This document shows, in pieces, positions 1 through 64,000 of a stretch of 64,000 nucleotides of DNA; position 1 is the first letter of the stretch, and each line of letters opens with the position of its first letter. The translations under genes were made by a program, and so were the position numbers. The DNA lies in assembly GCA_049322915.1 (NCBI GenBank), contig JBMOPW010000045.1:104206-168205 (forward strand). The letters run 5' to 3'. Under the pieces are notes generated by a model. That model did not search any database and had not been told where the DNA came from. It saw nothing but the letters and a program-made list of their open reading frames with translations. The stretch comes from Candidatus Zhuqueibacterota bacterium. Its GTDB lineage: Bacteria > Zhuqueibacterota > Zhuqueibacteria > Thermofontimicrobiales > Thermofontimicrobiaceae.

Positions 1-2
1 GC

Positions 3-395
3 TGCATCAAAACCACTAAAACCCGCGCCGCGTTTGAATCCACCGGCCTGGTGTTGAATTTGTACCGCCGCCATTTTGGGGATATCCCTATTGAAATCAG
101 TGGCTCGCCGGAACCGCTGGATATCGTCGCCGCCTGGACTTCCGACAAACGTTCGGTGACCATTGCAGCAGTGAATCCGACGAAGCAGACCTATGAGCTT
201 CCGCTGACTGTGACAGGCGTTTCGCTCGAGGATGTGGGGACTGTCTGGCAAATCGCGGGGACAGACCCGCAGGCGTTCAATGATCCCGGCAAAGCGCCGG
301 CAATCATCATCGAAGAGAAGTCCATTAAAAACTATGCGCACCGGTTATCCATCCCCGCGTTGAGCGCTTCGGTATTCAAATTTGATGTGCGCTGA
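3..395 (+). CDS. Alpha-L-arabinofuranosidase (GH51) C-terminal part; truncated by window edge
   Basis: Frame is open from base 3 (CIKTTKTRAAFESTGLVLNLYRRHFG...LDIVAAW...AVNP); resembles the GH51 C-terminal beta-sandwich. Confidence 0.75.
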   Translation, partial: CIKTTKTRAAFESTGLVLNLYRRHFGDIPIEISGSPEPLDIVAAWTSDKRSVTIAAVNPTKQTYELPLTVTGVSLEDVGTVWQIAGTDPQAFNDPGKAPAIIIEEKSIKNYAHRLSIPALSASVFKFDVR

Positions 396-448
396 TTGTG
401 TGCGTTTTGAACGGTGCACTATCCATAGAAAGTGAAGGAGGGTTTGCT

Positions 449-1825
449 ATGTCGAAACATAATTCAAACAGTCACAGCGATTTCAGCCGCCGCGATTTTC
501 TGGTTCTCGGCGCTGCCGGTGGACTTGGCGCGACGCTGGTCGGCAGCGGTCTGCTGAGCTGCTCCGGCGAGCCGCGGAAGATGTCCACGTCGCCCGGCCT
601 GCCCCTGATTTCGCCCATTGAAACGGTGCGCGTTGGTTTTGTGGGCGTGGGCATGCAAGGCTCCAGCCATGTGCAGAATTTCCTGAACATCGAAGGCGTT
701 CAGATCAAGGCTATTTGCGACATCATCGAAGAAAAGGTCGCTCGCATGCAGAAATGGGTGGTCGATGCCGGCCAGCCGAAACCGACCGGTTATTCGCGCG
801 GTGAATTTGATTTTAAGCGGATGTGCCAGGAAGAAGACCTGGATCTGGTCTTCACTGCGACGCCCTGGGACTGGCATGTGCCCGTGTGCCTTGCGGCCAT
901 GGAAAATGGAAAACACGCGGCCACTGAAGTCCCGGCAGCGGTCACAATCGAAGAATGCTGGCAGTTGGTCGAGACTGCGGAGAAACAACTGAAGCATTGC
1001 GTGATGATGGAGAACTGCAATTATGGCCGCGCCGAAATGCTCATTTTGAACATGGTACGACAGGGAATTTTCGGTGAATTGATTCACGGGGAATGCGGCT
1101 ATAATCATGATTTGCGCAATTTCAAGTTGGGCGGTCTGTACGAAGGCGACTGGCGCGTTCAGCATTCCATCAAACGCAACGGCAACCTGTATCCCACGCA
1201 CGGATTGGGGCCGGTGGCGCAGTGCATGAATGTCAACCGCGGCGATCAGTTCGAATACCTCGTCTCGATGAGCAGCAATTCGCGCGGATTGCAGTTATAC
1301 GCTGCCGAGAAATTGGGTCAGGAACATAAGTACACCAGGCAAAAATACGCCCTCGGGGACGTGAATGTCAGTCTCATAAAGACCGTGCATGGGCTGATCA
1401 TCACATTGTACCATGACACAAATTTGCCGCGGCCGTATACGCGGATCAATCTGGTTCAGGGCACCAGAGGCATCACTCAGGGTTATCCCGATCAAATTCA
1501 CATCGAAGGCCGCAGCCCGGCGCATCAATGGGAGCCGCTGGAAAATTACCGCGCGGAATTCGATCATCCGCTGTGGAAGAATATTGGAGAAAAAGCAGCC
1601 GGCGCCGGCCATGGCGGCATGGATTATCTGGAGGATTACCGGCTCGTGCAGGCGTTGCGTACCGGCGCGCCCACAGATATGGATGTGTACGATGCGGCTG
1701 CGCTGAGTTGTGTCTCGGAACTGTCCGAACGGTCTGTGGCGAATAAAAGTCGCCCGGTTGATTTCCCTGATTTCACACGGGGAATGTGGAAGACGCGCGA
1801 GCCTCTGGGCATCATCGGCGAATGA
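449..1825 (+). CDS. Gfo/Idh/MocA oxidoreductase, GH109 alpha-N-acetylgalactosaminidase-like, Tat-exported
   Basis: Tat motif SRRDFL, Rossmann GFVGVGMQG, ATPWDWH, MMENCNY, YPTHG, GHGGMD; RBS AAGGAGG before ATG 449. Confidence 0.88.
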   Translation: MSKHNSNSHSDFSRRDFLVLGAAGGLGATLVGSGLLSCSGEPRKMSTSPGLPLISPIETVRVGFVGVGMQGSSHVQNFLNIEGVQIKAICDIIEEKVARMQKWVVDAGQPKPTGYSRGEFDFKRMCQEEDLDLVFTATPWDWHVPVCLAAMENGKHAATEVPAAVTIEECWQLVETAEKQLKHCVMMENCNYGRAEMLILNMVRQGIFGELIHGECGYNHDLRNFKLGGLYEGDWRVQHSIKRNGNLYPTHGLGPVAQCMNVNRGDQFEYLVSMSSNSRGLQLYAAEKLGQEHKYTRQKYALGDVNVSLIKTVHGLIITLYHDTNLPRPYTRINLVQGTRGITQGYPDQIHIEGRSPAHQWEPLENYRAEFDHPLWKNIGEKAAGAGHGGMDYLEDYRLVQALRTGAPTDMDVYDAAALSCVSELSERSVANKSRPVDFPDFTRGMWKTREPLGIIGE

Positions 1826-2565
1826 GATTGGCGATGGCGTTCAGAGTAATCTGCCTGGGCTGTCTTTTGATGATGCTCGGTTTCTGCGATAACAGCCGTG
1901 ACGCGAAAACGACGGCCGGCAGTCCTGCGACGTCCCTTCCGGAACCCGGCGTGATTCTGGAATTCTCCGTCGTCGTCGATAGGGATGTGTACGAATACAC
2001 GAACTACGGCGAGCCTCCCCAGATGGCGTTCTGGCTGGAACGACCGGAGACCGGCGACATTCGGACGGTCTGGGTCAGCCATCGCACTGGCCGGCGGCAA
2101 TGGAAAGGCAAGGTGGAGTGCCCTGTCGCGCTGCCATTCTGGGAGAGCCGGCACGCGCTGGAAAAAAGCAATTTCAGGGAACGCCATCTGCTGCAGCGAC
2201 TGCTGGACGCAATTACCGGGGCAACGCCACAAGGCGGTGTGTTTTCTGTGAAAACGACTGCGCCAGAGAATAGCCACTGGGACTATTTCATCGAGGTCAA
2301 TCTGTCCGGCGATTTCAACGCCGCTTTCCCATCGCAGCGCGACAACGGCGAGCCTGACCACGAAGGCAATGGTCAGCCATCCCTGATTTTCAAAGGAAGA
2401 ATGGAAGCAACGCCTGGCGTCTCCCATGCGCCGGAATTGATCGGACGCACCGACCAGTGGGTGGCGATCGATTCCATCATCACGGATATGGCCGGAATCA
2501 CCAGCGCCAGAAAGATACTCAGGAATATTCAGGTGAACTGCATCTCGCCGACTGCCAATGAATGA
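1822..2565 (+). CDS. DUF2271-like exported protein
   Basis: ATGA overlap with upstream stop; hydrophobic N-terminus with Cys; PQMAFWLE, LPFW, DAITGATP motifs. Confidence 0.6.
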   Translation: MRLAMAFRVICLGCLLMMLGFCDNSRDAKTTAGSPATSLPEPGVILEFSVVVDRDVYEYTNYGEPPQMAFWLERPETGDIRTVWVSHRTGRRQWKGKVECPVALPFWESRHALEKSNFRERHLLQRLLDAITGATPQGGVFSVKTTAPENSHWDYFIEVNLSGDFNAAFPSQRDNGEPDHEGNGQPSLIFKGRMEATPGVSHAPELIGRTDQWVAIDSIITDMAGITSARKILRNIQVNCISPTANE

Positions 2566-2598
2566 CGAAAATTTCAGTGATCGAAGAAGAGGAACTCC

Positions 2599-3675
2599 AT
2601 GCCAGATCGGATTAAGGTGTCTGCCCCGGGACGAATTTGTCTGTTCGGCGAGCATCAGGACTATTTACATCTGCCAGTTATCCCCAGCGCGATTTCGCTG
2701 CGGATTTCCATTGAGGGCGCGCATCGCGAGGATGCCGAGGTCGTCATTCACCTGCCGGATGTGGGCGAAGAGGAATCGTTCTCGCTGCGGGGCCCTATTC
2801 GCTACGTGAAGGAGCGGGACTATTTTCGAAGCGCGGCGAACGTGCTGCTTCGGGAAAATTTTTCCTTCTCCCGTGGATTCGATTGTCGGGTCACCGGCAA
2901 CATCCCGATCAATGCGGGTACATCCAGTTCATCCGCGTTGATTGTCGCATGGATTGGTTTTCTGACGCGGATGTCCGATCAGGCTAATACATTGCCGGCT
3001 GTGGAGATCGCCCGATTGGCGCATCGCGCTGAAGTGCTGGAATTCAACGAACCGGGCGGGATGATGGATCATTTTTCCACGTCGCTCGGCAGCACAATTT
3101 TTCTCGACTTTGAGCCCAAAACGCAGCACACGTTTTTGAGCGCACCGCTCAAAACATTTGTTCTGGGCAACTCGCTGGAACCGAAGGATACCAAAGGAAT
3201 TCTGGCGCGGGTGAAAAATCAGGTTCTGGCAGCAACGGAGCGACTGACAGCGAAGTTCCCCGGGTTCCACCTTCGTCGCACTTCGATGGAGGAATTAGAT
3301 CGTTTTGCCGGAGACATCACTTCCGACCAGCGTGAGTTACTGCAGGCGACGTTGCAGAATTACGCCATCACCCTCGAAGCGAAACAGGCCTTGCAGCGCG
3401 AACCGCTGGATCATGCGAACGTGGGGCGTCTGCTCAATGCTCATCAGCAAATTTTGCGGGATGTCCTTCGAATCTCCACCCGGAAAATTGATCGGATGAT
3501 CGACGCGGCGCTGAACGCCGGCGCGTATGGCGCGAAAATCAATGGATCAGGCGGCGGCGGTTGCATGTTTGCCTATGCGCCGGAACATCCTGAGGCGGTC
3601 ATCGAGGCGATTGAACGGGCTGGTGGCAAAGGACATCTCATTGAAATCGATCAGGGGATTCGCTACGATTTCTGA
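2599..3675 (+). CDS. galK: Galactokinase-family GHMP kinase
   Basis: APGRICLFGEHQDY, PINAGTSSSSA, GAKINGSGGGG motifs. Confidence 0.8.
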   Translation: MPDRIKVSAPGRICLFGEHQDYLHLPVIPSAISLRISIEGAHREDAEVVIHLPDVGEEESFSLRGPIRYVKERDYFRSAANVLLRENFSFSRGFDCRVTGNIPINAGTSSSSALIVAWIGFLTRMSDQANTLPAVEIARLAHRAEVLEFNEPGGMMDHFSTSLGSTIFLDFEPKTQHTFLSAPLKTFVLGNSLEPKDTKGILARVKNQVLAATERLTAKFPGFHLRRTSMEELDRFAGDITSDQRELLQATLQNYAITLEAKQALQREPLDHANVGRLLNAHQQILRDVLRISTRKIDRMIDAALNAGAYGAKINGSGGGGCMFAYAPEHPEAVIEAIERAGGKGHLIEIDQGIRYDF

Positions 3676-3717
3676 TGCCGGCGCCGTCAACTTGTCCCGA
3701 AGAATCTGGAGCCATTT

Positions 3718-4335
3718 TCAAAAAAATGGATTGGATGCTTTTTCCTGCTTCACTGTGGTCGATGGACCATGCCCCGGGTAAATCTCTGTCTCCGGGGGCA
3801 GCGTGAAAATTTTATTTTCTACTGAATCGATCAATGTCTGATGATTCCCGCCTGGAAAATCAGTCCGTCCCACTGATCCTTCAAAAATGAGATCCCCGAC
3901 AAACAGCTTATTCCCGACAAAAAAAGTGATGCTTCCGGGTGAATGCCCCGGCGTATGCAGCACCGTGATGTTCAATTCGCCCAGGGGAATTTTTTCATTA
4001 TCCTCGACAAAACGATCCGGCTGCAATTTCCCCGGGTCTGGCAAGCCGAACATGAGCGCTTGTGCAGAGAGTCCACGCAGTAAAAATTGATCATCTTTAT
4101 GCATGAGAAAAAGCGCATTGGTCTTGTCTTTCACGCGATTCAAATGTGCCAGATGATCGATGTGCCCATGAGTCAATAAAATATATTTCAACTCGATGTT
4201 GTTATCTTTTAACGCGTTGAAAATGATCTCACAATTTTCCCCCGGGTCGATCACCGCACCGACGCCGGTTTTTTCACACCCAATGATATAGCAATTCACT
4301 CCAAGTGGTCCAGCGATTATTTTTTTTAAAACCAT
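3718..4335 (-). CDS. MBL-fold metallo-hydrolase (glyoxalase II/YcbL-like)
   Basis: THGHIDH, HTPGHSPG, GDLIF, YPGHG motifs. Confidence 0.9.
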   Translation of the reverse strand: MVLKKIIAGPLGVNCYIIGCEKTGVGAVIDPGENCEIIFNALKDNNIELKYILLTHGHIDHLAHLNRVKDKTNALFLMHKDDQFLLRGLSAQALMFGLPDPGKLQPDRFVEDNEKIPLGELNITVLHTPGHSPGSITFFVGNKLFVGDLIFEGSVGRTDFPGGNHQTLIDSVENKIFTLPPETEIYPGHGPSTTVKQEKASNPFF

Positions 4336-4768
4336 ACCAGATCTCCATCCCTTTCAACTGATATACTTTTCAATAGTTACAGGAACAACCACCCATTTTT
4401 GGCGCATTATTGTAGCAATTTTCTTTCTGATTTGCAAGCGCTATTTGAATATTTTTTATGGATGGCCGGGATCGAAGCATGAAAATCAGGAAATTTTAAC
4501 CTGCTCCAGGAAAAAATATCCCGTTTCAAATCGGCCCGGAAATGATTCTCCCCTGTCAGTCATGCTGGTCGATTCATTGATCGAAGTGGGGTCGTCGTAA
4601 TATTCTTTTATAATTATGGGAATTAGCTCATGAAAAAAAATCGATGGTTGATCATGAAAAAGCCACGGTCGGGTCGGGATTTGATGTTGGAGTCGACTGG
4701 CATACAAGTTGCAAAATTAAGATCAAATCCCAGGACGAAAATCTTTAACCTCTTGAAAATAAAGAGAG

Positions 4769-5092
4769 ATGAAAAAGCGTCTCAGGGAAAAGATATTGAA
4801 TAAACAGGAAATTAATTCCCGATTGATTGGATGGATGACAATGCCTGACATGGTTGAACGCAGAACCGATTTAACGTTGAGGAAGGAAGGTGATGAATCC
4901 CCGCTGAAACAGGCGACTGCATCGTTCATTCGAGAAATTGCCAGGTTGGAAGGCCGGATTATAAATGCCTGCGCCGCCACTGATGAAATGGCGACACAGG
5001 ACATCGCTAATATCCTGGTGATGCTGGAACGATTGGATATTCATTATTGCCAGATGCTGCAATTGCAACTGGCTATGCACGAGAGAAATTGA
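4769..5092 (+). CDS. Hypothetical helical protein
   Basis: 107-aa ORF with purine-rich upstream sequence, co-oriented with the sigma-28 gene; no recognisable motif. Confidence 0.5.
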   Translation: MKKRLREKILNKQEINSRLIGWMTMPDMVERRTDLTLRKEGDESPLKQATASFIREIARLEGRIINACAATDEMATQDIANILVMLERLDIHYCQMLQLQLAMHERN

Positions 5093-5249
5093 AAAAGTGT
5101 TTCATTGAGTCCGATGCGCTGAACGGCGCTCATGATGGATGTGAAGAAATCAGGATGATGATCAGGACAGATTTGATATGACAATGATTGGTTAAAAAAT
5201 GTTTAGGGAACATGTTAACATGTGAGATGAATGATTAGGGAGAAAAGCC

Positions 5250-6014
5250 ATGCAGTTGGATATCAAGGGAATATGGAAATCTTATGCATTAACGAAAAAT
5301 CCGGAAATCAAGGAAAAACTTTTGGTGCACTATCTGCCGATTGTGAAGTATGTCGCCAGCCGAATGCTGATGACATTGCCGTCGTCGGTGGAGTATGATG
5401 ATTTGGTGAGCTCCGGGCTTCTTGGCTTGATTGGCTCGGTCGATCGGTTCGATCCGGAGCAGGGAGTTAAGTTTGAAACGTATGTCCTGCCTCGAATCAA
5501 GGGCGCGATTTTGGATGAACTGAGGACACTGGATTGGGCGCCGCGTTCGCTGAGGTCAAAGGCAAGATCGATGGAACGGACGATTGTTGAATTGGAACGG
5601 GAATTATGCCGGTCCGTCTCGGATATCGAGGTGGCCGATCGCATGGATATCACTGATCAGGAATTCAGCAGCCTCCAGCGCGATATAACAACGGCCTCCC
5701 TGCTCTCATTGGATGGCTCTTTGCGCGAAGATACTGAAAATGGCACCTGCATGTACGATGTGGTGGAAAATCCAATGGCAGAAAGTCCTCTGTCGATCAT
5801 TGAAAATGAGGAGTTGAAAGAATTGATGGTAGAGGTCATTAACGAGATGCCGGAACAGGAACGATTGGTCATTGCGCTGTATTATTATGAAGAACTCACT
5901 CTGCGGGAAATTGGAAATGTCATGGAAATAACCGAATCACGCGTTTCACAAATACACACAAAAGCAATTGGCAATTTAAAGACGAAGCTGATGGACGAAG
6001 TGGTATCGTCATAG
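5250..6014 (+). CDS. fliA: FliA/WhiG family RNA polymerase sigma factor (sigma-28)
   Basis: DDLVSSGLLGL, KFETY..RIKGAILDELR.LDWAPRS, LYYYEELTLREIG..ESRVSQIH. Confidence 0.92.
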   Translation: MQLDIKGIWKSYALTKNPEIKEKLLVHYLPIVKYVASRMLMTLPSSVEYDDLVSSGLLGLIGSVDRFDPEQGVKFETYVLPRIKGAILDELRTLDWAPRSLRSKARSMERTIVELERELCRSVSDIEVADRMDITDQEFSSLQRDITTASLLSLDGSLREDTENGTCMYDVVENPMAESPLSIIENEELKELMVEVINEMPEQERLVIALYYYEELTLREIGNVMEITESRVSQIHTKAIGNLKTKLMDEVVSS

Positions 6015-6050
6015 CCCATCGCCTGTACACGGATTAAACGAATAGATATC

Positions 6051-6123
6051 AAAGCCCAATTTTATTATCTTCGGAACGGGATGTCTCTGGCTGACTATGG
6101 TTAAAATAATAAGATTGGGCTTT
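6051..6123. terminator. Probable bidirectional terminator between convergent genes
   Basis: 18-bp inverted repeat AAAGCCCAATTTTATTAT / ATAATAAGATTGGGCTTT (1 mismatch) followed by a T-tract. Confidence 0.55.
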
Positions 6124-6175
6124 TCTTTTTGTCCCCGGTACTTCTTCTCTCTCGGCCTCGTCCACACGGAGCCAG

Positions 6176-7276
6176 TTAATACCTCACAATTTTTACCTTC
6201 TTTTTCAACTGTTCATAATTGATTTTTGACTGGGTGAACTCATCCAATGTTTTTTTCTGAATTCTCATAACGCTCTTTGTGTAGTTTTTATTCATGAACG
6301 TGTTGTGCAAATTCAAAGCCACTTCCAGCCATTCATCCTGCTTCAGGTTCCGCAGCGTGTGACCATAGTTTGAAATAATGTGAATCAGTTTATCTTCCAC
6401 CTTGTAAAGGTTTTCTTCAGCCAGGTCGGGGTTGGGTATTTTGTCTTCAAATGTGACTGACGGAGCGCCATCTTTGTACAGCGAGCGAAGATACATCTGA
6501 ACGCTCTGCGTGGCCGGGCTTAAATCCGTGATGAAAATCGCGCCGTAACCCTGAAAATAAATTCCCCTTACATCGCCGGAAGTGAGGAGAGCGACGTTTT
6601 TATTCCGGTGCTCCAGCGATGTCTGGATGACATTGGACATGATTGAAATATCCTCGTCCACTGAATTTATTTCATCAAAATTAATCTGATTTATGAAGCT
6701 CTCCGCGGTCAATTTTTCCTGGGTGCGATCCAGAATATCTTTCATCGACACCGATGCAATGAGTTGCCGGAATTGCTCGTCCGAGCCATCGACGTCAGCG
6801 CGATACCAGGTTGAAAAATGCCCATTGAAGTCCACAATGAGGGTAATTTTTTCCTGGGGTGGCAGTTCTTTGAAAGCGAATGCCCATTCCGAATAGAAAC
6901 GGACAATGCGCTCTTTTAACGTTTTAATCTCCTCTTCGTGGGACTTCGGCGTTGCGCTGCCATCGTTCAGAATGTACACTCCTTTCGTAACCGCCTCTGT
7001 CTTTCCTTCTTTGGTCAGCGTCAATACTCGCGTATCGAGAGAGGAATAGCCCACATTGAAAATAATTCCATAATCCTTGAGATAGTATCCTTTCGAATTG
7101 CTGCTCCAGAAATTGAAATTTCCCCTGCCCGGGGTGATAATTTTATCCAGCACAGTTTCCATGATTTCAATGTTTTCCAATAGCGACTCCTCTGCGTGCT
7201 GCGCCATTCCCGGGGTGAGCGCCACAAAGAAGATCACAGAGAAAAGTGAAAATTTTTTCAGTAAATTGAAGACCAT
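6176..7276 (-). CDS. Exported hypothetical protein with two tandem homologous domains (ECF-operon accessory)
   Basis: AGGAGG RBS before ATG 7276; signal peptide; repeated motif IM..V...GxYxxxYGxIF. Confidence 0.7.
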   Translation of the reverse strand: MVFNLLKKFSLFSVIFFVALTPGMAQHAEESLLENIEIMETVLDKIITPGRGNFNFWSSNSKGYYLKDYGIIFNVGYSSLDTRVLTLTKEGKTEAVTKGVYILNDGSATPKSHEEEIKTLKERIVRFYSEWAFAFKELPPQEKITLIVDFNGHFSTWYRADVDGSDEQFRQLIASVSMKDILDRTQEKLTAESFINQINFDEINSVDEDISIMSNVIQTSLEHRNKNVALLTSGDVRGIYFQGYGAIFITDLSPATQSVQMYLRSLYKDGAPSVTFEDKIPNPDLAEENLYKVEDKLIHIISNYGHTLRNLKQDEWLEVALNLHNTFMNKNYTKSVMRIQKKTLDEFTQSKINYEQLKKKVKIVRY

Positions 7277-7292
7277 TTTTATCCTCCTATTT

Positions 7293-7973
7293 TCACTTTC
7301 TGTTTTGAGCGTTGATTTGTCGGATCCACTCATTTAAAGAATGCTCCGTACTTCGGATTTTCTGCGAGGTAGTCTTTTCGATATTATCCAGGCCGGCGCC
7401 CAGAATTTGCAAATCATTATAGCGTCGCTGTTCCAGATTCTGGTTGAACTGGGCCAGCGTGGTATTCCATTCGGTTTTCTGCCGGGCTTCGCTCTGCTGG
7501 ATGAGACTGTTCACCAGATAATAATTTTGCTTTTGAAATTCCTCGACCCACTCCTTGCTTGGAACGGCTGCCTGAGCCGGCTGCTGCTGAGGCTGAGAGA
7601 ACAAACTCATGCTGATTGAAAATTCACCGCTCTTGTATGAAATTTTCGTATTGGCAATTGCCATGAGCAAGAACACGGTGGCAAAGCCAAATGCAAAACC
7701 ATACGCCAGCTTTTTAGGACTGGGCCAGAACGAAGCCCAACCTTTTCTGAAGTTTTCGAACCAGGTCGATGTCCGGGGATTCAGGGTGACGTTGAAATCC
7801 GGTTCGATATCTTCCCATTTCTGAAGTATGTGGGACGTACTTTTCAGCATGTCCATTTCCTGTCGACATGCGTCGCAATGGGAGAGATGTGCTTCAACAA
7901 TCTTTCGATCCTCATCGGATATCTCTTCATAAAGAAAATCTAACATGAAGGGTCGAATGTCTTCACACTTCAT
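7293..7973 (-). CDS. Zinc-binding (zf-HC2) transmembrane anti-sigma factor
   Basis: MKCEDI...HLSHCDAC (HxxxCxxC), one TM helix, overlaps the ECF sigma gene. Confidence 0.85.
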   Translation of the reverse strand: MKCEDIRPFMLDFLYEEISDEDRKIVEAHLSHCDACRQEMDMLKSTSHILQKWEDIEPDFNVTLNPRTSTWFENFRKGWASFWPSPKKLAYGFAFGFATVFLLMAIANTKISYKSGEFSISMSLFSQPQQQPAQAAVPSKEWVEEFQKQNYYLVNSLIQQSEARQKTEWNTTLAQFNQNLEQRRYNDLQILGAGLDNIEKTTSQKIRSTEHSLNEWIRQINAQNRK

Positions 7974-8568
7974 AATTAAGCACCTCCTCATTTATGTGCC
8001 ATTGTTCAAATATTTTTCTCAATCCGTTAAGTCCGTAGTACATGCGGGACTTGATGGTGTTGATCGGCTGATTCAAGGCCTCTGCAATTTCCTTGAATTT
8101 CAAGCCCTGGTATTCCTTCATGATGATAACAATGCGTTGGTCCTCAGGCAATTGCTGCAACGCCTTCTGGATAATTTGTCCAATTTGTTTTTTGTTCATT
8201 GCTGCATCCGGTTGATACATGTCAGATTCCTGCAACTGATCCGGAATCCGATGGCCATTTTCTTCAGAATTTTCATGGAGCATATCGATAGATACGAAAT
8301 CCCGGCTGCTCAACCGTTTCAACTCATCCTTGCACAGGTTGGCGGCGATTTGATATATCCATGACGAGAATCGGTTCGGATCCCGAAGTTTTTTTAAATT
8401 TTTATAGACGCGAATGAAAGTTTTTTGAGTGATGTCACGGGCCAGTTCTTTGTCATTCAAGTAACGATAGGCGAAATTATAGATCGGTTTTTCCCACTGC
8501 CAGACGAGCGTATTGAATAACGAACCATCTCCTTCGATGATCTGGCTGATCAATTGTGCATCGGTCAT
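7963..8568 (-). CDS. ECF RNA polymerase sigma factor
   Basis: DITQKTF, FSSWIYQIAAN, region 4 GLKFKEIAEAL..PINTIKSR. Confidence 0.92.
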   Translation of the reverse strand: MTDAQLISQIIEGDGSLFNTLVWQWEKPIYNFAYRYLNDKELARDITQKTFIRVYKNLKKLRDPNRFSSWIYQIAANLCKDELKRLSSRDFVSIDMLHENSEENGHRIPDQLQESDMYQPDAAMNKKQIGQIIQKALQQLPEDQRIVIIMKEYQGLKFKEIAEALNQPINTIKSRMYYGLNGLRKIFEQWHINEEVLNYEV

Positions 8569-8705
8569 AAGTCCTCATAACCATTAGAATTCTCAATGTC
8601 TACTGTTAAGACAGCCACTGCCCGCGAAAAGTTTTACTGATAGGTTGTAATTTTAGTTTCATCACGAGGCGATTTGGCGGCGGTTGGTCGAGACGCGTTG
8701 AAATA

Positions 8706-8738
8706 AAAAAAGCTGCCCTTTTGATAGGCAGCTTTTTA
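8706..8738 (-). terminator. Intrinsic terminator
   Basis: AAAAAAAGCTGCC-CTTTTGATA-GGCAGCTTTTTT hairpin with A/T tracts on both sides. Confidence 0.75.
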
Positions 8739-8794
8739 ATTCTGAAATTTCAGATCGTTCCGGGAGCAGACTCCCGAAGTAGTTCAATCCTGAG

Positions 8795-9766
8795 CTACTT
8801 CATGAACATCATTTTCAAAGTGGAAATTTGATCCTGAGCCACGAGACGGCAGAAATAAATACCCGAGCCCACGACGATACCGCTGTTATCGCGGCCATCC
8901 CAGGTTGCGGAATACTGCCCTGCGGTTTGCTTGCCAATGAACAGCGTGCGCACCAACTCGCCGAGTGAGTTGTAGATGTTCAATTGGACATCGGTCACCC
9001 CGACCAGCCCATTTCCAATTTTGTAGTTAATGGTTGTTTCCGGATTGAATGGATTGGGATAATTCTTTTCCAGCATAAACTCTGCGGGAGCAGCGATCAC
9101 CACCATTTTTTCACTTGAAATTTCGAACGAACCATCCTGGTCGATTTGTCGCAGGCGGTAGTAATAGGTTCCCGAGGTCACGTTGCCATCGGAGAAATTG
9201 TAACGCTGCGGCGCCGCCGTGGTGCCGTTGCCAGGGACAAAACCAATTTTATCGTATTCGTGGGTTTGGCTTTTTCGCTGAATTTCAAAACCAAAATTGT
9301 TGGACTCCGTCGCTGTCGACCATGTCAAATTAACTTTTCCGTCATTGGCGGCTGCATCGAAGGAAACAAGTTCCACCGGGACGATAAATTCCAAATGAAG
9401 AGCTGACGCGCCATCGCTGCCGGCGGAAGTCAATGTCACTTCCGCGGTGCCGGTTTCTCCATTGGCAGTATTGGTCACATCCACCTGCAGAACATCGCCA
9501 ACCTGCCACGCAGTTGGGAAATCGCCGCATGCGACATTCCACCAACCGCCGGAATAATCACTGCCGGTTGAATTATGTGTCTGAGTCTCATTGGGTCGCC
9601 CTTTGATAAACGCAATAAATGTGATGTCATTGTTGCCTGGCGTACTTCCATTGGAATTAAAAATTTGGCCGTAAGCCGTATGCTCTGTGCCAGCGACAGC
9701 CGGTTCCAGTTGCAGTCCAATCGCCAAAACCAGCAGTGCTGTAAACATCATGAAAAAATTTTTCAT
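8795..9766 (-). CDS. Secreted protein with C-terminal FlgD-Ig/T9SS-type sorting domain
   Basis: Signal peptide; PVELVSF..W.TATESNNFGFEIQR module; NYPNPFNP..WDGRD C-terminal domain; AGGAGG RBS. Confidence 0.85.
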   Translation of the reverse strand: MKNFFMMFTALLVLAIGLQLEPAVAGTEHTAYGQIFNSNGSTPGNNDITFIAFIKGRPNETQTHNSTGSDYSGGWWNVACGDFPTAWQVGDVLQVDVTNTANGETGTAEVTLTSAGSDGASALHLEFIVPVELVSFDAAANDGKVNLTWSTATESNNFGFEIQRKSQTHEYDKIGFVPGNGTTAAPQRYNFSDGNVTSGTYYYRLRQIDQDGSFEISSEKMVVIAAPAEFMLEKNYPNPFNPETTINYKIGNGLVGVTDVQLNIYNSLGELVRTLFIGKQTAGQYSATWDGRDNSGIVVGSGIYFCRLVAQDQISTLKMMFMK

Positions 9767-9812
9767 GCAAACCTCCTGATAATATGTTCTCGTTATTAGT
9801 GTTATTTTCAAT

Positions 9813-12800
9813 TTATTTTGAAAGTATGAGCTTCATCGATTTTTGGAAATTGCCCGATTTCATTTTGCAGAAATAGACGCCCGAACTGACCAGCCGTCCG
9901 AAATTATCCTGACCATTCCAGGTGACCTGATGATAGCCGGCGCCCTGATTTTCGTCGGCCAGCGTTCGAACCAATCGGCCAGAAATATCATAAATCTGCA
10001 CCGTGACAAATGCAGCCTGGGGCAGACCATAGCTGATCTTCGTCTCGGGATTGAACGGATTGGGATAGTTCTGCAGCAGGTTGAATTCTTTGGGCAGCGC
10101 GCTCAGATTCACGCCGGCCACGCGGGTGGCGCCCGTCAATTGAATGGACCCTGCATCGTCCGAACCATCGCTGCTCAGCACAACCACAGCCGAACCGTAC
10201 AAACCATTCTCTTCATTGGTCAATGTCACAATCAGACTATCGCCAATGTTCCAGTTCTCGGCGAAATTGCTCACGCCGACGTACCAGTAATTTTTGTCAA
10301 TGCCAACGCCGACATGACCCGTGGTCAGCACTTGCCCGGGTCGACTGGAAATCCAGGCGCGCAGCGTCAGTTTTTCAACATCGGGGTGCTGAATCTGTCC
10401 GAAGACGGTGTGCGGAATATTGCCGCCAGCCAGCGATTTGTCAGGCCTGAACCCTGCTCCCTGAACCTGTGGCGCAGAGGCAAGTAGTTCGCCTTCGCCG
10501 TAATCGGGCCAGGTTGTCGGGGCTGTGATGCTGATGGAGTAGGGATAACCAGCCCGCACGGCAAAATTATTGAATGGCAATCCCACCACATGGCCCAGCG
10601 TTCCCTGACCAGCCGCGTCCCACAAATAGACGTCGGTGCAGTTGGGAATGTTCACGCCCAACTGGTCGGCGGTGGTCAGTACCGCTTTGGCCAATGGCAC
10701 GCCGATGCGGTTGATGTCCGTGCCGCTGGTAGTGACCAGATTGAAGCTGACATTGTCGTACGAGCCAGCCACAGTCCAGACAGTATCTTTGGTCACGCTG
10801 ACAGAATAGGCATACCCGGGTTGAACCGCGAAATTATTGAACGGAAGCCCTTTGACATGGCCGACCGTGCCCTGACCGCTGGCGTCCCACCAGTAGACAT
10901 CGGAGCAATAGGGAATGGCCTGCGCCAGGTTTTCGGCAGTGGTGATGGATCGACGCGTGTCCGCGGTGTTCATGATCACGACGATGCGGTTAATATCAGT
11001 GCCGCTTGTGGTGACCAACTGGTAGTCGAATTCGCCAGCCACGCTGGAGGGCGCATATTCCCTCGCGGAAACAGCAGTGACCCGATAGAAATAATTGGTC
11101 GCGACATCGCCGACGACATCGGCGCCATTGCCGGTATCGGTCCATTGAATGCCGGCAGTGCCAGCGTCTTCATCGGTGATGTTCGCCGCAATGCGATTGG
11201 TTCCGGCAGCGACATCCGGGACGAAATCGAATGTGGTACCGCGGTACACATTGTAGGTCGGAATGCCGTCGGATTCGGTCCATTCGAGCAGGACGTCATC
11301 GCTCACAACTGAGGCGCGAAGGTCGGAAATCCCGCCAAAATCAGGCACGACCACCTTGCCCCAGCCGTAGATATTATCGCGCCCGGCCGGTCCGAGGTCG
11401 ACGGTACAGGAAGAATACAGATAATTTTTAACATCGTCACTGGTATACGCCGGGAATCGCGACTGAATCAAGGCGCATACTCCGGCAGTGTATGGAGAAG
11501 AGAGTGACGTTCCCTGCCAGTAACCAAATGCGAAGCTATTGCAGCTATCAGGCGCTGACACATCCGGTTTCAGCGTGCCATTGGTCGTCGGCCCCTGGCC
11601 GCTGAAATACTCCTGGGGTCCGGCCTCGTACGAATCGCGGGCAATCGCGCCAACTGTAACCACTTCCGCCAGCGAGCCCGGATCAGTGACGCTGCTTTCG
11701 ACAACGTGATAGCTCAGTCCGAGGGCCGCGAAAATTGTAAAATCGACATTTACCGTCGCAGAGTATTTATGAACCGCGATTGCATAGCGACCGTCCACCT
11801 CAAGATTCACGTGATAGAGAGATTCAGTCGGTTCTTGCTCCCCGGTTTGTCTCGTCTTTGAACTGGCAGCCACTTCCCAGGTCGAAGAGGAAGAATTCCA
11901 TTTGTACAAATATAAATCATAATCCTGAGAAGTCGTCGGGTAATCATCCCAGTTCATCCAAATCTGAAAGTAATAGAATCTCGGCAGGAGCCAGACATAG
12001 CCAGGTTCCGGGCCGAATGCATTGATCTTCCCGCCGGCGCCAGTGAAGTCGTGATAATTATCCACTGTTGGCGTGAATACCGCCCGATAATGGTCCTCGG
12101 CATGATTCCCTGATGAATTGACCCACGTGATGCCGCTCGCGATAGCCTCGGCAACGATATCGCACGCAGGGCCCGTGCCATCGTAGTAGGATTGCAAAAA
12201 CCAGCTCATGGAGTGATTCACAATTTGAACGCCATTTGCGATACAGGCGTCCTTTGCATTTTCAAGGTCGGTCAGATCATCAATTTTATACAGATAAAAT
12301 TGGGCATGAGGAACAATATCGTAAACAGCCTCAGCCACAGCGGTCCCATGTTCGGTATCTGTTTGCAGCCCTGAACCGGAAAAATCCTGGCTGGTGTAGG
12401 TCGCTGGAATATCGCCGTTGCTCTGGGCGTCGGTTAATTTTTCAAAACCGCCGTCAATGATGGCGACTTTGACTCCGGCGCCCTGATACCCTTCTGCCTG
12501 CCAGGTATCGGCATTCATCAGCGCGATGCCTTCGCTCTGGATGGCGTCAGGAACGGGTTTAACCTGCTCTTTCACCATACCGATCCGCGCCAATTTTTCT
12601 GCAAAATTTTCCAGGCGGGCGATGGGCACCAGCACTCGCATCGAATGGCGGGCTCTTGCCTGAACCACAGCCTGCACCTGACCAAAATCTTGTCCGTCGA
12701 AGACTTCCGTTGTCTTTCCAGCTTTGGGCATGAGCGTCACCACGACTTTATCTCCCTGCACCTTGATGTTTGCCCGGTCGGCATAAGTGCGGTAGTCCTG

Positions 12801-12995
12801 GTTTTGCTGAAAGGTATCTACAAGCTTTTTCAAAGCCGGGGGTAAAATAGATCGGTCCGTATTGCTTTCAATGCTCGTTACGTTCTTGATCTGAAAACTA
12901 TCCATTCTGCCCACTTTCAAATTTTGGGCAAAAATAAAATTTACAATCATGAAACTCAACATTGGTATAAAAAAATTCGTCACCCTTTGATGCAT
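9813..12995 (-). CDS. Secreted S8 (subtilase) serine peptidase with C-terminal modules and FlgD-Ig/T9SS-type domain
   Basis: Catalytic motifs VAIIDGG, HGTAVA, GTSLSSP; NYPNPFNP tail. Confidence 0.88.
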   Translation of the reverse strand: MHQRVTNFFIPMLSFMIVNFIFAQNLKVGRMDSFQIKNVTSIESNTDRSILPPALKKLVDTFQQNQDYRTYADRANIKVQGDKVVVTLMPKAGKTTEVFDGQDFGQVQAVVQARARHSMRVLVPIARLENFAEKLARIGMVKEQVKPVPDAIQSEGIALMNADTWQAEGYQGAGVKVAIIDGGFEKLTDAQSNGDIPATYTSQDFSGSGLQTDTEHGTAVAEAVYDIVPHAQFYLYKIDDLTDLENAKDACIANGVQIVNHSMSWFLQSYYDGTGPACDIVAEAIASGITWVNSSGNHAEDHYRAVFTPTVDNYHDFTGAGGKINAFGPEPGYVWLLPRFYYFQIWMNWDDYPTTSQDYDLYLYKWNSSSSTWEVAASSKTRQTGEQEPTESLYHVNLEVDGRYAIAVHKYSATVNVDFTIFAALGLSYHVVESSVTDPGSLAEVVTVGAIARDSYEAGPQEYFSGQGPTTNGTLKPDVSAPDSCNSFAFGYWQGTSLSSPYTAGVCALIQSRFPAYTSDDVKNYLYSSCTVDLGPAGRDNIYGWGKVVVPDFGGISDLRASVVSDDVLLEWTESDGIPTYNVYRGTTFDFVPDVAAGTNRIAANITDEDAGTAGIQWTDTGNGADVVGDVATNYFYRVTAVSAREYAPSSVAGEFDYQLVTTSGTDINRIVVIMNTADTRRSITTAENLAQAIPYCSDVYWWDASGQGTVGHVKGLPFNNFAVQPGYAYSVSVTKDTVWTVAGSYDNVSFNLVTTSGTDINRIGVPLAKAVLTTADQLGVNIPNCTDVYLWDAAGQGTLGHVVGLPFNNFAVRAGYPYSISITAPTTWPDYGEGELLASAPQVQGAGFRPDKSLAGGNIPHTVFGQIQHPDVEKLTLRAWISSRPGQVLTTGHVGVGIDKNYWYVGVSNFAENWNIGDSLIVTLTNEENGLYGSAVVVLSSDGSDDAGSIQLTGATRVAGVNLSALPKEFNLLQNYPNPFNPETKISYGLPQAAFVTVQIYDISGRLVRTLADENQGAGYHQVTWNGQDNFGRLVSSGVYFCKMKSGNFQKSMKLILSK
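9826..11258. repeat. Copy 1 of a 1433-bp near-identical duplication
   Basis: Matches 13366-14798 at constant offset 3540; about 40 mismatches counted by eye. Confidence 0.95.
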
Positions 12996-13256
12996 ATTTT
13001 CCTCCGAGTTGTGGACGGTATGAACTGCTCCAGGTCGTTTCCATGAATTAGGTCATTTGGAGGATGGAGCCAGTCACATCGACCGTGCGCGTCTGAATGG
13101 TTCAATTCATAACAGGAAAAATTACCGGCAAATATTAATAAATGCTGAAATAAAAATTGCTATTATTTAACTAAATGACTGAGGACAGATTCAAAAAACC
13201 GACCCGATAAGAAATGCTCGTTCGTGGAAATTCTGCCTTACTATTTTTGAATTAAA

Positions 13257-13286
13257 AAGGCAGGCCCGGTACAGGGCACTGCCTTA
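13257..13286 (-). terminator. Probable intrinsic terminator
   Basis: AAGGCAG...CTGCCTT hairpin with adjacent A-tract (U-tract on minus strand). Confidence 0.5.
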
Positions 13287-13352
13287 TCGTGTCGAAAAAA
13301 CTTTTCCTCACAAGGTCATGTCGACTTACTTTTCGTCAACATTCCCTTTCGA

Positions 13353-16300
13353 TCATTTGGCAAAAATGAGCTTCATCGATTTTTGGAAATTGCCCGATTT
13401 CATTTTGCAGAAATAGACGCCCGAACTGACCAGCCGTCCGAAATTATCCTGACCATTCCAGGTGACCTGGTGATAGCCGGCGCCCTGATTTTCGTCGGCC
13501 AGCGTTCGAACCAATCGGCCCGAAATATCATAAATCTGAACCGTGACAAATGCAGTCTGGGGCAGACCATAGCTGATCTTCGTCTCGGGATTGAACGGAT
13601 TGGGATAGTTCTGCAGCAGGTTGAATTCTTTGGGCAGCTCGCTCAGATTCACGCCAGCCACGCGGGTGGCGCCGGTCAATTGAATGGACCCTGCATCGTC
13701 CGAACCATCGCTGCTCAGCACAACCACAGCCGAACCGTACAAACCATTCTCTTCATCGGTCAATGTCACAATCAGACTATCGCCAATGTTCCAGTTCGCG
13801 GCGAAATTGCTCACGCCGACGTACCAGTAATTTTTGTCAATGCCAACGCCGACTTGACCTGTGGTCAGCACTTGCCCGGGTCGACTGGAAATCCAGGCGC
13901 GCAGCGTCAGTTTTTCAACATCGGGGTGCTGAATCTGTCCGAAGACGGTGTGCGGAATATTGCCGCCAGCCAGCGATTTGTCAGGCCTGAACCCTGCTCC
14001 CTGAACCTGTGGCGCAGAGGCAAGTAGTTCGCCTTCGCCGTAATCGGGCCAGGTTGTCGGGGCTGTGATGCTGATGGAGTAGGGATAACCAGCCCGCACG
14101 GCAAAATTATTGAATGGCAATCCCACCACATGGCCCAGCGTTCCCTGACCAGCCGCGTCCCACAAATAGACGTCGGTGCAGTTGGGAATGTTCACGCCCA
14201 ACTGGTCGGCGGTGGTCAGTACCGCTTTGGCCAATGGCACGCCGATGCGGTTGATGTCCGTGCCGCTGGTAGTGACCAGATTGAAGCTGACATTGTCGTA
14301 CGAGCCAGCCACAGTCCAGACAGTATCTTTGGTCACGCTGACAGAATAGGCATACCCGGGTTGAACCGCAAAATTATTGAACGGCAGCCCTTTGACATGG
14401 CCGACCGTGCCCTGACCGCTGGCGTCCCACCAGTAAACATCGGAGCAATAGGGAATGGCCTGCGCCAGGTTTTCGGCAGTGGCGATGGATCGGCGCGTGT
14501 CCGCGGTGTTCATGATCAAAACGATGCGGTTGATATCGGTGCCGCTTGTGGTGACCAACTGGTAGTCGAATTCGCCTGCCACGTTGGAGGGTTCAAATTC
14601 TTCGCCGGAGACGGCTGTGACTTTGTAGAAGTAGTTCGTAGCGACATCGCCGACGACATTGGCGCCATTGCCGGTATCGGTCCATTGAATGCCGGCCGTG
14701 CCAGCGTCTTCATCGGTGATGTTCGCCGCAATGCGATTGGTTCCGGCAGCGACATCCGGGACGAAATCGAATGTGGTACCGCGGTACACATTGTAGGTGG
14801 TGATTCCTTCGGCAGCGCTCCATTCCAGTAAAATATTCTCTGTCATATTGGATGCGCGAAGGTCCGTGATGCTGACACCGACTTTGGTGAAATTAGCTGT
14901 CACGGTCTCATTGGAATTCATTGTGACTGTGGTCTCATCGTCATTGGCATCAGCGACATTCCCTGACCAGTTTTGAAATTCATAACCGGGATTCGCTGTG
15001 GCATTTATATCGACGATGGTTCCTGCGTCATAAGGATGGTCTCCGGGAGTTGGCGCAGTGGTTCCGCCCGCAACCGGATTGGCAACCATTGTAAGCGTGT
15101 AGACGATCTGCGAAATGGTGAACACAGCGTCGCTCTGATCCGCTGGCGTGCCGTCGGTGTCCGATACTTTCACGAGACATGTCGCTGACGGCGCATTGGG
15201 AATTGTCCAGTCGAACGAGCCGTCGTCCGTTGTCGAAGCAGTGACATCGGCCCAGTTAGCGCCGTTGTCCGTGCTGTATTCGATGTGCACGTTGCCACTG
15301 GTTTTATTCGAAGTCCAGGTGATGGCATGGCTGGAACCGACTTCCCAGTCTTCTGCGCCATTGGGCGCGGTGACGGTGATGAACGGCGTCTGCGAAATAG
15401 TGAAAACTGCGTCGCTCTGATCCGTGGGCGTGCCGTCGGTGTCCGATACTTTCACGAGACAATTTGCCGATGGCGCATTGGGAATTGTCCAGTCAAAGGA
15501 GCCATCGTCGGTTGTGGACGCAGTGACGTCAGCCCAGTTAGAGCCGCTGTCGGTGCTGTATTCGATGTGCACTGTGCCGCTGGTACTTTCTGACGTCCAG
15601 GTGATGGATTGACTGGTCCCGACTTCCCAGTCTTCTGCGCCATTCGGTGCGGTCACGGTTATTGATGCTACTTCTGATATTGTGAACGTTGCATCACTCT
15701 CGTCTGATGGATCGCTATCCGTGTCAGTCACGCGCACGAGGCAGAGGGTCGATGGCGCATTGGGCACCGTCCAGGTATAGCTGCCGTCGTCCGTTGTTGA
15801 AGCTACAACGTCAGCCCAGTTGGAGCCGTTGTCCGTGCTGTATTCGATGTGCACCGTGCCGCTGGTTTCATCGGAACTCCATGTAATATCGTGACTGCTG
15901 CCAATCTGCCAGTCTTCGCCACCGTTGGGCGAAGTCACTGCAATGCTCTCGCCGCCAGCGGCTTCGGTGATGGTCAGAATTTGATCGACCGCAACATTGG
16001 TCAGAGTCTGAATAATACCGGACGGCCACTCCACTTTTATTTCACTGATGGTCGTTGCATTACCCAAACCGAAGTGCGCTTGAAGGCTATTGTGACTTGC
16101 GTAGCCTGTCTCAGTATTGATATCGCGCAACTGCCAGACTACGGAAGAGTTGATCGTGGCTTTCACTTTCACTTTGGCGCCGATGCCTGCTTTGTTGGAA
16201 ACAGTGCCGGCGCAATTGATGGTGATCCAGTGGTTGGTGTTGCCCAAATTGGGGCTGTTGTTTTCGTAGAGCATGTTAGCGCCGTAACGAGAGGTTACCA

Positions 16301-17474
16301 TGTCTAAAAATCCATCGTTGTTGTAATCGGCAAAGGCGACACCGTACACAAATGTGGAATCAGTGGCCCCACTGGTTGTGTTCGAAGAGAATGTGCCATC
16401 GCCATTATTGATGTACAAATAGCTGGAAGCGGTCGTCGGATCGCCAACGGATCCCACAAACATATCCAGATCCCCGTCGTTATCAACGTCGCCCCAGGCG
16501 CTGCCCGTGGAGAATGCTAAATCTGTAACGATTGGCCCGGCTGTTGTATTTCGTGTGAATGTACCATCGCCATTATTCTGGTACAGGAAATTGGCTTCGG
16601 GTGCTGACTCTGATTCCCCATAATTGGTGAAATACAGGTCCATATCGCCGTCATTATCGTAATCGCCCCAGCTACATGCCTGTGTGTCGCCTTCATCAAA
16701 AATATCCAGCTTGGTGAAAACAGCGCCACCATCGTTTCGCCACAAAAAATTGTTGGGCCCACTGCCACCGGCGACGGCAAGATCGATATCACCATCATCA
16801 TCAAAATCGGTCCAACTGGAGCTGCCGATGAATGTTGCTCCGGCGGCGCCAACAATATCTGCACTGGTGATTTTCGTGAAGGTTTTATTTCCGTTGTTTT
16901 GATAGAGGGAGTTATTCTGTTTAGCCCACCAGCCGTTATGAACATAGAGGTCGATATATCCATCATTATTATAATCACCCCAGGCGCAGGTTGCTGAAAA
17001 TTCAGCATCTGTTACAGGGGGCCCGGCTGTGAGATTCTTCGTGAAGGATTCGTCCCCATTATTTTCGTACAGGAAATTCTGCCGCTGCAAATCAAAGGGA
17101 TTCCCCGTATTGGTGGTCACATACAGGTCCAGGTCGTTGTCATTGTCAAAATCGCCCCAGGCGCATCCGCCGGAAGTGAACTGATCCGTGACAATAGCCC
17201 CGGTGGTAATTTTCTCAAAACTGCCGTTCCCGAGGTTTTTGAACAGAAAGTTCACCTGTTTGGCTTGTTCTTCCCCGTTGGTAATGTACAGGTCCTGAAA
17301 CCCATCCTTGTTATAGTCGCCCCAGGCGATTGCTTTTGATGAGCCATCCACAGGTCCGAACGGCTTTTTTTCGATGAAAAGACTTTGCGCGTGGACGATT
17401 GATGCGAATGACAATAATACCACGACCAGCAAAATCAATTGTAACTTTGGTAAATGAAGACTTCTCATTTTCAT
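13353..17474 (-). CDS. Large secreted FG-GAP/VCBS repeat + ASPIC/UnbV (CRTAC1-like) protein with Ig-like repeats and FlgD-Ig/T9SS-type domain
   Basis: Repeated WGDxDNDGDxDLY motifs; SN..GIGAKV..HFGLG..WPSG; three ITVTxPNGxExW repeats; NYPNPFNP tail. Confidence 0.88.
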   Translation of the reverse strand: MKMRSLHLPKLQLILLVVVLLSFASIVHAQSLFIEKKPFGPVDGSSKAIAWGDYNKDGFQDLYITNGEEQAKQVNFLFKNLGNGSFEKITTGAIVTDQFTSGGCAWGDFDNDNDLDLYVTTNTGNPFDLQRQNFLYENNGDESFTKNLTAGPPVTDAEFSATCAWGDYNNDGYIDLYVHNGWWAKQNNSLYQNNGNKTFTKITSADIVGAAGATFIGSSSWTDFDDDGDIDLAVAGGSGPNNFLWRNDGGAVFTKLDIFDEGDTQACSWGDYDNDGDMDLYFTNYGESESAPEANFLYQNNGDGTFTRNTTAGPIVTDLAFSTGSAWGDVDNDGDLDMFVGSVGDPTTASSYLYINNGDGTFSSNTTSGATDSTFVYGVAFADYNNDGFLDMVTSRYGANMLYENNSPNLGNTNHWITINCAGTVSNKAGIGAKVKVKATINSSVVWQLRDINTETGYASHNSLQAHFGLGNATTISEIKVEWPSGIIQTLTNVAVDQILTITEAAGGESIAVTSPNGGEDWQIGSSHDITWSSDETSGTVHIEYSTDNGSNWADVVASTTDDGSYTWTVPNAPSTLCLVRVTDTDSDPSDESDATFTISEVASITVTAPNGAEDWEVGTSQSITWTSESTSGTVHIEYSTDSGSNWADVTASTTDDGSFDWTIPNAPSANCLVKVSDTDGTPTDQSDAVFTISQTPFITVTAPNGAEDWEVGSSHAITWTSNKTSGNVHIEYSTDNGANWADVTASTTDDGSFDWTIPNAPSATCLVKVSDTDGTPADQSDAVFTISQIVYTLTMVANPVAGGTTAPTPGDHPYDAGTIVDINATANPGYEFQNWSGNVADANDDETTVTMNSNETVTANFTKVGVSITDLRASNMTENILLEWSAAEGITTYNVYRGTTFDFVPDVAAGTNRIAANITDEDAGTAGIQWTDTGNGANVVGDVATNYFYKVTAVSGEEFEPSNVAGEFDYQLVTTSGTDINRIVLIMNTADTRRSIATAENLAQAIPYCSDVYWWDASGQGTVGHVKGLPFNNFAVQPGYAYSVSVTKDTVWTVAGSYDNVSFNLVTTSGTDINRIGVPLAKAVLTTADQLGVNIPNCTDVYLWDAAGQGTLGHVVGLPFNNFAVRAGYPYSISITAPTTWPDYGEGELLASAPQVQGAGFRPDKSLAGGNIPHTVFGQIQHPDVEKLTLRAWISSRPGQVLTTGQVGVGIDKNYWYVGVSNFAANWNIGDSLIVTLTDEENGLYGSAVVVLSSDGSDDAGSIQLTGATRVAGVNLSELPKEFNLLQNYPNPFNPETKISYGLPQTAFVTVQIYDISGRLVRTLADENQGAGYHQVTWNGQDNFGRLVSSGVYFCKMKSGNFQKSMKLIFAK
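13366..14798. repeat. Copy 2 of the 1433-bp duplication
   Basis: Matches 9826-11258. Confidence 0.95.
15110..15950 (-). repeat. Three tandem ~282-bp intragenic repeats encoding 94-aa Ig-like domains
   Basis: GTCGCTCTGATCCG recurs at 15129 and 15411 (period 282); third copy more diverged. Confidence 0.85.
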
Positions 17475-18204
17475 GTCCCTTTCATGACAATTAAGTGAGG
17501 TGAGTTATCGATCTGGGCCGTTCATCGCTATCAGGACGCTGGCAATACGTTTTCATGTGTCGTACTTCAGACACAACAAAATAGCCAGAGTCCGCGTCAG
17601 GCGAAATGAACAAGAATATGCCGATCGACGATTTCTGAGCCAGAAGGTCGCCGGCAGAAATTCAACACCTACATCACAGAACCTGGCAGGGCACTCAAGG
17701 GGATTCTGAATGCGACCGCTATGGGATGCGAGCGAGGTGGTCAACTGCCTGACTTGTCCCGATGGTCGGCCAGTCATTAAATTCTATGCATTGTTATTCT
17801 CTCAGCGATTAAATCAGCTTTTTCTATTATCCGAAAATGAGGTAATACAAATCCGGGGAAAACTAACTTTGTGTAACAATTGTAATACCTCCAAAGCAGT
17901 ATCATTCCGTAAAATTTAGAAATGTATTTGAGAAATTTTTTACTAATTGGCTGCTAATTGAGGGGTGGAAAATCATATCTACTCAATGGGAGCGGAGCGT
18001 GAGAGACGGGGTGATGTCGATTGTCCGTTCGATGGCTTTTGCCGGGTGAAAATATTATTGGATGAAATGGAGGATGTCATAGTGTTGGAAAATGCACGCG
18101 AACGCCTGTCGCAAAGTTAGCGCCGGCTGCACTAACTTTGCGAGCGTCGAGTTGTGAAGGTCCTCGATAAAAGCGAGGTCAATATTCAGTAATTTTTTGG
18201 GAAA

Positions 18205-19254
18205 TCAGGGGAATTTTATCTCGATGCCAAATCGGGGCTTGCCCCTGAGTTTCAGTTTGAACGGATCCACATCGCGGGCGACGGCATCGCCGATCTGATA
18301 GCCTGAATCAAGCGCCTGTGCGAATTCCAGGCTGTAGCCCACGAAGAGATGCAGGTCAATGAAGTCCAGCGGTATGCCGGCGCCGATGGCCAAAATCGGC
18401 TCGATGGTCTGCGAAATGCGCAGACCGCCGGACAGATGAAACGAAGTCGCCATTGTTTTGGCTTTTGTATCGACCGCTTTGAAATGGTAGTTGAATACGC
18501 CGAACGAAGCCAGATCGCCCTTGGGCTTGGGGCGAACCACAATCGTGCCGCTATCAATGATGAAATCCACGTCGTTGACGCTGGTGATCGCGGTTGCAAT
18601 GCCATAGCTCCATCTTTCGAGCGACGTGTTATCAAATGTCGCTTTGGCCAAAAACCTGTCGTCGTAGAAATCTTTTTTCACGATGACGGAGATATCGCAA
18701 TTCTTGTGGAATGTCTTTGGGACTTCATATTTTCGAATATCCAGCCATGTCGTGTATTGGCTTTCTGTCTGGATTTTCAGGCCTGAAAAGATAGGGAAGA
18801 GGGAGATGAAGTTGATTAAATTCTCCTCAAAATAGGACGACTTCCGCGTGACCACGGTGGATAGATAGGACTCTTTCAATTGATCCCGCGAAATGAAAAT
18901 GTAGTACAGCGAGTCTGCGCCCAGCCCGTAGAGGCGCGTGTCGTGAAAATGAGAATCCCCGTGAATCATTCCAATCGGTGATTCCGACGGTGTGAAATTC
19001 GCCACCACGATGTAGTAGTTATTTTTCTTGAGCTGAAATCCGGATAGTTCAATCAGTTTTTTCAGACTATCCGAAGCCCACTCGGTGTACCCGTCGCGAT
19101 AAAATCGCCAGGCTTTGCCAAACAGATCCTGAGAATCATCGACGATGAACGGAGAGTTATTAACCGGCCGGGGGACCAGGATCATCTGATCCTGGGAGAA
19201 AGACAGATGACTCACGAGAAAAAGGATGACCAGAATAAAGTGACGTTTTTTCAT
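18205..19254 (-). CDS. Exported hypothetical protein, possible beta-barrel-like C-terminal half
   Basis: Signal peptide MKKRHFILVILFL; amphipathic beta-strand pattern ending GIEIKFP. Confidence 0.65.
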   Translation of the reverse strand: MKKRHFILVILFLVSHLSFSQDQMILVPRPVNNSPFIVDDSQDLFGKAWRFYRDGYTEWASDSLKKLIELSGFQLKKNNYYIVVANFTPSESPIGMIHGDSHFHDTRLYGLGADSLYYIFISRDQLKESYLSTVVTRKSSYFEENLINFISLFPIFSGLKIQTESQYTTWLDIRKYEVPKTFHKNCDISVIVKKDFYDDRFLAKATFDNTSLERWSYGIATAITSVNDVDFIIDSGTIVVRPKPKGDLASFGVFNYHFKAVDTKAKTMATSFHLSGGLRISQTIEPILAIGAGIPLDFIDLHLFVGYSLEFAQALDSGYQIGDAVARDVDPFKLKLRGKPRFGIEIKFP

Positions 19255-19774
19255 TTTTGAGCCCTCATGTTATTATGGTGTTCAGGAACAGTATTTGAAA
19301 TATATAGTGAAAGCGTTTCCGGCAATGGGCGGGTACTTTTGAATCAGCCCGGACAATTCACTCGCCCGAACGGGCGCGGCTATTTTCTGCGATGAAAAAA
19401 AGTTCAGCAGATGACGAAAAGGGGATTTGCGCACCATTCGAATTGCAATACGCCAGACCAGACATGCTTCACTCGACTTCAATGTGTCGGTAATGTGTCC
19501 TATTTTACTATAATCTCATTAAAATTGCAAGATAATATTTCAGCTCTCTGAAAATAATTGTAACTGATTCGTCATTTAAAGTATCCAAAGATTGCCGACC
19601 GATCGTTCGGGATATTCATCCCAAACATTGCGGCTGTTCCGGGACATACGTCGCAGGCATTACACTTGCTGGATGTGTGTCCAGCAAGGGCAGGAAATAG
19701 TATTTCAGTACTTCATTCCCCCAAAAAAAAATTTCAAACAATTGAAACAAATTCAATTTTACATCGTTTCATCG

Positions 19775-19791
19775 AATGACTTTCGGTCATT
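19775..19791. promoter_or_regulatory. Candidate TetR operator
   Basis: Palindrome AATGAC-TTTCG-GTCATT about 58 bp upstream of the tetR start. Confidence 0.6.
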
Positions 19792-19848
19792 TTATTGATG
19801 AATATCAATTGAATTAAAATTAATTTAATACATTTATAGAGGACAATC

Positions 19849-20496
19849 ATGGGAATAACGGAGCGGAAGGAACGAGAAAAAGAACAGCGATACAACGACA
19901 TTGTTGATGCGGCTGAGCGCGTATTTTTCAGCAAAGGCCGGCATCTGGCAACGATGGATGATGTCGCTAAAGAAGCTGAATTAAGCAAAGGCACGCTTTA
20001 TTTATATTTTAAAAATAAAGAAGATTTGTATCTGGCGATCAATTTGCGGGGTTTCAAAATTCTTCGGGAAAAGTTCGAACGGGCGGCTGCCACCGAAGAA
20101 ATTGGTCTCAAAAAAACGAAAGCCATTGGTCAAGCGTATTATCAATTTTATTCAGAATATCCCAAGTATTTTGAAGCACTCATCTATTTTGAATCCCATG
20201 ATATGACGTTACAGGATGAAAGTAGCATTGCCGCGACTTGTGCAGAAGAAGGTCATAACGCGCTGGAAATTCTGATCGATGCGCTGAAGACTGGAATTGC
20301 CGATGGCTCAATCCGCCCGGATATCGATCCGGTTCATACTGCAATTATTCTCTGGGGCCAATCTTCCGGCATTATCCAATTGCTTTCATTGAAAGGGGAG
20401 CATCTGAGTAAGCTTCATAAAATTACTTTATCGGAAATAATGGAAGACTTTTATGGGCTGATTTATTACTCTCTTAAAATCAATAGCGTTCAGTAA
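19849..20496 (+). CDS. TetR/AcrR family transcriptional regulator
   Basis: ATMDDVAKEAELSKGTLYLYFKNKEDL helix-turn-helix. Confidence 0.93.
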   Translation: MGITERKEREKEQRYNDIVDAAERVFFSKGRHLATMDDVAKEAELSKGTLYLYFKNKEDLYLAINLRGFKILREKFERAAATEEIGLKKTKAIGQAYYQFYSEYPKYFEALIYFESHDMTLQDESSIAATCAEEGHNALEILIDALKTGIADGSIRPDIDPVHTAIILWGQSSGIIQLLSLKGEHLSKLHKITLSEIMEDFYGLIYYSLKINSVQ

Positions 20497-20544
20497 AACA
20501 TACACAAGAATCAATGTTTCTTAAATCCAATAAGGAGAAATAAA

Positions 20545-21894
20545 ATGCAGCAGTTTCGATTCATATTTTTTTTCCTTTGCTTTACATCAATTTCGATAGC
20601 TCAGGAGGATATCCTGGAAAAATATGTCCAGCAAGGTCTGTCCAACAATTTGGCGTTGAAGCAAAAGCAATTTTCCTTTGAGCAAAGCATGGAAGCGCTG
20701 AAACAAGCGCGCGGCTTGTTTCTGCCGACAGTCAATATTGAAGCGCGTTATTCCCGATCCGGTGGTGGTCGAGTGATTGAAATACCGATTGGCGATTTGA
20801 TGAATCCGGTTTATGGTTCATTGAATCAGTTGATTGGTCAGCCGGTTTTTCCAACGGATTTGCCCAATGAACGGATTCCCTTTTTGCGGGAAAAAGAACA
20901 CGACACCAAAATTCGGGTGATACAACCGCTGTTCCAGGCGCCGATTTATTATAATTATAAAATTCAATCCGATCTGAAGCAGATCGAGTCCGCTGCTGTG
21001 GGAATTTACAAACAACAGTTAACTGAAGATATTCAAACCGCTTATTTCACCTATCTCAAGGCGCATCATGTTGTCGATCTCTTCCAGAAGACGCTGGCAT
21101 TGGTCAATGAAAATTTGAGAGTCAGCGAAAAATTAGTTCAGAATAGCCAGGCCACCGAGGATATTGTTTTTCGGGCACGGGCTGAACGCAGCGCTGTCGA
21201 GCAAAATTTACTTGATGCCGGGAAGAATGAAAAAATCGCCGCCGCCTATTTCAACTTCTTACTCAATCAACCATTGGATACACCGATTGTTATCATCGAC
21301 GATTCCTGGCAGCCGCGGGAAAGCCAGTTTACGCTGGAGGAGGCGCAAACAGCGGCGTTAGCAAATCGGCTCGAATTCCGGCAGTTAACCAGCGCCATCG
21401 GAGCAGCAGATAATACGGTCAGATTGAATACCGGATCATTTTTACCGGGAATTTCCGGTGTGTTCGATTATGGCTTTCAGGGCGAGGAATATCAATTCAC
21501 CGAAAAAGATGACTACTGGATGGCGTCGCTCGTCCTGCAATGGAACCTGTTTCATGGTTTTCAGGACAAATCGAAAATCACCAGCGCGCGCCTGGAACGA
21601 AATAAAATAACGGCCCAGTTGGACGAACTGACCAATCAAATCAAATTGCAGGTTCAGGACGCATTCGATAATTTGACGGTTGCACGGCAGGCAATTGTGA
21701 GCGCCAATGAACGGTTAGCCAGCGCCCGGAATTCATTTCGAATCGTCACCAGGAAATATGAGCAAGGCATGGCGCCTCAGATCGAATATCTGGATGCCCG
21801 AACTACGTACACGAACGCGGAAGTCAATTACATCATTTCCAAATTTGATTATTTCATAAAATACGCACACCTGGAACGGGTTGTGGCGCGGTGA
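20545..21894 (+). CDS. TolC family outer membrane efflux protein
   Basis: Signal peptide, two OEP-like halves, YEQGMAPQIEYLDAR; operon context. Confidence 0.88.
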   Translation: MQQFRFIFFFLCFTSISIAQEDILEKYVQQGLSNNLALKQKQFSFEQSMEALKQARGLFLPTVNIEARYSRSGGGRVIEIPIGDLMNPVYGSLNQLIGQPVFPTDLPNERIPFLREKEHDTKIRVIQPLFQAPIYYNYKIQSDLKQIESAAVGIYKQQLTEDIQTAYFTYLKAHHVVDLFQKTLALVNENLRVSEKLVQNSQATEDIVFRARAERSAVEQNLLDAGKNEKIAAAYFNFLLNQPLDTPIVIIDDSWQPRESQFTLEEAQTAALANRLEFRQLTSAIGAADNTVRLNTGSFLPGISGVFDYGFQGEEYQFTEKDDYWMASLVLQWNLFHGFQDKSKITSARLERNKITAQLDELTNQIKLQVQDAFDNLTVARQAIVSANERLASARNSFRIVTRKYEQGMAPQIEYLDARTTYTNAEVNYIISKFDYFIKYAHLERVVAR

Positions 21895-21963
21895 ATATGC
21901 AATTCATGAATGGCATCTACTAAAATAAAAATTCGATACTCTATCGCTTACAAGGAGAAACAA

Positions 21964-23007
21964 ATGAACATCAGAAAATATGGCTTTTTATTCTTTGCAG
22001 TTATAGCGATCACTGTTTTGAATTGTCAATCAAAAAAAGATGAGACTATTAACGCGAAAGTCATTAACGTCAGAACAGCGGTCGTAACCAAAACCGAATT
22101 GTCTATTCCCATTCATACCAGTGGGATCGTTACGGCAAATGAGGAAATGAAATTAGCATTCAAGACCGGTGGTATCATTGCTAAAATTTTTGTTGACGAT
22201 GGCGCTACAGTGAAAATGGGCGATATTCTGGCGACATTGAATCTGACTGAAATAAAAGCCCAGGTCAATCAGGCGAAAGACGGCTACGACAAAGCGGAGC
22301 GCGACTTCAAGCGGGTAAAAAATCTTTTCGCTGACAGCGTGGCCACTCTGGAGCAATTGCAGAACAGCGAGACAGCCCGCAACGTCGCCCGATCCAATTG
22401 GGAGATAGCTGAATTCAATCTGAAACATTCTCAAATTATTGCACCGGCTGGCGGCGTTATCCTGAAACGATTTGCCGAGGAAAACGAACTGATCAGTCCG
22501 GGCTACCCGGTTTTCCTGTTTGGCGCTAATCAGAGGAACTGGAAAATCCGCGCCGGGCTTGCGGATCGCGATATTGTAAAAATTAAGATGAATGACTCGG
22601 CAGCAGTGGCCCTGGATGCACATCCGGGACAGGCATTTTCAGCCAGCGTATCCAAAATTGGCGAAGCAGCCAATCCGATGAACGGCACGTATGAAATTGA
22701 ACTATTGCTGAATCATACCGATCAACGACTGGCTTCCGGGTTTGTCGCTAAAATTGACATTTTCCCAAACGCCAAACAAGCGTTGTACCTCATTCCCATT
22801 GAGGCATTGAATGAAGCTGAAGGCAATGGCGGTTGCATTTACACCATTGACGCGGCGGATAATACCGCTCAAAAGATTCCGGTGACGGTGGTTCATGTAT
22901 TTGATAATGTCGCTGCCGCTGCCATTGGGGCGGAAAATTTAACCAAAGTAATCACCTTCGGATCAGAATATTTGACCGATGGTTGTGTTGTCAACGAAGT
23001 TAAATAA
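21964..23007 (+). CDS. RND efflux periplasmic adaptor (membrane fusion protein)
   Basis: Lipobox VLNC; KTGGIIAKIFVDDG..V..G..LA and IIAPAGG lipoyl halves; AAGGAG RBS. Confidence 0.9.
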   Translation: MNIRKYGFLFFAVIAITVLNCQSKKDETINAKVINVRTAVVTKTELSIPIHTSGIVTANEEMKLAFKTGGIIAKIFVDDGATVKMGDILATLNLTEIKAQVNQAKDGYDKAERDFKRVKNLFADSVATLEQLQNSETARNVARSNWEIAEFNLKHSQIIAPAGGVILKRFAEENELISPGYPVFLFGANQRNWKIRAGLADRDIVKIKMNDSAAVALDAHPGQAFSASVSKIGEAANPMNGTYEIELLLNHTDQRLASGFVAKIDIFPNAKQALYLIPIEALNEAEGNGGCIYTIDAADNTAQKIPVTVVHVFDNVAAAAIGAENLTKVITFGSEYLTDGCVVNEVK

Positions 23008-23094
23008 ACCAGTGAGTATCCATTCAAATCCTTTCAAAGATTTAGAACCTTTGAACGGGTACCAAAGCCGAAATATAAATGAAGGAAAAAACCA

Positions 23095-26000
23095 ATGCGA
23101 TTGCCCCAATTTGCTATACAGAATCATCAGTTTTCAATGATCATCATTATATTGCTTATCCTCTCCGGGATCGTATCATTTCTGACCATGCCCCGCTCGG
23201 AAGATCCCACCGTCACGCCGCCGGGGACGAGTGTTATCGTGATCTTTCCCGGTGCGAATCCGGTGGATCTGGAGGAACTGGTCATTGATCCTATTGAAGA
23301 GGTGATTAATGAACTTGAAGATATTAAAGAATTAGTCTCCAGCGCGGAAGATGGGCTGGCAGTGATCAACGTCGAATTCAATGTTGGCAGCGATGCCGAT
23401 GACAAATATGCGGATGTCGTCCAGAAGGTCAACAGTATCCGAAACAATTTACCGGCAGAAATTCTCCAATTGGACATGATCAAGTGGTCAATCTCTGATG
23501 TAAAAATTTTGCAGACGGCTTTAATTTCGGAGTCTGCGTCATATCGCGCGCTGGAAAAGGAAGCGGATCGATTGAAAAAACAACTGGAGCGCGTGCCGGG
23601 AGTGAAGAAAATTGAAATTGGCGCGTTGCCCCGGCAGCAGGTGCTGATTGCAGTGGATTTAGAGCGGCTGGCGCAGGTTCATATTCCGTTGAATCGAATT
23701 ATTGGCGCGATTCAAACGAATAACTTAAATATTCCGGGTGGCAATATCGATATTGGCAATAAGCGATTCAACATCCAAACCAGCGGTTCTTACAGTTCCC
23801 TGGATGAGATCAGAAATACCGTCATCGACGCATCGGGGCAGAATCTGCTCTATTTGAAGGACCTGGCGACTGTTTCCTATTCGTATGAAGATCAACAGTA
23901 CCGGGCGCGCTTCAATGGGAAACGCGCTATTTTTCTCACTGCCAATCAAAAGGATGGCACCAATATTTATCAGGTGATGGGCGGCATTAAAACCGAACTG
24001 GACAAATTTGCCCGCACGTTACCAGCCACAATGACCATCGAAAATGTTTTTGATCAGTCGCAAAGCGTATCCTACCGCTTGAATGGCTTTTTCAGCAATC
24101 TGCTACAAGGCTTGATTCTGGTCGGCGTTGTGATGCTGCTGGCGGTGAACATCCGCGCTGCCATTATTGTCATGTTGGCAATTCCGGTTTCGATTCTGAT
24201 GGGCGTGACCTTTATCGATTTCAGCGGCTACGGCTTGCAGCAGATGACCATTGCCGGACTGGTGATTGCATTGGGAATGCTGGTGGATAACGCCATCGTC
24301 GTCACCGATAATGTGACGCGTTTCATGAAAATGGGCTATTCCAAAACCGAGGCAGCTATCCAGGGCACGCAACAGGTTGGTTGGGCGGTGACCAGTTCGA
24401 CGATAACAACCGTCCTGGCGTTTGTGCCGATGATGATGATGCAGAATGTGACCGGCGATTTCATTCGCAGTATGCCGTTGATCGTTGTTTACACGCTTTT
24501 TGCATCATTGTTTGTTTCACTGACCCAAACTCCCTATCTGGCCAGCAAATTTATCAACGTTGCCAATGGCGACCGTGAGAGTCGTTTCCGCCGGATGATA
24601 AACTGGTTCATCGAAACGAAGTACCGAAAAACATTGGCCTATGCCCTGGAGCACCCCAGGCTAATTCTTGTGACAGCCTTAATCGTATTTTTTCTGAGCC
24701 TCTCTCTCTTTCCTTTTATCGGCGTCAGTTTTTTTCCAAAAGCCGAAAAACCGCAATTGCTCATTAATATTGAATTGCCGGAAGGTACCAGTCTGGACCG
24801 AACCGATGAAATCGCCCAAAAAGTGGAGTCAGTCATTGCCGCACGGAAGGATATAAAACTTTATGCCGCCAATGTCGGCAAAGGGAATCCGCGAATTTAT
24901 TATAATGTTATCGCCCGGCATGAGAAAAGTAATTATGCTCAGATTTTTGTTGAATTAATAAAGAATGATTTAGCCCTGCAATCCCAGGTGGTTGCTGAAC
25001 TGCGTCAGGAATTTTCAACTTACGCCGGTGTTGCCATCGAGGTCAAAGAATTTGAACAGGGGCCGCCGGTTGAGGCGCCAATCGCCATCCGTTTATTGGG
25101 TGAAAATCTGGAAGTTCTGAAAGCCACTTCCAGAGATATTGAAGATATCATTCATGGGACTGAAGGAACTGTGAATATTTACAATCCGCTCAAAACCACC
25201 AAGGCCGATCTTCACGTGAAAATTAACAAAGCCAAGGCCGGATTGCTGGGAATTCCGCTCGCTGAAATCGACCGCACGGTGAGAGCGGCAATCAATGGCT
25301 TAACAGTGTCTAAATTTCGGGATGACGAAGGCAAAGAATATGATATTGTAATTCGGATGCCTATCGACAATAAACCAACAATAAAAGAATTCGATAGAAT
25401 TTTCGTGACATCGGTGACCGGCGCTCAAATTCCGTTGAAACAGGTTGCGGCGATTGAATTTCAATCCACGCCTATCTCTATCAATCATTATAAACTGGAA
25501 CGAAGTGTCACCATCACCGCGGATGTGATTTCCGGTTATTCTGTTAATGATGTAACAATGGACATTCTTGGTCAATTAGAAAAATACCAATTCCCGAAAG
25601 GCTATCGCTATTATGCCGGCGGTGAGTTGGAAAGCCGTGAGGAGTCGTTCGGTGGCATGATGCAGGCAATCATTATCGCCATGGTTGGAATCATGGCGGT
25701 GCTGGTGTTGCAGTTCCGATCCTATTCCCAGCCGCTCATCGTATTTTCGACTATTCCATTGGCGATCATCGGATCTCTGGTGGCGCTGTTCATCACCGGC
25801 AATAATTTTTCATTCACCGCCTTTGTTGGACTGACCAGCTTGATTGGCATCGTGGTCAACAACGCCATCATTTTAGTGGATTTTGCCAATCAGCTCCGGG
25901 CCGAAGGGAAAGATGTCGTTACCGCGCTCAAAGAAACCGGCGAACTTCGGTTTACACCAATCATTCTCACATCAGGGACAACAGTTGGCGGATTATTGCC

Positions 26001-26148
26001 GCTGACCTTACGAGGCGGCACCATGTGGGCGCCGATGGGCTGGACCATCATCGGCGGATTGACCATGTCAACGATTTTGACCCTGGTCATTGTGCCGGTG
26101 CTCTATAAAGTTTTCACCAAAGAAATAGGTCATAGCGGAAAGGCGTAA
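23095..26148 (+). CDS. RND efflux permease (AcrB/AcrD/AcrF family)
   Basis: 1017 aa; GMLVDNAIVV, GIVVNNAIILVD, RFTPIILT motifs. Confidence 0.95.
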   Translation: MRLPQFAIQNHQFSMIIIILLILSGIVSFLTMPRSEDPTVTPPGTSVIVIFPGANPVDLEELVIDPIEEVINELEDIKELVSSAEDGLAVINVEFNVGSDADDKYADVVQKVNSIRNNLPAEILQLDMIKWSISDVKILQTALISESASYRALEKEADRLKKQLERVPGVKKIEIGALPRQQVLIAVDLERLAQVHIPLNRIIGAIQTNNLNIPGGNIDIGNKRFNIQTSGSYSSLDEIRNTVIDASGQNLLYLKDLATVSYSYEDQQYRARFNGKRAIFLTANQKDGTNIYQVMGGIKTELDKFARTLPATMTIENVFDQSQSVSYRLNGFFSNLLQGLILVGVVMLLAVNIRAAIIVMLAIPVSILMGVTFIDFSGYGLQQMTIAGLVIALGMLVDNAIVVTDNVTRFMKMGYSKTEAAIQGTQQVGWAVTSSTITTVLAFVPMMMMQNVTGDFIRSMPLIVVYTLFASLFVSLTQTPYLASKFINVANGDRESRFRRMINWFIETKYRKTLAYALEHPRLILVTALIVFFLSLSLFPFIGVSFFPKAEKPQLLINIELPEGTSLDRTDEIAQKVESVIAARKDIKLYAANVGKGNPRIYYNVIARHEKSNYAQIFVELIKNDLALQSQVVAELRQEFSTYAGVAIEVKEFEQGPPVEAPIAIRLLGENLEVLKATSRDIEDIIHGTEGTVNIYNPLKTTKADLHVKINKAKAGLLGIPLAEIDRTVRAAINGLTVSKFRDDEGKEYDIVIRMPIDNKPTIKEFDRIFVTSVTGAQIPLKQVAAIEFQSTPISINHYKLERSVTITADVISGYSVNDVTMDILGQLEKYQFPKGYRYYAGGELESREESFGGMMQAIIIAMVGIMAVLVLQFRSYSQPLIVFSTIPLAIIGSLVALFITGNNFSFTAFVGLTSLIGIVVNNAIILVDFANQLRAEGKDVVTALKETGELRFTPIILTSGTTVGGLLPLTLRGGTMWAPMGWTIIGGLTMSTILTLVIVPVLYKVFTKEIGHSGKA

Positions 26149-26215
26149 CCATTCAGGTTGAAATAAGAAAGACGTCGCACGACACTTTTATTAACCCAAG
26201 TCATTATTCCGAACA

Positions 26216-26264
26216 GAGATTCCAGCGCGCCCTGGCCTTGAAAAAAACCAGGCGCGCTGGATCT
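26216..26264. terminator. Strong hairpin after the RND operon
   Basis: AGATTCCAGCGCGCC-CTGG...CCAGGCGCGCTGGATCT. Confidence 0.6.
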
Positions 26265-26348
26265 GAAACAATTTTTCAGTATTGCCGTTTGACAGACCAA
26301 TCACATGGGATTTGAAAAATCAATCAGACCAGCACAAAGGAATCCGAT

Positions 26349-27905
26349 ATGGCAAAACGATTATCCCCGGAATGGGCTGCGATTCTCCTGCTTGCGCTTT
26401 TCAAATTTTTATTACATGTCCTGTTACCGGCAAATTACGAATTGCATCGGGACACCTATCTCTACCTGGCTCAGGGCGCGCATCTGGATTGGAGTTTTCT
26501 CTCGGTGCCGCCAGTGACAGCGATGCTCGGAAATATCGCCCGGTTCTTCCTGGGCGATTCGGCATTCGCTGTTCAATTTTTTCCGGCGCTGGCCGGAGCG
26601 CTTTCCGTGGTCGTCGTCGGGATGATCATCAGGAGCCTGTCCGGAAAAATCTGGGCCATTGTATTAGGTTGCTCCGCGTTCATTCTCTCGGTGGCATTTT
26701 TACGAAGCAATGCCCTGTTCCAGCCGGTCGCATTCGACGAATTCTTCTGGCTGCTCTCCACCTATTTCATGGTGAAAATGCTTCAAACCCAACACCCGAA
26801 ATTCTGGATTCACCTGGGAATTACCTGGGGATTCGCGATACTGACCAAATACAATATTGGGTTTCTGATTTTCGCATTTGACCTCTCACTGCTCCTGACC
26901 AAAGACAGGAAATTGTTCCTCTCGAAATATTTTCTTTATGGGACGCTGCTGGCCAGCATCATCGTTCTGCCCAATTTGATCTGGCAATTTAACCACAATT
27001 TTCCTGTTGTCTATCACATGTCCCGGCTCCGGGCAGAACAGCTCGTGCATGTCCAGGCAGCCGATTTTTTAATGGCCCAGGTATTGATGAATATATCCAG
27101 TCTGTTCGTCTGGGTTTTTGGCGTAATTTTTCTTCTGTTCCTCCGGGAGGGAAAGAAATTTCGCGTGATGGGATTTACCTTTCTGGCAGTCATCTTGGTC
27201 TATCTCGTTCTCAAAGGAAAAGCGTATTACGCACTCGGAATTTATCCCATGCTGTTCGCCTTTGGCGGCTTTGCTTTTGAAAAATACTGCGTCGGTCGCC
27301 GGCATCTGCTGCGCCCCATCGTTTTGGTCGTGATGTTTTTCATGAGCCTGGCGCTGCTTCCGTTCAGCCTGCCGATTCTGCCGCTTGATAGCATGGTGGC
27401 GTACGGGGAGAAGGCGAAACAATTTGGCGGTGAGGGCGCCTTGCGCTGGGAGGATGGTCGCGTTTATCCGCTGCCCCAGGATTATGCGGACATGACCGGC
27501 TGGAAAGAACTGGGTGATATAGTCATCAATACCTATCAGAGCCTGAGTGATTCTGAAAAAGCCAGTTGTGCGATTTACGCTGAAAATTATGGGCAGGCCG
27601 GCGCTATTGTCTATTTCAGTCGATTTGATAACCTGCCCGAGCCGATCAGTTTTGAAGAGAGCTTCCTGTTCTGGGCGCCGGATAGCGCGGATTTCGAAAC
27701 GCTCATTTACGTGAATGACGATACCTCTGAAATCGTAAGGTATTTCGCATCAGTGGAACTGGCCGGACGAATTACTGATCCGTACGCCAGGGAGAGTGGG
27801 TTACCTGTCTGGCTGTGCAGAACGCCGCGCAATGGATTTGCAGATTTCTACGCGCAGAGGGTTAGGCAGGTCAAAGATCAATTTCGAAGAAAGTCCGGGG
27901 CTTGA
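26349..27905 (+). CDS. GT-C fold membrane glycosyltransferase (ArnT/PMT_2, GT39-like)
   Basis: LHRDTYLY..GAHLDW, multiple TM helices, TKY, PNLIWQ, NYGQAGA. Confidence 0.82.
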   Translation: MAKRLSPEWAAILLLALFKFLLHVLLPANYELHRDTYLYLAQGAHLDWSFLSVPPVTAMLGNIARFFLGDSAFAVQFFPALAGALSVVVVGMIIRSLSGKIWAIVLGCSAFILSVAFLRSNALFQPVAFDEFFWLLSTYFMVKMLQTQHPKFWIHLGITWGFAILTKYNIGFLIFAFDLSLLLTKDRKLFLSKYFLYGTLLASIIVLPNLIWQFNHNFPVVYHMSRLRAEQLVHVQAADFLMAQVLMNISSLFVWVFGVIFLLFLREGKKFRVMGFTFLAVILVYLVLKGKAYYALGIYPMLFAFGGFAFEKYCVGRRHLLRPIVLVVMFFMSLALLPFSLPILPLDSMVAYGEKAKQFGGEGALRWEDGRVYPLPQDYADMTGWKELGDIVINTYQSLSDSEKASCAIYAENYGQAGAIVYFSRFDNLPEPISFEESFLFWAPDSADFETLIYVNDDTSEIVRYFASVELAGRITDPYARESGLPVWLCRTPRNGFADFYAQRVRQVKDQFRRKSGA

Positions 27906-28096
27906 GAAATGGGACGCAGCCCGGCAAGTCGCGGGCAGAATTGGCAGGTTGAAAACCGAAATCACCCGGTGAATCCGAGCCTTCGGACGCGCTGAATTCT
28001 TTGCATTGGCGTGTACTCTGCCTCGGGCGTCAGCGGCTGGCAGGCAAATTTTTCCCGCTGACCAAAGGGGCTGTCATCGGTGAACGGATGCAGCGC

Positions 28097-28849
28097 TCAA
28101 TACTTCCCCACCGTGGCTAAATAAATCGCGAATTCTTCTTTGCCATCGACGCCGATGATCTGGTTGACAGCGTTGTCATCGAACGCTGCCACAGCGCAAC
28201 AGCCAATTCCCAGCGCTTCGCTGGTCAGATAGAGGTTCTGGCAGACATGGCCGGCGTCGAGGTAAATATAACGAAACGCCCGTTGCTGGTACTTCCAGAG
28301 ACTCCGTTGAATAATGGCAGTCCAGATGAATGACACGGCGCAGGTTACAAAGATACCCTGTCCCAGACAGGCCTCGGCAATGCGCTGTGGCAGGTCCGCG
28401 CCTTCCTGCACCAAGACCAGTTTATGCTCAAAGGGTAAATACCGGTAGAGCCCCGACAGTTGATCCTGCACTTGATTGAGTATCAGGTACGTTTCCAGCG
28501 GATGTCTTGCCCCGGCCGAAGGCGAGGTGCGATAGGAGTAGCCATAGCCCGATTCAATGACGCCCTGGGTTCCCCAGAGCAAGGCAGCCAATTCTTTGAG
28601 CGTGAGCGGTTCCCTGGAATAGCTGCGCCGTGAGCGGCGCTTCATCAAAAGGGTGAAAAAATTGTCCGCTGCGGCAGGAATGAACTCGTCAGCGCCGGGC
28701 AACCTCACCGTGGACTGGGACGAGAAGTATGGCTTTTTGTCCGATGGCACCGGCAGTCCCTGACTCATCTCACTGGGTGAGAAAAAATAATTGTATTTGG
28801 TAAATTCCTGGAAATATTCTCCGATATGAATTATCTGTGATTTCTCCAT
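28097..28849 (-). CDS. SagB/ThcOx-family dehydrogenase (nitroreductase fold)
   Basis: RRSRR, PSAGARHPLETY, RYIYLDAGHVCQNLYL. Confidence 0.88.
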   Translation of the reverse strand: MEKSQIIHIGEYFQEFTKYNYFFSPSEMSQGLPVPSDKKPYFSSQSTVRLPGADEFIPAAADNFFTLLMKRRSRRSYSREPLTLKELAALLWGTQGVIESGYGYSYRTSPSAGARHPLETYLILNQVQDQLSGLYRYLPFEHKLVLVQEGADLPQRIAEACLGQGIFVTCAVSFIWTAIIQRSLWKYQQRAFRYIYLDAGHVCQNLYLTSEALGIGCCAVAAFDDNAVNQIIGVDGKEEFAIYLATVGKY

Positions 28850-28970
28850 CGATTCTCTCCCTCGCGGATACGTCTCCCGGCGTGAATTCAGTATTAACAA
28901 TGAATTTGATGTGGTTCGAAAAATCCAATCCTCGTGCGACCGCCAAACCTGACGCCAATTTCCCCATAAT

Positions 28971-29010
28971 AAAAAGCGGCTGGCTCATTCTGATGAAAGC
29001 GCCAACCGCT
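28971..29010 (-). terminator. Probable ppdK terminator
   Basis: AAAAAGCGGCTGGC...GCCAACCGCT hairpin with U-tract on the minus strand. Confidence 0.5.
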
Positions 29011-29040
29011 GTGTAAATCATTATGGATGAATGCCGTCAA

Positions 29041-31716
<2,676 letters not shown>

Positions 31717-31773
31717 CAATACTTCTCCCTAACTTTGTTAAATTTGTCACACGTAGTTTATAAGACCTAACGT

Positions 31774-31911
31774 GAGCGATTAGCCCACAGCTATCAGCCA
31801 TCAGCGGCAAGGTTTCAGCCATTTGGTGAGCTGAACGCTAGACGCAAGACGCAAGACGCTAGAAGCCAAAAGATAGAAGCCAAAAGCCAATAGCTAAATG
31901 CCAAACGCTAA
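31774..31911. repeat. Degenerate heptamer tandem repeats in two opposing arms
   Basis: CAGCTAT CAGCCAT CAGCGGC... then ACGCTAG ACGCAAG ACGCAAG ACGCTAG AAGCCAA AAGATAG AAGCCAA AAGCCAA TAGCTAA ATGCCAA ACGCTAA. Confidence 0.8.
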
Positions 31912-32042
31912 TCACTTCAATCAGGTCAGAGTTATTTTAGAATTTTTGAATCACACTCAGTTTTAATTTTCACATGACGGCTGCCGTTCAATCAGGCGCT
32001 GCCATCGAATCGTTACTTTCGGACCTGCTGCAATCGACAGGG

Positions 32043-33749
32043 TTAACGGATATCGACCAGACTGCTCAGCAGCGAAGAATACGAGCTTTCATTCGAGATA
32101 ATTTCGACAGCCTTTTTTATTTCCGGCGTCCATTGGAATTCGCTTTGGTATTTACCCTCGGTGCCCCACAGTTTCGCGGAAATTTCCGTCTTGAGTTTCC
32201 ACTTGATCAGATCCAGATCGCGATCAAAATCAGCTTTTTTGGCATCTGCCACTGCCTTTTTAAAATTGTTGAAAGAAGCGATGACGGTCTGGTCATAATG
32301 TTGTTCCTTCAACAATTCCTCAATGGCGTCGCAGTGCTCTTCGGCGTCGGTTTTATAGGTGAACTGCTTCTCGGTCAGGAATTTTTTGAAATCCGCGACC
32401 ATGTCATCGGTGACCTCAAAGTCCTGATGAATCTGTCCATTCTGGGATGCATATTCCAGCGCGTAATTGAAGAACATGGATTTCATGATCAGGTTGCCGA
32501 ATAGCGGGGTTATCTCGTAGGGTTCGACTTTGATATCAGGGACGATGCCGCCTCCACCGTGGACTTTTCGTTTGGACTTGGTAAAAAAGACTTCATCCTG
32601 CTTGACAGTGGTGTCTTTGTTGGCCTCGTAGCCCCAGACCACATCTTTGGCGCGAATGAAATCCGGTTTTTGAATGAGACGACCGCTTGGGATGTAATAT
32701 TTGGCGGTGGTTATTTTGAGCGATGTCCCTTTCTGATTCAGGGGCAATACGGTTTGAACCAGGCCTTTCCCAAAAGTTCTCGAGCCGATAATCAAACCGC
32801 GGTCGAGATCCTGAATGGCGCCGGCCACAATCTCCGACGCGGAGGCGCTGAAATTATCGACCAGCAGGATGAGCGGTTTATCGCCCCAGATGGGCTCGAT
32901 GCTCGATCGGTATTCCACATTCGTTCCGGATGCGCGACCTTTGGTGTAGACGATCAAATTGCCTTCGGGCACAAAGTTCTCCGCCACCTGAACAGCCGAT
33001 TCAAGCAATCCCCCTGGATTGCCGCGCAGATCGAGGATCAGGCTTTCCATGCCCTGGCCCTTGAGCACCGCAATGGAATCGTGAACCTGTTTCCCGGCGT
33101 ATCGGGAAAAGTGGCTCAGGCGAATGTAACCGATTTTGTCATCGACGAATCCGGCAAAGGTGACGTCGCTGACTTTTATCTCGGCCCGGATCAATCGAAA
33201 TTCGAGAGGCTTCATTTCGCCCACGCGACGGATGGAAATGGACACAGCCGTGCCAATTTCACCGCGCAGCCGCTCCGCTGTCTCGGTGATGGTCAGCGTT
33301 TTGGTAGGCACGCCGTCAATTTCAATGATTCGATCGCCTTCCCGAATGCCGGCTTTGCTGCTGGGCGTGCCCTCAAACGGCGGCTCAACAACCGTGGGCC
33401 AGTTATCCCGTTTCGCGATTCGCATGCCAACGCCGCCGTACTTTCCCGTGGTCATGATTTTCAGTTCGTCTGTATCCTCATACTCAATAAACATGGTGTA
33501 GGGATCCAGCGTATGCAGCATGCCCTCGATGCCGGATTTCATAAACTTGCCCGGATCGATTTCTTCGACATAGCGCCGGGCAATTTCTTCGTACACCTTG
33601 CCAAAAAGCTGGATATTTTTATCGATCTCGAAATAATAATCCGGCGCGGCAGTGTTGGTTTCCCTGGCGATCCAGCCGCCGAGCAATGTGGCGCCGAACA
33701 ACAGGACGATGGTTAAAATTATAGGAATAAAACGTTGTTTATCTTTCAT
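32043..33749 (-). CDS. ctpA: Carboxyl-terminal processing protease (S41A)
   Basis: PDZ GGVGMRI, LDLRGNPGGLL, SASASEI, TFGKGLVQ. Confidence 0.93.
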   Translation of the reverse strand: MKDKQRFIPIILTIVLLFGATLLGGWIARETNTAAPDYYFEIDKNIQLFGKVYEEIARRYVEEIDPGKFMKSGIEGMLHTLDPYTMFIEYEDTDELKIMTTGKYGGVGMRIAKRDNWPTVVEPPFEGTPSSKAGIREGDRIIEIDGVPTKTLTITETAERLRGEIGTAVSISIRRVGEMKPLEFRLIRAEIKVSDVTFAGFVDDKIGYIRLSHFSRYAGKQVHDSIAVLKGQGMESLILDLRGNPGGLLESAVQVAENFVPEGNLIVYTKGRASGTNVEYRSSIEPIWGDKPLILLVDNFSASASEIVAGAIQDLDRGLIIGSRTFGKGLVQTVLPLNQKGTSLKITTAKYYIPSGRLIQKPDFIRAKDVVWGYEANKDTTVKQDEVFFTKSKRKVHGGGGIVPDIKVEPYEITPLFGNLIMKSMFFNYALEYASQNGQIHQDFEVTDDMVADFKKFLTEKQFTYKTDAEEHCDAIEELLKEQHYDQTVIASFNNFKKAVADAKKADFDRDLDLIKWKLKTEISAKLWGTEGKYQSEFQWTPEIKKAVEIISNESSYSSLLSSLVDIR

Positions 33750-33885
33750 AACGGTCTCCCTGGATTAATGTGCACTATTTGAATTGCAGTTCACGATATA
33801 TGCGAATGAAGAGAATTGAAACGTGAACAAAGCTTCAAGTTAGAATGAACTTTATATATACCGCATGGCGTCAATAAAGCGGAAG

Positions 33886-34512
33886 TTATTTTCGAATCCG
33901 GTTTGAGATTGCATGCCAGATGGTCTCGGCGATGGAATCGATAGTACTTGAACCATCAATTGTTACAAAACGTTCCGGCTCCTCCTGGCTGATCCGGAAA
34001 TAGCCGGCGCGAACTCTTCTGAAGAAATCGCGGGATTCACGCTCCATTCGGTCCAGATTTTCTGCGGCCAATTGTTTCCGCTGCTCCATTTCCTCGAGGC
34101 TGATATCGATGAAGAAGGTGAGCGTGGGTTTCAGTCCCTGGGTGGCGAGCCGATTTATCTGATGGACCAGTTCAATGTCAATATTGCGGCCATATCCCTG
34201 GTACGCTGTCGAAGAATCATAAAAGCGGTCGCAAATGACCAGTGCCCCTTGTTGCAAGGCCGGCATAATTTTCTCCTTGACCACCTGCGCGCGGGCTGCG
34301 GAGTAGAGCAGGTATTCGGCAATGGGGGAGACGGCTTCGTCTTCAATCGTAAGTAAGGCGCTCCTGATTTTCTCAGCGATGATCGTGCCACCGGGCTCCC
34401 GAAAGAGCTGGAATGGTATCTGTTCCTCCCTGAACCGGGAAACGAGTCTCTGAATCTGCACGGATTTGCCGCAAAAGTCGATGCCTTCGAAGGTGATGAG
34501 CGTTCCAGCCAT
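33886..34512 (-). CDS. tmk: Thymidylate kinase
   Basis: ITFEGIDFCGKS, REPGGT, CDRFYDSSTAYQG. Confidence 0.95.
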   Translation of the reverse strand: MAGTLITFEGIDFCGKSVQIQRLVSRFREEQIPFQLFREPGGTIIAEKIRSALLTIEDEAVSPIAEYLLYSAARAQVVKEKIMPALQQGALVICDRFYDSSTAYQGYGRNIDIELVHQINRLATQGLKPTLTFFIDISLEEMEQRKQLAAENLDRMERESRDFFRRVRAGYFRISQEEPERFVTIDGSSTIDSIAETIWHAISNRIRK

Positions 34513-34518
34513 GATGGT

Positions 34519-35859
34519 TTAAACCTTAATCGCTTTCCAGCGTCCGCCGCGGAAACGCCAGTAGTTCAAAACGAGTCGTACGGATTCATCGATTAAATGG
34601 GCCAGCCATAGCCCGGTGACGGCTAAGGAAAAGGTGAAAGCAAAAAGCCAGGAGGCGAAAAGCTCCAGCGTACACACGCCGATCATGGTCATGTACATGA
34701 GCCATTTTAAATCGCCAGCTCCCCGCAGATTCCCGATAATGACATTATCGACAGCTTTGGGTATTTGGACAATCGCAAAAACGATGACGGCATTGACTCC
34801 CAGATGAATCACTGATTTGTCCACAATGAACAGATGCAGGATTGTCCGGGAAAATATAATGAGTATCAGCGCGATGAAACATGAAAAAACAAATCCGACC
34901 CAGCCGGATGTCCTTGCAGTTCGCTCTGCCAGTTGCTGTTTTTCTGCTCCCAGATTTTTGCCCATCAGCGTCATGGCGCCAATGCTGAAACCGAGATACG
35001 CCATTGAAAGCACATTTTGAATTCGATTGAAAGCAGTATGAATGGCCAGGTATTTGGGGCCCAGCAGCGCCGCGTACACCGTAATGACCAGCAATCCCAG
35101 CGCCCATACCAATTGCTCCACTGTTGTGGGAATGCCGGTATTCAGCAGTCGCTTGAATGTCTTGAAATTGGGCGTGGTTAACTCCCTGAACGACAGAAAG
35201 AGTACCGAACGCCGTGTCCTCAAAATGTAAAGGGTGACAATGAATCCGATGGAATGGGAAATACCAAAGGCCATGGCCGCACCTTCCACTTCCCAGCGTG
35301 GAAATCCGAACCAGCCAAAGATGAAGAGTGGCGCTAACACCAGGTTCAGGCCGTTGATAATGACGTTGATGATCATGGAAAGGTGAGTGTCCCCGGCCCC
35401 GCGAATGCAGCCGACTGCGACGAAATTGGTGATCATAATCGGCGCGAACAGTGCGACGATGCGCAGGTAGGAGATACCCGCGCGCTGCGCTTCAATGGAG
35501 CCGCCTTCCCGTATCAGTTTGAACAGCAATACGCCGCCGAAATACCAGATGATGGCAAAGGCGAATGAGATGAAAATGCTGATCATCAATGCCTGACCCA
35601 TCACGTGATTGGCTTCTTGCCGTTCATCCGCGCCAAGATGACGGGCGATGATCAACGAACTGCCGACAATGAAGGTGATGAGTATCGTCAAAAACGCGAT
35701 GATGATTTGAATGGCAAGTCCCTGACCCGCGAATGCAGCTGTGCTAAGCCGGCCAATCAGAATCGCCTCGATTGTGAACATGATGGTCTGGGAAGATAAG
35801 TCCACGACAGCCGGGATGGAAGTTTTTAAGATATTTTTTAATGGGGAAGTTTGACCCAC
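34519..35859 (-). CDS. MATE family transporter
   Basis: About 12 TM helices; two RGAGD motifs; GTG start. Confidence 0.9.
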   Translation of the reverse strand: MGQTSPLKNILKTSIPAVVDLSSQTIMFTIEAILIGRLSTAAFAGQGLAIQIIIAFLTILITFIVGSSLIIARHLGADERQEANHVMGQALMISIFISFAFAIIWYFGGVLLFKLIREGGSIEAQRAGISYLRIVALFAPIMITNFVAVGCIRGAGDTHLSMIINVIINGLNLVLAPLFIFGWFGFPRWEVEGAAMAFGISHSIGFIVTLYILRTRRSVLFLSFRELTTPNFKTFKRLLNTGIPTTVEQLVWALGLLVITVYAALLGPKYLAIHTAFNRIQNVLSMAYLGFSIGAMTLMGKNLGAEKQQLAERTARTSGWVGFVFSCFIALILIIFSRTILHLFIVDKSVIHLGVNAVIVFAIVQIPKAVDNVIIGNLRGAGDLKWLMYMTMIGVCTLELFASWLFAFTFSLAVTGLWLAHLIDESVRLVLNYWRFRGGRWKAIKV

Positions 35860-36023
35860 ATGTTACCTCTAATGGCATTCCTGCAGTGACAACGCAGCGA
35901 TCTGTGATCCGGATATTAACCCTGCTGCGTCACATAGATTTATTATCGTTATATATTGTTTTTTGGGTAGATGAAAAATTCAACATATAGTGATAAATTT
36001 GTTAAATGACGTTGCAGTGTTAA

Positions 36024-36053
36024 GAGTGGCTGGATTTTGAAAGACCAGCCACT
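36024..36053. terminator. Hairpin downstream of ino1
   Basis: GAGTGGCTGG-ATTTTGAAAGA-CCAGCCACTC. Confidence 0.5.
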
Positions 36054-36131
36054 CCAGCAGTCAGGATTCAATGCGCTTCAACAGGTACAGCGCGCCGGTT
36101 CCCGAAAAAGCAGGGGAGACCAGACACAACA

Positions 36132-37445
36132 TTAATCGTAATATTCAAGCCCCAGATGGGTGATTAATTCTTCACCTTTCAAATGGCGCAGTGTGTTTTT
36201 TAACTTGATCAACTGAATGAAAAGATCGTGCTCCGGATAAAGTTCTTTGGCGCACATCGGGCTTTTGAAGTAGAATGATAACCACTCCTGAATGCCCTTC
36301 ATGCCGGTGCGTTGAGCCAGATCCATGAACATGGCCAGGTCCAGCACAATCGGCGCCGCCAAAATACTGTCGCGGCACAGGAAATCGACTTTGATCTGCA
36401 TGGGGTAACCCAGCCAGCCGAAGATGTCGATATTGTCCCAGCCCTCTTTGTTATCGCCGCGCGGAGGATAATAATTAATGCGCACTTTGTGGTAGAAATT
36501 TTTATACAGATCCGGGTATACTTCCGGCTGCAGAATGTATTCCAGCACGGAAAGCTTGCTCTCTTCCTTTGTCTTGAACGATTCAGGATCGTCCAGCACT
36601 TCGCCGTCCCGGTTGCCCAGGATATTGGTCGAGAACCAACCGTTCAGTCCCAGCATTCTCGCTTTGAGCCCCGGGGCTAACAGGGTTTTCATCAATGTCT
36701 GGCCGGTCTTGAAATCCTTCCCGGCGATGGGCACCTTGAGTTCACGCGCCAGTTCGATGAGCGCGGGAATGTCGACCGTCAAATTCGGTGCGCCATTGGC
36801 GAACGGCACGCCGGCTTTGATCGACGCATAGGCGTACAACATGCTCGGCGCGATGGCCGGGTGGTTCTCTTTCATGGCTTTTTCAAGCGATTCAATCGTC
36901 TGATGCACCGGCTCCGGCTTCAGGTAAATTTCAGTGCTGGCGCACCAGATGGTGACCATGCGATTCAAATTATTTTTCGCTTTGAAATTCTGAATATCTT
37001 CAATCAACATCTGGGCATAATCATATTTATTGGCAGCTTTTTTAACATGGTCGCCGGATAACCGCTTCACATATTTTTGATCGAACACAGCTTTCATCGG
37101 AGCTATTTTTTCAATTTCAGGGCGAATCTTTTCGAGCAATGAGGTTTCCAGAACACCGGCTTTCATTGCGGCTTCGTACACGTTGTCCGTAAAAATATCC
37201 CATCCGCCAAAAACGATGTCATTCAAATCAGCTAATTCAATGAAGTCTTTGATCTTGGGCGAGCGTTTCTCAGTCCGCTTTCCCAAACGAATGGTGCCCA
37301 TTTGAGTCAACGAGCCGATGGGCTTGGCCAGTCCATTTCGAACAGCAATGACGCCGGAGATGAACGTCGTCGCCACAGCACCCAATCCCGGGCATAAAAT
37401 TCCCAATTTACCTTCGGGTTTTGCAATGTCATATTTCTCTTTCAA
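36132..37445 (-). CDS. ino1: Myo-inositol-1-phosphate synthase
   Basis: GLGAVAT, GKDFKTGQT, NILGNRDG, RDSILAAP; TTG start with GAGGAGG RBS. Confidence 0.95.
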   Translation of the reverse strand: MKEKYDIAKPEGKLGILCPGLGAVATTFISGVIAVRNGLAKPIGSLTQMGTIRLGKRTEKRSPKIKDFIELADLNDIVFGGWDIFTDNVYEAAMKAGVLETSLLEKIRPEIEKIAPMKAVFDQKYVKRLSGDHVKKAANKYDYAQMLIEDIQNFKAKNNLNRMVTIWCASTEIYLKPEPVHQTIESLEKAMKENHPAIAPSMLYAYASIKAGVPFANGAPNLTVDIPALIELARELKVPIAGKDFKTGQTLMKTLLAPGLKARMLGLNGWFSTNILGNRDGEVLDDPESFKTKEESKLSVLEYILQPEVYPDLYKNFYHKVRINYYPPRGDNKEGWDNIDIFGWLGYPMQIKVDFLCRDSILAAPIVLDLAMFMDLAQRTGMKGIQEWLSFYFKSPMCAKELYPEHDLFIQLIKLKNTLRHLKGEELITHLGLEYYD

Positions 37446-37500
37446 AGATGTCCCTCCTCAATTCAAAAAGCTAGTTCAATTGCGTTTCTCTCTCAATGAT

Positions 37501-37851
37501 TTATTCTAAGATTTGATTCTGGTCGTTCACATAAACAACTTTGGGGACAAAATTTTTCGCGTCGGATTCCGATAAAATGCCGTAGGCGACAATGATGAGC
37601 ATATCGCCAATCTCAACCATCCTCGCCAGCGCGCCGTTGCAACAAATGGTGCCAGACCCCGGATCGCCTTCGATGACGTATGTTTCGGCCCGTTCCCCGG
37701 TGTTGATGTTCAGAATTTGCACTTTCTCGAACGGCAAAATATTCGCTGCGTCCATCAATTTTTTATCGATGGTGATGCTTCCCTCATAATTCAAATTCGC
37801 ATCGGTGGCAGTCACACGATGGATTTTTGATTTGCACATGGTCACGTTCAT
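37501..37851 (-). CDS. panD: Aspartate 1-decarboxylase
   Basis: KSKIHR...YEG|SITID autocleavage site, TYVI, NGA. Confidence 0.95.
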
Positions 37852-38076
37852 GATGCCAACTCCAGTGAAGATTCGATTAAGTATGCGTTCTCTTTATAGT
37901 ATTCATTCGGAAAAAAGACAACATTGCTTTAACATCTCTGTTGCGCGCAGTGGATGTCTCGCACGTGGCAGGACATGCCCATCGTATCGCGAGCCAATCG
38001 CGTCATGGTCGTCGCACACTGTCCCATGACCGAAAAGACGCAGCCCATCGATATGAGGTGCAATCATCCGCTCGCG

Positions 38077-38724
38077 TCAATTGCCTTTGGCCGGGGGATT
38101 GCCTTTTCTTCGCTCCGTAAGCCAGACGTGGTACACGCGCTGGATGGCGGTGATGTTTGAAAAAATGGCAACCAAAAAGATAGCGACGACCAATGCCACA
38201 TTGTGAATGAGAGCGCCCAACGAAATGAACAAAACCCGCTCGGTCCGTTGCATCACGCCCACTTTGCATTCCAGGCCGAGGCCTTCGGCGCGGGCGCGCA
38301 CGTAGCTTGTCATAATCGAGCCGCCGATGGCGACGGATACGGCGATGGCGGCAATGAGTGACACGTTGATGTCGCCGCTCTGCCAGGGCACTGTGACGAA
38401 ATAGTAGGCCAATCCAAAAAATATCATCACTTCAGAATAGCGGTCCAGCGTTGAATCGTAGAGCGCGCCAAATTTAGTCACGCGATTGGTGGCCCGCGCA
38501 ACGCGTCCGTCAATCACGTCGAACAGGCCGCCGATGAGCATCACCAGACCGCCCCAGCGCAGGCGGCCGCTTCCGAACAGGTAGGCTGCGAAGATGCTGA
38601 CAATCAGGCCAATGGTCGTAAAATGATTTGGGTTAAGTCGTCGTTTAATGAAGAAGTTAATCACAGGGGCGATTATCTTCAAAAAGGTAGTTCGAACCCG
38701 CTCCGGTACTAATATAATTTCCAA
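38077..38724 (-). CDS. CDP-alcohol phosphatidyltransferase (PI/PIP synthase-like)
   Basis: DVIDGRVAR...GALYDSTLDRY signature; SYVRARAEGLG. Confidence 0.88.
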   Translation of the reverse strand: MEIILVPERVRTTFLKIIAPVINFFIKRRLNPNHFTTIGLIVSIFAAYLFGSGRLRWGGLVMLIGGLFDVIDGRVARATNRVTKFGALYDSTLDRYSEVMIFFGLAYYFVTVPWQSGDINVSLIAAIAVSVAIGGSIMTSYVRARAEGLGLECKVGVMQRTERVLFISLGALIHNVALVVAIFLVAIFSNITAIQRVYHVWLTERRKGNPPAKGN

Positions 38725-38738
38725 CTTCCCAATGCTCC

Positions 38739-39434
38739 TTATCGATTTATTTTTTTTCCTTCAATGATTAAAACAAATTCACCCTTATAGGTGATGAGAT
38801 TTTCGTTTTGCGCAAAGTCGATCAATTGCCCCCGGTAAATCTGCTCGAATTTTTTTGTCAATTCCCTGGAGATGGAGATTCGTCGATCGCCCAAAAACTC
38901 GAGCAGATGATTCAGCGTCTTCTGCAGTTTCTTCGGCGATTCGTACAGGATAATGGTGCGCTTCTCTTCGGCCAATTCTTTCAGTCGCGACTGCCTGCCC
39001 TTTTTGGGCGGCAGAAATCCTTCGAAAACGAATCGGTCGCCGGGAAGGCCGGAGCAAATTAAAGCCGGGACAAACGCCGTGGCGCCTGGTACAGCTTCGA
39101 CGACGATATTCCGGGAGAGCGCTTCGCGCACAATATAAAATGCCTCGTCGGAAATACCAGGGGTTCCGGCATCGGATATGACAGCGATGGATTCCCCCTG
39201 CTCAAGTTTTTTGATCAACCCCGGTGTTTTCTTCTCTTTGTTGAATTCAAAATAACTTGTTGTTGGCGTGCTGATATTGTAATGATGCAACAGAATGGCC
39301 GCATGTCGTGTATCTTCGGCAGCGATTAACGCAACCCGGGACAACACTTCGACAGCGCGAAACGACATGTCGTTTAAATTTCCGATCGGCGTGCTGACGA
39401 GATAAAGCCGGCCGTATGGTTCGGGTTCTTTCAG
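38739..39434 (-). CDS. rsmI: 16S rRNA C1402 2'-O-methyltransferase; probable CTG start
   Basis: GRLYLVSTPIGNLNDMSFRA, AAEDTR, SDAGTPGISD, YESP, RELTKKFE. Confidence 0.92.
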   Translation of the reverse strand: MKEPEPYGRLYLVSTPIGNLNDMSFRAVEVLSRVALIAAEDTRHAAILLHHYNISTPTTSYFEFNKEKKTPGLIKKLEQGESIAVISDAGTPGISDEAFYIVREALSRNIVVEAVPGATAFVPALICSGLPGDRFVFEGFLPPKKGRQSRLKELAEEKRTIILYESPKKLQKTLNHLLEFLGDRRISISRELTKKFEQIYRGQLIDFAQNENLITYKGEFVLIIEGKKINR

Positions 39435-39436
39435 TG

Positions 39437-40804
39437 TTACAACTCCCCTTTACCTTGTTTGGACGGCGCGTCCGCAGATTTGCTGAGGATCGCCGCGCAT
39501 TTGTCAACTATTTCAATGGCCTTATCAACGATTTGTTCCGTGATATTTAATGAAGGCCGGAAACGGAGAGACCGTTCCCCGCACTTCAAAATGAACATCC
39601 CCAGCTCGAACGCCTGTCCGATGAATTTATTCCGAAGGCAATCGGTCGGCAAATCGAACGCGATGAACAGCCCTTTGCCGCGCACGTTGGAGATGAACCC
39701 GGCATATTTTTCCTGAAGAGTGAGCAGCTCATTCATGAAATAGGCGCCGACTTTCGCGGCATTATCCACGAGGCGCTCTTCCTCGATGATCTCCAGGTAG
39801 CGCTGGCTCCGAACCATGTCGACCAAATTGGCGCCCCAGGTTGAATTGATGCGGCTGGATTCCTGGAAGACATTATTTTCCACGTCGTCAATTCGTCGAC
39901 TGGCCAAAATACCGCAGACCTGTGCCTTTTTGCCAAATGCAATGATGTCCGGTTCAACATCGTGATGCTGATAGGCCCACATTTTCCCTGTGACGCCGAG
40001 CCCGGATTGCACCTCGTCGAATATCAAAAGGATATGATGTTCGTCGGCAACCGCCCGGAGCTGCTTCATGAATTCAGGTCTGAAATGATTGTCTCCGCCT
40101 TCGCCCTGAATCGGCTCAATGATGATGGCCGCGATGTCGTCCGGATGGTCCTGAATGGCCCGATGAATCTGGCTCAGGCTCATCTCTTCATCCTGAATCA
40201 CTTTCTTCAGATTTTCTTCAGTCACGGGAAACGTCAGTTTTGGATTGATCACTCGCGGCCAGTTAAATTTTGGGAAATATTTCGTCTTGGCCGGATCGGC
40301 GGTATTGGTCATGGATAGCGCATAGCCGCTGCGCCCGTGAAATGCCTGTTTGAAATGGATGACTTTGCTGCCCAGTTCTTCAATATGGCCCTTCTTAAAA
40401 TTGTGCCGCACTTTCCAGTCGAAGGCTGTCTTCAAGGCGTTTTCAACGGCGAGGGTGCCGCCGCTGATCAGGAACAGATGGGGCAGGCTTTCGGGAATGG
40501 CCACGCGGGAAAACGTCTCGACAAACTCGGCCATTTCCACGGTATAGAAATCTGAATTGGATGGCTTGTTCAATGAAACATAGGCCATTTTTTCTCTGAA
40601 CTCCGGGGTCAGCATTTTGGGGTGATTGAGACCTACAGGGAGGGTCGCGAAAAATGTGAAGAAATCAAGATATTCGCGGTTGGTCTTTGCGTCCACCAAA
40701 TAGCATCCGTGACTTTTCTCCAAATCGACAATAATATCAAAACCGTCAACCAGCATGTGTTTCGATAATATCGGAATGACATCGGCAGGTTTTACATTTT
40801 TCAT
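39437..40804 (-). CDS. lat: L-lysine 6-transaminase (class III aminotransferase)
   Basis: NKPSNSD, GTLAVENALKTAFDWK, EPIQGEGGD, DEVQSG, FGKKAQVCG, RINSTWG. Confidence 0.9.
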   Translation of the reverse strand: MKNVKPADVIPILSKHMLVDGFDIIVDLEKSHGCYLVDAKTNREYLDFFTFFATLPVGLNHPKMLTPEFREKMAYVSLNKPSNSDFYTVEMAEFVETFSRVAIPESLPHLFLISGGTLAVENALKTAFDWKVRHNFKKGHIEELGSKVIHFKQAFHGRSGYALSMTNTADPAKTKYFPKFNWPRVINPKLTFPVTEENLKKVIQDEEMSLSQIHRAIQDHPDDIAAIIIEPIQGEGGDNHFRPEFMKQLRAVADEHHILLIFDEVQSGLGVTGKMWAYQHHDVEPDIIAFGKKAQVCGILASRRIDDVENNVFQESSRINSTWGANLVDMVRSQRYLEIIEEERLVDNAAKVGAYFMNELLTLQEKYAGFISNVRGKGLFIAFDLPTDCLRNKFIGQAFELGMFILKCGERSLRFRPSLNITEQIVDKAIEIVDKCAAILSKSADAPSKQGKGEL

Positions 40805-40965
40805 TCATTCAACTCCTTAATTCGTCCTTGTCAATTGGAATACGTGCATCTTTTTCATAACGAACGGTCGTGTGATTTGAAATGAATATCCAGTCTTCTA
40901 TCGGGTGACGATTCATTCAACATCTTTCGTCGGCCGCAGGGCGTATCTGAAAAATAAAACTGAAT

Positions 40966-40994
40966 ATTATAACAAAAATATTTCTAAAAGTCAA
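40966..40994 (-). promoter_or_regulatory. Sigma-70-type promoter for the lat-rsmI operon
   Basis: TTGACT-N17-TATAAT with extended -10 TG on the minus strand. Confidence 0.65.
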
Positions 40995-41298
40995 GATAAA
41001 ACACGTCCGACCAATTTGAGCCTAACTACCGATTCAGGAAAAAGATACAGAGCGTTGCGGGAAATTTAAAAGGCAGAAAAAAAGCATGGGGTCAGCCGGA
41101 AATGCATCCGAAAAAATAGCGCGGATTGGGCATTACCCATCGCAGACATGCGTTGCGGATCATTTACAGCGTTGTTTCGAAGCGTATGAAACAGATGTCG
41201 GGGAGCATCCGGTGGCTTTCGCCGGGGGAGTTCGATTGAACAGGGCGAATCACGCCGGCAGCCGGAACGTCTGGTTGGTGAAACAGCGCGCCGGCGCA

Positions 41299-41787
41299 TC
41301 AGCGTTTGTATGCTTTGAATTGCAAATTCAGTTTTTCCCAGGTCTGGGTGAGGCCTTCGGACACAACTTTGGTGTGCCCGAAAATGGGCATGAAATTGGT
41401 ATCGCCGCGCCAGCGCGGGACGATATGAAAATGCAGATGGTCTTTCACCCCGGCGCCGGCAATTTCACCCAAATTCATGCCGATGTTGAAAGCGTGGGGC
41501 GACATGGTTTGAGTCAGCGCCTCTTTGCACGCGGCGAGGAGCTCCATCATTTCCACGCGTTCTCCATCCGTGAGACTCGAAATGTCCGATGTATGGCGAA
41601 AGGGAACGACCATCAGGTGACCGTTATTGTAGGGATAAAAATTCATGATGACAAAGCAGGAATCCCCGCGGAACAGGATGAGATTTTCCCTGTCGCGATC
41701 CTCGGATGGCTTGTCACAGAAGATACAGCCTTCGGGTTTTGGCTGTTCAATGTATTGAATCCGCCACGGCGCCCATAAAATTTCCAT
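41299..41787 (-). CDS. HIT family hydrolase (Ap4A phosphorylase-like)
   Basis: LWAPWR, CIFC, NFYPYNNGHLMV, HLHFHIVPRW. Confidence 0.92.
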   Translation of the reverse strand: MEILWAPWRIQYIEQPKPEGCIFCDKPSEDRDRENLILFRGDSCFVIMNFYPYNNGHLMVVPFRHTSDISSLTDGERVEMMELLAACKEALTQTMSPHAFNIGMNLGEIAGAGVKDHLHFHIVPRWRGDTNFMPIFGHTKVVSEGLTQTWEKLNLQFKAYKR

Positions 41788-41832
41788 AGGTTAGACCTCA
41801 GTCATGAATTTGCTTGAAGATTTGAATCGAAT

Positions 41833-41871
41833 AGATAAAGGGCAATCGGATGATCCGCTCGCCCTTTATCT
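41833..41871 (-). terminator. Hairpin after the EF-G-like gene
   Basis: AGATAAAGGGC...GCCCTTTATCT inverted repeat. Confidence 0.55.
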
Positions 41872-41910
41872 TGTTTTAAAATCATATCAACAGCGCCAGC
41901 AGACAGGCCG

Positions 41911-43995
41911 TTATTCGTTCTTCTCGGCTTCTGTTTGCGCGACAATTTTGTCGGCGACTTCTTTGGGCACTTCTTCGTAGTTGGAAAATTTCAGCTTGTG
42001 CCCGCCGCGTCCCTGAGTCAGCGAACGAAGCGTCGTGGAGTATTTGTATAGCTCGGACAACGGAATTTTAGCGTTGATAATCTGGAACGGGCCATTGGAG
42101 TCCATGCCCTGAATTTTGCCGCGACGGCTGGAGATATCGCCCATTACGTCGCCCATGAATTCCTCCGGAACCTGGATTTCCACGTCGTAGATTGGTTCCA
42201 GCAGCACCGGTTTCGCCTCGCGGAACAGCTTTTTGAAACACATGGAACCGGCAATTTTGAACGCCATATCCGAGGAGTCGACTGTGTGGAAGCTGCCAAA
42301 GTAAAGTGTCGTCCGTACATCGACCACCGGGTAGCCGGCAATGACGCCCTCTGTCTGGGCTTCTTTGACGCCTTTCTCAACGGCTGGGACGTATTTTCCC
42401 GGAATCACGCCGCCCACGATGGCGTCCACAAATTCATAGCCCTGACCCTTGTTGGGTTCGAGTCGCAAGGATACATCCCCGTACTGGCCGCGTCCGCCGG
42501 ACTGTTTTTTGTGCTTGTACTGGCCTTCGGCAGAGGAGCGGATTGTTTCGCGGTAGGGAATTTTGGGCTCGACCAGGTCCACTTCCACGCCATACTTTTC
42601 CCTCAATCGTTTCACGATGATGTTCAGGTGCAATTCGCCCTGGCCTGAAATGATGATCTGTTTCAACTCCGGATCGATGATCACTTTGAATGTCGCATCC
42701 TCGTCCTGAATGCTGTGCAGGCCGGTGGAGATTTTTTCGTCATCGCCTTTGGATTTGGGTACCACGGCGACGCGAATGACCGGTTCCGGAAAATCGATGC
42801 CGTCCAGAATAATGGGATTGCCTTTGTCGCAGAGCGTATCGGTTGTCGATGTATTTTTCAATTTTACGATCGCGCCAATATCACCACAGATGACCTGTCC
42901 GACTTCCTTTCTGTTTTTGCCATTCATCGAATAGATCTGGCCGATTTTTTCCGGGGAATCTTTGGTGGAGTTCAGCACTTCACTGCCTGTTTTCAATGTC
43001 CCGGAGTATACTTTCACAAAGGATAATTCGCCCACATGCGGTTCGGAAATCGTCTTGAACACAAGCGCCGAGAGCGGGGCATCGCTTTTCATCTCGCGCG
43101 TCAATTTATCCGTGGATCGCGGCTTCACTCCGAGTGCCTTAGGCCGGTCCGATGGCGCCGGGCAGGCAGTGACGATCAGGTCTAACAACGGCCGAATGCC
43201 AATATTTTCTGTGGCAACGCCGCATACGATAGGCGATAAATTGCCGGAAACAATGCTCTTGCGCAGCCCTTTTTTCAGTTGATCCTCGGACAACTCGCCT
43301 GTGTCGCAGAAGATGTTGAGCAGTTCTTCGTCGTTCTCGGACACCGATTCCATGAGTTCATTCCGCAACTCCGCGGCGCGATCTGCCACGTCCGCAGGAA
43401 TCTCCTCTTCCGTGAATTTGCCGGACTTATTCTTTTCAAATCGGAGCAATTTCATTCTCAGAATATCCACAATGCTGTCGAATTTGTCGTTACCCTCATT
43501 CACCGGGAACTGCAAGGCAGCGACGCTGTTGCCGAAGCGTTTTTTGGCATAGTCATAAATTTTGGAAAAATCAGCGTGCTCTTTATCCAGCCGATTGATG
43601 AAGAAAATCCGAGGGATATTATTTTTCCCTGCCAGATCAACCATTGCCTCTGTCCCCACCTCGAACCCTGAGACCGCATTGACGAGAACCAGCGTCGAAT
43701 CGCATACGCGCAGGGCGCCAATGACTTCACCAACAAAATCGGAATAGCCCGGTGTGTCCAGGATATTAATCTTGCAATTTTTCCAATCCAGATTGAGCAG
43801 GGATGTGCTGATGGAAATCTTGCGGTCGATTTCATCCTGATGGTAATCAGAGATGGTCGTGCCATCATCCACGGTTCCGATACGGTTCGTTTCCCCTGCG
43901 GTGAAGGCAATTGCCTCTGACAGAGATGTTTTGCCGACGCCGCCATGAGAAATCAATCCCACATTCCTAATCTGATCCACTGTGTATTCTTTCAC
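41911..43995 (-). CDS. fusA: Elongation factor G paralogue (EF-G2 type)
   Basis: SHGGVGKT, DTPGYSDF, NRLD, GQGELHL, KKQSGGRGQYG, VDSSDMAF; outside the str operon. Confidence 0.9.
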   Translation of the reverse strand: MKEYTVDQIRNVGLISHGGVGKTSLSEAIAFTAGETNRIGTVDDGTTISDYHQDEIDRKISISTSLLNLDWKNCKINILDTPGYSDFVGEVIGALRVCDSTLVLVNAVSGFEVGTEAMVDLAGKNNIPRIFFINRLDKEHADFSKIYDYAKKRFGNSVAALQFPVNEGNDKFDSIVDILRMKLLRFEKNKSGKFTEEEIPADVADRAAELRNELMESVSENDEELLNIFCDTGELSEDQLKKGLRKSIVSGNLSPIVCGVATENIGIRPLLDLIVTACPAPSDRPKALGVKPRSTDKLTREMKSDAPLSALVFKTISEPHVGELSFVKVYSGTLKTGSEVLNSTKDSPEKIGQIYSMNGKNRKEVGQVICGDIGAIVKLKNTSTTDTLCDKGNPIILDGIDFPEPVIRVAVVPKSKGDDEKISTGLHSIQDEDATFKVIIDPELKQIIISGQGELHLNIIVKRLREKYGVEVDLVEPKIPYRETIRSSAEGQYKHKKQSGGRGQYGDVSLRLEPNKGQGYEFVDAIVGGVIPGKYVPAVEKGVKEAQTEGVIAGYPVVDVRTTLYFGSFHTVDSSDMAFKIAGSMCFKKLFREAKPVLLEPIYDVEIQVPEEFMGDVMGDISSRRGKIQGMDSNGPFQIINAKIPLSELYKYSTTLRSLTQGRGGHKLKFSNYEEVPKEVADKIVAQTEAEKNE

Positions 43996-44171
43996 AAAAT
44001 GCCTCCTTAAATTACGGTGGAACTATCTTATAATTGCTGCTCAGTTACCTTGCAAACAAATGGCATTTGTTCGATTTGTCTCCGTGTCGGACATTCCTGA
44101 AAATACCTCGGAAATAAGTGCCTCATGGTTGACATGACCATTCAAATGTGAACCAAGCAGGTGTGTTTATT

Positions 44172-45680
44172 TCAACTATTGGGATTTTGTTTTAGCTTTC
44201 TCCTCAAAATCTGACCTATCTTATTTCGCGGTAGTTCATTGTAAAATTTTATGACCTGTGGACATTTATAAACCGGCATGTGATTTTTGCAAAACTCGAT
44301 GATCTCGTGGACAGTGACTGTTTCGTTCTTCTTCAGCACAAGGCAGGCGGCAACATCTTCCTTATGGTCCGGATGAGGGATGGAAATCACTGCCGCGTCT
44401 TTGATTTTTGGGTGATTCAGCAACACGTCTTCAATTTCTTTGGTGTAAATTAAAAAGCCGCTTTTGACGATGACGTCGGACTTCTTTTCGCCGATGTAAA
44501 TATAGCCCAGCTCATCCTTCTTGCCCAGATCGCCGGTGTACAACCACCCATTTTTCAATCGTTTTGACATGAGATCGGTGTCGTTCCAATATCCCTTCAG
44601 CACGTCCTGGCTCAGAATCGCCACTTCGCCAATGACATTCGGTTCCACTTCATCGCCGCGGGCGTTGTGAATTTGAATCTCCAGTCCGGCGAGCGGAACG
44701 CCCACGGAATCGTTACGGACGTCCAGGGACGGATGATTTGAACAGACGATGCCGCCGCTTTCAGTGAGACCGTAGCAATTCAATAGCGGCACGTTGAACC
44801 GATTTTTGAAGTCCGATGCTAACTGGTCCGGGACGGGAGTCCACGACGAGAGGCAGAATTTTAGCGATTGGCCTTTTAAAATTTGTGGATCAATTTTTAA
44901 TAACGAGGCGTAAACGTCGGCGCTTGCCACAAGCACGGTCGTGCCGGTCTGGTCAATTTCACGGGCAATTTTTTCATAATCGAGTTTTGCATGCAGCACA
45001 ACCGAACTCCCCAGCGAGAGAGCGCTATTCAAAATAATGTTCTGGCATGAAATCAGAAACAGAGGAAGGATTGCGCCGAACACATCGTCGCCGGTGAATC
45101 GGAAAAAATCGGCCGTGCGGTTTGCGCTGGCGGATAAATTCCGATAGCTCAGCTCCACGCCGACCGGCAATTCGGACATTCCGGACGTGTATTGAATCAC
45201 CGCCACATCATCGGCATTCATCCCGCTGAAAACAAAGTCCGGGGCCGACGAGGCGATCAATTCGATGAGATTGAATTCTGCGCTATTGGATGTTTTCCCC
45301 AGGCAAATCAAAATCGGTTTCATTTCACCCCAGTCCCGGACCTGGTCAATGGCCTGAGTAAAGCCTTCCCAACAGATAATGGCGCGGGGATTGAGGTTTT
45401 TTAAAACGTGATTGAGGTCGTCTTTTTCCAGGGTGTAATTAATGGGACTGATGATGGCTCCGATTTTGAGAGCGGCGTAATAGCTGAATATGAAATGTGG
45501 TAAGTTGGGCATCAGAAGGGCGATGCGATCGCCGCGTTTAAGCCCGATTCCTGAAAGGCCGTTGGCTAATTTATTGGTGATTTCGTCGACCTGGGCGTAC
45601 GTGATGGTATGTTCATTGAAAATGATGGCTGTTTTATTGGGTAATTCCTGAGCGATTTTTTTATATTTCTCAATTAACAT
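44172..45680 (-). CDS. ANL-superfamily AMP-binding protein (acyl-CoA ligase-like) with degenerate catalytic motifs
   Basis: YTSG, YGLTE, GWLYTGDLG present; P-loop and A10 lysines substituted. Confidence 0.8.
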   Translation of the reverse strand: MLIEKYKKIAQELPNKTAIIFNEHTITYAQVDEITNKLANGLSGIGLKRGDRIALLMPNLPHFIFSYYAALKIGAIISPINYTLEKDDLNHVLKNLNPRAIICWEGFTQAIDQVRDWGEMKPILICLGKTSNSAEFNLIELIASSAPDFVFSGMNADDVAVIQYTSGMSELPVGVELSYRNLSASANRTADFFRFTGDDVFGAILPLFLISCQNIILNSALSLGSSVVLHAKLDYEKIAREIDQTGTTVLVASADVYASLLKIDPQILKGQSLKFCLSSWTPVPDQLASDFKNRFNVPLLNCYGLTESGGIVCSNHPSLDVRNDSVGVPLAGLEIQIHNARGDEVEPNVIGEVAILSQDVLKGYWNDTDLMSKRLKNGWLYTGDLGKKDELGYIYIGEKKSDVIVKSGFLIYTKEIEDVLLNHPKIKDAAVISIPHPDHKEDVAACLVLKKNETVTVHEIIEFCKNHMPVYKCPQVIKFYNELPRNKIGQILRRKLKQNPNS

Positions 45681-45921
45681 GCTTCGTTTTAAACCCCTCC
45701 AAAATTTTTATCCGTTATAGTATAAAAAAAAAATGTCAAAATCAAGTTTTTTTTAAAACAAGGGCGCCCCCCAAATTCAATGTGAATTTTTCAAGTCCCT
45801 GTATTTCAAAGGAGCGAAATGGCAGCCGGCCGATTTTGCAGGCATCCACCTTCCGAATCAGGAATCCCGTTGCCGGTGACGCGCACTGAATTTCGGGCGT
45901 GACAGAATCGCAATTTTTACC

Positions 45922-45950
45922 TTGACTTTATTGAATTGCTCGTTTATATT
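45922..45950 (+). promoter_or_regulatory. Sigma-70-type promoter for the CHAT-STAND-TPR gene
   Basis: TTGACT-N17-TATATT, 79 bp upstream of ATG 46029 (GGGAGG RBS). Confidence 0.55.
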
Positions 45951-46028
45951 GTGACCAATTCTCATTTCACTTTGCCCGTAACCCACCTTAAAATCTGTCA
46001 AAGCTCAATCCAGGGAGGCGATCCAGCC

Positions 46029-49000
46029 ATGTCGCTATTTCTTGATATCCTCATGGAACTTGTACCTGAAATGCTGTTCCGCGCGATCAAAGACTACATC
46101 GACATCCGCAAAGGGGAGTTGAAAGATTCTGCCTTTGAAAAATTTTACCGAACCTTAGTCGTTTCGTTCATCGACACGCAAAAGGGATTGGACCAGGGGC
46201 AGGCAAAGAAATTTTTCGCCAGCGATGCCGCGCTCGATGGCGTGCTGGCGTATCTCTATCGCTTCACCGATCCTGATGCGGCGATTCGTGACAAATGCCA
46301 GCAGGCACTGTGTAGTCTGGCAGATCGATATAAAATCTCAGGCGACGCGAAATTTCCGACTGAAAAATTGGTGCAACGCTTTTTAGTTGATCTCGAAACC
46401 GAGCTGCGCCACGATGTCAATAAATCGCTGCTGCCCTTTTTCACTGATCTTCGGGATGACCATGCCAGAATCGTGCAGAAGCTGGATAGCCTGACCGAAC
46501 AGATCGAAGCGGATCGCCAGGCGCGTGAGCAACGCGCCACCCAGATCGATGCCAGCGGCGAAAAAGTGACGGTTCATGGGCAATTGATTTACGATTCCAG
46601 GGAAAAGCCTGAGCCACAACTACCCCTGCCCGTCATTCATTGCACGCTTGAAGCCATCGATAAAGACAATGACCGCTATCGCTCCGTTATTACCAACGAT
46701 AAAGGCAAGGAACTCCACAAACACAATTTCACGCTCAAACGCGACGATGTCTTTCTGCTCAATGCCAATCACTGGCTGGAACATGATGGTTTGCAGGATT
46801 ATCGCAGCCAGATCAAAATTGATTCGAACAGGACGTTTACCCAGCGCGTGGGGAATCATTATTTTGAACTGATTATGGGCGGAAATGGGACGCTGAAGAA
46901 ACATCTCAACACCAATGGTGAATTGGAACGTGGCTTTCAATTTATGTTGGAACTCGATCCCGAAGCTGAATTGCTGTGGCAGGCGCCGTGGGAATTTCTG
47001 CACGATAGCGAGGAGTTTTTGGGACTGTCGGGCAAAGTGCACCTGGTGCGGACGCCTCTCGGCGCGGGCGCGCTGGCGGTCAAGCCCATTCCCCAGCCGC
47101 TGAGAATTCTGGTCGTGATCTCCAATCCTGCGGATAAGGGCGAGTTCGATGGTGAGCGGGCGCTGTCATCGATTCAGGAAGCCGTGGATTACGCGCGGCG
47201 CAATGGCTGGGTCGAGCTGGAATATCTGGAGGATGCCACATTTCTCAATTTTCAGCAGCGACTGGCAGCGTTTCAGCCGCATGTCGTGCATTACATCGGT
47301 CATGGCGGCAGGAATCCCGACGATAAAAAATCGATCAAATCCCCTTATTCAGGCATGCCTGGCGAAACCTACCTCGCGTTTGAAAATGAGAACGGCGATC
47401 TCGATCCCCTCTATGGCAAGCATCTGCAACAATTGTTGGCAAACGCATCATCGGTGCAACTGCTGGTGTTATCGGGCTGCATGACGGGACAGACGGCTGC
47501 CACCGATGCGCTGGCTGGCGTGGGAACTGCCTTGCTCAGGGAACAACTTCCCGCGCTGGTGGTGATGCAGTATTCGGTGCTGGTGGATACCGCCATCCAA
47601 TTTGCCAAAATATTTTACGAGCGAATCAGTAGCGGCAAGCGGCTGAGCCAGGCGCTGACCGAAGTGCGCCAGGTTTTGGCAAAGGGACGTGAACATCGGG
47701 CCGACTGGGGCATTCCTGCGCTGTATCTTCGTTCGGCAGAACTGCAGCTCATCGATCCCAGGGCGAAAAAGCGGGAACCCGAAATCACGGTCGAGCGCAC
47801 CGCCATCGGCGATCTGCCCGTAGTGGCAGGATTTGTGGGAAGAGTGAAAGAACTGCGGCGCTTGCGGGAGACCGTGAAACATCCCCAGCAGCCTGTGATC
47901 TACATCTGGGGACTGGGCGGCATCGGCAAGACCAGCCTCACGGCCAAGCTCATCGAAAAGCTGGAACAGGAACACGCTATTGACGCAAGGCGGGTGATTC
48001 GCTGCAACGAAATCGAGCCGACCTTTGCTGCAATAGCTCAAAAGGTTGGCGATTTCATTAAATTGCAAGGGATGGCAGGACATGCCGAGGCAGGCATCAT
48101 GCTGCAGGATAGCCGCTACGATATCGAGACCAGGGTTTCCCTGCTCAACCAGGTCATCAAAGATCGGCGCTGCCTGTTCGTGTTCGATAATTTCGAATCC
48201 CTGTTCAGCGAAAAAATCCCGCAGGTGGGACGGCTGAACGATCCCGAGCTGGAAACGTTTTTCCAGACGCTGTTCAGCCATAACTGGCGCAGCACCTTTT
48301 TGTTCACCTGCCGCTACCAGTGGAATCTGTTGCTGGAAGAGCCAGGCATGCACCGCTACGCCTGCGGCTTGCCCCGCGCCAATGCGCTGGTGCTGCAGTT
48401 GCAGGGACTCTCGCCTGCGCAGACCCGCATGTTGATGAAGAACCTGCCCGCGCTGGGCAAACTGACGTTCATTGAACAGACCCAGGTGCTGCCGCTGGTG
48501 TTGGGACATCCCCATACCGTGCATCTTTTTGACGCCTATCTTGGTCAATATGGATTAAAATCAGTGTTGCAGGATGATGAAATTACCCGCCGTAGAGACG
48601 TTACATGTAACGTCTCTACACCAACCGAAATTATCCAAAATTTGGGCGCCTATTTCCTCGATGGTCTCTGGGCAAAATTGAACGAACAGGAACGGGATAT
48701 CCTGGGCCTGTTGTCCGTGTTCCGCACCAGCCTGGCCGAGGACGGCTTGCGGCAACTGGCGCCCGATTTAGCCGCGCTGACGACGCTGCGCAACTACTCC
48801 CTGGTGCAACGCATGACCAGCGATACAGAGACCCGCCCTGACTACGGCGTGCACCCTGTGGTGCGCGGCTATGTGGATCGCAAATTCAGCGCGGAGCAGA
48901 TGAAAGCATATCACATGGCTGCGGTGGATTTTTATGTGGCGCAACAGGCAGCCAGATTTCCAAAATCAGATAAGATTGATCAATGGACGCCCGCACTATT

Positions 49001-49994
49001 AGCCCAGATAGCCGAACTCGCCGCTCAACAGGGCAATACCCCGCTGGCGCTGAGCCTGACCGAGGGCTTGCTGGAAATGCACCATCATCTGTTTGCGGCT
49101 GGGGAGTATGAACAGGCTGGCGCTTTGGTAACAGATTTTTATGATTTTCTTGCAATGATTGGTCGCCGTGAAGTCGCTAAAAATCTGCTGCGCCAGAGCA
49201 TTGCTTCACGAGAAGGATTCAACAAATACGTCGCCATGGGCAACCTGGCGACGCTGCTGAAAAACGAAGGCAAATGGCAGGAGGCGCTGGCGACGCATCA
49301 GGAATGTATTGACTATTTCGATAAAGAAGATGCAAAACAGCAAATGGCTCAGGTTTTAAGCCAGCAGGCGCAAATCTACCAGGAACGCGGCGAGTATGAG
49401 CAGGCGCTGGAGCTGGAGCGGAAGGCGATTGAAATTAAGGAAGAAATAAAAGATGAAACTGTCGTTATTCAATACTACCGCATTGCGCAACTGCTGGATA
49501 GAATGGAACGCTACGACGAGGCGCTGACCGCAGGCGAAACCGCGCTGGCAAAAGTCCGCCAGATCAGCAATGCCCAATTGGAAGCCGCCTGCCTGCACCA
49601 GCTCGGCATGACGCTGAACAAGCTCAACCGACCGCAGCAGGCGTTTGAGCGATTTCAGGAGAGTTTACAAATCACAGAAAGACTCGGCGACCGCGCAGGG
49701 CAGGCGGATACGCTGGGAGAGATGGGAAAATTATTATTGAATACTGGACAATTTGATGCGGCTATTCATCTATTTCAAAAGGCAATTGAGATTTATTTCG
49801 AGCAAAACAATCCTGTCAAAGCTGCCATTGTTTTGGAAGCAATTGGATTCACTTTCGAACAACAAGGTCATTTTCAGGAAGCCCTGGAAAAGTATCAGGA
49901 GGCACTGCGGTTGTTTAAGCAATATAGCCATGCAGGAGATGTGGCTGGTACAGAAAGAAATATTGCACGGGTTAAAGCGAAACTGGGGCGGTAG
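46029..49994 (+). CDS. NLR-like protein: helical N-terminus, CHAT caspase-like protease, STAND (NB-ARC-like) NTPase, TPRs
   Basis: PWEFL, HYIGHG, LSGC, WGIPALY (CHAT); GLGGIGKT, LFVFDNFE, FTCR, GHP, VHPVVR (STAND); C-terminal TPRs. Confidence 0.88.
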   Translation: MSLFLDILMELVPEMLFRAIKDYIDIRKGELKDSAFEKFYRTLVVSFIDTQKGLDQGQAKKFFASDAALDGVLAYLYRFTDPDAAIRDKCQQALCSLADRYKISGDAKFPTEKLVQRFLVDLETELRHDVNKSLLPFFTDLRDDHARIVQKLDSLTEQIEADRQAREQRATQIDASGEKVTVHGQLIYDSREKPEPQLPLPVIHCTLEAIDKDNDRYRSVITNDKGKELHKHNFTLKRDDVFLLNANHWLEHDGLQDYRSQIKIDSNRTFTQRVGNHYFELIMGGNGTLKKHLNTNGELERGFQFMLELDPEAELLWQAPWEFLHDSEEFLGLSGKVHLVRTPLGAGALAVKPIPQPLRILVVISNPADKGEFDGERALSSIQEAVDYARRNGWVELEYLEDATFLNFQQRLAAFQPHVVHYIGHGGRNPDDKKSIKSPYSGMPGETYLAFENENGDLDPLYGKHLQQLLANASSVQLLVLSGCMTGQTAATDALAGVGTALLREQLPALVVMQYSVLVDTAIQFAKIFYERISSGKRLSQALTEVRQVLAKGREHRADWGIPALYLRSAELQLIDPRAKKREPEITVERTAIGDLPVVAGFVGRVKELRRLRETVKHPQQPVIYIWGLGGIGKTSLTAKLIEKLEQEHAIDARRVIRCNEIEPTFAAIAQKVGDFIKLQGMAGHAEAGIMLQDSRYDIETRVSLLNQVIKDRRCLFVFDNFESLFSEKIPQVGRLNDPELETFFQTLFSHNWRSTFLFTCRYQWNLLLEEPGMHRYACGLPRANALVLQLQGLSPAQTRMLMKNLPALGKLTFIEQTQVLPLVLGHPHTVHLFDAYLGQYGLKSVLQDDEITRRRDVTCNVSTPTEIIQNLGAYFLDGLWAKLNEQERDILGLLSVFRTSLAEDGLRQLAPDLAALTTLRNYSLVQRMTSDTETRPDYGVHPVVRGYVDRKFSAEQMKAYHMAAVDFYVAQQAARFPKSDKIDQWTPALLAQIAELAAQQGNTPLALSLTEGLLEMHHHLFAAGEYEQAGALVTDFYDFLAMIGRREVAKNLLRQSIASREGFNKYVAMGNLATLLKNEGKWQEALATHQECIDYFDKEDAKQQMAQVLSQQAQIYQERGEYEQALELERKAIEIKEEIKDETVVIQYYRIAQLLDRMERYDEALTAGETALAKVRQISNAQLEAACLHQLGMTLNKLNRPQQAFERFQESLQITERLGDRAGQADTLGEMGKLLLNTGQFDAAIHLFQKAIEIYFEQNNPVKAAIVLEAIGFTFEQQGHFQEALEKYQEALRLFKQYSHAGDVAGTERNIARVKAKLGR
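48592..48619. repeat. Perfect 28-bp GTAG-type palindrome (REP-like) inside the CDS
   Basis: GTAGAGACGTTACA|TGTAACGTCTCTAC is its own reverse complement. Confidence 0.85.
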
Positions 49995-50017
49995 GGCAAA
50001 TTGGCAATTTGCGTTAC
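49991..50017. repeat. Imperfect GTAG-type palindrome (REP-like) overlapping the stop codon
   Basis: GTAGGGCAAATTGGCAATTTGCGTTAC. Confidence 0.65.
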
Positions 50018-50037
50018 GTTTGTTGCAGGAGTCATTT

Positions 50038-50880
50038 TCGTCCCAAAGGGACGACTGATAATAGCCCATCCCGATTGATCGGGATGGGATCAAAAAGGAT
50101 AAAGGTATTTTCAAAGTCCCGTCAGGGACGAATGAATAACAATGCAACAAAACATCCCACGTTGCGGAATTATGTTTCGACAAAATTCATTCGTCCCTAC
50201 GGGACTTGGGCTTGGGCGTGGTCTTTCATCTCTTTTCCCAAGAATAAATTCTTGGGCTATTGTCAAATGTCCCTGTTGGACAAAATGAAAACAACCCATT
50301 GATGTGTCAACGGGATTTGTTCGTCCCAAAGGGACGGAATGAAAATAGCCCATCCCGATTGATCGGGATGGGATCAAAAAGGATAAAGGTATTTTCAAAG
50401 TCCCGCCAGGGACGAATGAATAACAATGCAACAAAACATCCCACGTTGCGGAATTATGTTTCGCCAAAATTCATTCGTCCCTACGGGACTTGGGCTTGGT
50501 CTTTCATCTCTTTTCCCAAGAATGAATTCTTGGGCTATTGTCAATTGTCCCTGCGGGACAAAATGAAAACAACCCATTGATGTGTCAACGGGATTTGTTC
50601 GTCCCGAAGGGACGGAATGAAAATAGCCCATCCCGATTGATCGGGATGGGATCAAAAAGGATAAAGGTATTTTCAAAGTCCCGCCAGGGACGAATGAAAT
50701 AATGATATGATGAAAATGATTGATTCGTGATGATGCCGCCAAAATTCATTCGTCCCTACGGGACTTGGGCGTGGTCTTTCATCTCTTTTCCCAAGAATAA
50801 ATTCTTGGGCTATGGTCAATCGTCCCTTTGGGATGGAATGAAAATAGCCCATCCCGATTGATCGGGATGGGATCGAAAAG
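50038..50880. repeat. Array of alternately inverted ~100-bp multi-hairpin modules (REPIN/BIME-like), ~280-bp period
   Basis: A modules 50038-50136, 50321-50420, 50599-50698 and partial 50820-50880; inverted B modules 50186-50285, 50470-50563, 50745-50835. Confidence 0.92.
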
Positions 50881-50937
50881 AATGAAAACAATAACCATCG
50901 AAAAATTATTCATATAAAAAATAGGAAGGAAAATAAC

Positions 50938-51390
50938 ATGGCACATTCCTATGTGAGCATATTAATCCATTACATCTTCAGCACCAAACATCGGGAAAAA
51001 AATATCTCTCCTGAAATTCAAGATCGCGTTTGGGCATACATGGGCGGGATTGCACGGGAAAACAATATGAAAGCATTATCCATCGGCGGCGTCGAAGAAC
51101 ACGCACATGTTTTGTTATCGTTACCGGCGACAATTTCTATTTCCAAAGGCGTGCAACTCATCAAAGGCGGTTCGTCCAAATGGATTCATGATACGTTTCC
51201 GACACTTAATGAATTTGTTTGGCAAGTTGGATATGGCGCTTTCAGCGTGAGTATTTCTCATGTTGATGAAACGATCAACTATATTGAAAATCAAAGAGAG
51301 CATCATCGACACAAAACTTTTCAGGAAGAATATTTGGCGTTTTTGAAGAAGCACGCTTTTGAATATGATGAAAACTATATCTGGGGATAA
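50938..51390 (+). mobile_element. tnpA: Stand-alone IS200/IS605-family TnpA / REP-associated Y1 HUH nuclease
   Basis: HYIFSTKHR, HUH motif HAH, KGGSSKW, WQVGYGAFSVS, catalytic YIENQ; no tnpB downstream. Confidence 0.9.
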
Positions 51391-51540
51391 CGTGCAATTG
51401 ACTCAACCTGACTCCCTGATCGCTGGAACTACATTCAGCGCGGGCAATAGCTGGGACGTATGTCCCCGAATCGGCGCACCGTTCGGGATGAATATCCCAA
51501 ACGATCGAGAGGCCGCTGGCAGAGGCGTGTTCCACGGATG

Positions 51541-51579
51541 AACGAAGGTCCTCACCCTGATGGCGAGGGCCTTCGTTTT
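51541..51579. terminator. Intrinsic terminator between convergent genes
   Basis: AACGAAGGTCCTC...GAGGGCCTTCGTTTT. Confidence 0.65.
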
Positions 51580-51606
51580 ATGTGGATTAAATTATGGAGG
51601 AAGGAG

Positions 51607-54600
51607 CTATCGCATTAAAATCAGTTTCCGACTCTGGACGTAAGTCCGTGGGAGCAGCGCTGCACTGTTCTCCCGGCGTGATAAAACCGGCGAGTGATCC
51701 GTTGCCTCCAGCCGATAAAGATATATCCCACTGGAAATTCCCCGGGCATCCCAGTTACAACGATGAATTCCTGCTGTCAGGCGTTCAGTTATCAGGGATG
51801 TCACCTCTTCGCCCATCATGTTGTAAATTGTAAGCGTGACAAAACACGGTCTCGGAAGAGCAAATTCGATGGTCGTGCTCGGGTTGAACGGATTGGGATA
51901 GTTTTGATTCAGCGAAAACGACTCAGGAATGGGATTCATCGCCGGCTGTTCCACCTCAGTCAGGACAGCTTTGGAGAAAGGCGAGGTGCTACCCTCAGCG
52001 TTAATTGCAATGGCCGTCACATTGGAAAAAGGCCCATGAATGGAACCGTTCCAGATGAAATTGCCGGCCGGATCGGACATGGTTTCGCCCTGGAAAATTT
52101 CACCCTCGTCCTCAGAGTCCGTGTAGATTTCGATCATGGCGTCAGCGATGGCTGTGCCTGAGACGGAAGAACCAGTGACCGACGTGATGGTCGGCGCGCT
52201 GATCACATTGGCCCCGCCTGAATCGTAGAGTATGCCGGATTGTTGATTGTGAGCGATGCTGTTATGGCTGATCCGGTTGCGGAGCGGCTCTGCGCCATAG
52301 ATACGCACCCCGGCGCCGCGATTGAACCAGATGAAATTGTTCCGGATGCAGTTATCGTACGATTCATCCGCGATGAACACGCCGTCGAATTCATTGCCCG
52401 TGAGTGGATCGATGAATTCCGGCGCCATGCCGATCCAGTTATTCTGGATGCTACTGCGGCAGGACTCTAAAATGTAAATGCCATATCTATTTCCACCGAT
52501 CCGGTTATCGAACACCGCCACGCTGTCGCATTGATTTTGAATACAGATGCCGCCATAATTACCGTTGGGAATGGGCGCATCCCCCAACCGATTGAGTCCG
52601 ACGATGTTGCCCAGGATGTTCACGTGATGCGAAGAATCCGAGACAAATATCCCGCCGTTGGTATTCCCGGAAATGACATTGCGGAACGTATCCATCGGCG
52701 CGATGACCACAAACTGGCTGTGATTCCCAATCCACACGCCATAGCCATTGGGCGCCGGGCTGAAACCATTGAAATCGGCCCCGATGTAGCAGCCGCGCAG
52801 GTGGCCGCCATCGACATTGTCCATGCTGACGCCGGTGCTGTAGAAATTATTGATGGTCAATCCATGAATGAAAACCATCGAACCTGTCACATTCAGGCCG
52901 GAGACGTATTGCCCTGCGTTGCTGCCGCTTATAACTATCTCCGGGCCGTGAGGATTGCAGTCCCTGCCAATAAATGCTGCCTGTGAAAAACCATTCAGAA
53001 ACAAGTCATTATCTGAGATGGTTGGTAATTGACTGAGCGGAGAGATGATCCAGACACCGACATCCGCATCGTGGCCGGGGACGCCCTCGGGAATGGCGAA
53101 TAAAATTGTGTCAGGGCCGATAGAGGAGTTGGCGCTGTTGATTGCGTCGCGCAATGATCCGGGGCCGGCGTCCATGCAATTGGTAACGAGCAGACTGCCT
53201 GTCGTGGGACCGCTTAAAGGATACATGATGGCGAATGTTGAGAGATGATCGGTTTCGCCCCGAATGACATTGACATCGGTATACAGATGGGTTGTGATTT
53301 CAGCCCATTGCCCGCTGGGTTCATCGAATCGCATCAGTTTCAGGGTTGTTTCGTGATCGCCCAGACCGGCGTCGCTGTAAGTGATCTCCATGCTAATCAC
53401 ACCGGAATAAGTGGCCGTTGTGCTGATGAGATAATAACCGGGATTGCCTTCCGGGATCACCACGTGATATGCCGGGGGAATTGGGCCAATGGGTTCAATG
53501 GCGGCGTCGGTATTGCCCGGATTGATCACCTGAGCGAACATCAATTGAATCGCGCTGGTGACATCAACGATGACATTGACGCCGGCCGGCGTGTTGGTCG
53601 GCGATGTGGAAGAAATTGTGAACACAGCGTCGCTGATATCGAAGGGCTGCCCATCCGTGGCGTCCGAGACTTTGACGCAGCAATTGCTGGACGGGGTATT
53701 CGGCACAGTCCATTGGTACGACGGCGAACCGGAGTAGGAACCGGCAATGGTCGAATATGTGGCCCCGCCATTGGTCGAGTACTCAATCTTCACCGCTCCA
53801 CTGAACAGATGGGTATTCCAGACAATGTAACGCGGAGAACCCACATTCCAATTTTCACCGCCGTTGGGCACATCGAGTTTGATGTACGGATTGGAGGTAA
53901 TTTCAAATGAGGCGTTGCTGACGTCGGAAATCACACTCGCCTGCAAGACGGAAAGGCGCACGAGGCAATTGGTGGACGGCTCATCCGGCAATGTCCAGGT
54001 ATAAGAGCCGGCCGTGCCGTGATTGGTCTGATAGGTAACGAAGGAATAATTCGCTCCGCCATCGGTCGAGTACTCGATTTTCACATCGTAATTATCGATC
54101 CCCTGTCCTGTCCAGGTGATGGCCTGAGGCGTGTCCGCTTCCCATTGTTCGCCGCCGTTCGGGTTGGTGACAGTGATACTCGATGTCGATGTTCCGCCCT
54201 GTCCGACAACTTCATCGATACCGACCTGTCCATCGATCAGGCCGGTCATGGCGCCCATGATTTGAATCGTGATCTCTTTCATCGTGTAGTTGGTGGGAAA
54301 AATGGAACTCGACGACCAGTCGAATGTCAGCGTGTTCCACACAGCGTTGGAGTTAAACCAGGAGCTGTATGTCAGTGGTTGATTTAAAAGCTGGTCATTG
54401 TAAAACGTGCGGTCCTTTGCCAGATCATTGTCATACACCGTAACGATGAGGTTGGCGTACAGGGTGGAGCTGACCGTCATATTTTCGGTGAGCCTGACCG
54501 ATATGCTGGTTACGCTCTGCCAGTCGGTTTCGCCCGATAAATCCGGCGAACTGAACTTCATGATCCAGTAGGTTCCGGAGGAACCAGTAATGCCGTGTCC

Positions 54601-54843
54601 GCCGCTGGTGAAAAAGAGCAATGAACCATTGCCCGACCCGGTTGTGGGATAGTTGACCAGACTGGTCCATGACAATGTGAAATTCGATGAGTACGGACCA
54701 TTACCGCTTTCATCGTATGCCCCCTGCATGGTCCAGCCCTGTTTGGTGCCATCGTTGAAGTCAAATTCTTGCGCACCTGACTGGACTGCCAGCCCCATTC
54801 CCATTGCCAAAATGAGAATGAGTTTTAAATGATTCATTTTCAT
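51607..54843 (-). CDS. Large secreted protein with Ig-like repeats, right-handed beta-helix and T9SS-type C-terminal domain
   Basis: Signal peptide; two PNGGExW repeats; VTNCMDAGPGSLRDAI; NVISGN/GN.IG beta-helix turns; NYPNPFNP. Confidence 0.82.
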   Translation of the reverse strand: MKMNHLKLILILAMGMGLAVQSGAQEFDFNDGTKQGWTMQGAYDESGNGPYSSNFTLSWTSLVNYPTTGSGNGSLLFFTSGGHGITGSSGTYWIMKFSSPDLSGETDWQSVTSISVRLTENMTVSSTLYANLIVTVYDNDLAKDRTFYNDQLLNQPLTYSSWFNSNAVWNTLTFDWSSSSIFPTNYTMKEITIQIMGAMTGLIDGQVGIDEVVGQGGTSTSSITVTNPNGGEQWEADTPQAITWTGQGIDNYDVKIEYSTDGGANYSFVTYQTNHGTAGSYTWTLPDEPSTNCLVRLSVLQASVISDVSNASFEITSNPYIKLDVPNGGENWNVGSPRYIVWNTHLFSGAVKIEYSTNGGATYSTIAGSYSGSPSYQWTVPNTPSSNCCVKVSDATDGQPFDISDAVFTISSTSPTNTPAGVNVIVDVTSAIQLMFAQVINPGNTDAAIEPIGPIPPAYHVVIPEGNPGYYLISTTATYSGVISMEITYSDAGLGDHETTLKLMRFDEPSGQWAEITTHLYTDVNVIRGETDHLSTFAIMYPLSGPTTGSLLVTNCMDAGPGSLRDAINSANSSIGPDTILFAIPEGVPGHDADVGVWIISPLSQLPTISDNDLFLNGFSQAAFIGRDCNPHGPEIVISGSNAGQYVSGLNVTGSMVFIHGLTINNFYSTGVSMDNVDGGHLRGCYIGADFNGFSPAPNGYGVWIGNHSQFVVIAPMDTFRNVISGNTNGGIFVSDSSHHVNILGNIVGLNRLGDAPIPNGNYGGICIQNQCDSVAVFDNRIGGNRYGIYILESCRSSIQNNWIGMAPEFIDPLTGNEFDGVFIADESYDNCIRNNFIWFNRGAGVRIYGAEPLRNRISHNSIAHNQQSGILYDSGGANVISAPTITSVTGSSVSGTAIADAMIEIYTDSEDEGEIFQGETMSDPAGNFIWNGSIHGPFSNVTAIAINAEGSTSPFSKAVLTEVEQPAMNPIPESFSLNQNYPNPFNPSTTIEFALPRPCFVTLTIYNMMGEEVTSLITERLTAGIHRCNWDARGISSGIYLYRLEATDHSPVLSRRENSAALLPRTYVQSRKLILMR

Positions 54844-55361
54844 AGCATCACCTCGTATTGTTGAACATGATTTCGATTGATTTGTCAATCATCGGTTTTT
54901 CTACTATTCCATTTTTACTAATTTCTGAAAAATCAACCCGCTCCAATTCCATGGATTGAAGCATTGCTCATCCATTCATTGTCGAAAGGTGTGTCTGAGG
55001 TCCCGGCGATGTGCGCCGATCGAATCCTTTCCCAACGCCCGGATCAGGAGGACGCGCCGTCGTTGCTTTTTTTGTGCTGCGCCGTTGTTTGGGACAGGGA
55101 TTCACAGCACACGCGAATTTCCCCTGATGGCAGAAGGATATGATGAAGCATTTTCATGTTGATCCATTCCTTGAGAATCGTTTCATTCAGCCCGGTGAGA
55201 CGCGCCGCGCATGGCATGGTGATCATGTTGCTGCACTGGCAGATAAATTGAAATTTACTTGTTCAGGTCAGGGCTCGCCGAAATGTCTGGCTGAGACGAT
55301 TGCCGATTTTGGCCAGCATCAGGATAATTCTTGCATAATATAAAAAAAATGATTATGATAG

Positions 55362-55400
55362 TCTTGACAAAAGTATGAAAAATTCTTGAAATTTGCATGA
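55362..55400 (+). promoter_or_regulatory. Four direct repeats at 11-bp period; candidate wHTH regulator binding site
   Basis: TCTTGA, GTATGA, TCTTGA, GCATGA with TGA at 55365, 55376, 55387, 55398. Confidence 0.55.
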
Positions 55401-55406
55401 GGCCTT

Positions 55407-57359
55407 ATGTTCGAAGAGGAGAGATTGATTTTTCACTTTGCAGATTTCATGTTGGATGTTGCAGATCATCGGCTGACGCAGGGTGATAAGGAAATTTATC
55501 TCCGGCCAAAATCATTCGAGACCCTCGTTTACCTCATCGCCCGCCACGGGCATCTGGTCGATAAAAATGAACTGCTCGATGAAATTTGGTCGGGCACTAT
55601 TGTGACTGAAGCGACGCTATCTCACTGCATCGAAGAGATTCGGCGCGCCCTGGCCGACGACGCCTACCATCCCCGCTTCCTCAAAACCGTCCCAAAAATC
55701 GGCTATAAATTCATCGGAAAAGTCGATAACCTGCCGACTGAGACGGATGAGGAAATAACCGAGCATTATTCAGAAGTCAGAATTCGGCTCACCGAAGAAA
55801 AACTTACTGAAGATTCCGAACCGTCTGCCAGCGAAACCACAACGCCGGAACATCACAACGCCTTGCCCATCAGCCTGCCCCGATATGCATTCTTACCGAA
55901 AATAGTGGGAGTCGTCTCGATCATCATCCTCTTATTTCTGGTCATTCGCCATGTATTCATGGAATCGGATCACAACATCCATTCATTGGCGGTGCTGCCG
56001 TTTGTCAATATCAATGCCGACCCGGAGCAGGATTATTTTGTTGATGGAATGACGGAGGAATTGATCACCGAACTGGCGAACATCAGCGCTCTCCGCGTGA
56101 TCTCCCGGACTTCGATCATGCGTTTCAAAGGGGCGGAAGAATCGCTGCCCGAAATTGCTGCCCGGCTGGGCGTTGACGCGGTTGTTGAAGGATCAGTGCT
56201 CCATAGCGGCAACAAAGTCCGGGTGAATGCGCAGCTCATTCACGCCCGAACGGATCAACATCTCTGGGCGGAACGGTACGAGTGCGATTTGAGCAATGTC
56301 ATTGGATTACAGGGGGAGATTGCCAGGTCCATTGCGCAGACTATCAAAACCCGGCTGACGCCGGAGGATGTTGACCGGCTAAAAAAGAAGCAATCAATTT
56401 CACCTGAAGCGCATCGTGACTTTCTCAAGGGGCGCTATTTCTGGAACAAAAGGACCGAGGATGGATTTCTGAAAGCGATCGTGTATTTCAACCAGGCGAT
56501 CGAATTGAATCCTGTGTATGCTCAGGCTTACGCCGGCCTGGCGAACTGCTACAATCTGCTCTATGATTACGATTTGATCCGGCCCGGGGATGTGGCGCAA
56601 AAAGCCAGAGCCGCCGCGATAAAAGCGATCGAGATTGATACGATGTTTTCCGAAGGGTATGCATCATTGGCGTTCGTCTCATCCCGATATGATTGGGACT
56701 GGCAGGGCGCCGAAGCGAATTTCAAACGCGCCATTCAATTGAACGAAAACGATGTCCTCGCTCATCACTGGTATGCCCTGCACTTAGCCATGCTCAAGCG
56801 ATTCGATGAGGCATTCGCTGAAATCACAAAGGCGCAGGAATTGGATCCGCTCTCACTCATCGTTTCAACTAATGTTGGCTGGATTTTGTATTTTGCCGGT
56901 CGATACGACGAAGCAGAGCAGCAGATCAACAAAGTGTTGGACATGGATCCTAATTTCCTGTCCGCTCGTGTGAAACTTGGCTGGATATACGAGCAAACCG
57001 GAGAGTATTCGCTCGCACAGGCTGAGTATCAAAAGGCGTTACAGCTTACGCCTGATGACACCAATGTGCTGAGCCTGTTGGGCAATAGCTATGCGCTCTC
57101 CGGCAATCGAAGCGAAGCTCAAAAAGTAGTTGACGAATTGATCCGCCGATCGCACCAACGCTATATTTCTTCCTATTGGATTGCTATTATGTACACCTGT
57201 CTGGGAGAAAAAGACGAGGCGTTCGCCTGGCTCAATCAGGCATGCAGAGAAAGGAGTAGCGGCCTTATTTGGCTGAATGCCGATCCCAAATTGCTTCTGC
57301 TTCGGAATGACCCGCGGTTTTCTCAATTGATGCTCCGGATTGGATTTGCAGGAAAATGA
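55407..57359 (+). CDS. CadC/OmpR-type winged-helix regulator with TM segment, TolB-like domain and TPRs
   Basis: LRPKSFETL..ELLDEIW..IRRAL..TVPKIGYKF; TM helix; SLAVLPF..YFVDGMTEELI..VISRTS; TPRs. Confidence 0.88.
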   Translation: MFEEERLIFHFADFMLDVADHRLTQGDKEIYLRPKSFETLVYLIARHGHLVDKNELLDEIWSGTIVTEATLSHCIEEIRRALADDAYHPRFLKTVPKIGYKFIGKVDNLPTETDEEITEHYSEVRIRLTEEKLTEDSEPSASETTTPEHHNALPISLPRYAFLPKIVGVVSIIILLFLVIRHVFMESDHNIHSLAVLPFVNINADPEQDYFVDGMTEELITELANISALRVISRTSIMRFKGAEESLPEIAARLGVDAVVEGSVLHSGNKVRVNAQLIHARTDQHLWAERYECDLSNVIGLQGEIARSIAQTIKTRLTPEDVDRLKKKQSISPEAHRDFLKGRYFWNKRTEDGFLKAIVYFNQAIELNPVYAQAYAGLANCYNLLYDYDLIRPGDVAQKARAAAIKAIEIDTMFSEGYASLAFVSSRYDWDWQGAEANFKRAIQLNENDVLAHHWYALHLAMLKRFDEAFAEITKAQELDPLSLIVSTNVGWILYFAGRYDEAEQQINKVLDMDPNFLSARVKLGWIYEQTGEYSLAQAEYQKALQLTPDDTNVLSLLGNSYALSGNRSEAQKVVDELIRRSHQRYISSYWIAIMYTCLGEKDEAFAWLNQACRERSSGLIWLNADPKLLLLRNDPRFSQLMLRIGFAGK

Positions 57360-57464
57360 AGCAGCAGCGCCTGGCGAATGGCAATTCACAAGTCAGAATT
57401 GCCCGTGTTCCGACAAACGGAAAAGAGAGAAAATATCCGGCCGATTCACATTAACTCGGAGGAA

Positions 57465-58481
57465 ATGATGGAATCACATCTCATCGAAAATATTACCTGG
57501 TTCACAGATCAGGCGGCCGGAGAGGCCGGCGAACCGGGCATTCACCACTCTTACATGAAAAGCGTCGCAACGGCTCTGAATTACCTCGATGAAAAGTTCG
57601 ATCCGGTGTGGTTGATGGGCAGCAGCGGATTTGCATTCAGGATTTTCATCAATGTAAATCTGTGCCCGAGCGCCATGAGTATTTTTGATTTTTCAGCCAT
57701 ATTGCCGGAAGTGATTGAACAATCGGGGTACAGGGCCGCCTATTTCGGCCGTTACTGGAATGATGAGGCCCACGAAAAAATCAGGCGGGACCAGGCCCAT
57801 GAAGCAATCCTCGCCGGCATTGACAGAAACGTGCCTGCCGTGGTCTGGGATATTTACGACGCAGAATGGGGGTTGATAACCGGCTACAATGCCAGAGGAA
57901 AATTCTATCACACGTTGACGCATCGCGGTGAAAAATCAACGTTGCCTTTTGCACGATTGGGTCGCAATGGCATCGACATTCTCTCTGTTGCCATCGCCGG
58001 CGAACCGAATCAAAAGACTCGGGACGAGATCGTTTTTAACGCACTCAAAGCAGCGGTTTGTCATGCTGAGCAGGGAGAATGGACTGAGAGAGGGCGGTAT
58101 CAGAATGGATTGGCAGCGTATGAAATGTGGTCTGCATTTTATGAAAAGGCGGCGATGATTATCAACGCGGGCAAAGGCGCAAATATCAAACAGGATGTTT
58201 GGGATCACGCTGCCTACCACGCGAGTCATCATTACTCCGCCCGATGCTACGCCCGGGACTTTTTGAAAATGATCGCCCCTGGGAATGACGCTCTGGCAGC
58301 GGCGGCCTCATTGTATGAAACTGCGGCGTCATTGCTCAAACTGGTCTGGTATGCCATGGTGATCAACAGGAATCTGAACGCCGATACGCTGAATTTTCTG
58401 GCGCAACAAATACGCGAGGCAAAGCAGGCTGAGGAAAAAGGCATTCGACAGATAAATGCCTATCTGAAAATATCCACGTGA
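57465..58481 (+). CDS. Conserved-looking hypothetical cytoplasmic protein
   Basis: GGAGG RBS before ATG 57465; motifs LMGSSGFAFR, EWGLITGY, GLAAYE; no confident family. Confidence 0.6.
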   Translation: MMESHLIENITWFTDQAAGEAGEPGIHHSYMKSVATALNYLDEKFDPVWLMGSSGFAFRIFINVNLCPSAMSIFDFSAILPEVIEQSGYRAAYFGRYWNDEAHEKIRRDQAHEAILAGIDRNVPAVVWDIYDAEWGLITGYNARGKFYHTLTHRGEKSTLPFARLGRNGIDILSVAIAGEPNQKTRDEIVFNALKAAVCHAEQGEWTERGRYQNGLAAYEMWSAFYEKAAMIINAGKGANIKQDVWDHAAYHASHHYSARCYARDFLKMIAPGNDALAAAASLYETAASLLKLVWYAMVINRNLNADTLNFLAQQIREAKQAEEKGIRQINAYLKIST

Positions 58482-58601
58482 CCACTGACGGCAGGAATGA
58501 GCAGGTCCGAAGGCAATTTTTTAACTGAATTTATAAATTGAAATTCTGCAAATTCCACCGAAACTCAGCCTGCCCATTCTGCTCCAGGCAATTCGGTTTC
58601 A

Positions 58602-59288
58602 CTATTTTTTAAGTATCTTCTCCGTCTCGATCTGCTTGAAAATATCGTGCATGAATTGGACGTACAGCTCTTCCTTTTTGCGTTGCTCCGGATGGAATGG
58701 ATAAATGAAAATGAGCAAGGACTGGACCCATTTGGTCAACGAAGCGCTGCGGGAATAGGTTTTGAGAAGCCGACCCTGGGTATTGTAGATCTCAGCGGTG
58801 GCGGAATAGGAGTAACTGTACGGTATCGGCAGCAGCGTCAGGCTGACGCTTGAACCAATGGTGCCCAGAAACGTCTTGGCGAAGGATTTCTGCCGCATGA
58901 ACTGGACTTTTATTATGAAGTCGTGCTGCTGCATGAGACTATCTTTGAGCACACGCCGGGCTGGATCATTGACGTCAGCAGCATAATCGGTGAATGTAGA
59001 ATACTGTTGAACATTGCTGAACTCCTTCAATGCATCCTGGAAGAAATCCTCAAAGCCGCGGATCCGTTCGTACTGATTGTCCAGTTTCGGTATCGCATCC
59101 AGCCCTTTAGTCTGCCGATAGTGGCTGAAAATGAATAATGCACTGACGCGATCCGCTTCGTAGTTTTTTTCCGGAGCCGAGACGAGCGTTCCTTTCATGT
59201 CTGATTTGAATGTCGCACAACCTGTTATCAGTTGAGCAACAATTAACAAAAAGGCGATCAGGAATAATTGATTAAATTTCATACGCAT
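58602..59288 (-). CDS. Hypothetical lipoprotein
   Basis: Lipobox ITGC after a hydrophobic stretch; AAGGAG RBS. Confidence 0.7.
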   Translation of the reverse strand: MRMKFNQLFLIAFLLIVAQLITGCATFKSDMKGTLVSAPEKNYEADRVSALFIFSHYRQTKGLDAIPKLDNQYERIRGFEDFFQDALKEFSNVQQYSTFTDYAADVNDPARRVLKDSLMQQHDFIIKVQFMRQKSFAKTFLGTIGSSVSLTLLPIPYSYSYSATAEIYNTQGRLLKTYSRSASLTKWVQSLLIFIYPFHPEQRKKEELYVQFMHDIFKQIETEKILKK

Positions 59289-59354
59289 TTCTCCTTGCTA
59301 ATGGTTAGTCGTATCATTGGTTCAAATCCTTTGTTCCAATTTTTATTTGATATT

Positions 59355-60650
59355 CTACAGGACAATTTTTTCCGGCCATGGTTTTTGTTTGGAAGTTCCC
59401 CACAAGTTGCTGATGTAATCGATAGAGAAAAAATCTTCGAACGCATGGAGCCAATAATTGCCTTTGTCCGAAAGAACGATCTGATCTCCATCATCCTCTA
59501 AAAATCCCAGCAGAGCGAAAGGTTTCAAATATTTCCCATAGACGTTATCGAAGTCCTTTCCGAACCGTTTGTAAAAATCATGCTTCGTGAATCTCGTTTC
59601 ATAGATTCTCCAGTAAAGCCAACCCGCCATTTGCATTTCCTCCGGCAGATTAAGCGATAATGCTGTGGCCATTTTCCCGCACTCCAGCGCATTAATATAC
59701 TCAGCGACGTTAAACGTATTGAGATAGAAAATGTCCTCCAGGTAAGAACCACCACTTACCCCCAGTCCGATGTAGAGCGGCACAGTAACCGAACAGTATT
59801 TTGGTATGCCTCGCTGGGTGAATGCCCATACGGATGTCCTCTCAAATCCGGCACTGTAAAAAATGTCCTCCAAAATGCTGAGCATTTTTTTTCTCTTCAA
59901 TAGTGTTGATTTTTTATAGCCGTTTTCATTAACAGCACTCCCCATTTTAGTATAAGGGAACCTGAACAGAGGATAAGCGGCGACCTGATTTACCCCCATC
60001 TCAACCAGGGTTTTTCCTGCCTGGGCTACCTCGTCATACGTCTGGTTGGGTAATGCAAAAATGAGATCAGCATTTACGCATTTAAAGCCCATCTTTACAG
60101 ACTGATTGATTGCCGATTTCACTTCGTTTGTGGTATATGGCCTTTTCAAAAAGCTCAAATGCCTGTCCTGCAAAGCTTCGATGCCAACACTCAGGTTTGT
60201 CACACCCAGAGATTTAAGCGTCTGAAGATTATTCGAATTCAAATGATTGGGGTGGCTCTCGATATGTATTTCACAGTGCATATTAAAGGTGCTGAAAATA
60301 TGAGATAAAATATCTTCAAGGCCGCAATGAAGCATCGTGGTTGGAGTTCCGCCGCCGATATAAAACGACGTTACTGGTCTGTCACCGACTATTCCTGAAT
60401 AAAAATCGATCTCTTTTTTGACAGCCAAGGCATAACTTTTTGCCACAGTTGGCTGAAATATCTCTTTGTTATAAGGGCAGTAAGGGCATATTTGTTCACA
60501 AAACGGGATGTGAAGGTAGATTCCTAACTCCTTTATCGTCCTAAATTTTTGTCGAAGCACGTCGGGTGAGGGGACATCGGCTTGTAAGGCAATCTCTTTT
60601 TCACCAGTGAAAAATCGACTCAGCTTTTTTCTGATGTAACTCTCAAGCAT
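59355..60650 (-). CDS. HemN/HemW-like radical SAM protein
   Basis: YLHIPFCEQICPYC (CxxxCxxC), YIGGGTPT, DLIFALP, YIGLG. Confidence 0.88.
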   Translation of the reverse strand: MLESYIRKKLSRFFTGEKEIALQADVPSPDVLRQKFRTIKELGIYLHIPFCEQICPYCPYNKEIFQPTVAKSYALAVKKEIDFYSGIVGDRPVTSFYIGGGTPTTMLHCGLEDILSHIFSTFNMHCEIHIESHPNHLNSNNLQTLKSLGVTNLSVGIEALQDRHLSFLKRPYTTNEVKSAINQSVKMGFKCVNADLIFALPNQTYDEVAQAGKTLVEMGVNQVAAYPLFRFPYTKMGSAVNENGYKKSTLLKRKKMLSILEDIFYSAGFERTSVWAFTQRGIPKYCSVTVPLYIGLGVSGGSYLEDIFYLNTFNVAEYINALECGKMATALSLNLPEEMQMAGWLYWRIYETRFTKHDFYKRFGKDFDNVYGKYLKPFALLGFLEDDGDQIVLSDKGNYWLHAFEDFFSIDYISNLWGTSKQKPWPEKIVL

Positions 60651-60675
60651 AATGGACTCCTATCAAGATACTTTT

Positions 60676-61254
60676 TTAAGAGGATTCGACACACGTTTCT
60701 TCGATGTATTTTTTAAACTCTCTTAAAAATTCATTGGCTTTTTTCCTGGCCGTGGCTATGTAGCTGTTTTTTAGCAGGCCAGGTTTCACCGTACACTCCT
60801 GAAAATATTCCACCTGATAGCCATCCTGTCCTCTTTTTATCTGATAATAACCTGAAGAAGAGAGTAATTGGGGCATAAGGCTGATGTTATTCTCGCTGCT
60901 AATCATCTCAAATATTACTTTCTGTTCTTCGCTGTTCAGTGTTCTTCGCCAGGTTGACTTATTTTCGAAGATTACGAATATTCGGTACGTATAGGTCACT
61001 TCGTAGCTGTTGTCTCCACTTCGAACCCATTCGATGGATGATGCACCTATTGCATATTCAGAGAGATGCTCAAAATTATAGATCACATCGATGAGACAAT
61101 CACACGTCGCTCGTACGATAAAACTGCCACGGAACGAATAGCGATTACCATCCTGAATGAACTCACAATTCAGATTGTCGTGCTGGCTATCAGAAAATAC
61201 AAAAGATAAACTCAGCAGCGCAAGCAAAAGTCCATTAATGAATTTCTTCTTCAT
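60676..61254 (-). CDS. Exported SRPBCC/START-like hypothetical protein
   Basis: Signal peptide; VIYNFEHLSEY and a beta-rich core ending in a long helix. Confidence 0.5.
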   Translation of the reverse strand: MKKKFINGLLLALLSLSFVFSDSQHDNLNCEFIQDGNRYSFRGSFIVRATCDCLIDVIYNFEHLSEYAIGASSIEWVRSGDNSYEVTYTYRIFVIFENKSTWRRTLNSEEQKVIFEMISSENNISLMPQLLSSSGYYQIKRGQDGYQVEYFQECTVKPGLLKNSYIATARKKANEFLREFKKYIEETCVESS

Positions 61255-61319
61255 ATTAAAAATAATTGAGTGCATTTCAGATGGCTGATAGTTACAATGT
61301 CAACGTTTCGTTGTAATTA

Positions 61320-61502
61320 CTCAGGTTCCAGGTTTCAAGGTTCCCGGTTCCAGGTTAAAAAAAATTTTTCGTCGCTATTCAGGCATGTAGTCTCGCTGCG
61401 AAGTCACCAAGCCACAAAGCAGTTACGAATATTCAATTACCAAAAAGGCATAATGAGATGATTCTAACCCTGAACCCTGAACGCTGAACCAGCCAACCTG
61501 AG
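61320..61502. repeat. Two opposing heptamer-repeat arms flanking ~110 bp
   Basis: (CAGGTTC)-like repeats at 61320-61356; complementary (AACCCTG/AACGCTG) repeats at 61464-61502. Confidence 0.65.
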
Positions 61503-61532
61503 TAGATACAAAAATATTATCTAAAATACACC

Positions 61533-63908
61533 TCAAACCGGTCGCCTGACCTTTAATATAATGAACGTCACATCATCGTGCTGCGGACGGCCGTTCGCCC
61601 AGGCCTCGCCAGCCTGGGAAAGGTGCTCAATTATCTCCTGGGGTGATTTATTGCCTGCTTCCCGGATGATCTCTTTGACATGGGAATATTCCATGGTCTC
61701 CATTTTATCATTGAACATTTCGAGAAAACCATCGCTCATCAGTACTATTGTATCGCCGGGCGACAGATTTACTTTTTTTTCCTGGTAAGGATATTGTAGA
61801 AAACATCCCAGCGGTATTCCTTTCAGTTCAATATCTTCGACCTTTTTTTCCGCGGCCCGGTAAATCAATGGCGATGGCATACCAGCAGATGACGCCACCA
61901 TCGCTTGATCCTTGATTTTTATAAGCATCATTGCCATGTACAACGCACCAAGATTCAATCTCTTTATACTCCTGGTATATTTCTCAAACACATCGACGAT
62001 TCGTGGCGTGATGGCAAACTCGTGGAATAAACTCTTGGCAATGGTTACCATTATTCCTGCCTTTGCACCATGCCCGGTTGCGTCGCCAATCGCTATGGTC
62101 AATGTGCCATCTTCAGGCGGCTGGACATCGAAGTCGTAATAATCGCCGCCGACTTCGGATGCGGTTTTCATGTACACAGCAATGTCAATATGCGGGAGAG
62201 TCGGCACTACTTTTGGCAGCATTGAAAGTTGGAGCTGACGAGCTTCTTCAAGCTCTTGAGTCTTGCGGGAATTATCAGCTTCCAATAAACAACGTGCGAT
62301 TTCTTCCTCTCTGGCATGTCGTTCCTGAGATAGCGCTTTTTCTGAAAGGTCCTTCACCTGAACAATCTGCCGTTCCAGATCTGTATTTATCCAGGCAAAT
62401 CGACGCGAGAGATAGATCGACATTGAAATGCTCATCGCGATCACGCCGTAGATATACGTCGAGGTGAAGCCACCTTTCGGTTCAATGAGTTTGTAGCTTA
62501 TCGAGAGATCATAGAAAACTAACAGCGCGAGGATGGAAATTCCGATCCCAAAAATCCAGAGGCTGTTGCGATCCTTTTTTAGCAGTTCATTATTGGACTT
62601 TCTTGGTAGGTAGCTTGCAATTATTTCAACGAGGGCTATTACTTTAAAGACATCTGTCAAATGAAAGGCTGCCTCGTTCCACCGGAACAAACCCCAAATC
62701 GATAATATTATCCCGATAATTATGTATAGCCATGTTCTTGCCGGGGATTTTTTATATCGCAATTCAAAGGCGGTGAGGAGTCCGAAGAGAATAGTTAGAT
62801 TCACGACAGGCGCCTGAATGAGGGACCACAAAACGATGGAATCGGCGTTTGTCGGATTCCGAAAAAAACCGAGAACCGCGAAGCCAATCATGCAGGCTGC
62901 ATAATACAGGTTTTCCTTGAAGCGGGTGTAGAAAACAAATAGCAATAGGTGCAATAACGCCAGCGCGGTGGGAATGACAGTGAGGATCATCCTTGAAACA
63001 GTGTCTTTCTTAAGAGATTTCGATCGCCATGCAATAGCCTGGCTCAAGTCGCTCACGGTCATTGAAAAACCGATATCGCTGCTCTGTAAAAATTGGCCGA
63101 CTGAAAAACTCGAGTAGCGCACTGCAAACACATGCGTCGGCTGGGGGCTGAAAATCAGAACCTGGGGATTGTTGTCCTCGGACCGTCGTTCTTCGTCCTG
63201 CGAACGACCGACCACCCCAATGGCGTATTCCAATTGTCCGTCGACGAAAACTTCCGCAGCGCCCCTCTGCCGAATCAGCAGTGCTATGGATTTGTTCCAA
63301 AAGACAGAATCGACCCTTACATGCAGACGAAACCAACCGATCCCCTGCCATCCATTTTTAGGTGGCCGATCGAATCGAATCCCTGGTCCGTATAATTCCC
63401 AACCACTATCATCCAGTGCCGTGTCTGCCCACGACGGGTTATCGCCGGGGTGGAATTTCCAATTTGAAGTCAGGTGAACAAGTCCAACCCGGCCAGAAGT
63501 ATCGGCCCGCAAAATCGTGACCGCTCCAATTTCATCCCTCCATTGAGAAACCGGGACAATAATTGTCGTATCGCGTTCAACATCAAGGTGGCAATTTGCC
63601 AGATCATTTCCATCTCTATCGACGGCCGCTGTTTGCCATGAGCCCCGAGTGATTTTGTACTCAATATGCGCTCCAGCCGCGAGTATCAATGTCTGTGTCC
63701 AACTACCATCTGCTTGCCGATCAAGCGGTATACCCGGCGGATCCCAATTGCCCAATTCAGCAGGATCACCTGATACATAGATTTGTGAATTTGCCGGCAG
63801 AGATTTTGGAATGACACGAATCTGTACCTTTTTTGTCTCGTCTTTCAGATGAGGTGCACACCCATAAAACAAGACGAGTAATATGAGCAGGAAATAAATC
63901 TTGTTCAT
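61533..63908 (-). CDS. Membrane sensor phosphatase: CBM20-like + beta-sandwich + multi-TM + PP2C (SpoIIE/RsbU)
   Basis: LFYGC lipobox-like; IYVSG..ELGNW..EYKITRGSW; GIGWFR; TM bundle; EVGGDYYD, GDATGHG, SDG, DDVT. Confidence 0.85.
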   Translation of the reverse strand: MNKIYFLLILLVLFYGCAPHLKDETKKVQIRVIPKSLPANSQIYVSGDPAELGNWDPPGIPLDRQADGSWTQTLILAAGAHIEYKITRGSWQTAAVDRDGNDLANCHLDVERDTTIIVPVSQWRDEIGAVTILRADTSGRVGLVHLTSNWKFHPGDNPSWADTALDDSGWELYGPGIRFDRPPKNGWQGIGWFRLHVRVDSVFWNKSIALLIRQRGAAEVFVDGQLEYAIGVVGRSQDEERRSEDNNPQVLIFSPQPTHVFAVRYSSFSVGQFLQSSDIGFSMTVSDLSQAIAWRSKSLKKDTVSRMILTVIPTALALLHLLLFVFYTRFKENLYYAACMIGFAVLGFFRNPTNADSIVLWSLIQAPVVNLTILFGLLTAFELRYKKSPARTWLYIIIGIILSIWGLFRWNEAAFHLTDVFKVIALVEIIASYLPRKSNNELLKKDRNSLWIFGIGISILALLVFYDLSISYKLIEPKGGFTSTYIYGVIAMSISMSIYLSRRFAWINTDLERQIVQVKDLSEKALSQERHAREEEIARCLLEADNSRKTQELEEARQLQLSMLPKVVPTLPHIDIAVYMKTASEVGGDYYDFDVQPPEDGTLTIAIGDATGHGAKAGIMVTIAKSLFHEFAITPRIVDVFEKYTRSIKRLNLGALYMAMMLIKIKDQAMVASSAGMPSPLIYRAAEKKVEDIELKGIPLGCFLQYPYQEKKVNLSPGDTIVLMSDGFLEMFNDKMETMEYSHVKEIIREAGNKSPQEIIEHLSQAGEAWANGRPQHDDVTFIILKVRRPV

Positions 63909-64000
63909 AATTACCGATACAGAATTGTTGTTATTATCGGAGGCCACTTCGGAAGTGGTCAAATGGAATTCACTTTCGAAATGGCCTCCATCAATTTATT

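Follow-up and report, generated by a model that had tools for sequence, protein, structure and literature searches.

A CHAT–STAND–TPR protein with a rare helical head as a candidate NLR-like switch of a Calditrichota bacterium

Related STAND and CHAT systems

Avs and bNACHT proteins are single-gene systems in which an N-terminal output domain is followed by a central STAND NTPase and a C-terminal repeat sensor, and for bacterial NACHT proteins, bioRxiv 10.1101/2022.07.19.500537 lists effectors that include caspase peptidases. The same order is found in the product of a gene in the 64,000-nucleotide stretch of DNA from a Calditrichota bacterium that was analyzed here (the window), where the protease is of the CHAT type. 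The likeness to Avs-type proteins drawn in an earlier note, made from the sequence of the window, did not hold at the level of models: PADLOC-DB 2.0 returned only generic TPR models and a weak SAVED_CHAT match (5.9e-8) for the protein, with no Avs or other defense model, and the nearest solved relative by sequence is the TPR-sensor STAND protein PH0952 (6mfv) and not Avs. Besides generic TPR models, seven relatives yielded only a few weak PADLOC matches, SAVED_CHAT and BovA among them, and NCBIfam gave partial TPR matches far under their cut-offs for the window's protein. Unlike Avs and bNACHT genes, the gene also lacks a defense-island context.

The solved CHAT proteases include SAVED-CHAT (8tl0), the Csx29/TPR-CHAT protein of type III-E CRISPR (7y9x), separase (5fc2) and DdvA (8rot), which respond to cyclic nucleotides, to a CRISPR effector, to the release of securin or to signals at the membrane; in the window's protein, the presumed activator is instead the fused STAND NTPase. 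Proteins that combine CHAT, a P-loop STAND module and TPRs have been noted as a class in a passage of PMC13581612. Eleven such relatives (P0013-P0023; 25-28% identity over 72-84% of the query) have the same order of domains but lack the helical head of about 170 residues that precedes CHAT in the window's protein, and in P0013, the one relative aligned pairwise, the match begins at query residue 267. To our knowledge, no member of this class has been tested experimentally. Judged from these alignments, the CHAT-STAND-TPR core is of a known, widespread architecture and older than the head, adding a further example of a widespread prokaryotic class of caspase-plus-NLR proteins, and the novelty of the locus lies in the head, which is compact, very rare and has moved among three STAND backbones.

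The plant CC, fungal HeLo and bacterial NNH domains of NLRs stand at the very start of STAND proteins and, like the head described here (residues 1 to about 155, named N-dom), are all-helical, apparently lack catalytic residues and have been exchanged between backbones. Our preferred reading, to which we assign a probability of roughly 0.55, is that the gene product is an NLR-like (STAND) switch in one chain, serving conflict or cell death, with the head as a portable, non-enzymatic output module.

Gene structure and domain composition

A single open frame (45936-49994, + strand) extends over the locus, and its true start is the ATG at 46029, matching the first methionine in five full-length orthologues (Table 1). 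The gene is intact, and all motifs of the earlier note were found where it had placed them. The promoter that it had attributed to the gene is partly upheld: as the upstream gene is divergent, a promoter of its own would be needed, and the claim follows mainly from this gene order, whereas the promoter-like site itself is weak evidence because the scanned stretch holds no more sites of this kind than shuffled sequence does (three observed against 5.6 expected).

Table 1. Positions in the window of the gene, its upstream signals and the modules of its product
Feature	Residues	Position	Strand	Basis and remarks
Promoter-like -35/-10 pair, TTGACT-17 nt-TATATT		45922..45950	+	10/12 consensus matches; 79 nt 5' of start codon
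Shine-Dalgarno-like GGGAGG		46014..46019	+	Direct sequence reading
Coding sequence, N-dom/CHAT/STAND/TPR protein	1-1321	46029..49994	+	Stop codon included; start agrees with orthologues
N-dom bundle, about 8 helices	1-140	46029..46448	+	Matches no known family
Long connecting helix	141-169	46449..46535	+	DSSP of two models; least conserved segment among orthologues
N-terminal lobe of CHAT module	171-352	46539..47084	+	VIA alignments and P0013 alignment; includes low-confidence loop 243-265
Catalytic caspase-like CHAT lobe	353-580	47085..47768	+	His425 codon 47301-47303; Cys484 codon 47478-47480
STAND NTPase module	601-960	47829..48908	+	Walker A 47910-47933, Walker B 48174-48197, MHD-like VHPVVR 48849-48866; AAA_16, ATPase_2 and nSTAND1 matches
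TPR sensor region	~1050-1321	49176..49991	+	TPR_12, other TPR models, PDB TPR proteins; helical arm in front, starting at ~961

With 100.6 bits (cut-off 24), the CHAT profile (Pfam PF12770) matches residues 306-560, and the His/Cys dyad proved as intact as first read. Neither His425 (in HYIGHG, residues 421-426) nor Cys484 (in LSGC, residues 481-484) nor any Walker A residue varies among the eight aligned orthologues, and both dyad residues are also kept in the headless relative P0013. In the predicted structure, His425 comes after the strand formed by residues 419-423 and Cys484 closes that of residues 478-484. Foldseek returned 59 matches at E<=0.001 for the predicted CHAT fold, the His motif aligns to the SAVED-CHAT structure, and VIA alignments with Csx29, separase and DdvA cover model residues 198/199-572/579. 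By profile and model alike, the protein is assigned to the CHAT caspase-haemoglobinase fold class, with a predicted dyad of His425 and Cys484.

The STAND NTPase and C-terminal TPRs described previously were likewise recovered. The P-loop Pfam models ATPase_2 and AAA_16 fall slightly below their cut-offs when the whole protein is searched; on the excised NTPase segment, AAA_16 scores 34.5 against a cut-off of 32.6 and nSTAND1 32.7 against 27.1. Walker A (GLGGIGKT) occupies residues 628-635, Walker B (LFVFDNFE) residues 716-723 and the VHPVVR motif residues 941-946, and PH0952 matches residues 875-985. Within VHPVVRGY, P943 and V945 are invariant and His942 is replaced in one of eight orthologues. 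Next to the Asp of Walker B stands an Asn (DNFE), which may make for weak ATP hydrolysis; this and the replacement of His942 count against the switch reading. The TPR region matches TPR_12 with 137.4 bits (1.9e-40), and no near-identical DNA repeats or repeat cassettes were found in it.

If the protein works as an NLR-like switch, a foreign or stress-derived protein would be bound as trigger by the C-terminal TPR region, and this binding would free the NTPase module for ATP binding and oligomerisation. The N-terminal halves would thereby be gathered and the CHAT protease turned on, and the activated protease might cleave cellular targets, possibly including its own N-terminal part, with growth arrest or cell death as the outcome. 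Among orthologues, the TPR region has a mean pairwise identity of 0.63, between the values of N-dom (0.58) and the CHAT core (0.76); hypervariability of the TPR region is not seen among these orthologues, which counts against a conflict switch.

Genomic context and distribution

The gene is flanked upstream by a divergent acyl-CoA synthetase gene and downstream by an array of palindromes together with a gene for an IS200-like transposase, in agreement with the earlier observation that no substrate gene is adjacent. No gasdermin gene stands beside the protease gene in the window or at the locus of an intact orthologue (L002), and a Pfam gasdermin search of the bacterium's own genome gave no match, control genomes being equally silent. 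The neighbors are housekeeping genes, with no defense gene recognized by Pfam among the 39 neighboring ORFs of the window, and a defense-island setting, which the earlier note had put forward as a check on an immune role, is thus not what this neighborhood presents. That the gene stands alone, as the same note had supposed for a single-gene system, agrees with the lack of any conserved neighbor in two orthologous contexts. The neighbors of the orthologue in another Calditrichaceae genome are wholly different, and no gene family from the flanks of the window recurs in those of L002, of a frameshifted CHAT-type gene (G166) or of two CHAT-less relatives (G142 and G140).

A search of 167 genomes from the phylum detected N-dom in eight, a count that takes in the window's own genome, an unpublished genome (G158) and one marginal match at E 1e-3. 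No match was obtained in a genome of the same genus (G124, 94% complete), with which synteny stops at about position 45760 of the window, just 5' of the gene. A pattern search of genome contigs gave 30 matches, of which only two were confirmed loci. The G166 copy is spread over three reading frames and that of G140, which is CHAT-less, over two, although in genomes assembled from metagenomes a frameshift can be an error of assembly. The gene is accessory, and its distribution and decay fit a conflict gene without proving an immune role.

A non-immune switch for proteolytic signaling in development, stress or the cell envelope, comparable to the CHAT proteins HetF or DdvA, is an unlikely but serious alternative. 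CHAT also matches six other open frames of the same genome, and CHAT proteins may therefore serve ordinary regulation in this bacterium. Against this role, the genome of the same genus and most others of the phylum lack the gene, copies are decaying and the context is not conserved, all of which is unusual for a core regulator.

The N-terminal head and its possible function

Helices cover residues 3-169 in both predicted models. The helical, unrecognized region that the earlier note had placed ahead of CHAT is therefore upheld in kind but not in length, being about 170 residues long and not 190, as residues 171-352 form the N-terminal lobe of the CHAT module. The head matched no Pfam, PADLOC or NCBIfam model, the best Pfam match to residues 1-310 being no better than E 0.07. 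A Foldseek search of the head against the PDB found nothing at E<=0.001 (best E 0.84), and no Death-fold chain was among the structural matches listed for the head, although such a fold could still escape a search of this kind. No transmembrane segment was found in the head; residues 1-18 show moderate hydrophobicity (mean 0.39, moment 0.28), which speaks neither for nor against a membrane helix. Across 12 sequences, Y40, F47 and A59 alone are invariant in N-dom, with G29, D33, V44 and F63 nearly so, and since there are only three invariant residues the domain is probably non-enzymatic.

The domain is very rare, with 13 cluster representatives at E<=0.001 among 1,835,955,588. A profile search of longer proteins found 10 proteins, and a search of short proteins gave 10 matches, all fragment-like; neither search revealed a stand-alone or effector-only N-dom protein. 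N-dom was found only at the N-terminus of STAND proteins, on three backbones of which two lack CHAT. In P0024 (940 aa), the head is 50% identical to N-dom over 158 residues and is followed directly by an NTPase and helical repeats, with no CHAT module, and the NB-ARC/TPR proteins P0090 and P0092 are also headed by N-dom. This movement between three STAND backbones marks the domain as a self-sufficient output module, and because N-dom is the sole N-terminal domain in the CHAT-less relatives, it probably acts by itself when clustered. On these comparisons, N-dom is probably an output module that STAND proteins share, helical, portable and non-enzymatic, and that would fire on its own upon clustering. 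The earlier suggestion that the head is an effector-type module gains indirect support from its place at the front of CHAT-less STAND proteins. Were the head to kill or arrest cells on clustering, bacterial NLR-like systems would gain a new type of effector, and the CHAT-bearing form would lend itself naturally to testing how a protease cooperates with a second output in one receptor; were it inert, the locus would be one more accessory NLR-like gene.

The head could also be a pro-domain or cap that keeps CHAT inactive and is cut off, or serves as substrate, upon STAND oligomerisation, as in the in-cis substrate idea of the earlier note. We consider this improbable. N-dom lies immediately N-terminal to CHAT and is joined to it by the long, least conserved helix; two low-confidence loops of the model, residues 243-265 (pLDDT <50) and 485-491, could be processing sites, and self-processing is common in caspase-fold proteases. 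The same domain nevertheless heads protease-free STAND proteins, and must therefore have a function that is independent of CHAT. A conserved cleavage loop at residues 243-265 was rejected, as its conservation (7 of 23 columns invariant) is no higher than that of the whole protein (467 of 1321).

A further reading, which we regard as a long shot, would make N-dom a new non-enzymatic cell-death executioner, the counterpart of plant CC, fungal HeLo and MLKL four-helix-bundle heads, which would be fired by STAND oligomerisation alone in the CHAT-less forms and freed or unmasked by the protease in cis in the window's protein. If so, sensor, switch, caspase-like protease and executioner would be joined in one chain, a complete pyroptosis-like cascade.

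Least probable of all is an EAD- or Death-like homotypic adaptor that recruits a second protein with the same domain: N-dom does sit, as a small, helical, non-catalytic domain, at the N-terminus of STAND NTPases and of a caspase-like effector alike, a pattern described in PMC8195603, and the nearest named clusters in a protein-atlas feature search were NNH2 (0.87) and NNH5 (0.84), both below 0.9 and leads only, but the Pfam EAD, bDLD and NNH (NNH1-7) models gave no match to residues 1-310 at E<=10, the searches for an effector-only partner came back empty, and the window's own genome holds a single N-dom copy at E<=1. EAD systems have several copies per genome, shared out between the NTPase and a separate effector protein, in contrast to the one N-dom gene in each of the eight positive genomes; where G166 shows two N-dom matches, both belong to a single broken gene.

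The CHAT-STAND-TPR gene

The favoured reading, at a probability of about 0.55, is that this gene forms by itself an NLR-like switch for conflict or cell death, with a putative caspase-like output. Pfam placed CHAT at residues 306-560 of the product (100.6 bits against a cut-off of 24) and strong TPR matches from about 1050 to 1320; P-loop models at 602-730 fell slightly below their cut-offs when the whole protein was searched, but exceeded them with the excised segment (AAA_16, 34.5 vs 32.6; nSTAND1, 32.7 vs 27.1). All of the motifs described in the earlier note were recovered at their positions (HYIGHG, 421-426; LSGC, 481-484; GLGGIGKT, 628-635; LFVFDNFE, 716-723; VHPVVR, 941-946). His425, Cys484 and the Walker A residues were invariant in eight of eight aligned orthologues, and the His of the MHD-like motif was substituted in one of them. 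Among six full-length orthologues, mean pairwise identity was highest in the CHAT core and nucleotide-binding domain (0.76), intermediate in the TPRs (0.63) and lowest in the helical N-terminal domain (0.58; hereafter the head) and in the long helix (0.56). No near-identical repeat cassettes were found. The closest solved proteins by sequence were TPR proteins, the STAND sensor PH0952 (6mfv) and the SAVED-CHAT protease 8tl0. PADLOC, one of the checks proposed in the earlier note, returned generic TPR models and a weak SAVED_CHAT match and nothing else, and an NCBIfam search of the protein gave partial TPR regions only.

The start codon is an ATG preceded by GGGAGG (see table), whose Met is also the first residue of five full-length orthologues; the product is 1321 aa. 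A spacer of 348 nt separates the gene from that for acyl-CoA synthetase. This spacer contains a promoter-like pair, but the scanned stretch as a whole had no excess of such sites (3 observed vs 5.6 in shuffles).

Coordinates of features in the window and in compared genomes
Feature	Sequence	Position	Strand
Long ORF (ORF scan)	window	45936-49994	+
CHAT-STAND-TPR gene, from ATG	window	46029-49994	+
GGGAGG	window	46014-46019	
Promoter-like pair	window	45922-45950	
Acyl-CoA synthetase gene (upstream neighbour)	window	44172-45680	divergent from CHAT-STAND gene
278-bp repeat array	window	50037-50852	+
IS200-like Y1 transposase gene	window	50938-51390	+
S8 peptidase gene	window	9813-12995	-
FG-GAP/ASPIC protein gene	window	13353-17474	-
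Beta-helix protein gene	window	51607-54888	-
CadC/HilA-like gene	window	55407-57359	+
CHAT open frame	G000:C14	93461-96670	
CHAT open frame	G000:C35	145201-146118	
CHAT open frame	G000:C14	54065-54631	
CHAT open frame	G000:C19	56606-57541	
CHAT open frame	G000:C4	154755-155573	
CHAT open frame	G000:C14	51391-51615	
CHAT-type copy	G166:C29 (L020)	2517-5788	
HNH endonuclease gene	L020	6011-6439	
Cyclase-domain gene	G142:C136 (L019)	3487-4113	-
HEAT-repeat gene	G142:C136 (L019)	4187-5983	-

At E ≤ 0.001, a word-indexed protein search yielded 78 proteins. Ten of them (P0003-P0012) share 58-76% identity with the query and come, where the source is named, from Calditrichaceae/Calditrichia assemblies. 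Eleven (P0013-P0023), from sources including Methanoperedens and Zixiibacteriota assemblies, have Pfam matches to CHAT, NACHT/NB-ARC-type and TPR families and align at 25-28% identity over 72-84% of the query. These distant relatives, together with the alignment of P0013 from query residue 267 (its own residue 76), indicate that the CHAT-STAND-TPR core is old and widespread and the head an addition. The core represents a class already in print: caspase peptidases are described among bacterial NACHT effectors (bioRxiv 10.1101/2022.07.19.500537), and CHAT-bearing NLR-like proteins are described as adjoining fungal gasdermins (PMC8851545). It is of a known kind, and the novelty lies in the head added to it.

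The N-terminal head

The head represents a domain family that is both new and very rare. Exhaustive phmmer searching with residues 1-210 found just 13 proteins at E ≤ 0.001 among 1,835,955,588 representatives, and a profile from twelve sequences gave 10 matches among proteins longer than 275 aa and 10 among shorter ones. Three architectures were seen: head-CHAT-STAND-TPR, head-STAND-helical repeats (P0024) and head-NB-ARC-TPR (P0090 and P0092, the cluster of the latter including one Lysobacterales assembly). P0024 (940 aa) has only the first 158 residues in common with the query (50% identity); immediately after these come a P-loop STAND module and helical repeats, without CHAT, and P0099 (348 aa; KSB1/Deferribacteres assemblies) is a truncated version of this form. 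The short matches look like pieces rather than stand-alone proteins; they stop within the domain or lose frame. For two 74-aa pieces, the longest contigs are equal in length to those of P0009 and P0008, orthologues with a shortened N-terminus, which suggests split genes.

In a predicted model of residues 1-600, made from a 30-sequence alignment (mean pLDDT 76.1, pTM 0.68), the part outside any assigned domain was residues 1-169, comprising eight short helices (3-139) followed by a long one (141-169). Foldseek matches of this model (59 at E ≤ 0.001) indicate that the beta-rich stretch past residue 170 belongs to CHAT. Y40, F47 and A59 alone are invariant among the twelve head sequences (G29, D33, V44 and F63 almost so), a pattern unlike that of an enzyme.

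The reading that fits the head best is that of a portable, non-enzymatic output module at the N-terminus of STAND proteins, since two CHAT-less backbones have it as their sole N-terminal domain. Alongside CHAT, its part may be that of a second output, a protease cap or a piece freed by cis-cleavage. An EAD-type paired adaptor, for which several copies per genome are expected, one each on an NTPase and on a separate effector (PMC8195603), is an unlikely reading; this multi-copy pattern was not seen. A single head copy at E ≤ 1 is present in the window's genome (6.25 Mb, 96% complete), and the phylum scan found one head gene per positive genome, the two matches in G166 being parts of one broken gene (tblastn).

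Distribution and genomic context

The head profile was positive in 8 of the 167 genomes of the phylum, a count that takes in the window's genome, the unpublished G158 and one marginal match at E 1e-3, and in seven of the 105 high-quality genomes. A profile search of the same-genus genome G124 (94% complete) gave no head match. Its DNA matches window positions 39498-45760 at 72-74% identity, ending just ahead of the gene, and synteny breaks at ~45760, between the acyl-CoA synthetase and CHAT-STAND genes; past the break, G124 carries a solute symporter, response regulator, histidine kinase and ion channel (L017, G124:C9:52147 onward). In a Calditrichaceae assembly (L002), the orthologue, with 58% identity across residues 1-1319, is neighboured by a photolyase, DUF2911, an aminotransferase and other unrelated genes, and no gene family was common to the flanks of the window and the L002, G166, G140 and G142 loci. 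By tblastn, the CHAT-type copy of G166 (61% identity) lies in three frames, lacks residues 46-81 and has no match beyond residue 1150, the CHAT-less copy of G140 is split over two frames, and P0024 is intact in G142; the frame breaks in G166 and G140 are possibly assembly errors. Immediately downstream of the broken G166 copy is a gene for an HNH endonuclease. In G142, genes for a 208-aa adenylate/guanylate cyclase-domain protein and a 598-aa HEAT-repeat protein precede P0024 on the same strand, and the three may form a small conflict-type cluster, seen in one genome only.

That the protein is instead a non-immune regulator is a serious rival, supported by the housekeeping neighbourhood around the gene. 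No defence genes were recognised by Pfam among 39 ORFs of the window. Six further CHAT open frames in the window's own genome (G000; Pfam) also favour a non-immune role; one frame, of 2829 aa, has two matches, and the genome is rich in caspase-like proteases. The conflict or cell-death switch is the favoured reading and fits the domain architecture, the intact state of the motifs and a distribution that is accessory, decaying and context-free. The observation in the earlier note was confirmed, and its proposal of a single-gene immune or cell-death system is supported in part only.

Other features of the window

Directly 3' of the CHAT-STAND gene, a 278-bp unit full of short GC-rich palindromes (e.g., CCCATCCCGATTGATCGGGATGGG) is repeated 2.9 times (91% matches) and followed by an IS200-like Y1 transposase gene (150 aa). 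The arrangement resembles that of REP/BIME-type repeats accompanied by a REP-associated transposase, and parts of the array (window ~50470-50705) match G124 DNA too. A 650-aa protein has a CadC/HilA-like layout, with an N-terminal OmpR/CadC-type DNA-binding domain and C-terminal TPRs, and its gene is followed by a 367-aa ORF without a family match. Three very large predicted secreted proteins (S8 peptidase, FG-GAP/ASPIC and beta-helix) bear C-terminal type IX secretion sorting domains, and the C-terminal coding ends of the first two appear near-identical, judging from shadow ORFs of equal length.

Follow-up and report, generated by a model that had tools for sequence, protein, structure and literature searches.

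The window, a 64,000-nt stretch of Candidatus Zhuqueibacterota DNA, carries at 50036-50888 three tail-to-tail pairs (dyads) of a ~97-nt three-hairpin module followed by a truncated fourth module, and on their 3′ side a plus-strand gene (50938-51390) for a Y1/HUH nuclease of 150 aa, in which the HAH, WQ and YIENQREHH motifs make up the signature of TnpA-Y1 subclass 1.2. Judged by its sequence, the gene product is a single-copy IS200-branch Y1/HUH ssDNA nuclease of that subclass, and the locus is likely a REPtron/BIME-like cluster, with the enzyme acting in trans on hairpins in single-stranded DNA. The same module brackets homologous Y1 genes in other phyla, gene-less dyads occur elsewhere, and at least 131 modules accompany one full gene in a single genome, which bears out the proposal of an earlier sequence-only reading that this is a REPtron-like system with unusually elaborate modules.

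The module array and its spacers

Module A1 (50036-50138, plus strand) consists of hairpin 1 (h1, GTCCC-loop-GGGAC), a conserved joint, AATAGCCC, an 11-bp hairpin 2 (h2), a linker of ~25 nt, hairpin 3 (h3, again GTCCC-loop-GGGAC) and a GAATGAA tail. Module B1 (50184-50285) has the A design on the minus strand with a 9-bp hairpin 2 of its own, and faces A1 tail to tail across intra-dyad spacer 1 (50139-50183; 49 nt from motif to motif, 50137-50185). Between the first two dyads lies a head-to-head spacer (50286-50318) that carries a hairpin of its own, terminator-like on the minus strand, and falls within repeat family D2, the two copies of which are 97% alike. The second dyad consists of A2 (50319-50422, plus strand) and B2 (50468-50563, minus strand), and the third of A3 (50597-50700, plus strand) and B3 (50743-50838, minus strand) on either side of intra-dyad spacer 3 (50699-50744). 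The truncated module A4 (50818-50888, plus strand) retains hairpins 1 and 2 only, has hairpin 1 in common with B3, and continues into an AT-rich leader (50889-50937) in place of the linker and hairpin 3. The alternately inverted A and B modules of the sequence-only reading are thus all present, as is the hairpin it described as shared between the last B and the partial A.

We scored the modules with R1, a covariance model built from six modules of the same genome; A modules were left out of it because a MAFFT alignment of A and B together misplaced the longer A stem. The six full modules of the array score 65-108 bits with this own-genome model (E 1e-10 to 1e-19): 69.5 bits for A1 (E 1.7e-11), 95.8 for B1, 65.2 for A2, 108.5 for B2, 65.8 for A3 and 101.2 for B3. 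Truncated A4 reaches 30.3 bits (E 0.009) with a second model, R2. Such a pattern is far from anything expected by chance. The model scan found no module 3′ of the gene, so that the array lies on the 5′ side only, as had been noted. The assembly breaks inside the array when contigs of four DNA sequencing runs are compared. A 249-nt contig from run X2, ~88% alike, has an A-type tail joined directly to the start codon (a canonical h3-ATG junction); it probably comes from another organism and was not counted as evidence.

Within the module, h1 and h3 are near-identical 5-bp hairpins, each followed by a TGAA-type tail, and their arms are identical within the module in 45 of 107 cases against a shuffled mean of 20.7. 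Hairpin 2 is free in sequence and anchored by AATAGCCC...GGG, and the linker between h2 and h3 is fixed in length and free in sequence. In A the central stem is CCCATCCCGAT/ATCGGGATGGG, and in B it is CCCAAGAAT/ATTCTTGGG; five different h2 stems occur in the genome, and pairing is kept in all of them in the alignment. Across 117 modules, 98.0% of cells are paired, compared with 38-52% when the partners are slid, and all 19 base pairs change on both sides in a compensatory manner, with none of 500 shuffles matching the observed values. Structure is kept rather than sequence, as the sequence-only reading had supposed. By contrast, its suggestion that the array is read as RNA fares badly: G-U pairs fill only ~21 of 2160 cells (about 1%) and are rarer than mismatches (44), and this scarcity disfavours an RNA reading and fits a DNA palindrome.

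That the modules are structured RNA genes or cis-acting RNA parts, whether terminators, stabilisers or a small RNA controlling the nuclease gene, nevertheless has points in its favour. REPs in E. coli affect mRNA ends, and of the eight terminator-like hairpins that a scan of both strands found in the whole region, where 1.9 were expected, seven are on the minus strand of the array. In addition, the inner part of the module matches the Rfam family RF01687 (Acido-Lenti-1): on the B strand, the stretch from hairpin 2 through the GGCUA joint to hairpin 1 matches all 46 positions of its model. B2 provides the sole match above the gathering score in the array (40.6 bits against 37, at 50515-50560), while B1 (23.1 bits, at 50237-50282) and B3 (32.2 bits) belong to the six other matches, which lie at 21-32 bits and below that threshold; a second copy in the same genome, on C21, reaches 39.2 bits. 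Acido-Lenti-1 was scored 'RNA? y' in Table 1 of Weinberg et al. 2010 (PMC2864571), a report that keeps the seed alignment in its supplement. However, modules are found in either orientation, paired as inverted dyads, and face opposite ways on the two sides of the gene, the partner belongs to a single-strand-DNA enzyme family, G-U pairs are as scarce as stated, and the region has one promoter-like site against 2.6 expected, all of which makes the RNA reading very unlikely in our judgement. As for whether the element matches a described family, the inner part does so above the gathering score, but RF01687 covers less than half of the module. The family is filed as a small-RNA gene with no assigned function in two phyla, whereas here it behaves like a portion of a DNA repeat that accompanies a nuclease gene across many phyla, and the orphan 'small RNA' family Acido-Lenti-1 is probably a REP-type DNA repeat.

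The tail-to-tail spacers measure 49, 49 and 46 nt; the first two are one base apart and the third is unrelated to them, in agreement with the sequence-only reading. Units 1 and 2 are tandem duplicates, 95% identical with the inter-dyad DNA included, so that spacers 1 and 2 are one spacer copied along with the 280 bp around it. The idea that spacers are exchangeable therefore finds no support, and intra-dyad spacers in other genomes vary between 0 nt and some 25 nt. In spacer 3, 12 nt agree exactly with the 3′ end of the Y1 gene, a match that 9 of 500 shuffles also reach and thus a weak signal, and for spacers 1 and 2 the best scores against the gene fall on the minus strand and are reached by 13 and 8 of 500 shuffles, respectively. 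These figures are suggestive at most, and we set aside the idea that the spacers are relics of the gene.

A CRISPR-like or retron-like store of information, in which the nuclease acquires or exchanges spacers that are read as ssDNA or RNA, could account for the difference between spacer 3 and the other two, and for central spacers and linkers that differ between copies in another genome (G003, below). By contrast with a CRISPR array, orientation alternates here and two of the three spacers are duplicates. Spacers vary between 0 and 49 nt overall, lone dyads make up most of the copies, and the array has no match in either the phage or the plasmid collection searched. The gene has no cas-like neighbours and no conserved accessory genes, its neighbours being a CHAT-TPR protein and a secreted beta-helix protein. 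Taking these points together, we regard such a store as extremely improbable.

The Y1/HUH nuclease and its surroundings

The Y1 protein scores 89.2 bits with PF01797 (cut-off 23) and 63.8 bits with NF033573, the IS200/IS605 transposase model (cut-off 55). An alignment of 19 sequences shows H55 and H57 of the HUH motif, Y115-x3-Q119, H122 and H123 to be invariant, together with W95 and Q96 (WQ) and, in the C-terminal tail, F128, E131, Y143, D144 and Y147. The HuH motif itself reads EHAH in the window, and the alignment has D, E or N at its first residue and A, V, I, T or C at its middle one. Among the 120 homologues listed, length is mostly 150 aa. The nearest solved structures in the PDB are ISDra2 TnpA (2xm3, E 2e-7) and IS608 TnpA (2a6m, E 2.4e-5), and E. 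coli RayT is absent from the matches there at E<=0.01. The stretch between the flanking genes, one ending at 49994 and the next starting at 51607, contains no ORF of tnpB size; the sequence-only reading was right that the nuclease keeps HAH and YxxxQ and has no tnpB.

There are three paralogues in this genome, 35-41% identical to one another, the other two carrying weaker modules of their own; identical copies of the gene were not found in the genome. The module population is also small: in 6.25 Mb the model matches at three loci only, with 12 full modules, and the GTCCC/GGGAC hairpins form no REP population of lone copies, 18 of the 24 in total lying in the three module loci. This population is tiny and far from classical REP abundance. 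A search of the whole genome and of phage and plasmid sets, as the sequence-only reading had proposed, thus returned the three own-genome loci and no phage or plasmid match.

Downstream of the gene, at 51408-51513 on the plus strand, lies a copy of a repeat that we call family 2, ~95 nt with three hairpins within a GATCG/CGATC closing stem. This copy occupies the position that the inverted right-hand module has in other genomes, and is an unrelated, dispersed repeat, for which nhmmer gives 114 hits at E<1e-3, spread over 31 contigs of the genome. We considered family 2 as the missing right-hand module and rejected it, with 0 hits in 80 loci that carry gene homologues and no RF01687 match to family 2; it is probably outside the system. 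A GC-rich hairpin with a T run at 51540-51579 (plus strand) was recognised by folding, is absent from a consensus terminator scan, and is likely the terminator of the Y1 gene.

Modules and genes across genomes and phyla

In the 80 loci, R1 gave 208 hits at E<1. At E<=1e-4 it gave 117 in all, 12 of them in the same genome and 105 outside it. Model R2 was then built from hits in the same 80 loci and used at E<=1e-3; it detects at least one module in 76 of the 80 and at least four in 21, and because R2 derives from those loci its counts in them lean towards the model, which also applies to the positions that follow. Of 78 loci, 50 have a plus-strand module whose end lies no more than 60 nt from the start codon, and 55 have a minus-strand module that starts no more than 60 nt from the stop codon. 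The gene has the canonical inverted modules on both flanks in 40 of 76 loci, and on at least one flank in 63 of the 76. Since the median distance from module end to start codon is 9 nt, hairpin 3 is too far upstream to mask the ribosome-binding site, and that candidate role was dropped.

Homologues were found in Acidobacteriota, Verrucomicrobiota, Planctomycetota and other phyla, and cultured carriers include Kaistella haifensis DSM 19056, Gelidibacter maritimus F6074, Algoriphagus sp. 4150 and Persicobacter sp. JZB09. Among 121 genomes of the phylum, modules occur in 28 of 56 with a homologue (E<=1e-20; 27 of 55 when the unpublished genome G093, counted as having both, is left aside) and in 13 of 65 without one. 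The co-occurrence of module and homologue that the sequence-only reading had suggested checking with a covariance model is thus present at the loci themselves, and phylum-wide it is positive but loose. One genome, G018 (99% complete), has 22 modules and no homologue at E<=1e-20, and one of its arrays brackets an unrelated gene.

Copy numbers were compared in five other genomes, four of which have one or two gene copies. The largest population is that of G003, with at least 131 modules (131 of 150 scored candidates; 1398 in a first look) against one full gene and one distant fragment, from which we conclude that the modules behave like REPINs. The others have 23 modules and seven diverged gene homologue hits (G001), 22 and two (G002), 17 and one (G005) and 8 and one (G004). 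The G003 copies are mostly lone gene-less inverted dyads rather than arrays, and their central spacers and linkers vary. As the tail-to-tail orientation of a dyad is the same as that of the modules that bracket the gene elsewhere, we take the dyad to be the gene-less form of module-gene-module. Twenty G003 dyads break off sharply at the outer foot of h1. In this set, which is biased because the 20 are the best-scoring dyads, mean pairwise identity is 0.96 for h1, 0.94 for h3, 0.80 for the joint, 0.70 for h2 and 0.50 for the linker, with 0.54 in unrelated flank. Hairpins that are kept beside a linker that is randomised make a recent MITE burst a poor fit.

A quick maximum-likelihood tree was computed from 41 of the 80 loci, with 39 left out and L036 then dropped for a stop in its translated stretch, leaving 40. 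The Y---Q--HH motif is present in all 40 of these homologues, in Persicobacter and in all three paralogues of the genome, and all 44 such rows split from four plasmid IS200/IS605 TnpAs with an SH-aLRT of 99 in this quick tree. Identity of the window's protein to canonical TnpAs does not exceed 31%. This clade thus stands apart from canonical IS200/IS605 TnpAs when placed in a TnpA tree, the check that the sequence-only reading had recommended. The gene tree mixes phyla, and the window's nearest row belongs to Verrucomicrobiae at 66% identity. A genome of the same genus (G118, 94% complete) lacks an orthologue, with 37% identity for the best match there, and this and the mixing of phyla indicate that inheritance is not simply vertical. 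Compared with positions 48000-53600 of the window, G118 and G041 (same family) give repeat-sized matches only, and synteny is unreadable.

These data bear on whether the locus is an ordinary selfish IS. On that view the module-gene-module unit would be an IS of the IS200 kind that moves autonomously and has structured inverted ends, the dyads would be short-lived MITEs derived from it, and the array would consist of nested or adjacent insertions by a decaying master copy. Inverted modules that bracket the gene in 40 of 76 loci across phyla, a gene tree incongruent with taxonomy, the genus-mate without an orthologue, the NF033573 score above cut-off and a genome (G112) with two identical gene copies 830 bp apart are all as such an IS would have them, and the 12-nt match of spacer 3 to the 3′ end of the gene is what an internal deletion would leave, although this match is weak. 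However, near-identical dispersed gene copies were not seen, with paralogues at 35-41% identity in this genome and one or two copies in four of five other genomes, and only one of 72,556 plasmid records has a relative above 32% identity. The linkers in G003 have diverged like random flank while the hairpins remain 94-96% identical, which points to old copies under constraint and no recent burst. Moreover, canonical IS200/IS605 ends, as in IS608 and ISDra2, are not inverted repeats. On balance we consider a selfish IS of this kind fairly unlikely.

Known systems and a model for the locus

TnpA-Y1 subclass 1.2, as the accessible part of Quentin, Siguier, Chandler and Fichant 2018 (PMC6006769) describes it, resembles the present enzyme in length (a median of 148 aa against 150 aa here), the WQ motif, Y---Q--HH (here YIENQREHH) and a conserved C-terminal tail. 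Low copy number is shared, with paralogue identity of 35-41% here and 36% in the table of that paper, and so is the position as a group apart from canonical IS200 (subclass 1.1) (PMC6006769). By contrast, the subclass is reported there without REPs, whereas three-hairpin modules flank the family in 76 of 80 loci here; the carriers in that account are mostly Cyanobacteria and Bacteroidetes, while here they also include Acidobacteriota, Verrucomicrobiota, Planctomycetota and others; and the HuH motif is DH[IV]H there and EHAH here (PMC6006769). A further group, 'IS200 Group 3' of Bertels, Gallie and Rainey 2017, is alike by description, being of the IS200 branch and neither duplicated nor present on plasmids; its flanking 16-mers are unusually abundant at 21 occurrences, and the authors describe it as RAYT-like (PMC5581495). 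The available text of that study describes no repeat architecture (PMC5581495).

The REPtron or REPIN-RAYT systems, as presented in the accessible parts of the reports on E. coli TnpA-REP with its BIMEs and on Pseudomonas REPINs (PMC2817692, PMC3116915), share parts of the architecture. In the family as a whole, inverted palindromic repeats bracket a single-copy Y1/HUH gene, although the window has them on the 5′ side only, and gene-less inverted doublets are dispersed, in large numbers in G003 and sparsely in this genome. Local clusters alternate in orientation with two repeat subtypes, and each paralogue has its own repeat variant. The alternation of the A and B types of h2 has a parallel in the Y and Z REPs of E. 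coli BIMEs. Unlike in those systems, however, the enzyme here is of class 1 (Y---Q) and not class 2 (Y---NP), and the repeat is a ~97-nt compound of three hairpins with varying linkers, as opposed to a palindrome of 20-40 nt, the GT[AG]G foot being absent from the module consensus (PMC2817692, PMC3116915). The gene tree here is incongruent with taxonomy as well, while textbook RAYT groups are mostly vertical. REPINs have been tied only to RAYT Groups 2 and 3 in the part of a bioRxiv study that was accessible (10.1101/2021.07.10.451892). As far as our literature searches show, the modules are a REP-type repeat family new to print.

With IS608 and ISDra2, the closest solved structures, the enzyme shares the HUH and Y---Q motifs, and those elements have hairpins that are recognised near the element ends; h1 and h3 stand direct on one strand, as left-end and right-end hairpins do. 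IS200/IS605 insertion sequences typically come as several near-identical copies in a genome, often with tnpB and often on plasmids. The differences from these elements lie in the missing tnpB, in ends that are inverted copies of a three-hairpin module, in the single-copy gene and in relatives almost never found on plasmids.

We infer cleavage, binding and an ssDNA substrate by analogy with the TnpA of IS608 and ISDra2 and with E. coli TnpA-REP, and infer the oligomeric state of the enzyme as well. In the REPtron/BIME-like model that we favour, hairpins would extrude where DNA is single-stranded, for example on the lagging-strand template, and the enzyme would bind h1 and h3 and cleave and rejoin at the outer foot of h1. 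If it acted as a dimer gripping both hairpins, the constant length of the linker would be accounted for. Cleavage and rejoining may then mobilise or duplicate dyads in trans, and local arrays would arise by tandem duplication or by cleavage and rejoining between neighbouring modules. In the window, the three dyads follow one another 5′ of the gene, two of them being recent tandem duplicates. With h3 lost from its proximal module and no right-hand module, this copy of the gene is probably immobile.

A more far-reaching reading joins these elements. It holds that the IS200 branch (class 1, subclass 1.2) independently made a long-lived partnership of the REPIN-RAYT type in at least eight phyla, and that the enzyme maintains the modules by repeated cleavage and rejoining or by templated recopying at h1 and h3, which would hold hairpins and spacing constant across more than 100 sites. 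Linker and central spacer would be free cargo, swappable between copies, the arrays would be direct products of the enzyme joining neighbours, so that the nuclease shuffles them, and RF01687 would be a DNA element and not an RNA. We think this combination unlikely as a whole, and for the claim of the sequence-only reading that the nuclease builds, shuffles or reads the array we found no support.

For annotation, the REPtron/BIME-like model would mean that these repeats are no longer called sRNA genes, and assemblies of such genomes break at the repeats. An Rfam family that has been an orphan since 2010 would become part of a REP-type DNA repeat, and subclass 1.2, reported without a partner DNA element, would gain a cognate element whose defined parts include two equal hairpins, a conserved joint and a constant-length linker. 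The REPIN/RAYT idea would thereby reach beyond the class 2 enzymes of Proteobacteria.

A three-hairpin array beside a Y1 nuclease gene

The sequence-only reading had described a stand-alone Y1/HUH nuclease gene preceded by three-hairpin modules of alternating orientation and had noted the inverted design, the spacers, a hairpin common to module B3 and the truncated A4, and the lack of tnpB, all of which sequence, repeat and profile searches confirmed. The ORF at 50938-51390 (+) encodes a 150-aa Y1_Tnp protein (PF01797, 89.2 bits; NF033573, 63.8 bits), and no tnpB-sized ORF was found at its locus. Reading of positions 49000-52500 together with a repeat search located, in the array on its 5′ side (50036-50888), a 67-nt head segment containing hairpins 1 and 2 at four positions (50037, 50321, 50599 and 50820), and the repeat search gave three further copies of the reverse-complemented module design. 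Aligned in one orientation, every full module follows the same order of parts, namely hairpin 1 (GTCCC, a 3-4-nt loop and GGGAC), a joint terminating in AATAGCCC, hairpin 2, a linker of ~25 nt, hairpin 3 (GTCCC-loop-GGGAC, as hairpin 1) and the tail GAATGAA. Hairpin 2 is CCCATCCCGAT/ATCGGGATGGG in the plus-strand A modules and CCCAAGAAT/ATTCTTGGG in the minus-strand B modules.

The array is a local cluster. Its units 1 and 2 (284 and 278 bp), which are 95-97% identical with inter-dyad DNA included, are tandem duplicates; unit 3 is a head-to-head fusion with the truncated module of the Y1 gene itself. The module adjoining the gene has no hairpin 3, and no right-hand (3′) module was found at the window's Y1 gene. 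Spacers 1 and 2 are 49 nt each and differ at one base, and spacer 3 (46 nt) is unrelated to both; there is no indication that the spacers hold information.

Directly 5′ of the array, a 1352-aa protein (45936-49994, +) contains a caspase-like CHAT domain, a STAND-type NTPase region and many TPR repeats, an architecture often discussed for defence or signalling. On the other side lies a 1093-aa secreted beta-helix protein (51607-54888, -) with a C-terminal Por_Secre_tail sorting domain of type IX secretion; DNA encoding this domain is repeated across relatives of the genome and is the source of most cross-genome DNA matches.

Modules flank homologous genes in several phyla

Relatives of the Y1 protein numbered 5125 at E<=1e-10, most of them exactly 150 aa among the matches listed, and many carry the JGI name 'REP element-mobilizing transposase RayT'. 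In a sample of 80 homologue loci from Verrucomicrobiota, Planctomycetota, Acidobacteriota, Bacteroidota and other phyla, a covariance model built from only six modules of the own genome (R1) gave 208 matches at E<1, and 105 matches outside the own genome reached E<=1e-4. A second model (R2), rebuilt from 117 aligned matches and, unlike R1, partly circular on these loci, gave 220 matches at E<=1e-3, placing at least one module in 76 of the 80 loci and none at L068, L071, L088 and L094. With R2, a plus-strand module ended within 60 nt of the start codon at 50 of 78 loci (median gap 9 nt) and a minus-strand module started within 60 nt of the stop codon at 55 of 78 (median gap 7 nt), the two occurring together at 40 of 76. 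Four or more modules were present at 21 loci of the sample, which makes gene-adjacent arrays common. The module represents a family rather than a local curiosity. At one further locus (G112:C104:10415-12058), two identically scoring gene copies with flanking modules recur with an 830-bp period, so that the complete module-gene-module unit is duplicated in tandem.

Across the 117 aligned modules, standard pairs filled 98.0% of cells, compared with 38-52% when partners were slid by 1-3 columns, in an alignment that was fitted to the model, favours pairing and also supplied the slid controls. Changes on both sides were seen in 19 of 19 pairs, and 0 of 500 shuffles attained any of the pairing measures. 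G-U and U-G combinations occupied only ~21 of 2160 cells, below the 44 unpaired cells, a scarcity that matches a double-stranded palindrome and would be atypical of a functional RNA. The arms of hairpins 1 and 3 of one module were identical in 45 of 107 modules (shuffled mean 20.7) and at most one base apart in 89 of 107 (shuffled mean 62.3), both figures being inflated by relatedness.

Dispersal within genomes and spread between them

The own genome (6.25 Mb in 45 contigs) has its 12 full modules at three loci only: the window array; contig C21, with one dyad (a tail-to-tail inverted module pair); and contig C30 (C30:64766-65387), with two gene-less dyads in a 386-bp tandem duplication, no Y1 gene being near either of the latter. 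The C30 duplication also takes in non-module flank, and a third, partial flank copy follows it. Five distinct hairpin 2 sequences occur over these loci, with pairing kept in all. At E<=0.01, R2 returned 14 matches in the whole genome, each of them either at one of the three module loci or next to a paralogue, indicating negligible background. The genome holds three paralogues of this Y1 type, the window's gene among them (mutual identity 35-41%), and the two others bear weaker modules of their own. The system in its own genome is small and damaged.

Two other elements of this genome were recorded. A fourth Y1 gene, of class-2 RAYT type (C45:79110-79740; NHYH and YILYNP motifs; PF01797, 35 bits), lies outside the window ~25 kb upstream, with neither a module nor a copy of a second dispersed repeat, family 2, seen beside it. 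Family 2 (~95 nt; window copies at 51408-51513, +, and 19568-19705, -) has three hairpins (two of 8 bp, one of 5-6 bp) within a GATCG/CGATC closing stem in a cloverleaf-like layout, and a conserved ~25-nt tail follows many copies. It gave 114 nhmmer matches at E<1e-3 over 31 contigs and several in the same-genus genome G118; no match came from the 80 homologue loci or from Rfam.

Whole-genome searches of five genomes found 23 modules and seven diverged homologue matches in G001 (behind L031), 22 and two in G002 (L030), eight and one in G004 (L018), and 17 and one in G005 (L035), while G003 (L029) held at least 131 modules (150 of 1398 candidates scored) with one full gene and one distant fragment. 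In the 20 best-scoring G003 dyads, a sample biased by that choice, similarity has abrupt limits, set on either side by the outer foot of hairpin 1, and the central spacer varies from 0 to ~25 nt and is unrelated among copies. Hairpins 1 and 3 of these dyads had mean pairwise identities of 0.96 and 0.94, the joint 0.80 and hairpin 2 0.70. Hairpin 2 is of two or three types, and single dyads mix them. The linker, 17-23 nt long, reached 0.50 compared with 0.54 in unrelated flanking DNA, indicating that its length is kept and its sequence is not. A recent burst of copying would have preserved the linkers too, the best-scoring bias notwithstanding. Several G003 dyads (among L128-L147) lie between the halves of an outer ~15-nt inverted repeat (GAAGCGTGTGCAAAA and its complement), the right half abutting the dyad and the left half 0-35 nt off, which suggests either dyad insertion into another palindrome or a larger composite element.

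Gene and modules co-occur loosely across the phylum. Among 121 genomes sampled, searches found modules (E<=1e-5) in 41 and a homologue (E<=1e-20) in 56: both in 28, including the unpublished G093, modules without a homologue found in 13, a homologue without modules found in 28, and neither in 52, counts that reflect stricter filters, scoring of at most 34 candidates per genome, many fragmented genomes and relatives that are not independent. Homologues at E<1e-60 occurred in seven genomes besides G000, six of them with modules. The 99% complete G018 carries 22 modules, with no nuclease homologue found at E<=1e-20; at its locus L175 (C59:3000-8000), two module arrays bracket an unrelated 168-aa gene, not Y1, and constitute an orphan array. 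The same-genus genome G118 has three modules and no orthologue (best match to the Y1 gene, 37% identity), and a quick ML gene tree intermixes phyla, together indicating that the unit spreads horizontally and not simply vertically, in contrast to textbook RAYTs, which are vertically inherited.

Enzyme subclass and a candidate mechanism

The closest solved structures were the TnpAs of ISDra2 (2xm3, E 2e-7) and IS608 (2a6m, E 2.4e-5), with E. coli RayT absent from the matches at E<=0.01. Quentin et al. (2018, PMC6006769) characterise TnpA-Y1 subclass 1.2 by a median length of 148 aa, by WQ, by a Y motif reading YIKNQKEHH and by a C-terminal tail; a genome has 1.7 copies, 36% identical to one another, and the subclass is entered as 'REP: no'. 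The window protein, whose HuH motif is EHAH, agrees with that description in length, WQ, YIENQREHH, tail and copy pattern. A quick ML tree set all 44 Y---Q--HH rows (40 loci, three own paralogues and Persicobacter) apart from four plasmid IS200/IS605 TnpAs (branch SH-aLRT 99). Among 72,556 plasmid records there was one close relative, on a 632-kb Persicobacter replicon (46% identity; others <=31%), and it has canonical flanking modules. 'IS200 Group 3' of Bertels et al. (2017, PMC5581495), described as lacking both duplicates and plasmid copies and as having abundant flanking 16-mers, is probably the present clade. A passage of Bertels and Rainey (bioRxiv 10.1101/2021.07.10.451892) ties REPINs to RAYT Groups 2 and 3 only, and a literature search with subscription journals outside its coverage found no paper joining subclass 1.2 to these modules.

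Within a dyad the modules are oriented like those on either side of the gene, and the dyad is therefore most simply a gene-less derivative, which would be mobilised in trans. Hairpin extrusion, hairpin recognition, and cutting and rejoining are established for IS608/ISDra2 TnpA and E. coli TnpA-REP. By analogy, the present hairpins would extrude when the DNA is single-stranded, the enzyme may recognise hairpins 1 and 3, alike in design and evolving jointly, and it would cut and rejoin near the outer foot of hairpin 1, the site of the sharp element ends.

The sequence-only reading is thus supported in part. Its REPtron-like system with elaborate modules stands: the feature is a variant of the REPtron or REPIN-RAYT kind, tied to an enzyme subclass that is reported as having no repeats. 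Moreover, the Rfam family RF01687 (Acido-Lenti-1) matches the portion of module B2 made up of hairpins 2 and 1 at 40.6 bits (gathering score 37), with six further module matches all below threshold, and the modules provide a likely explanation for this orphan family.
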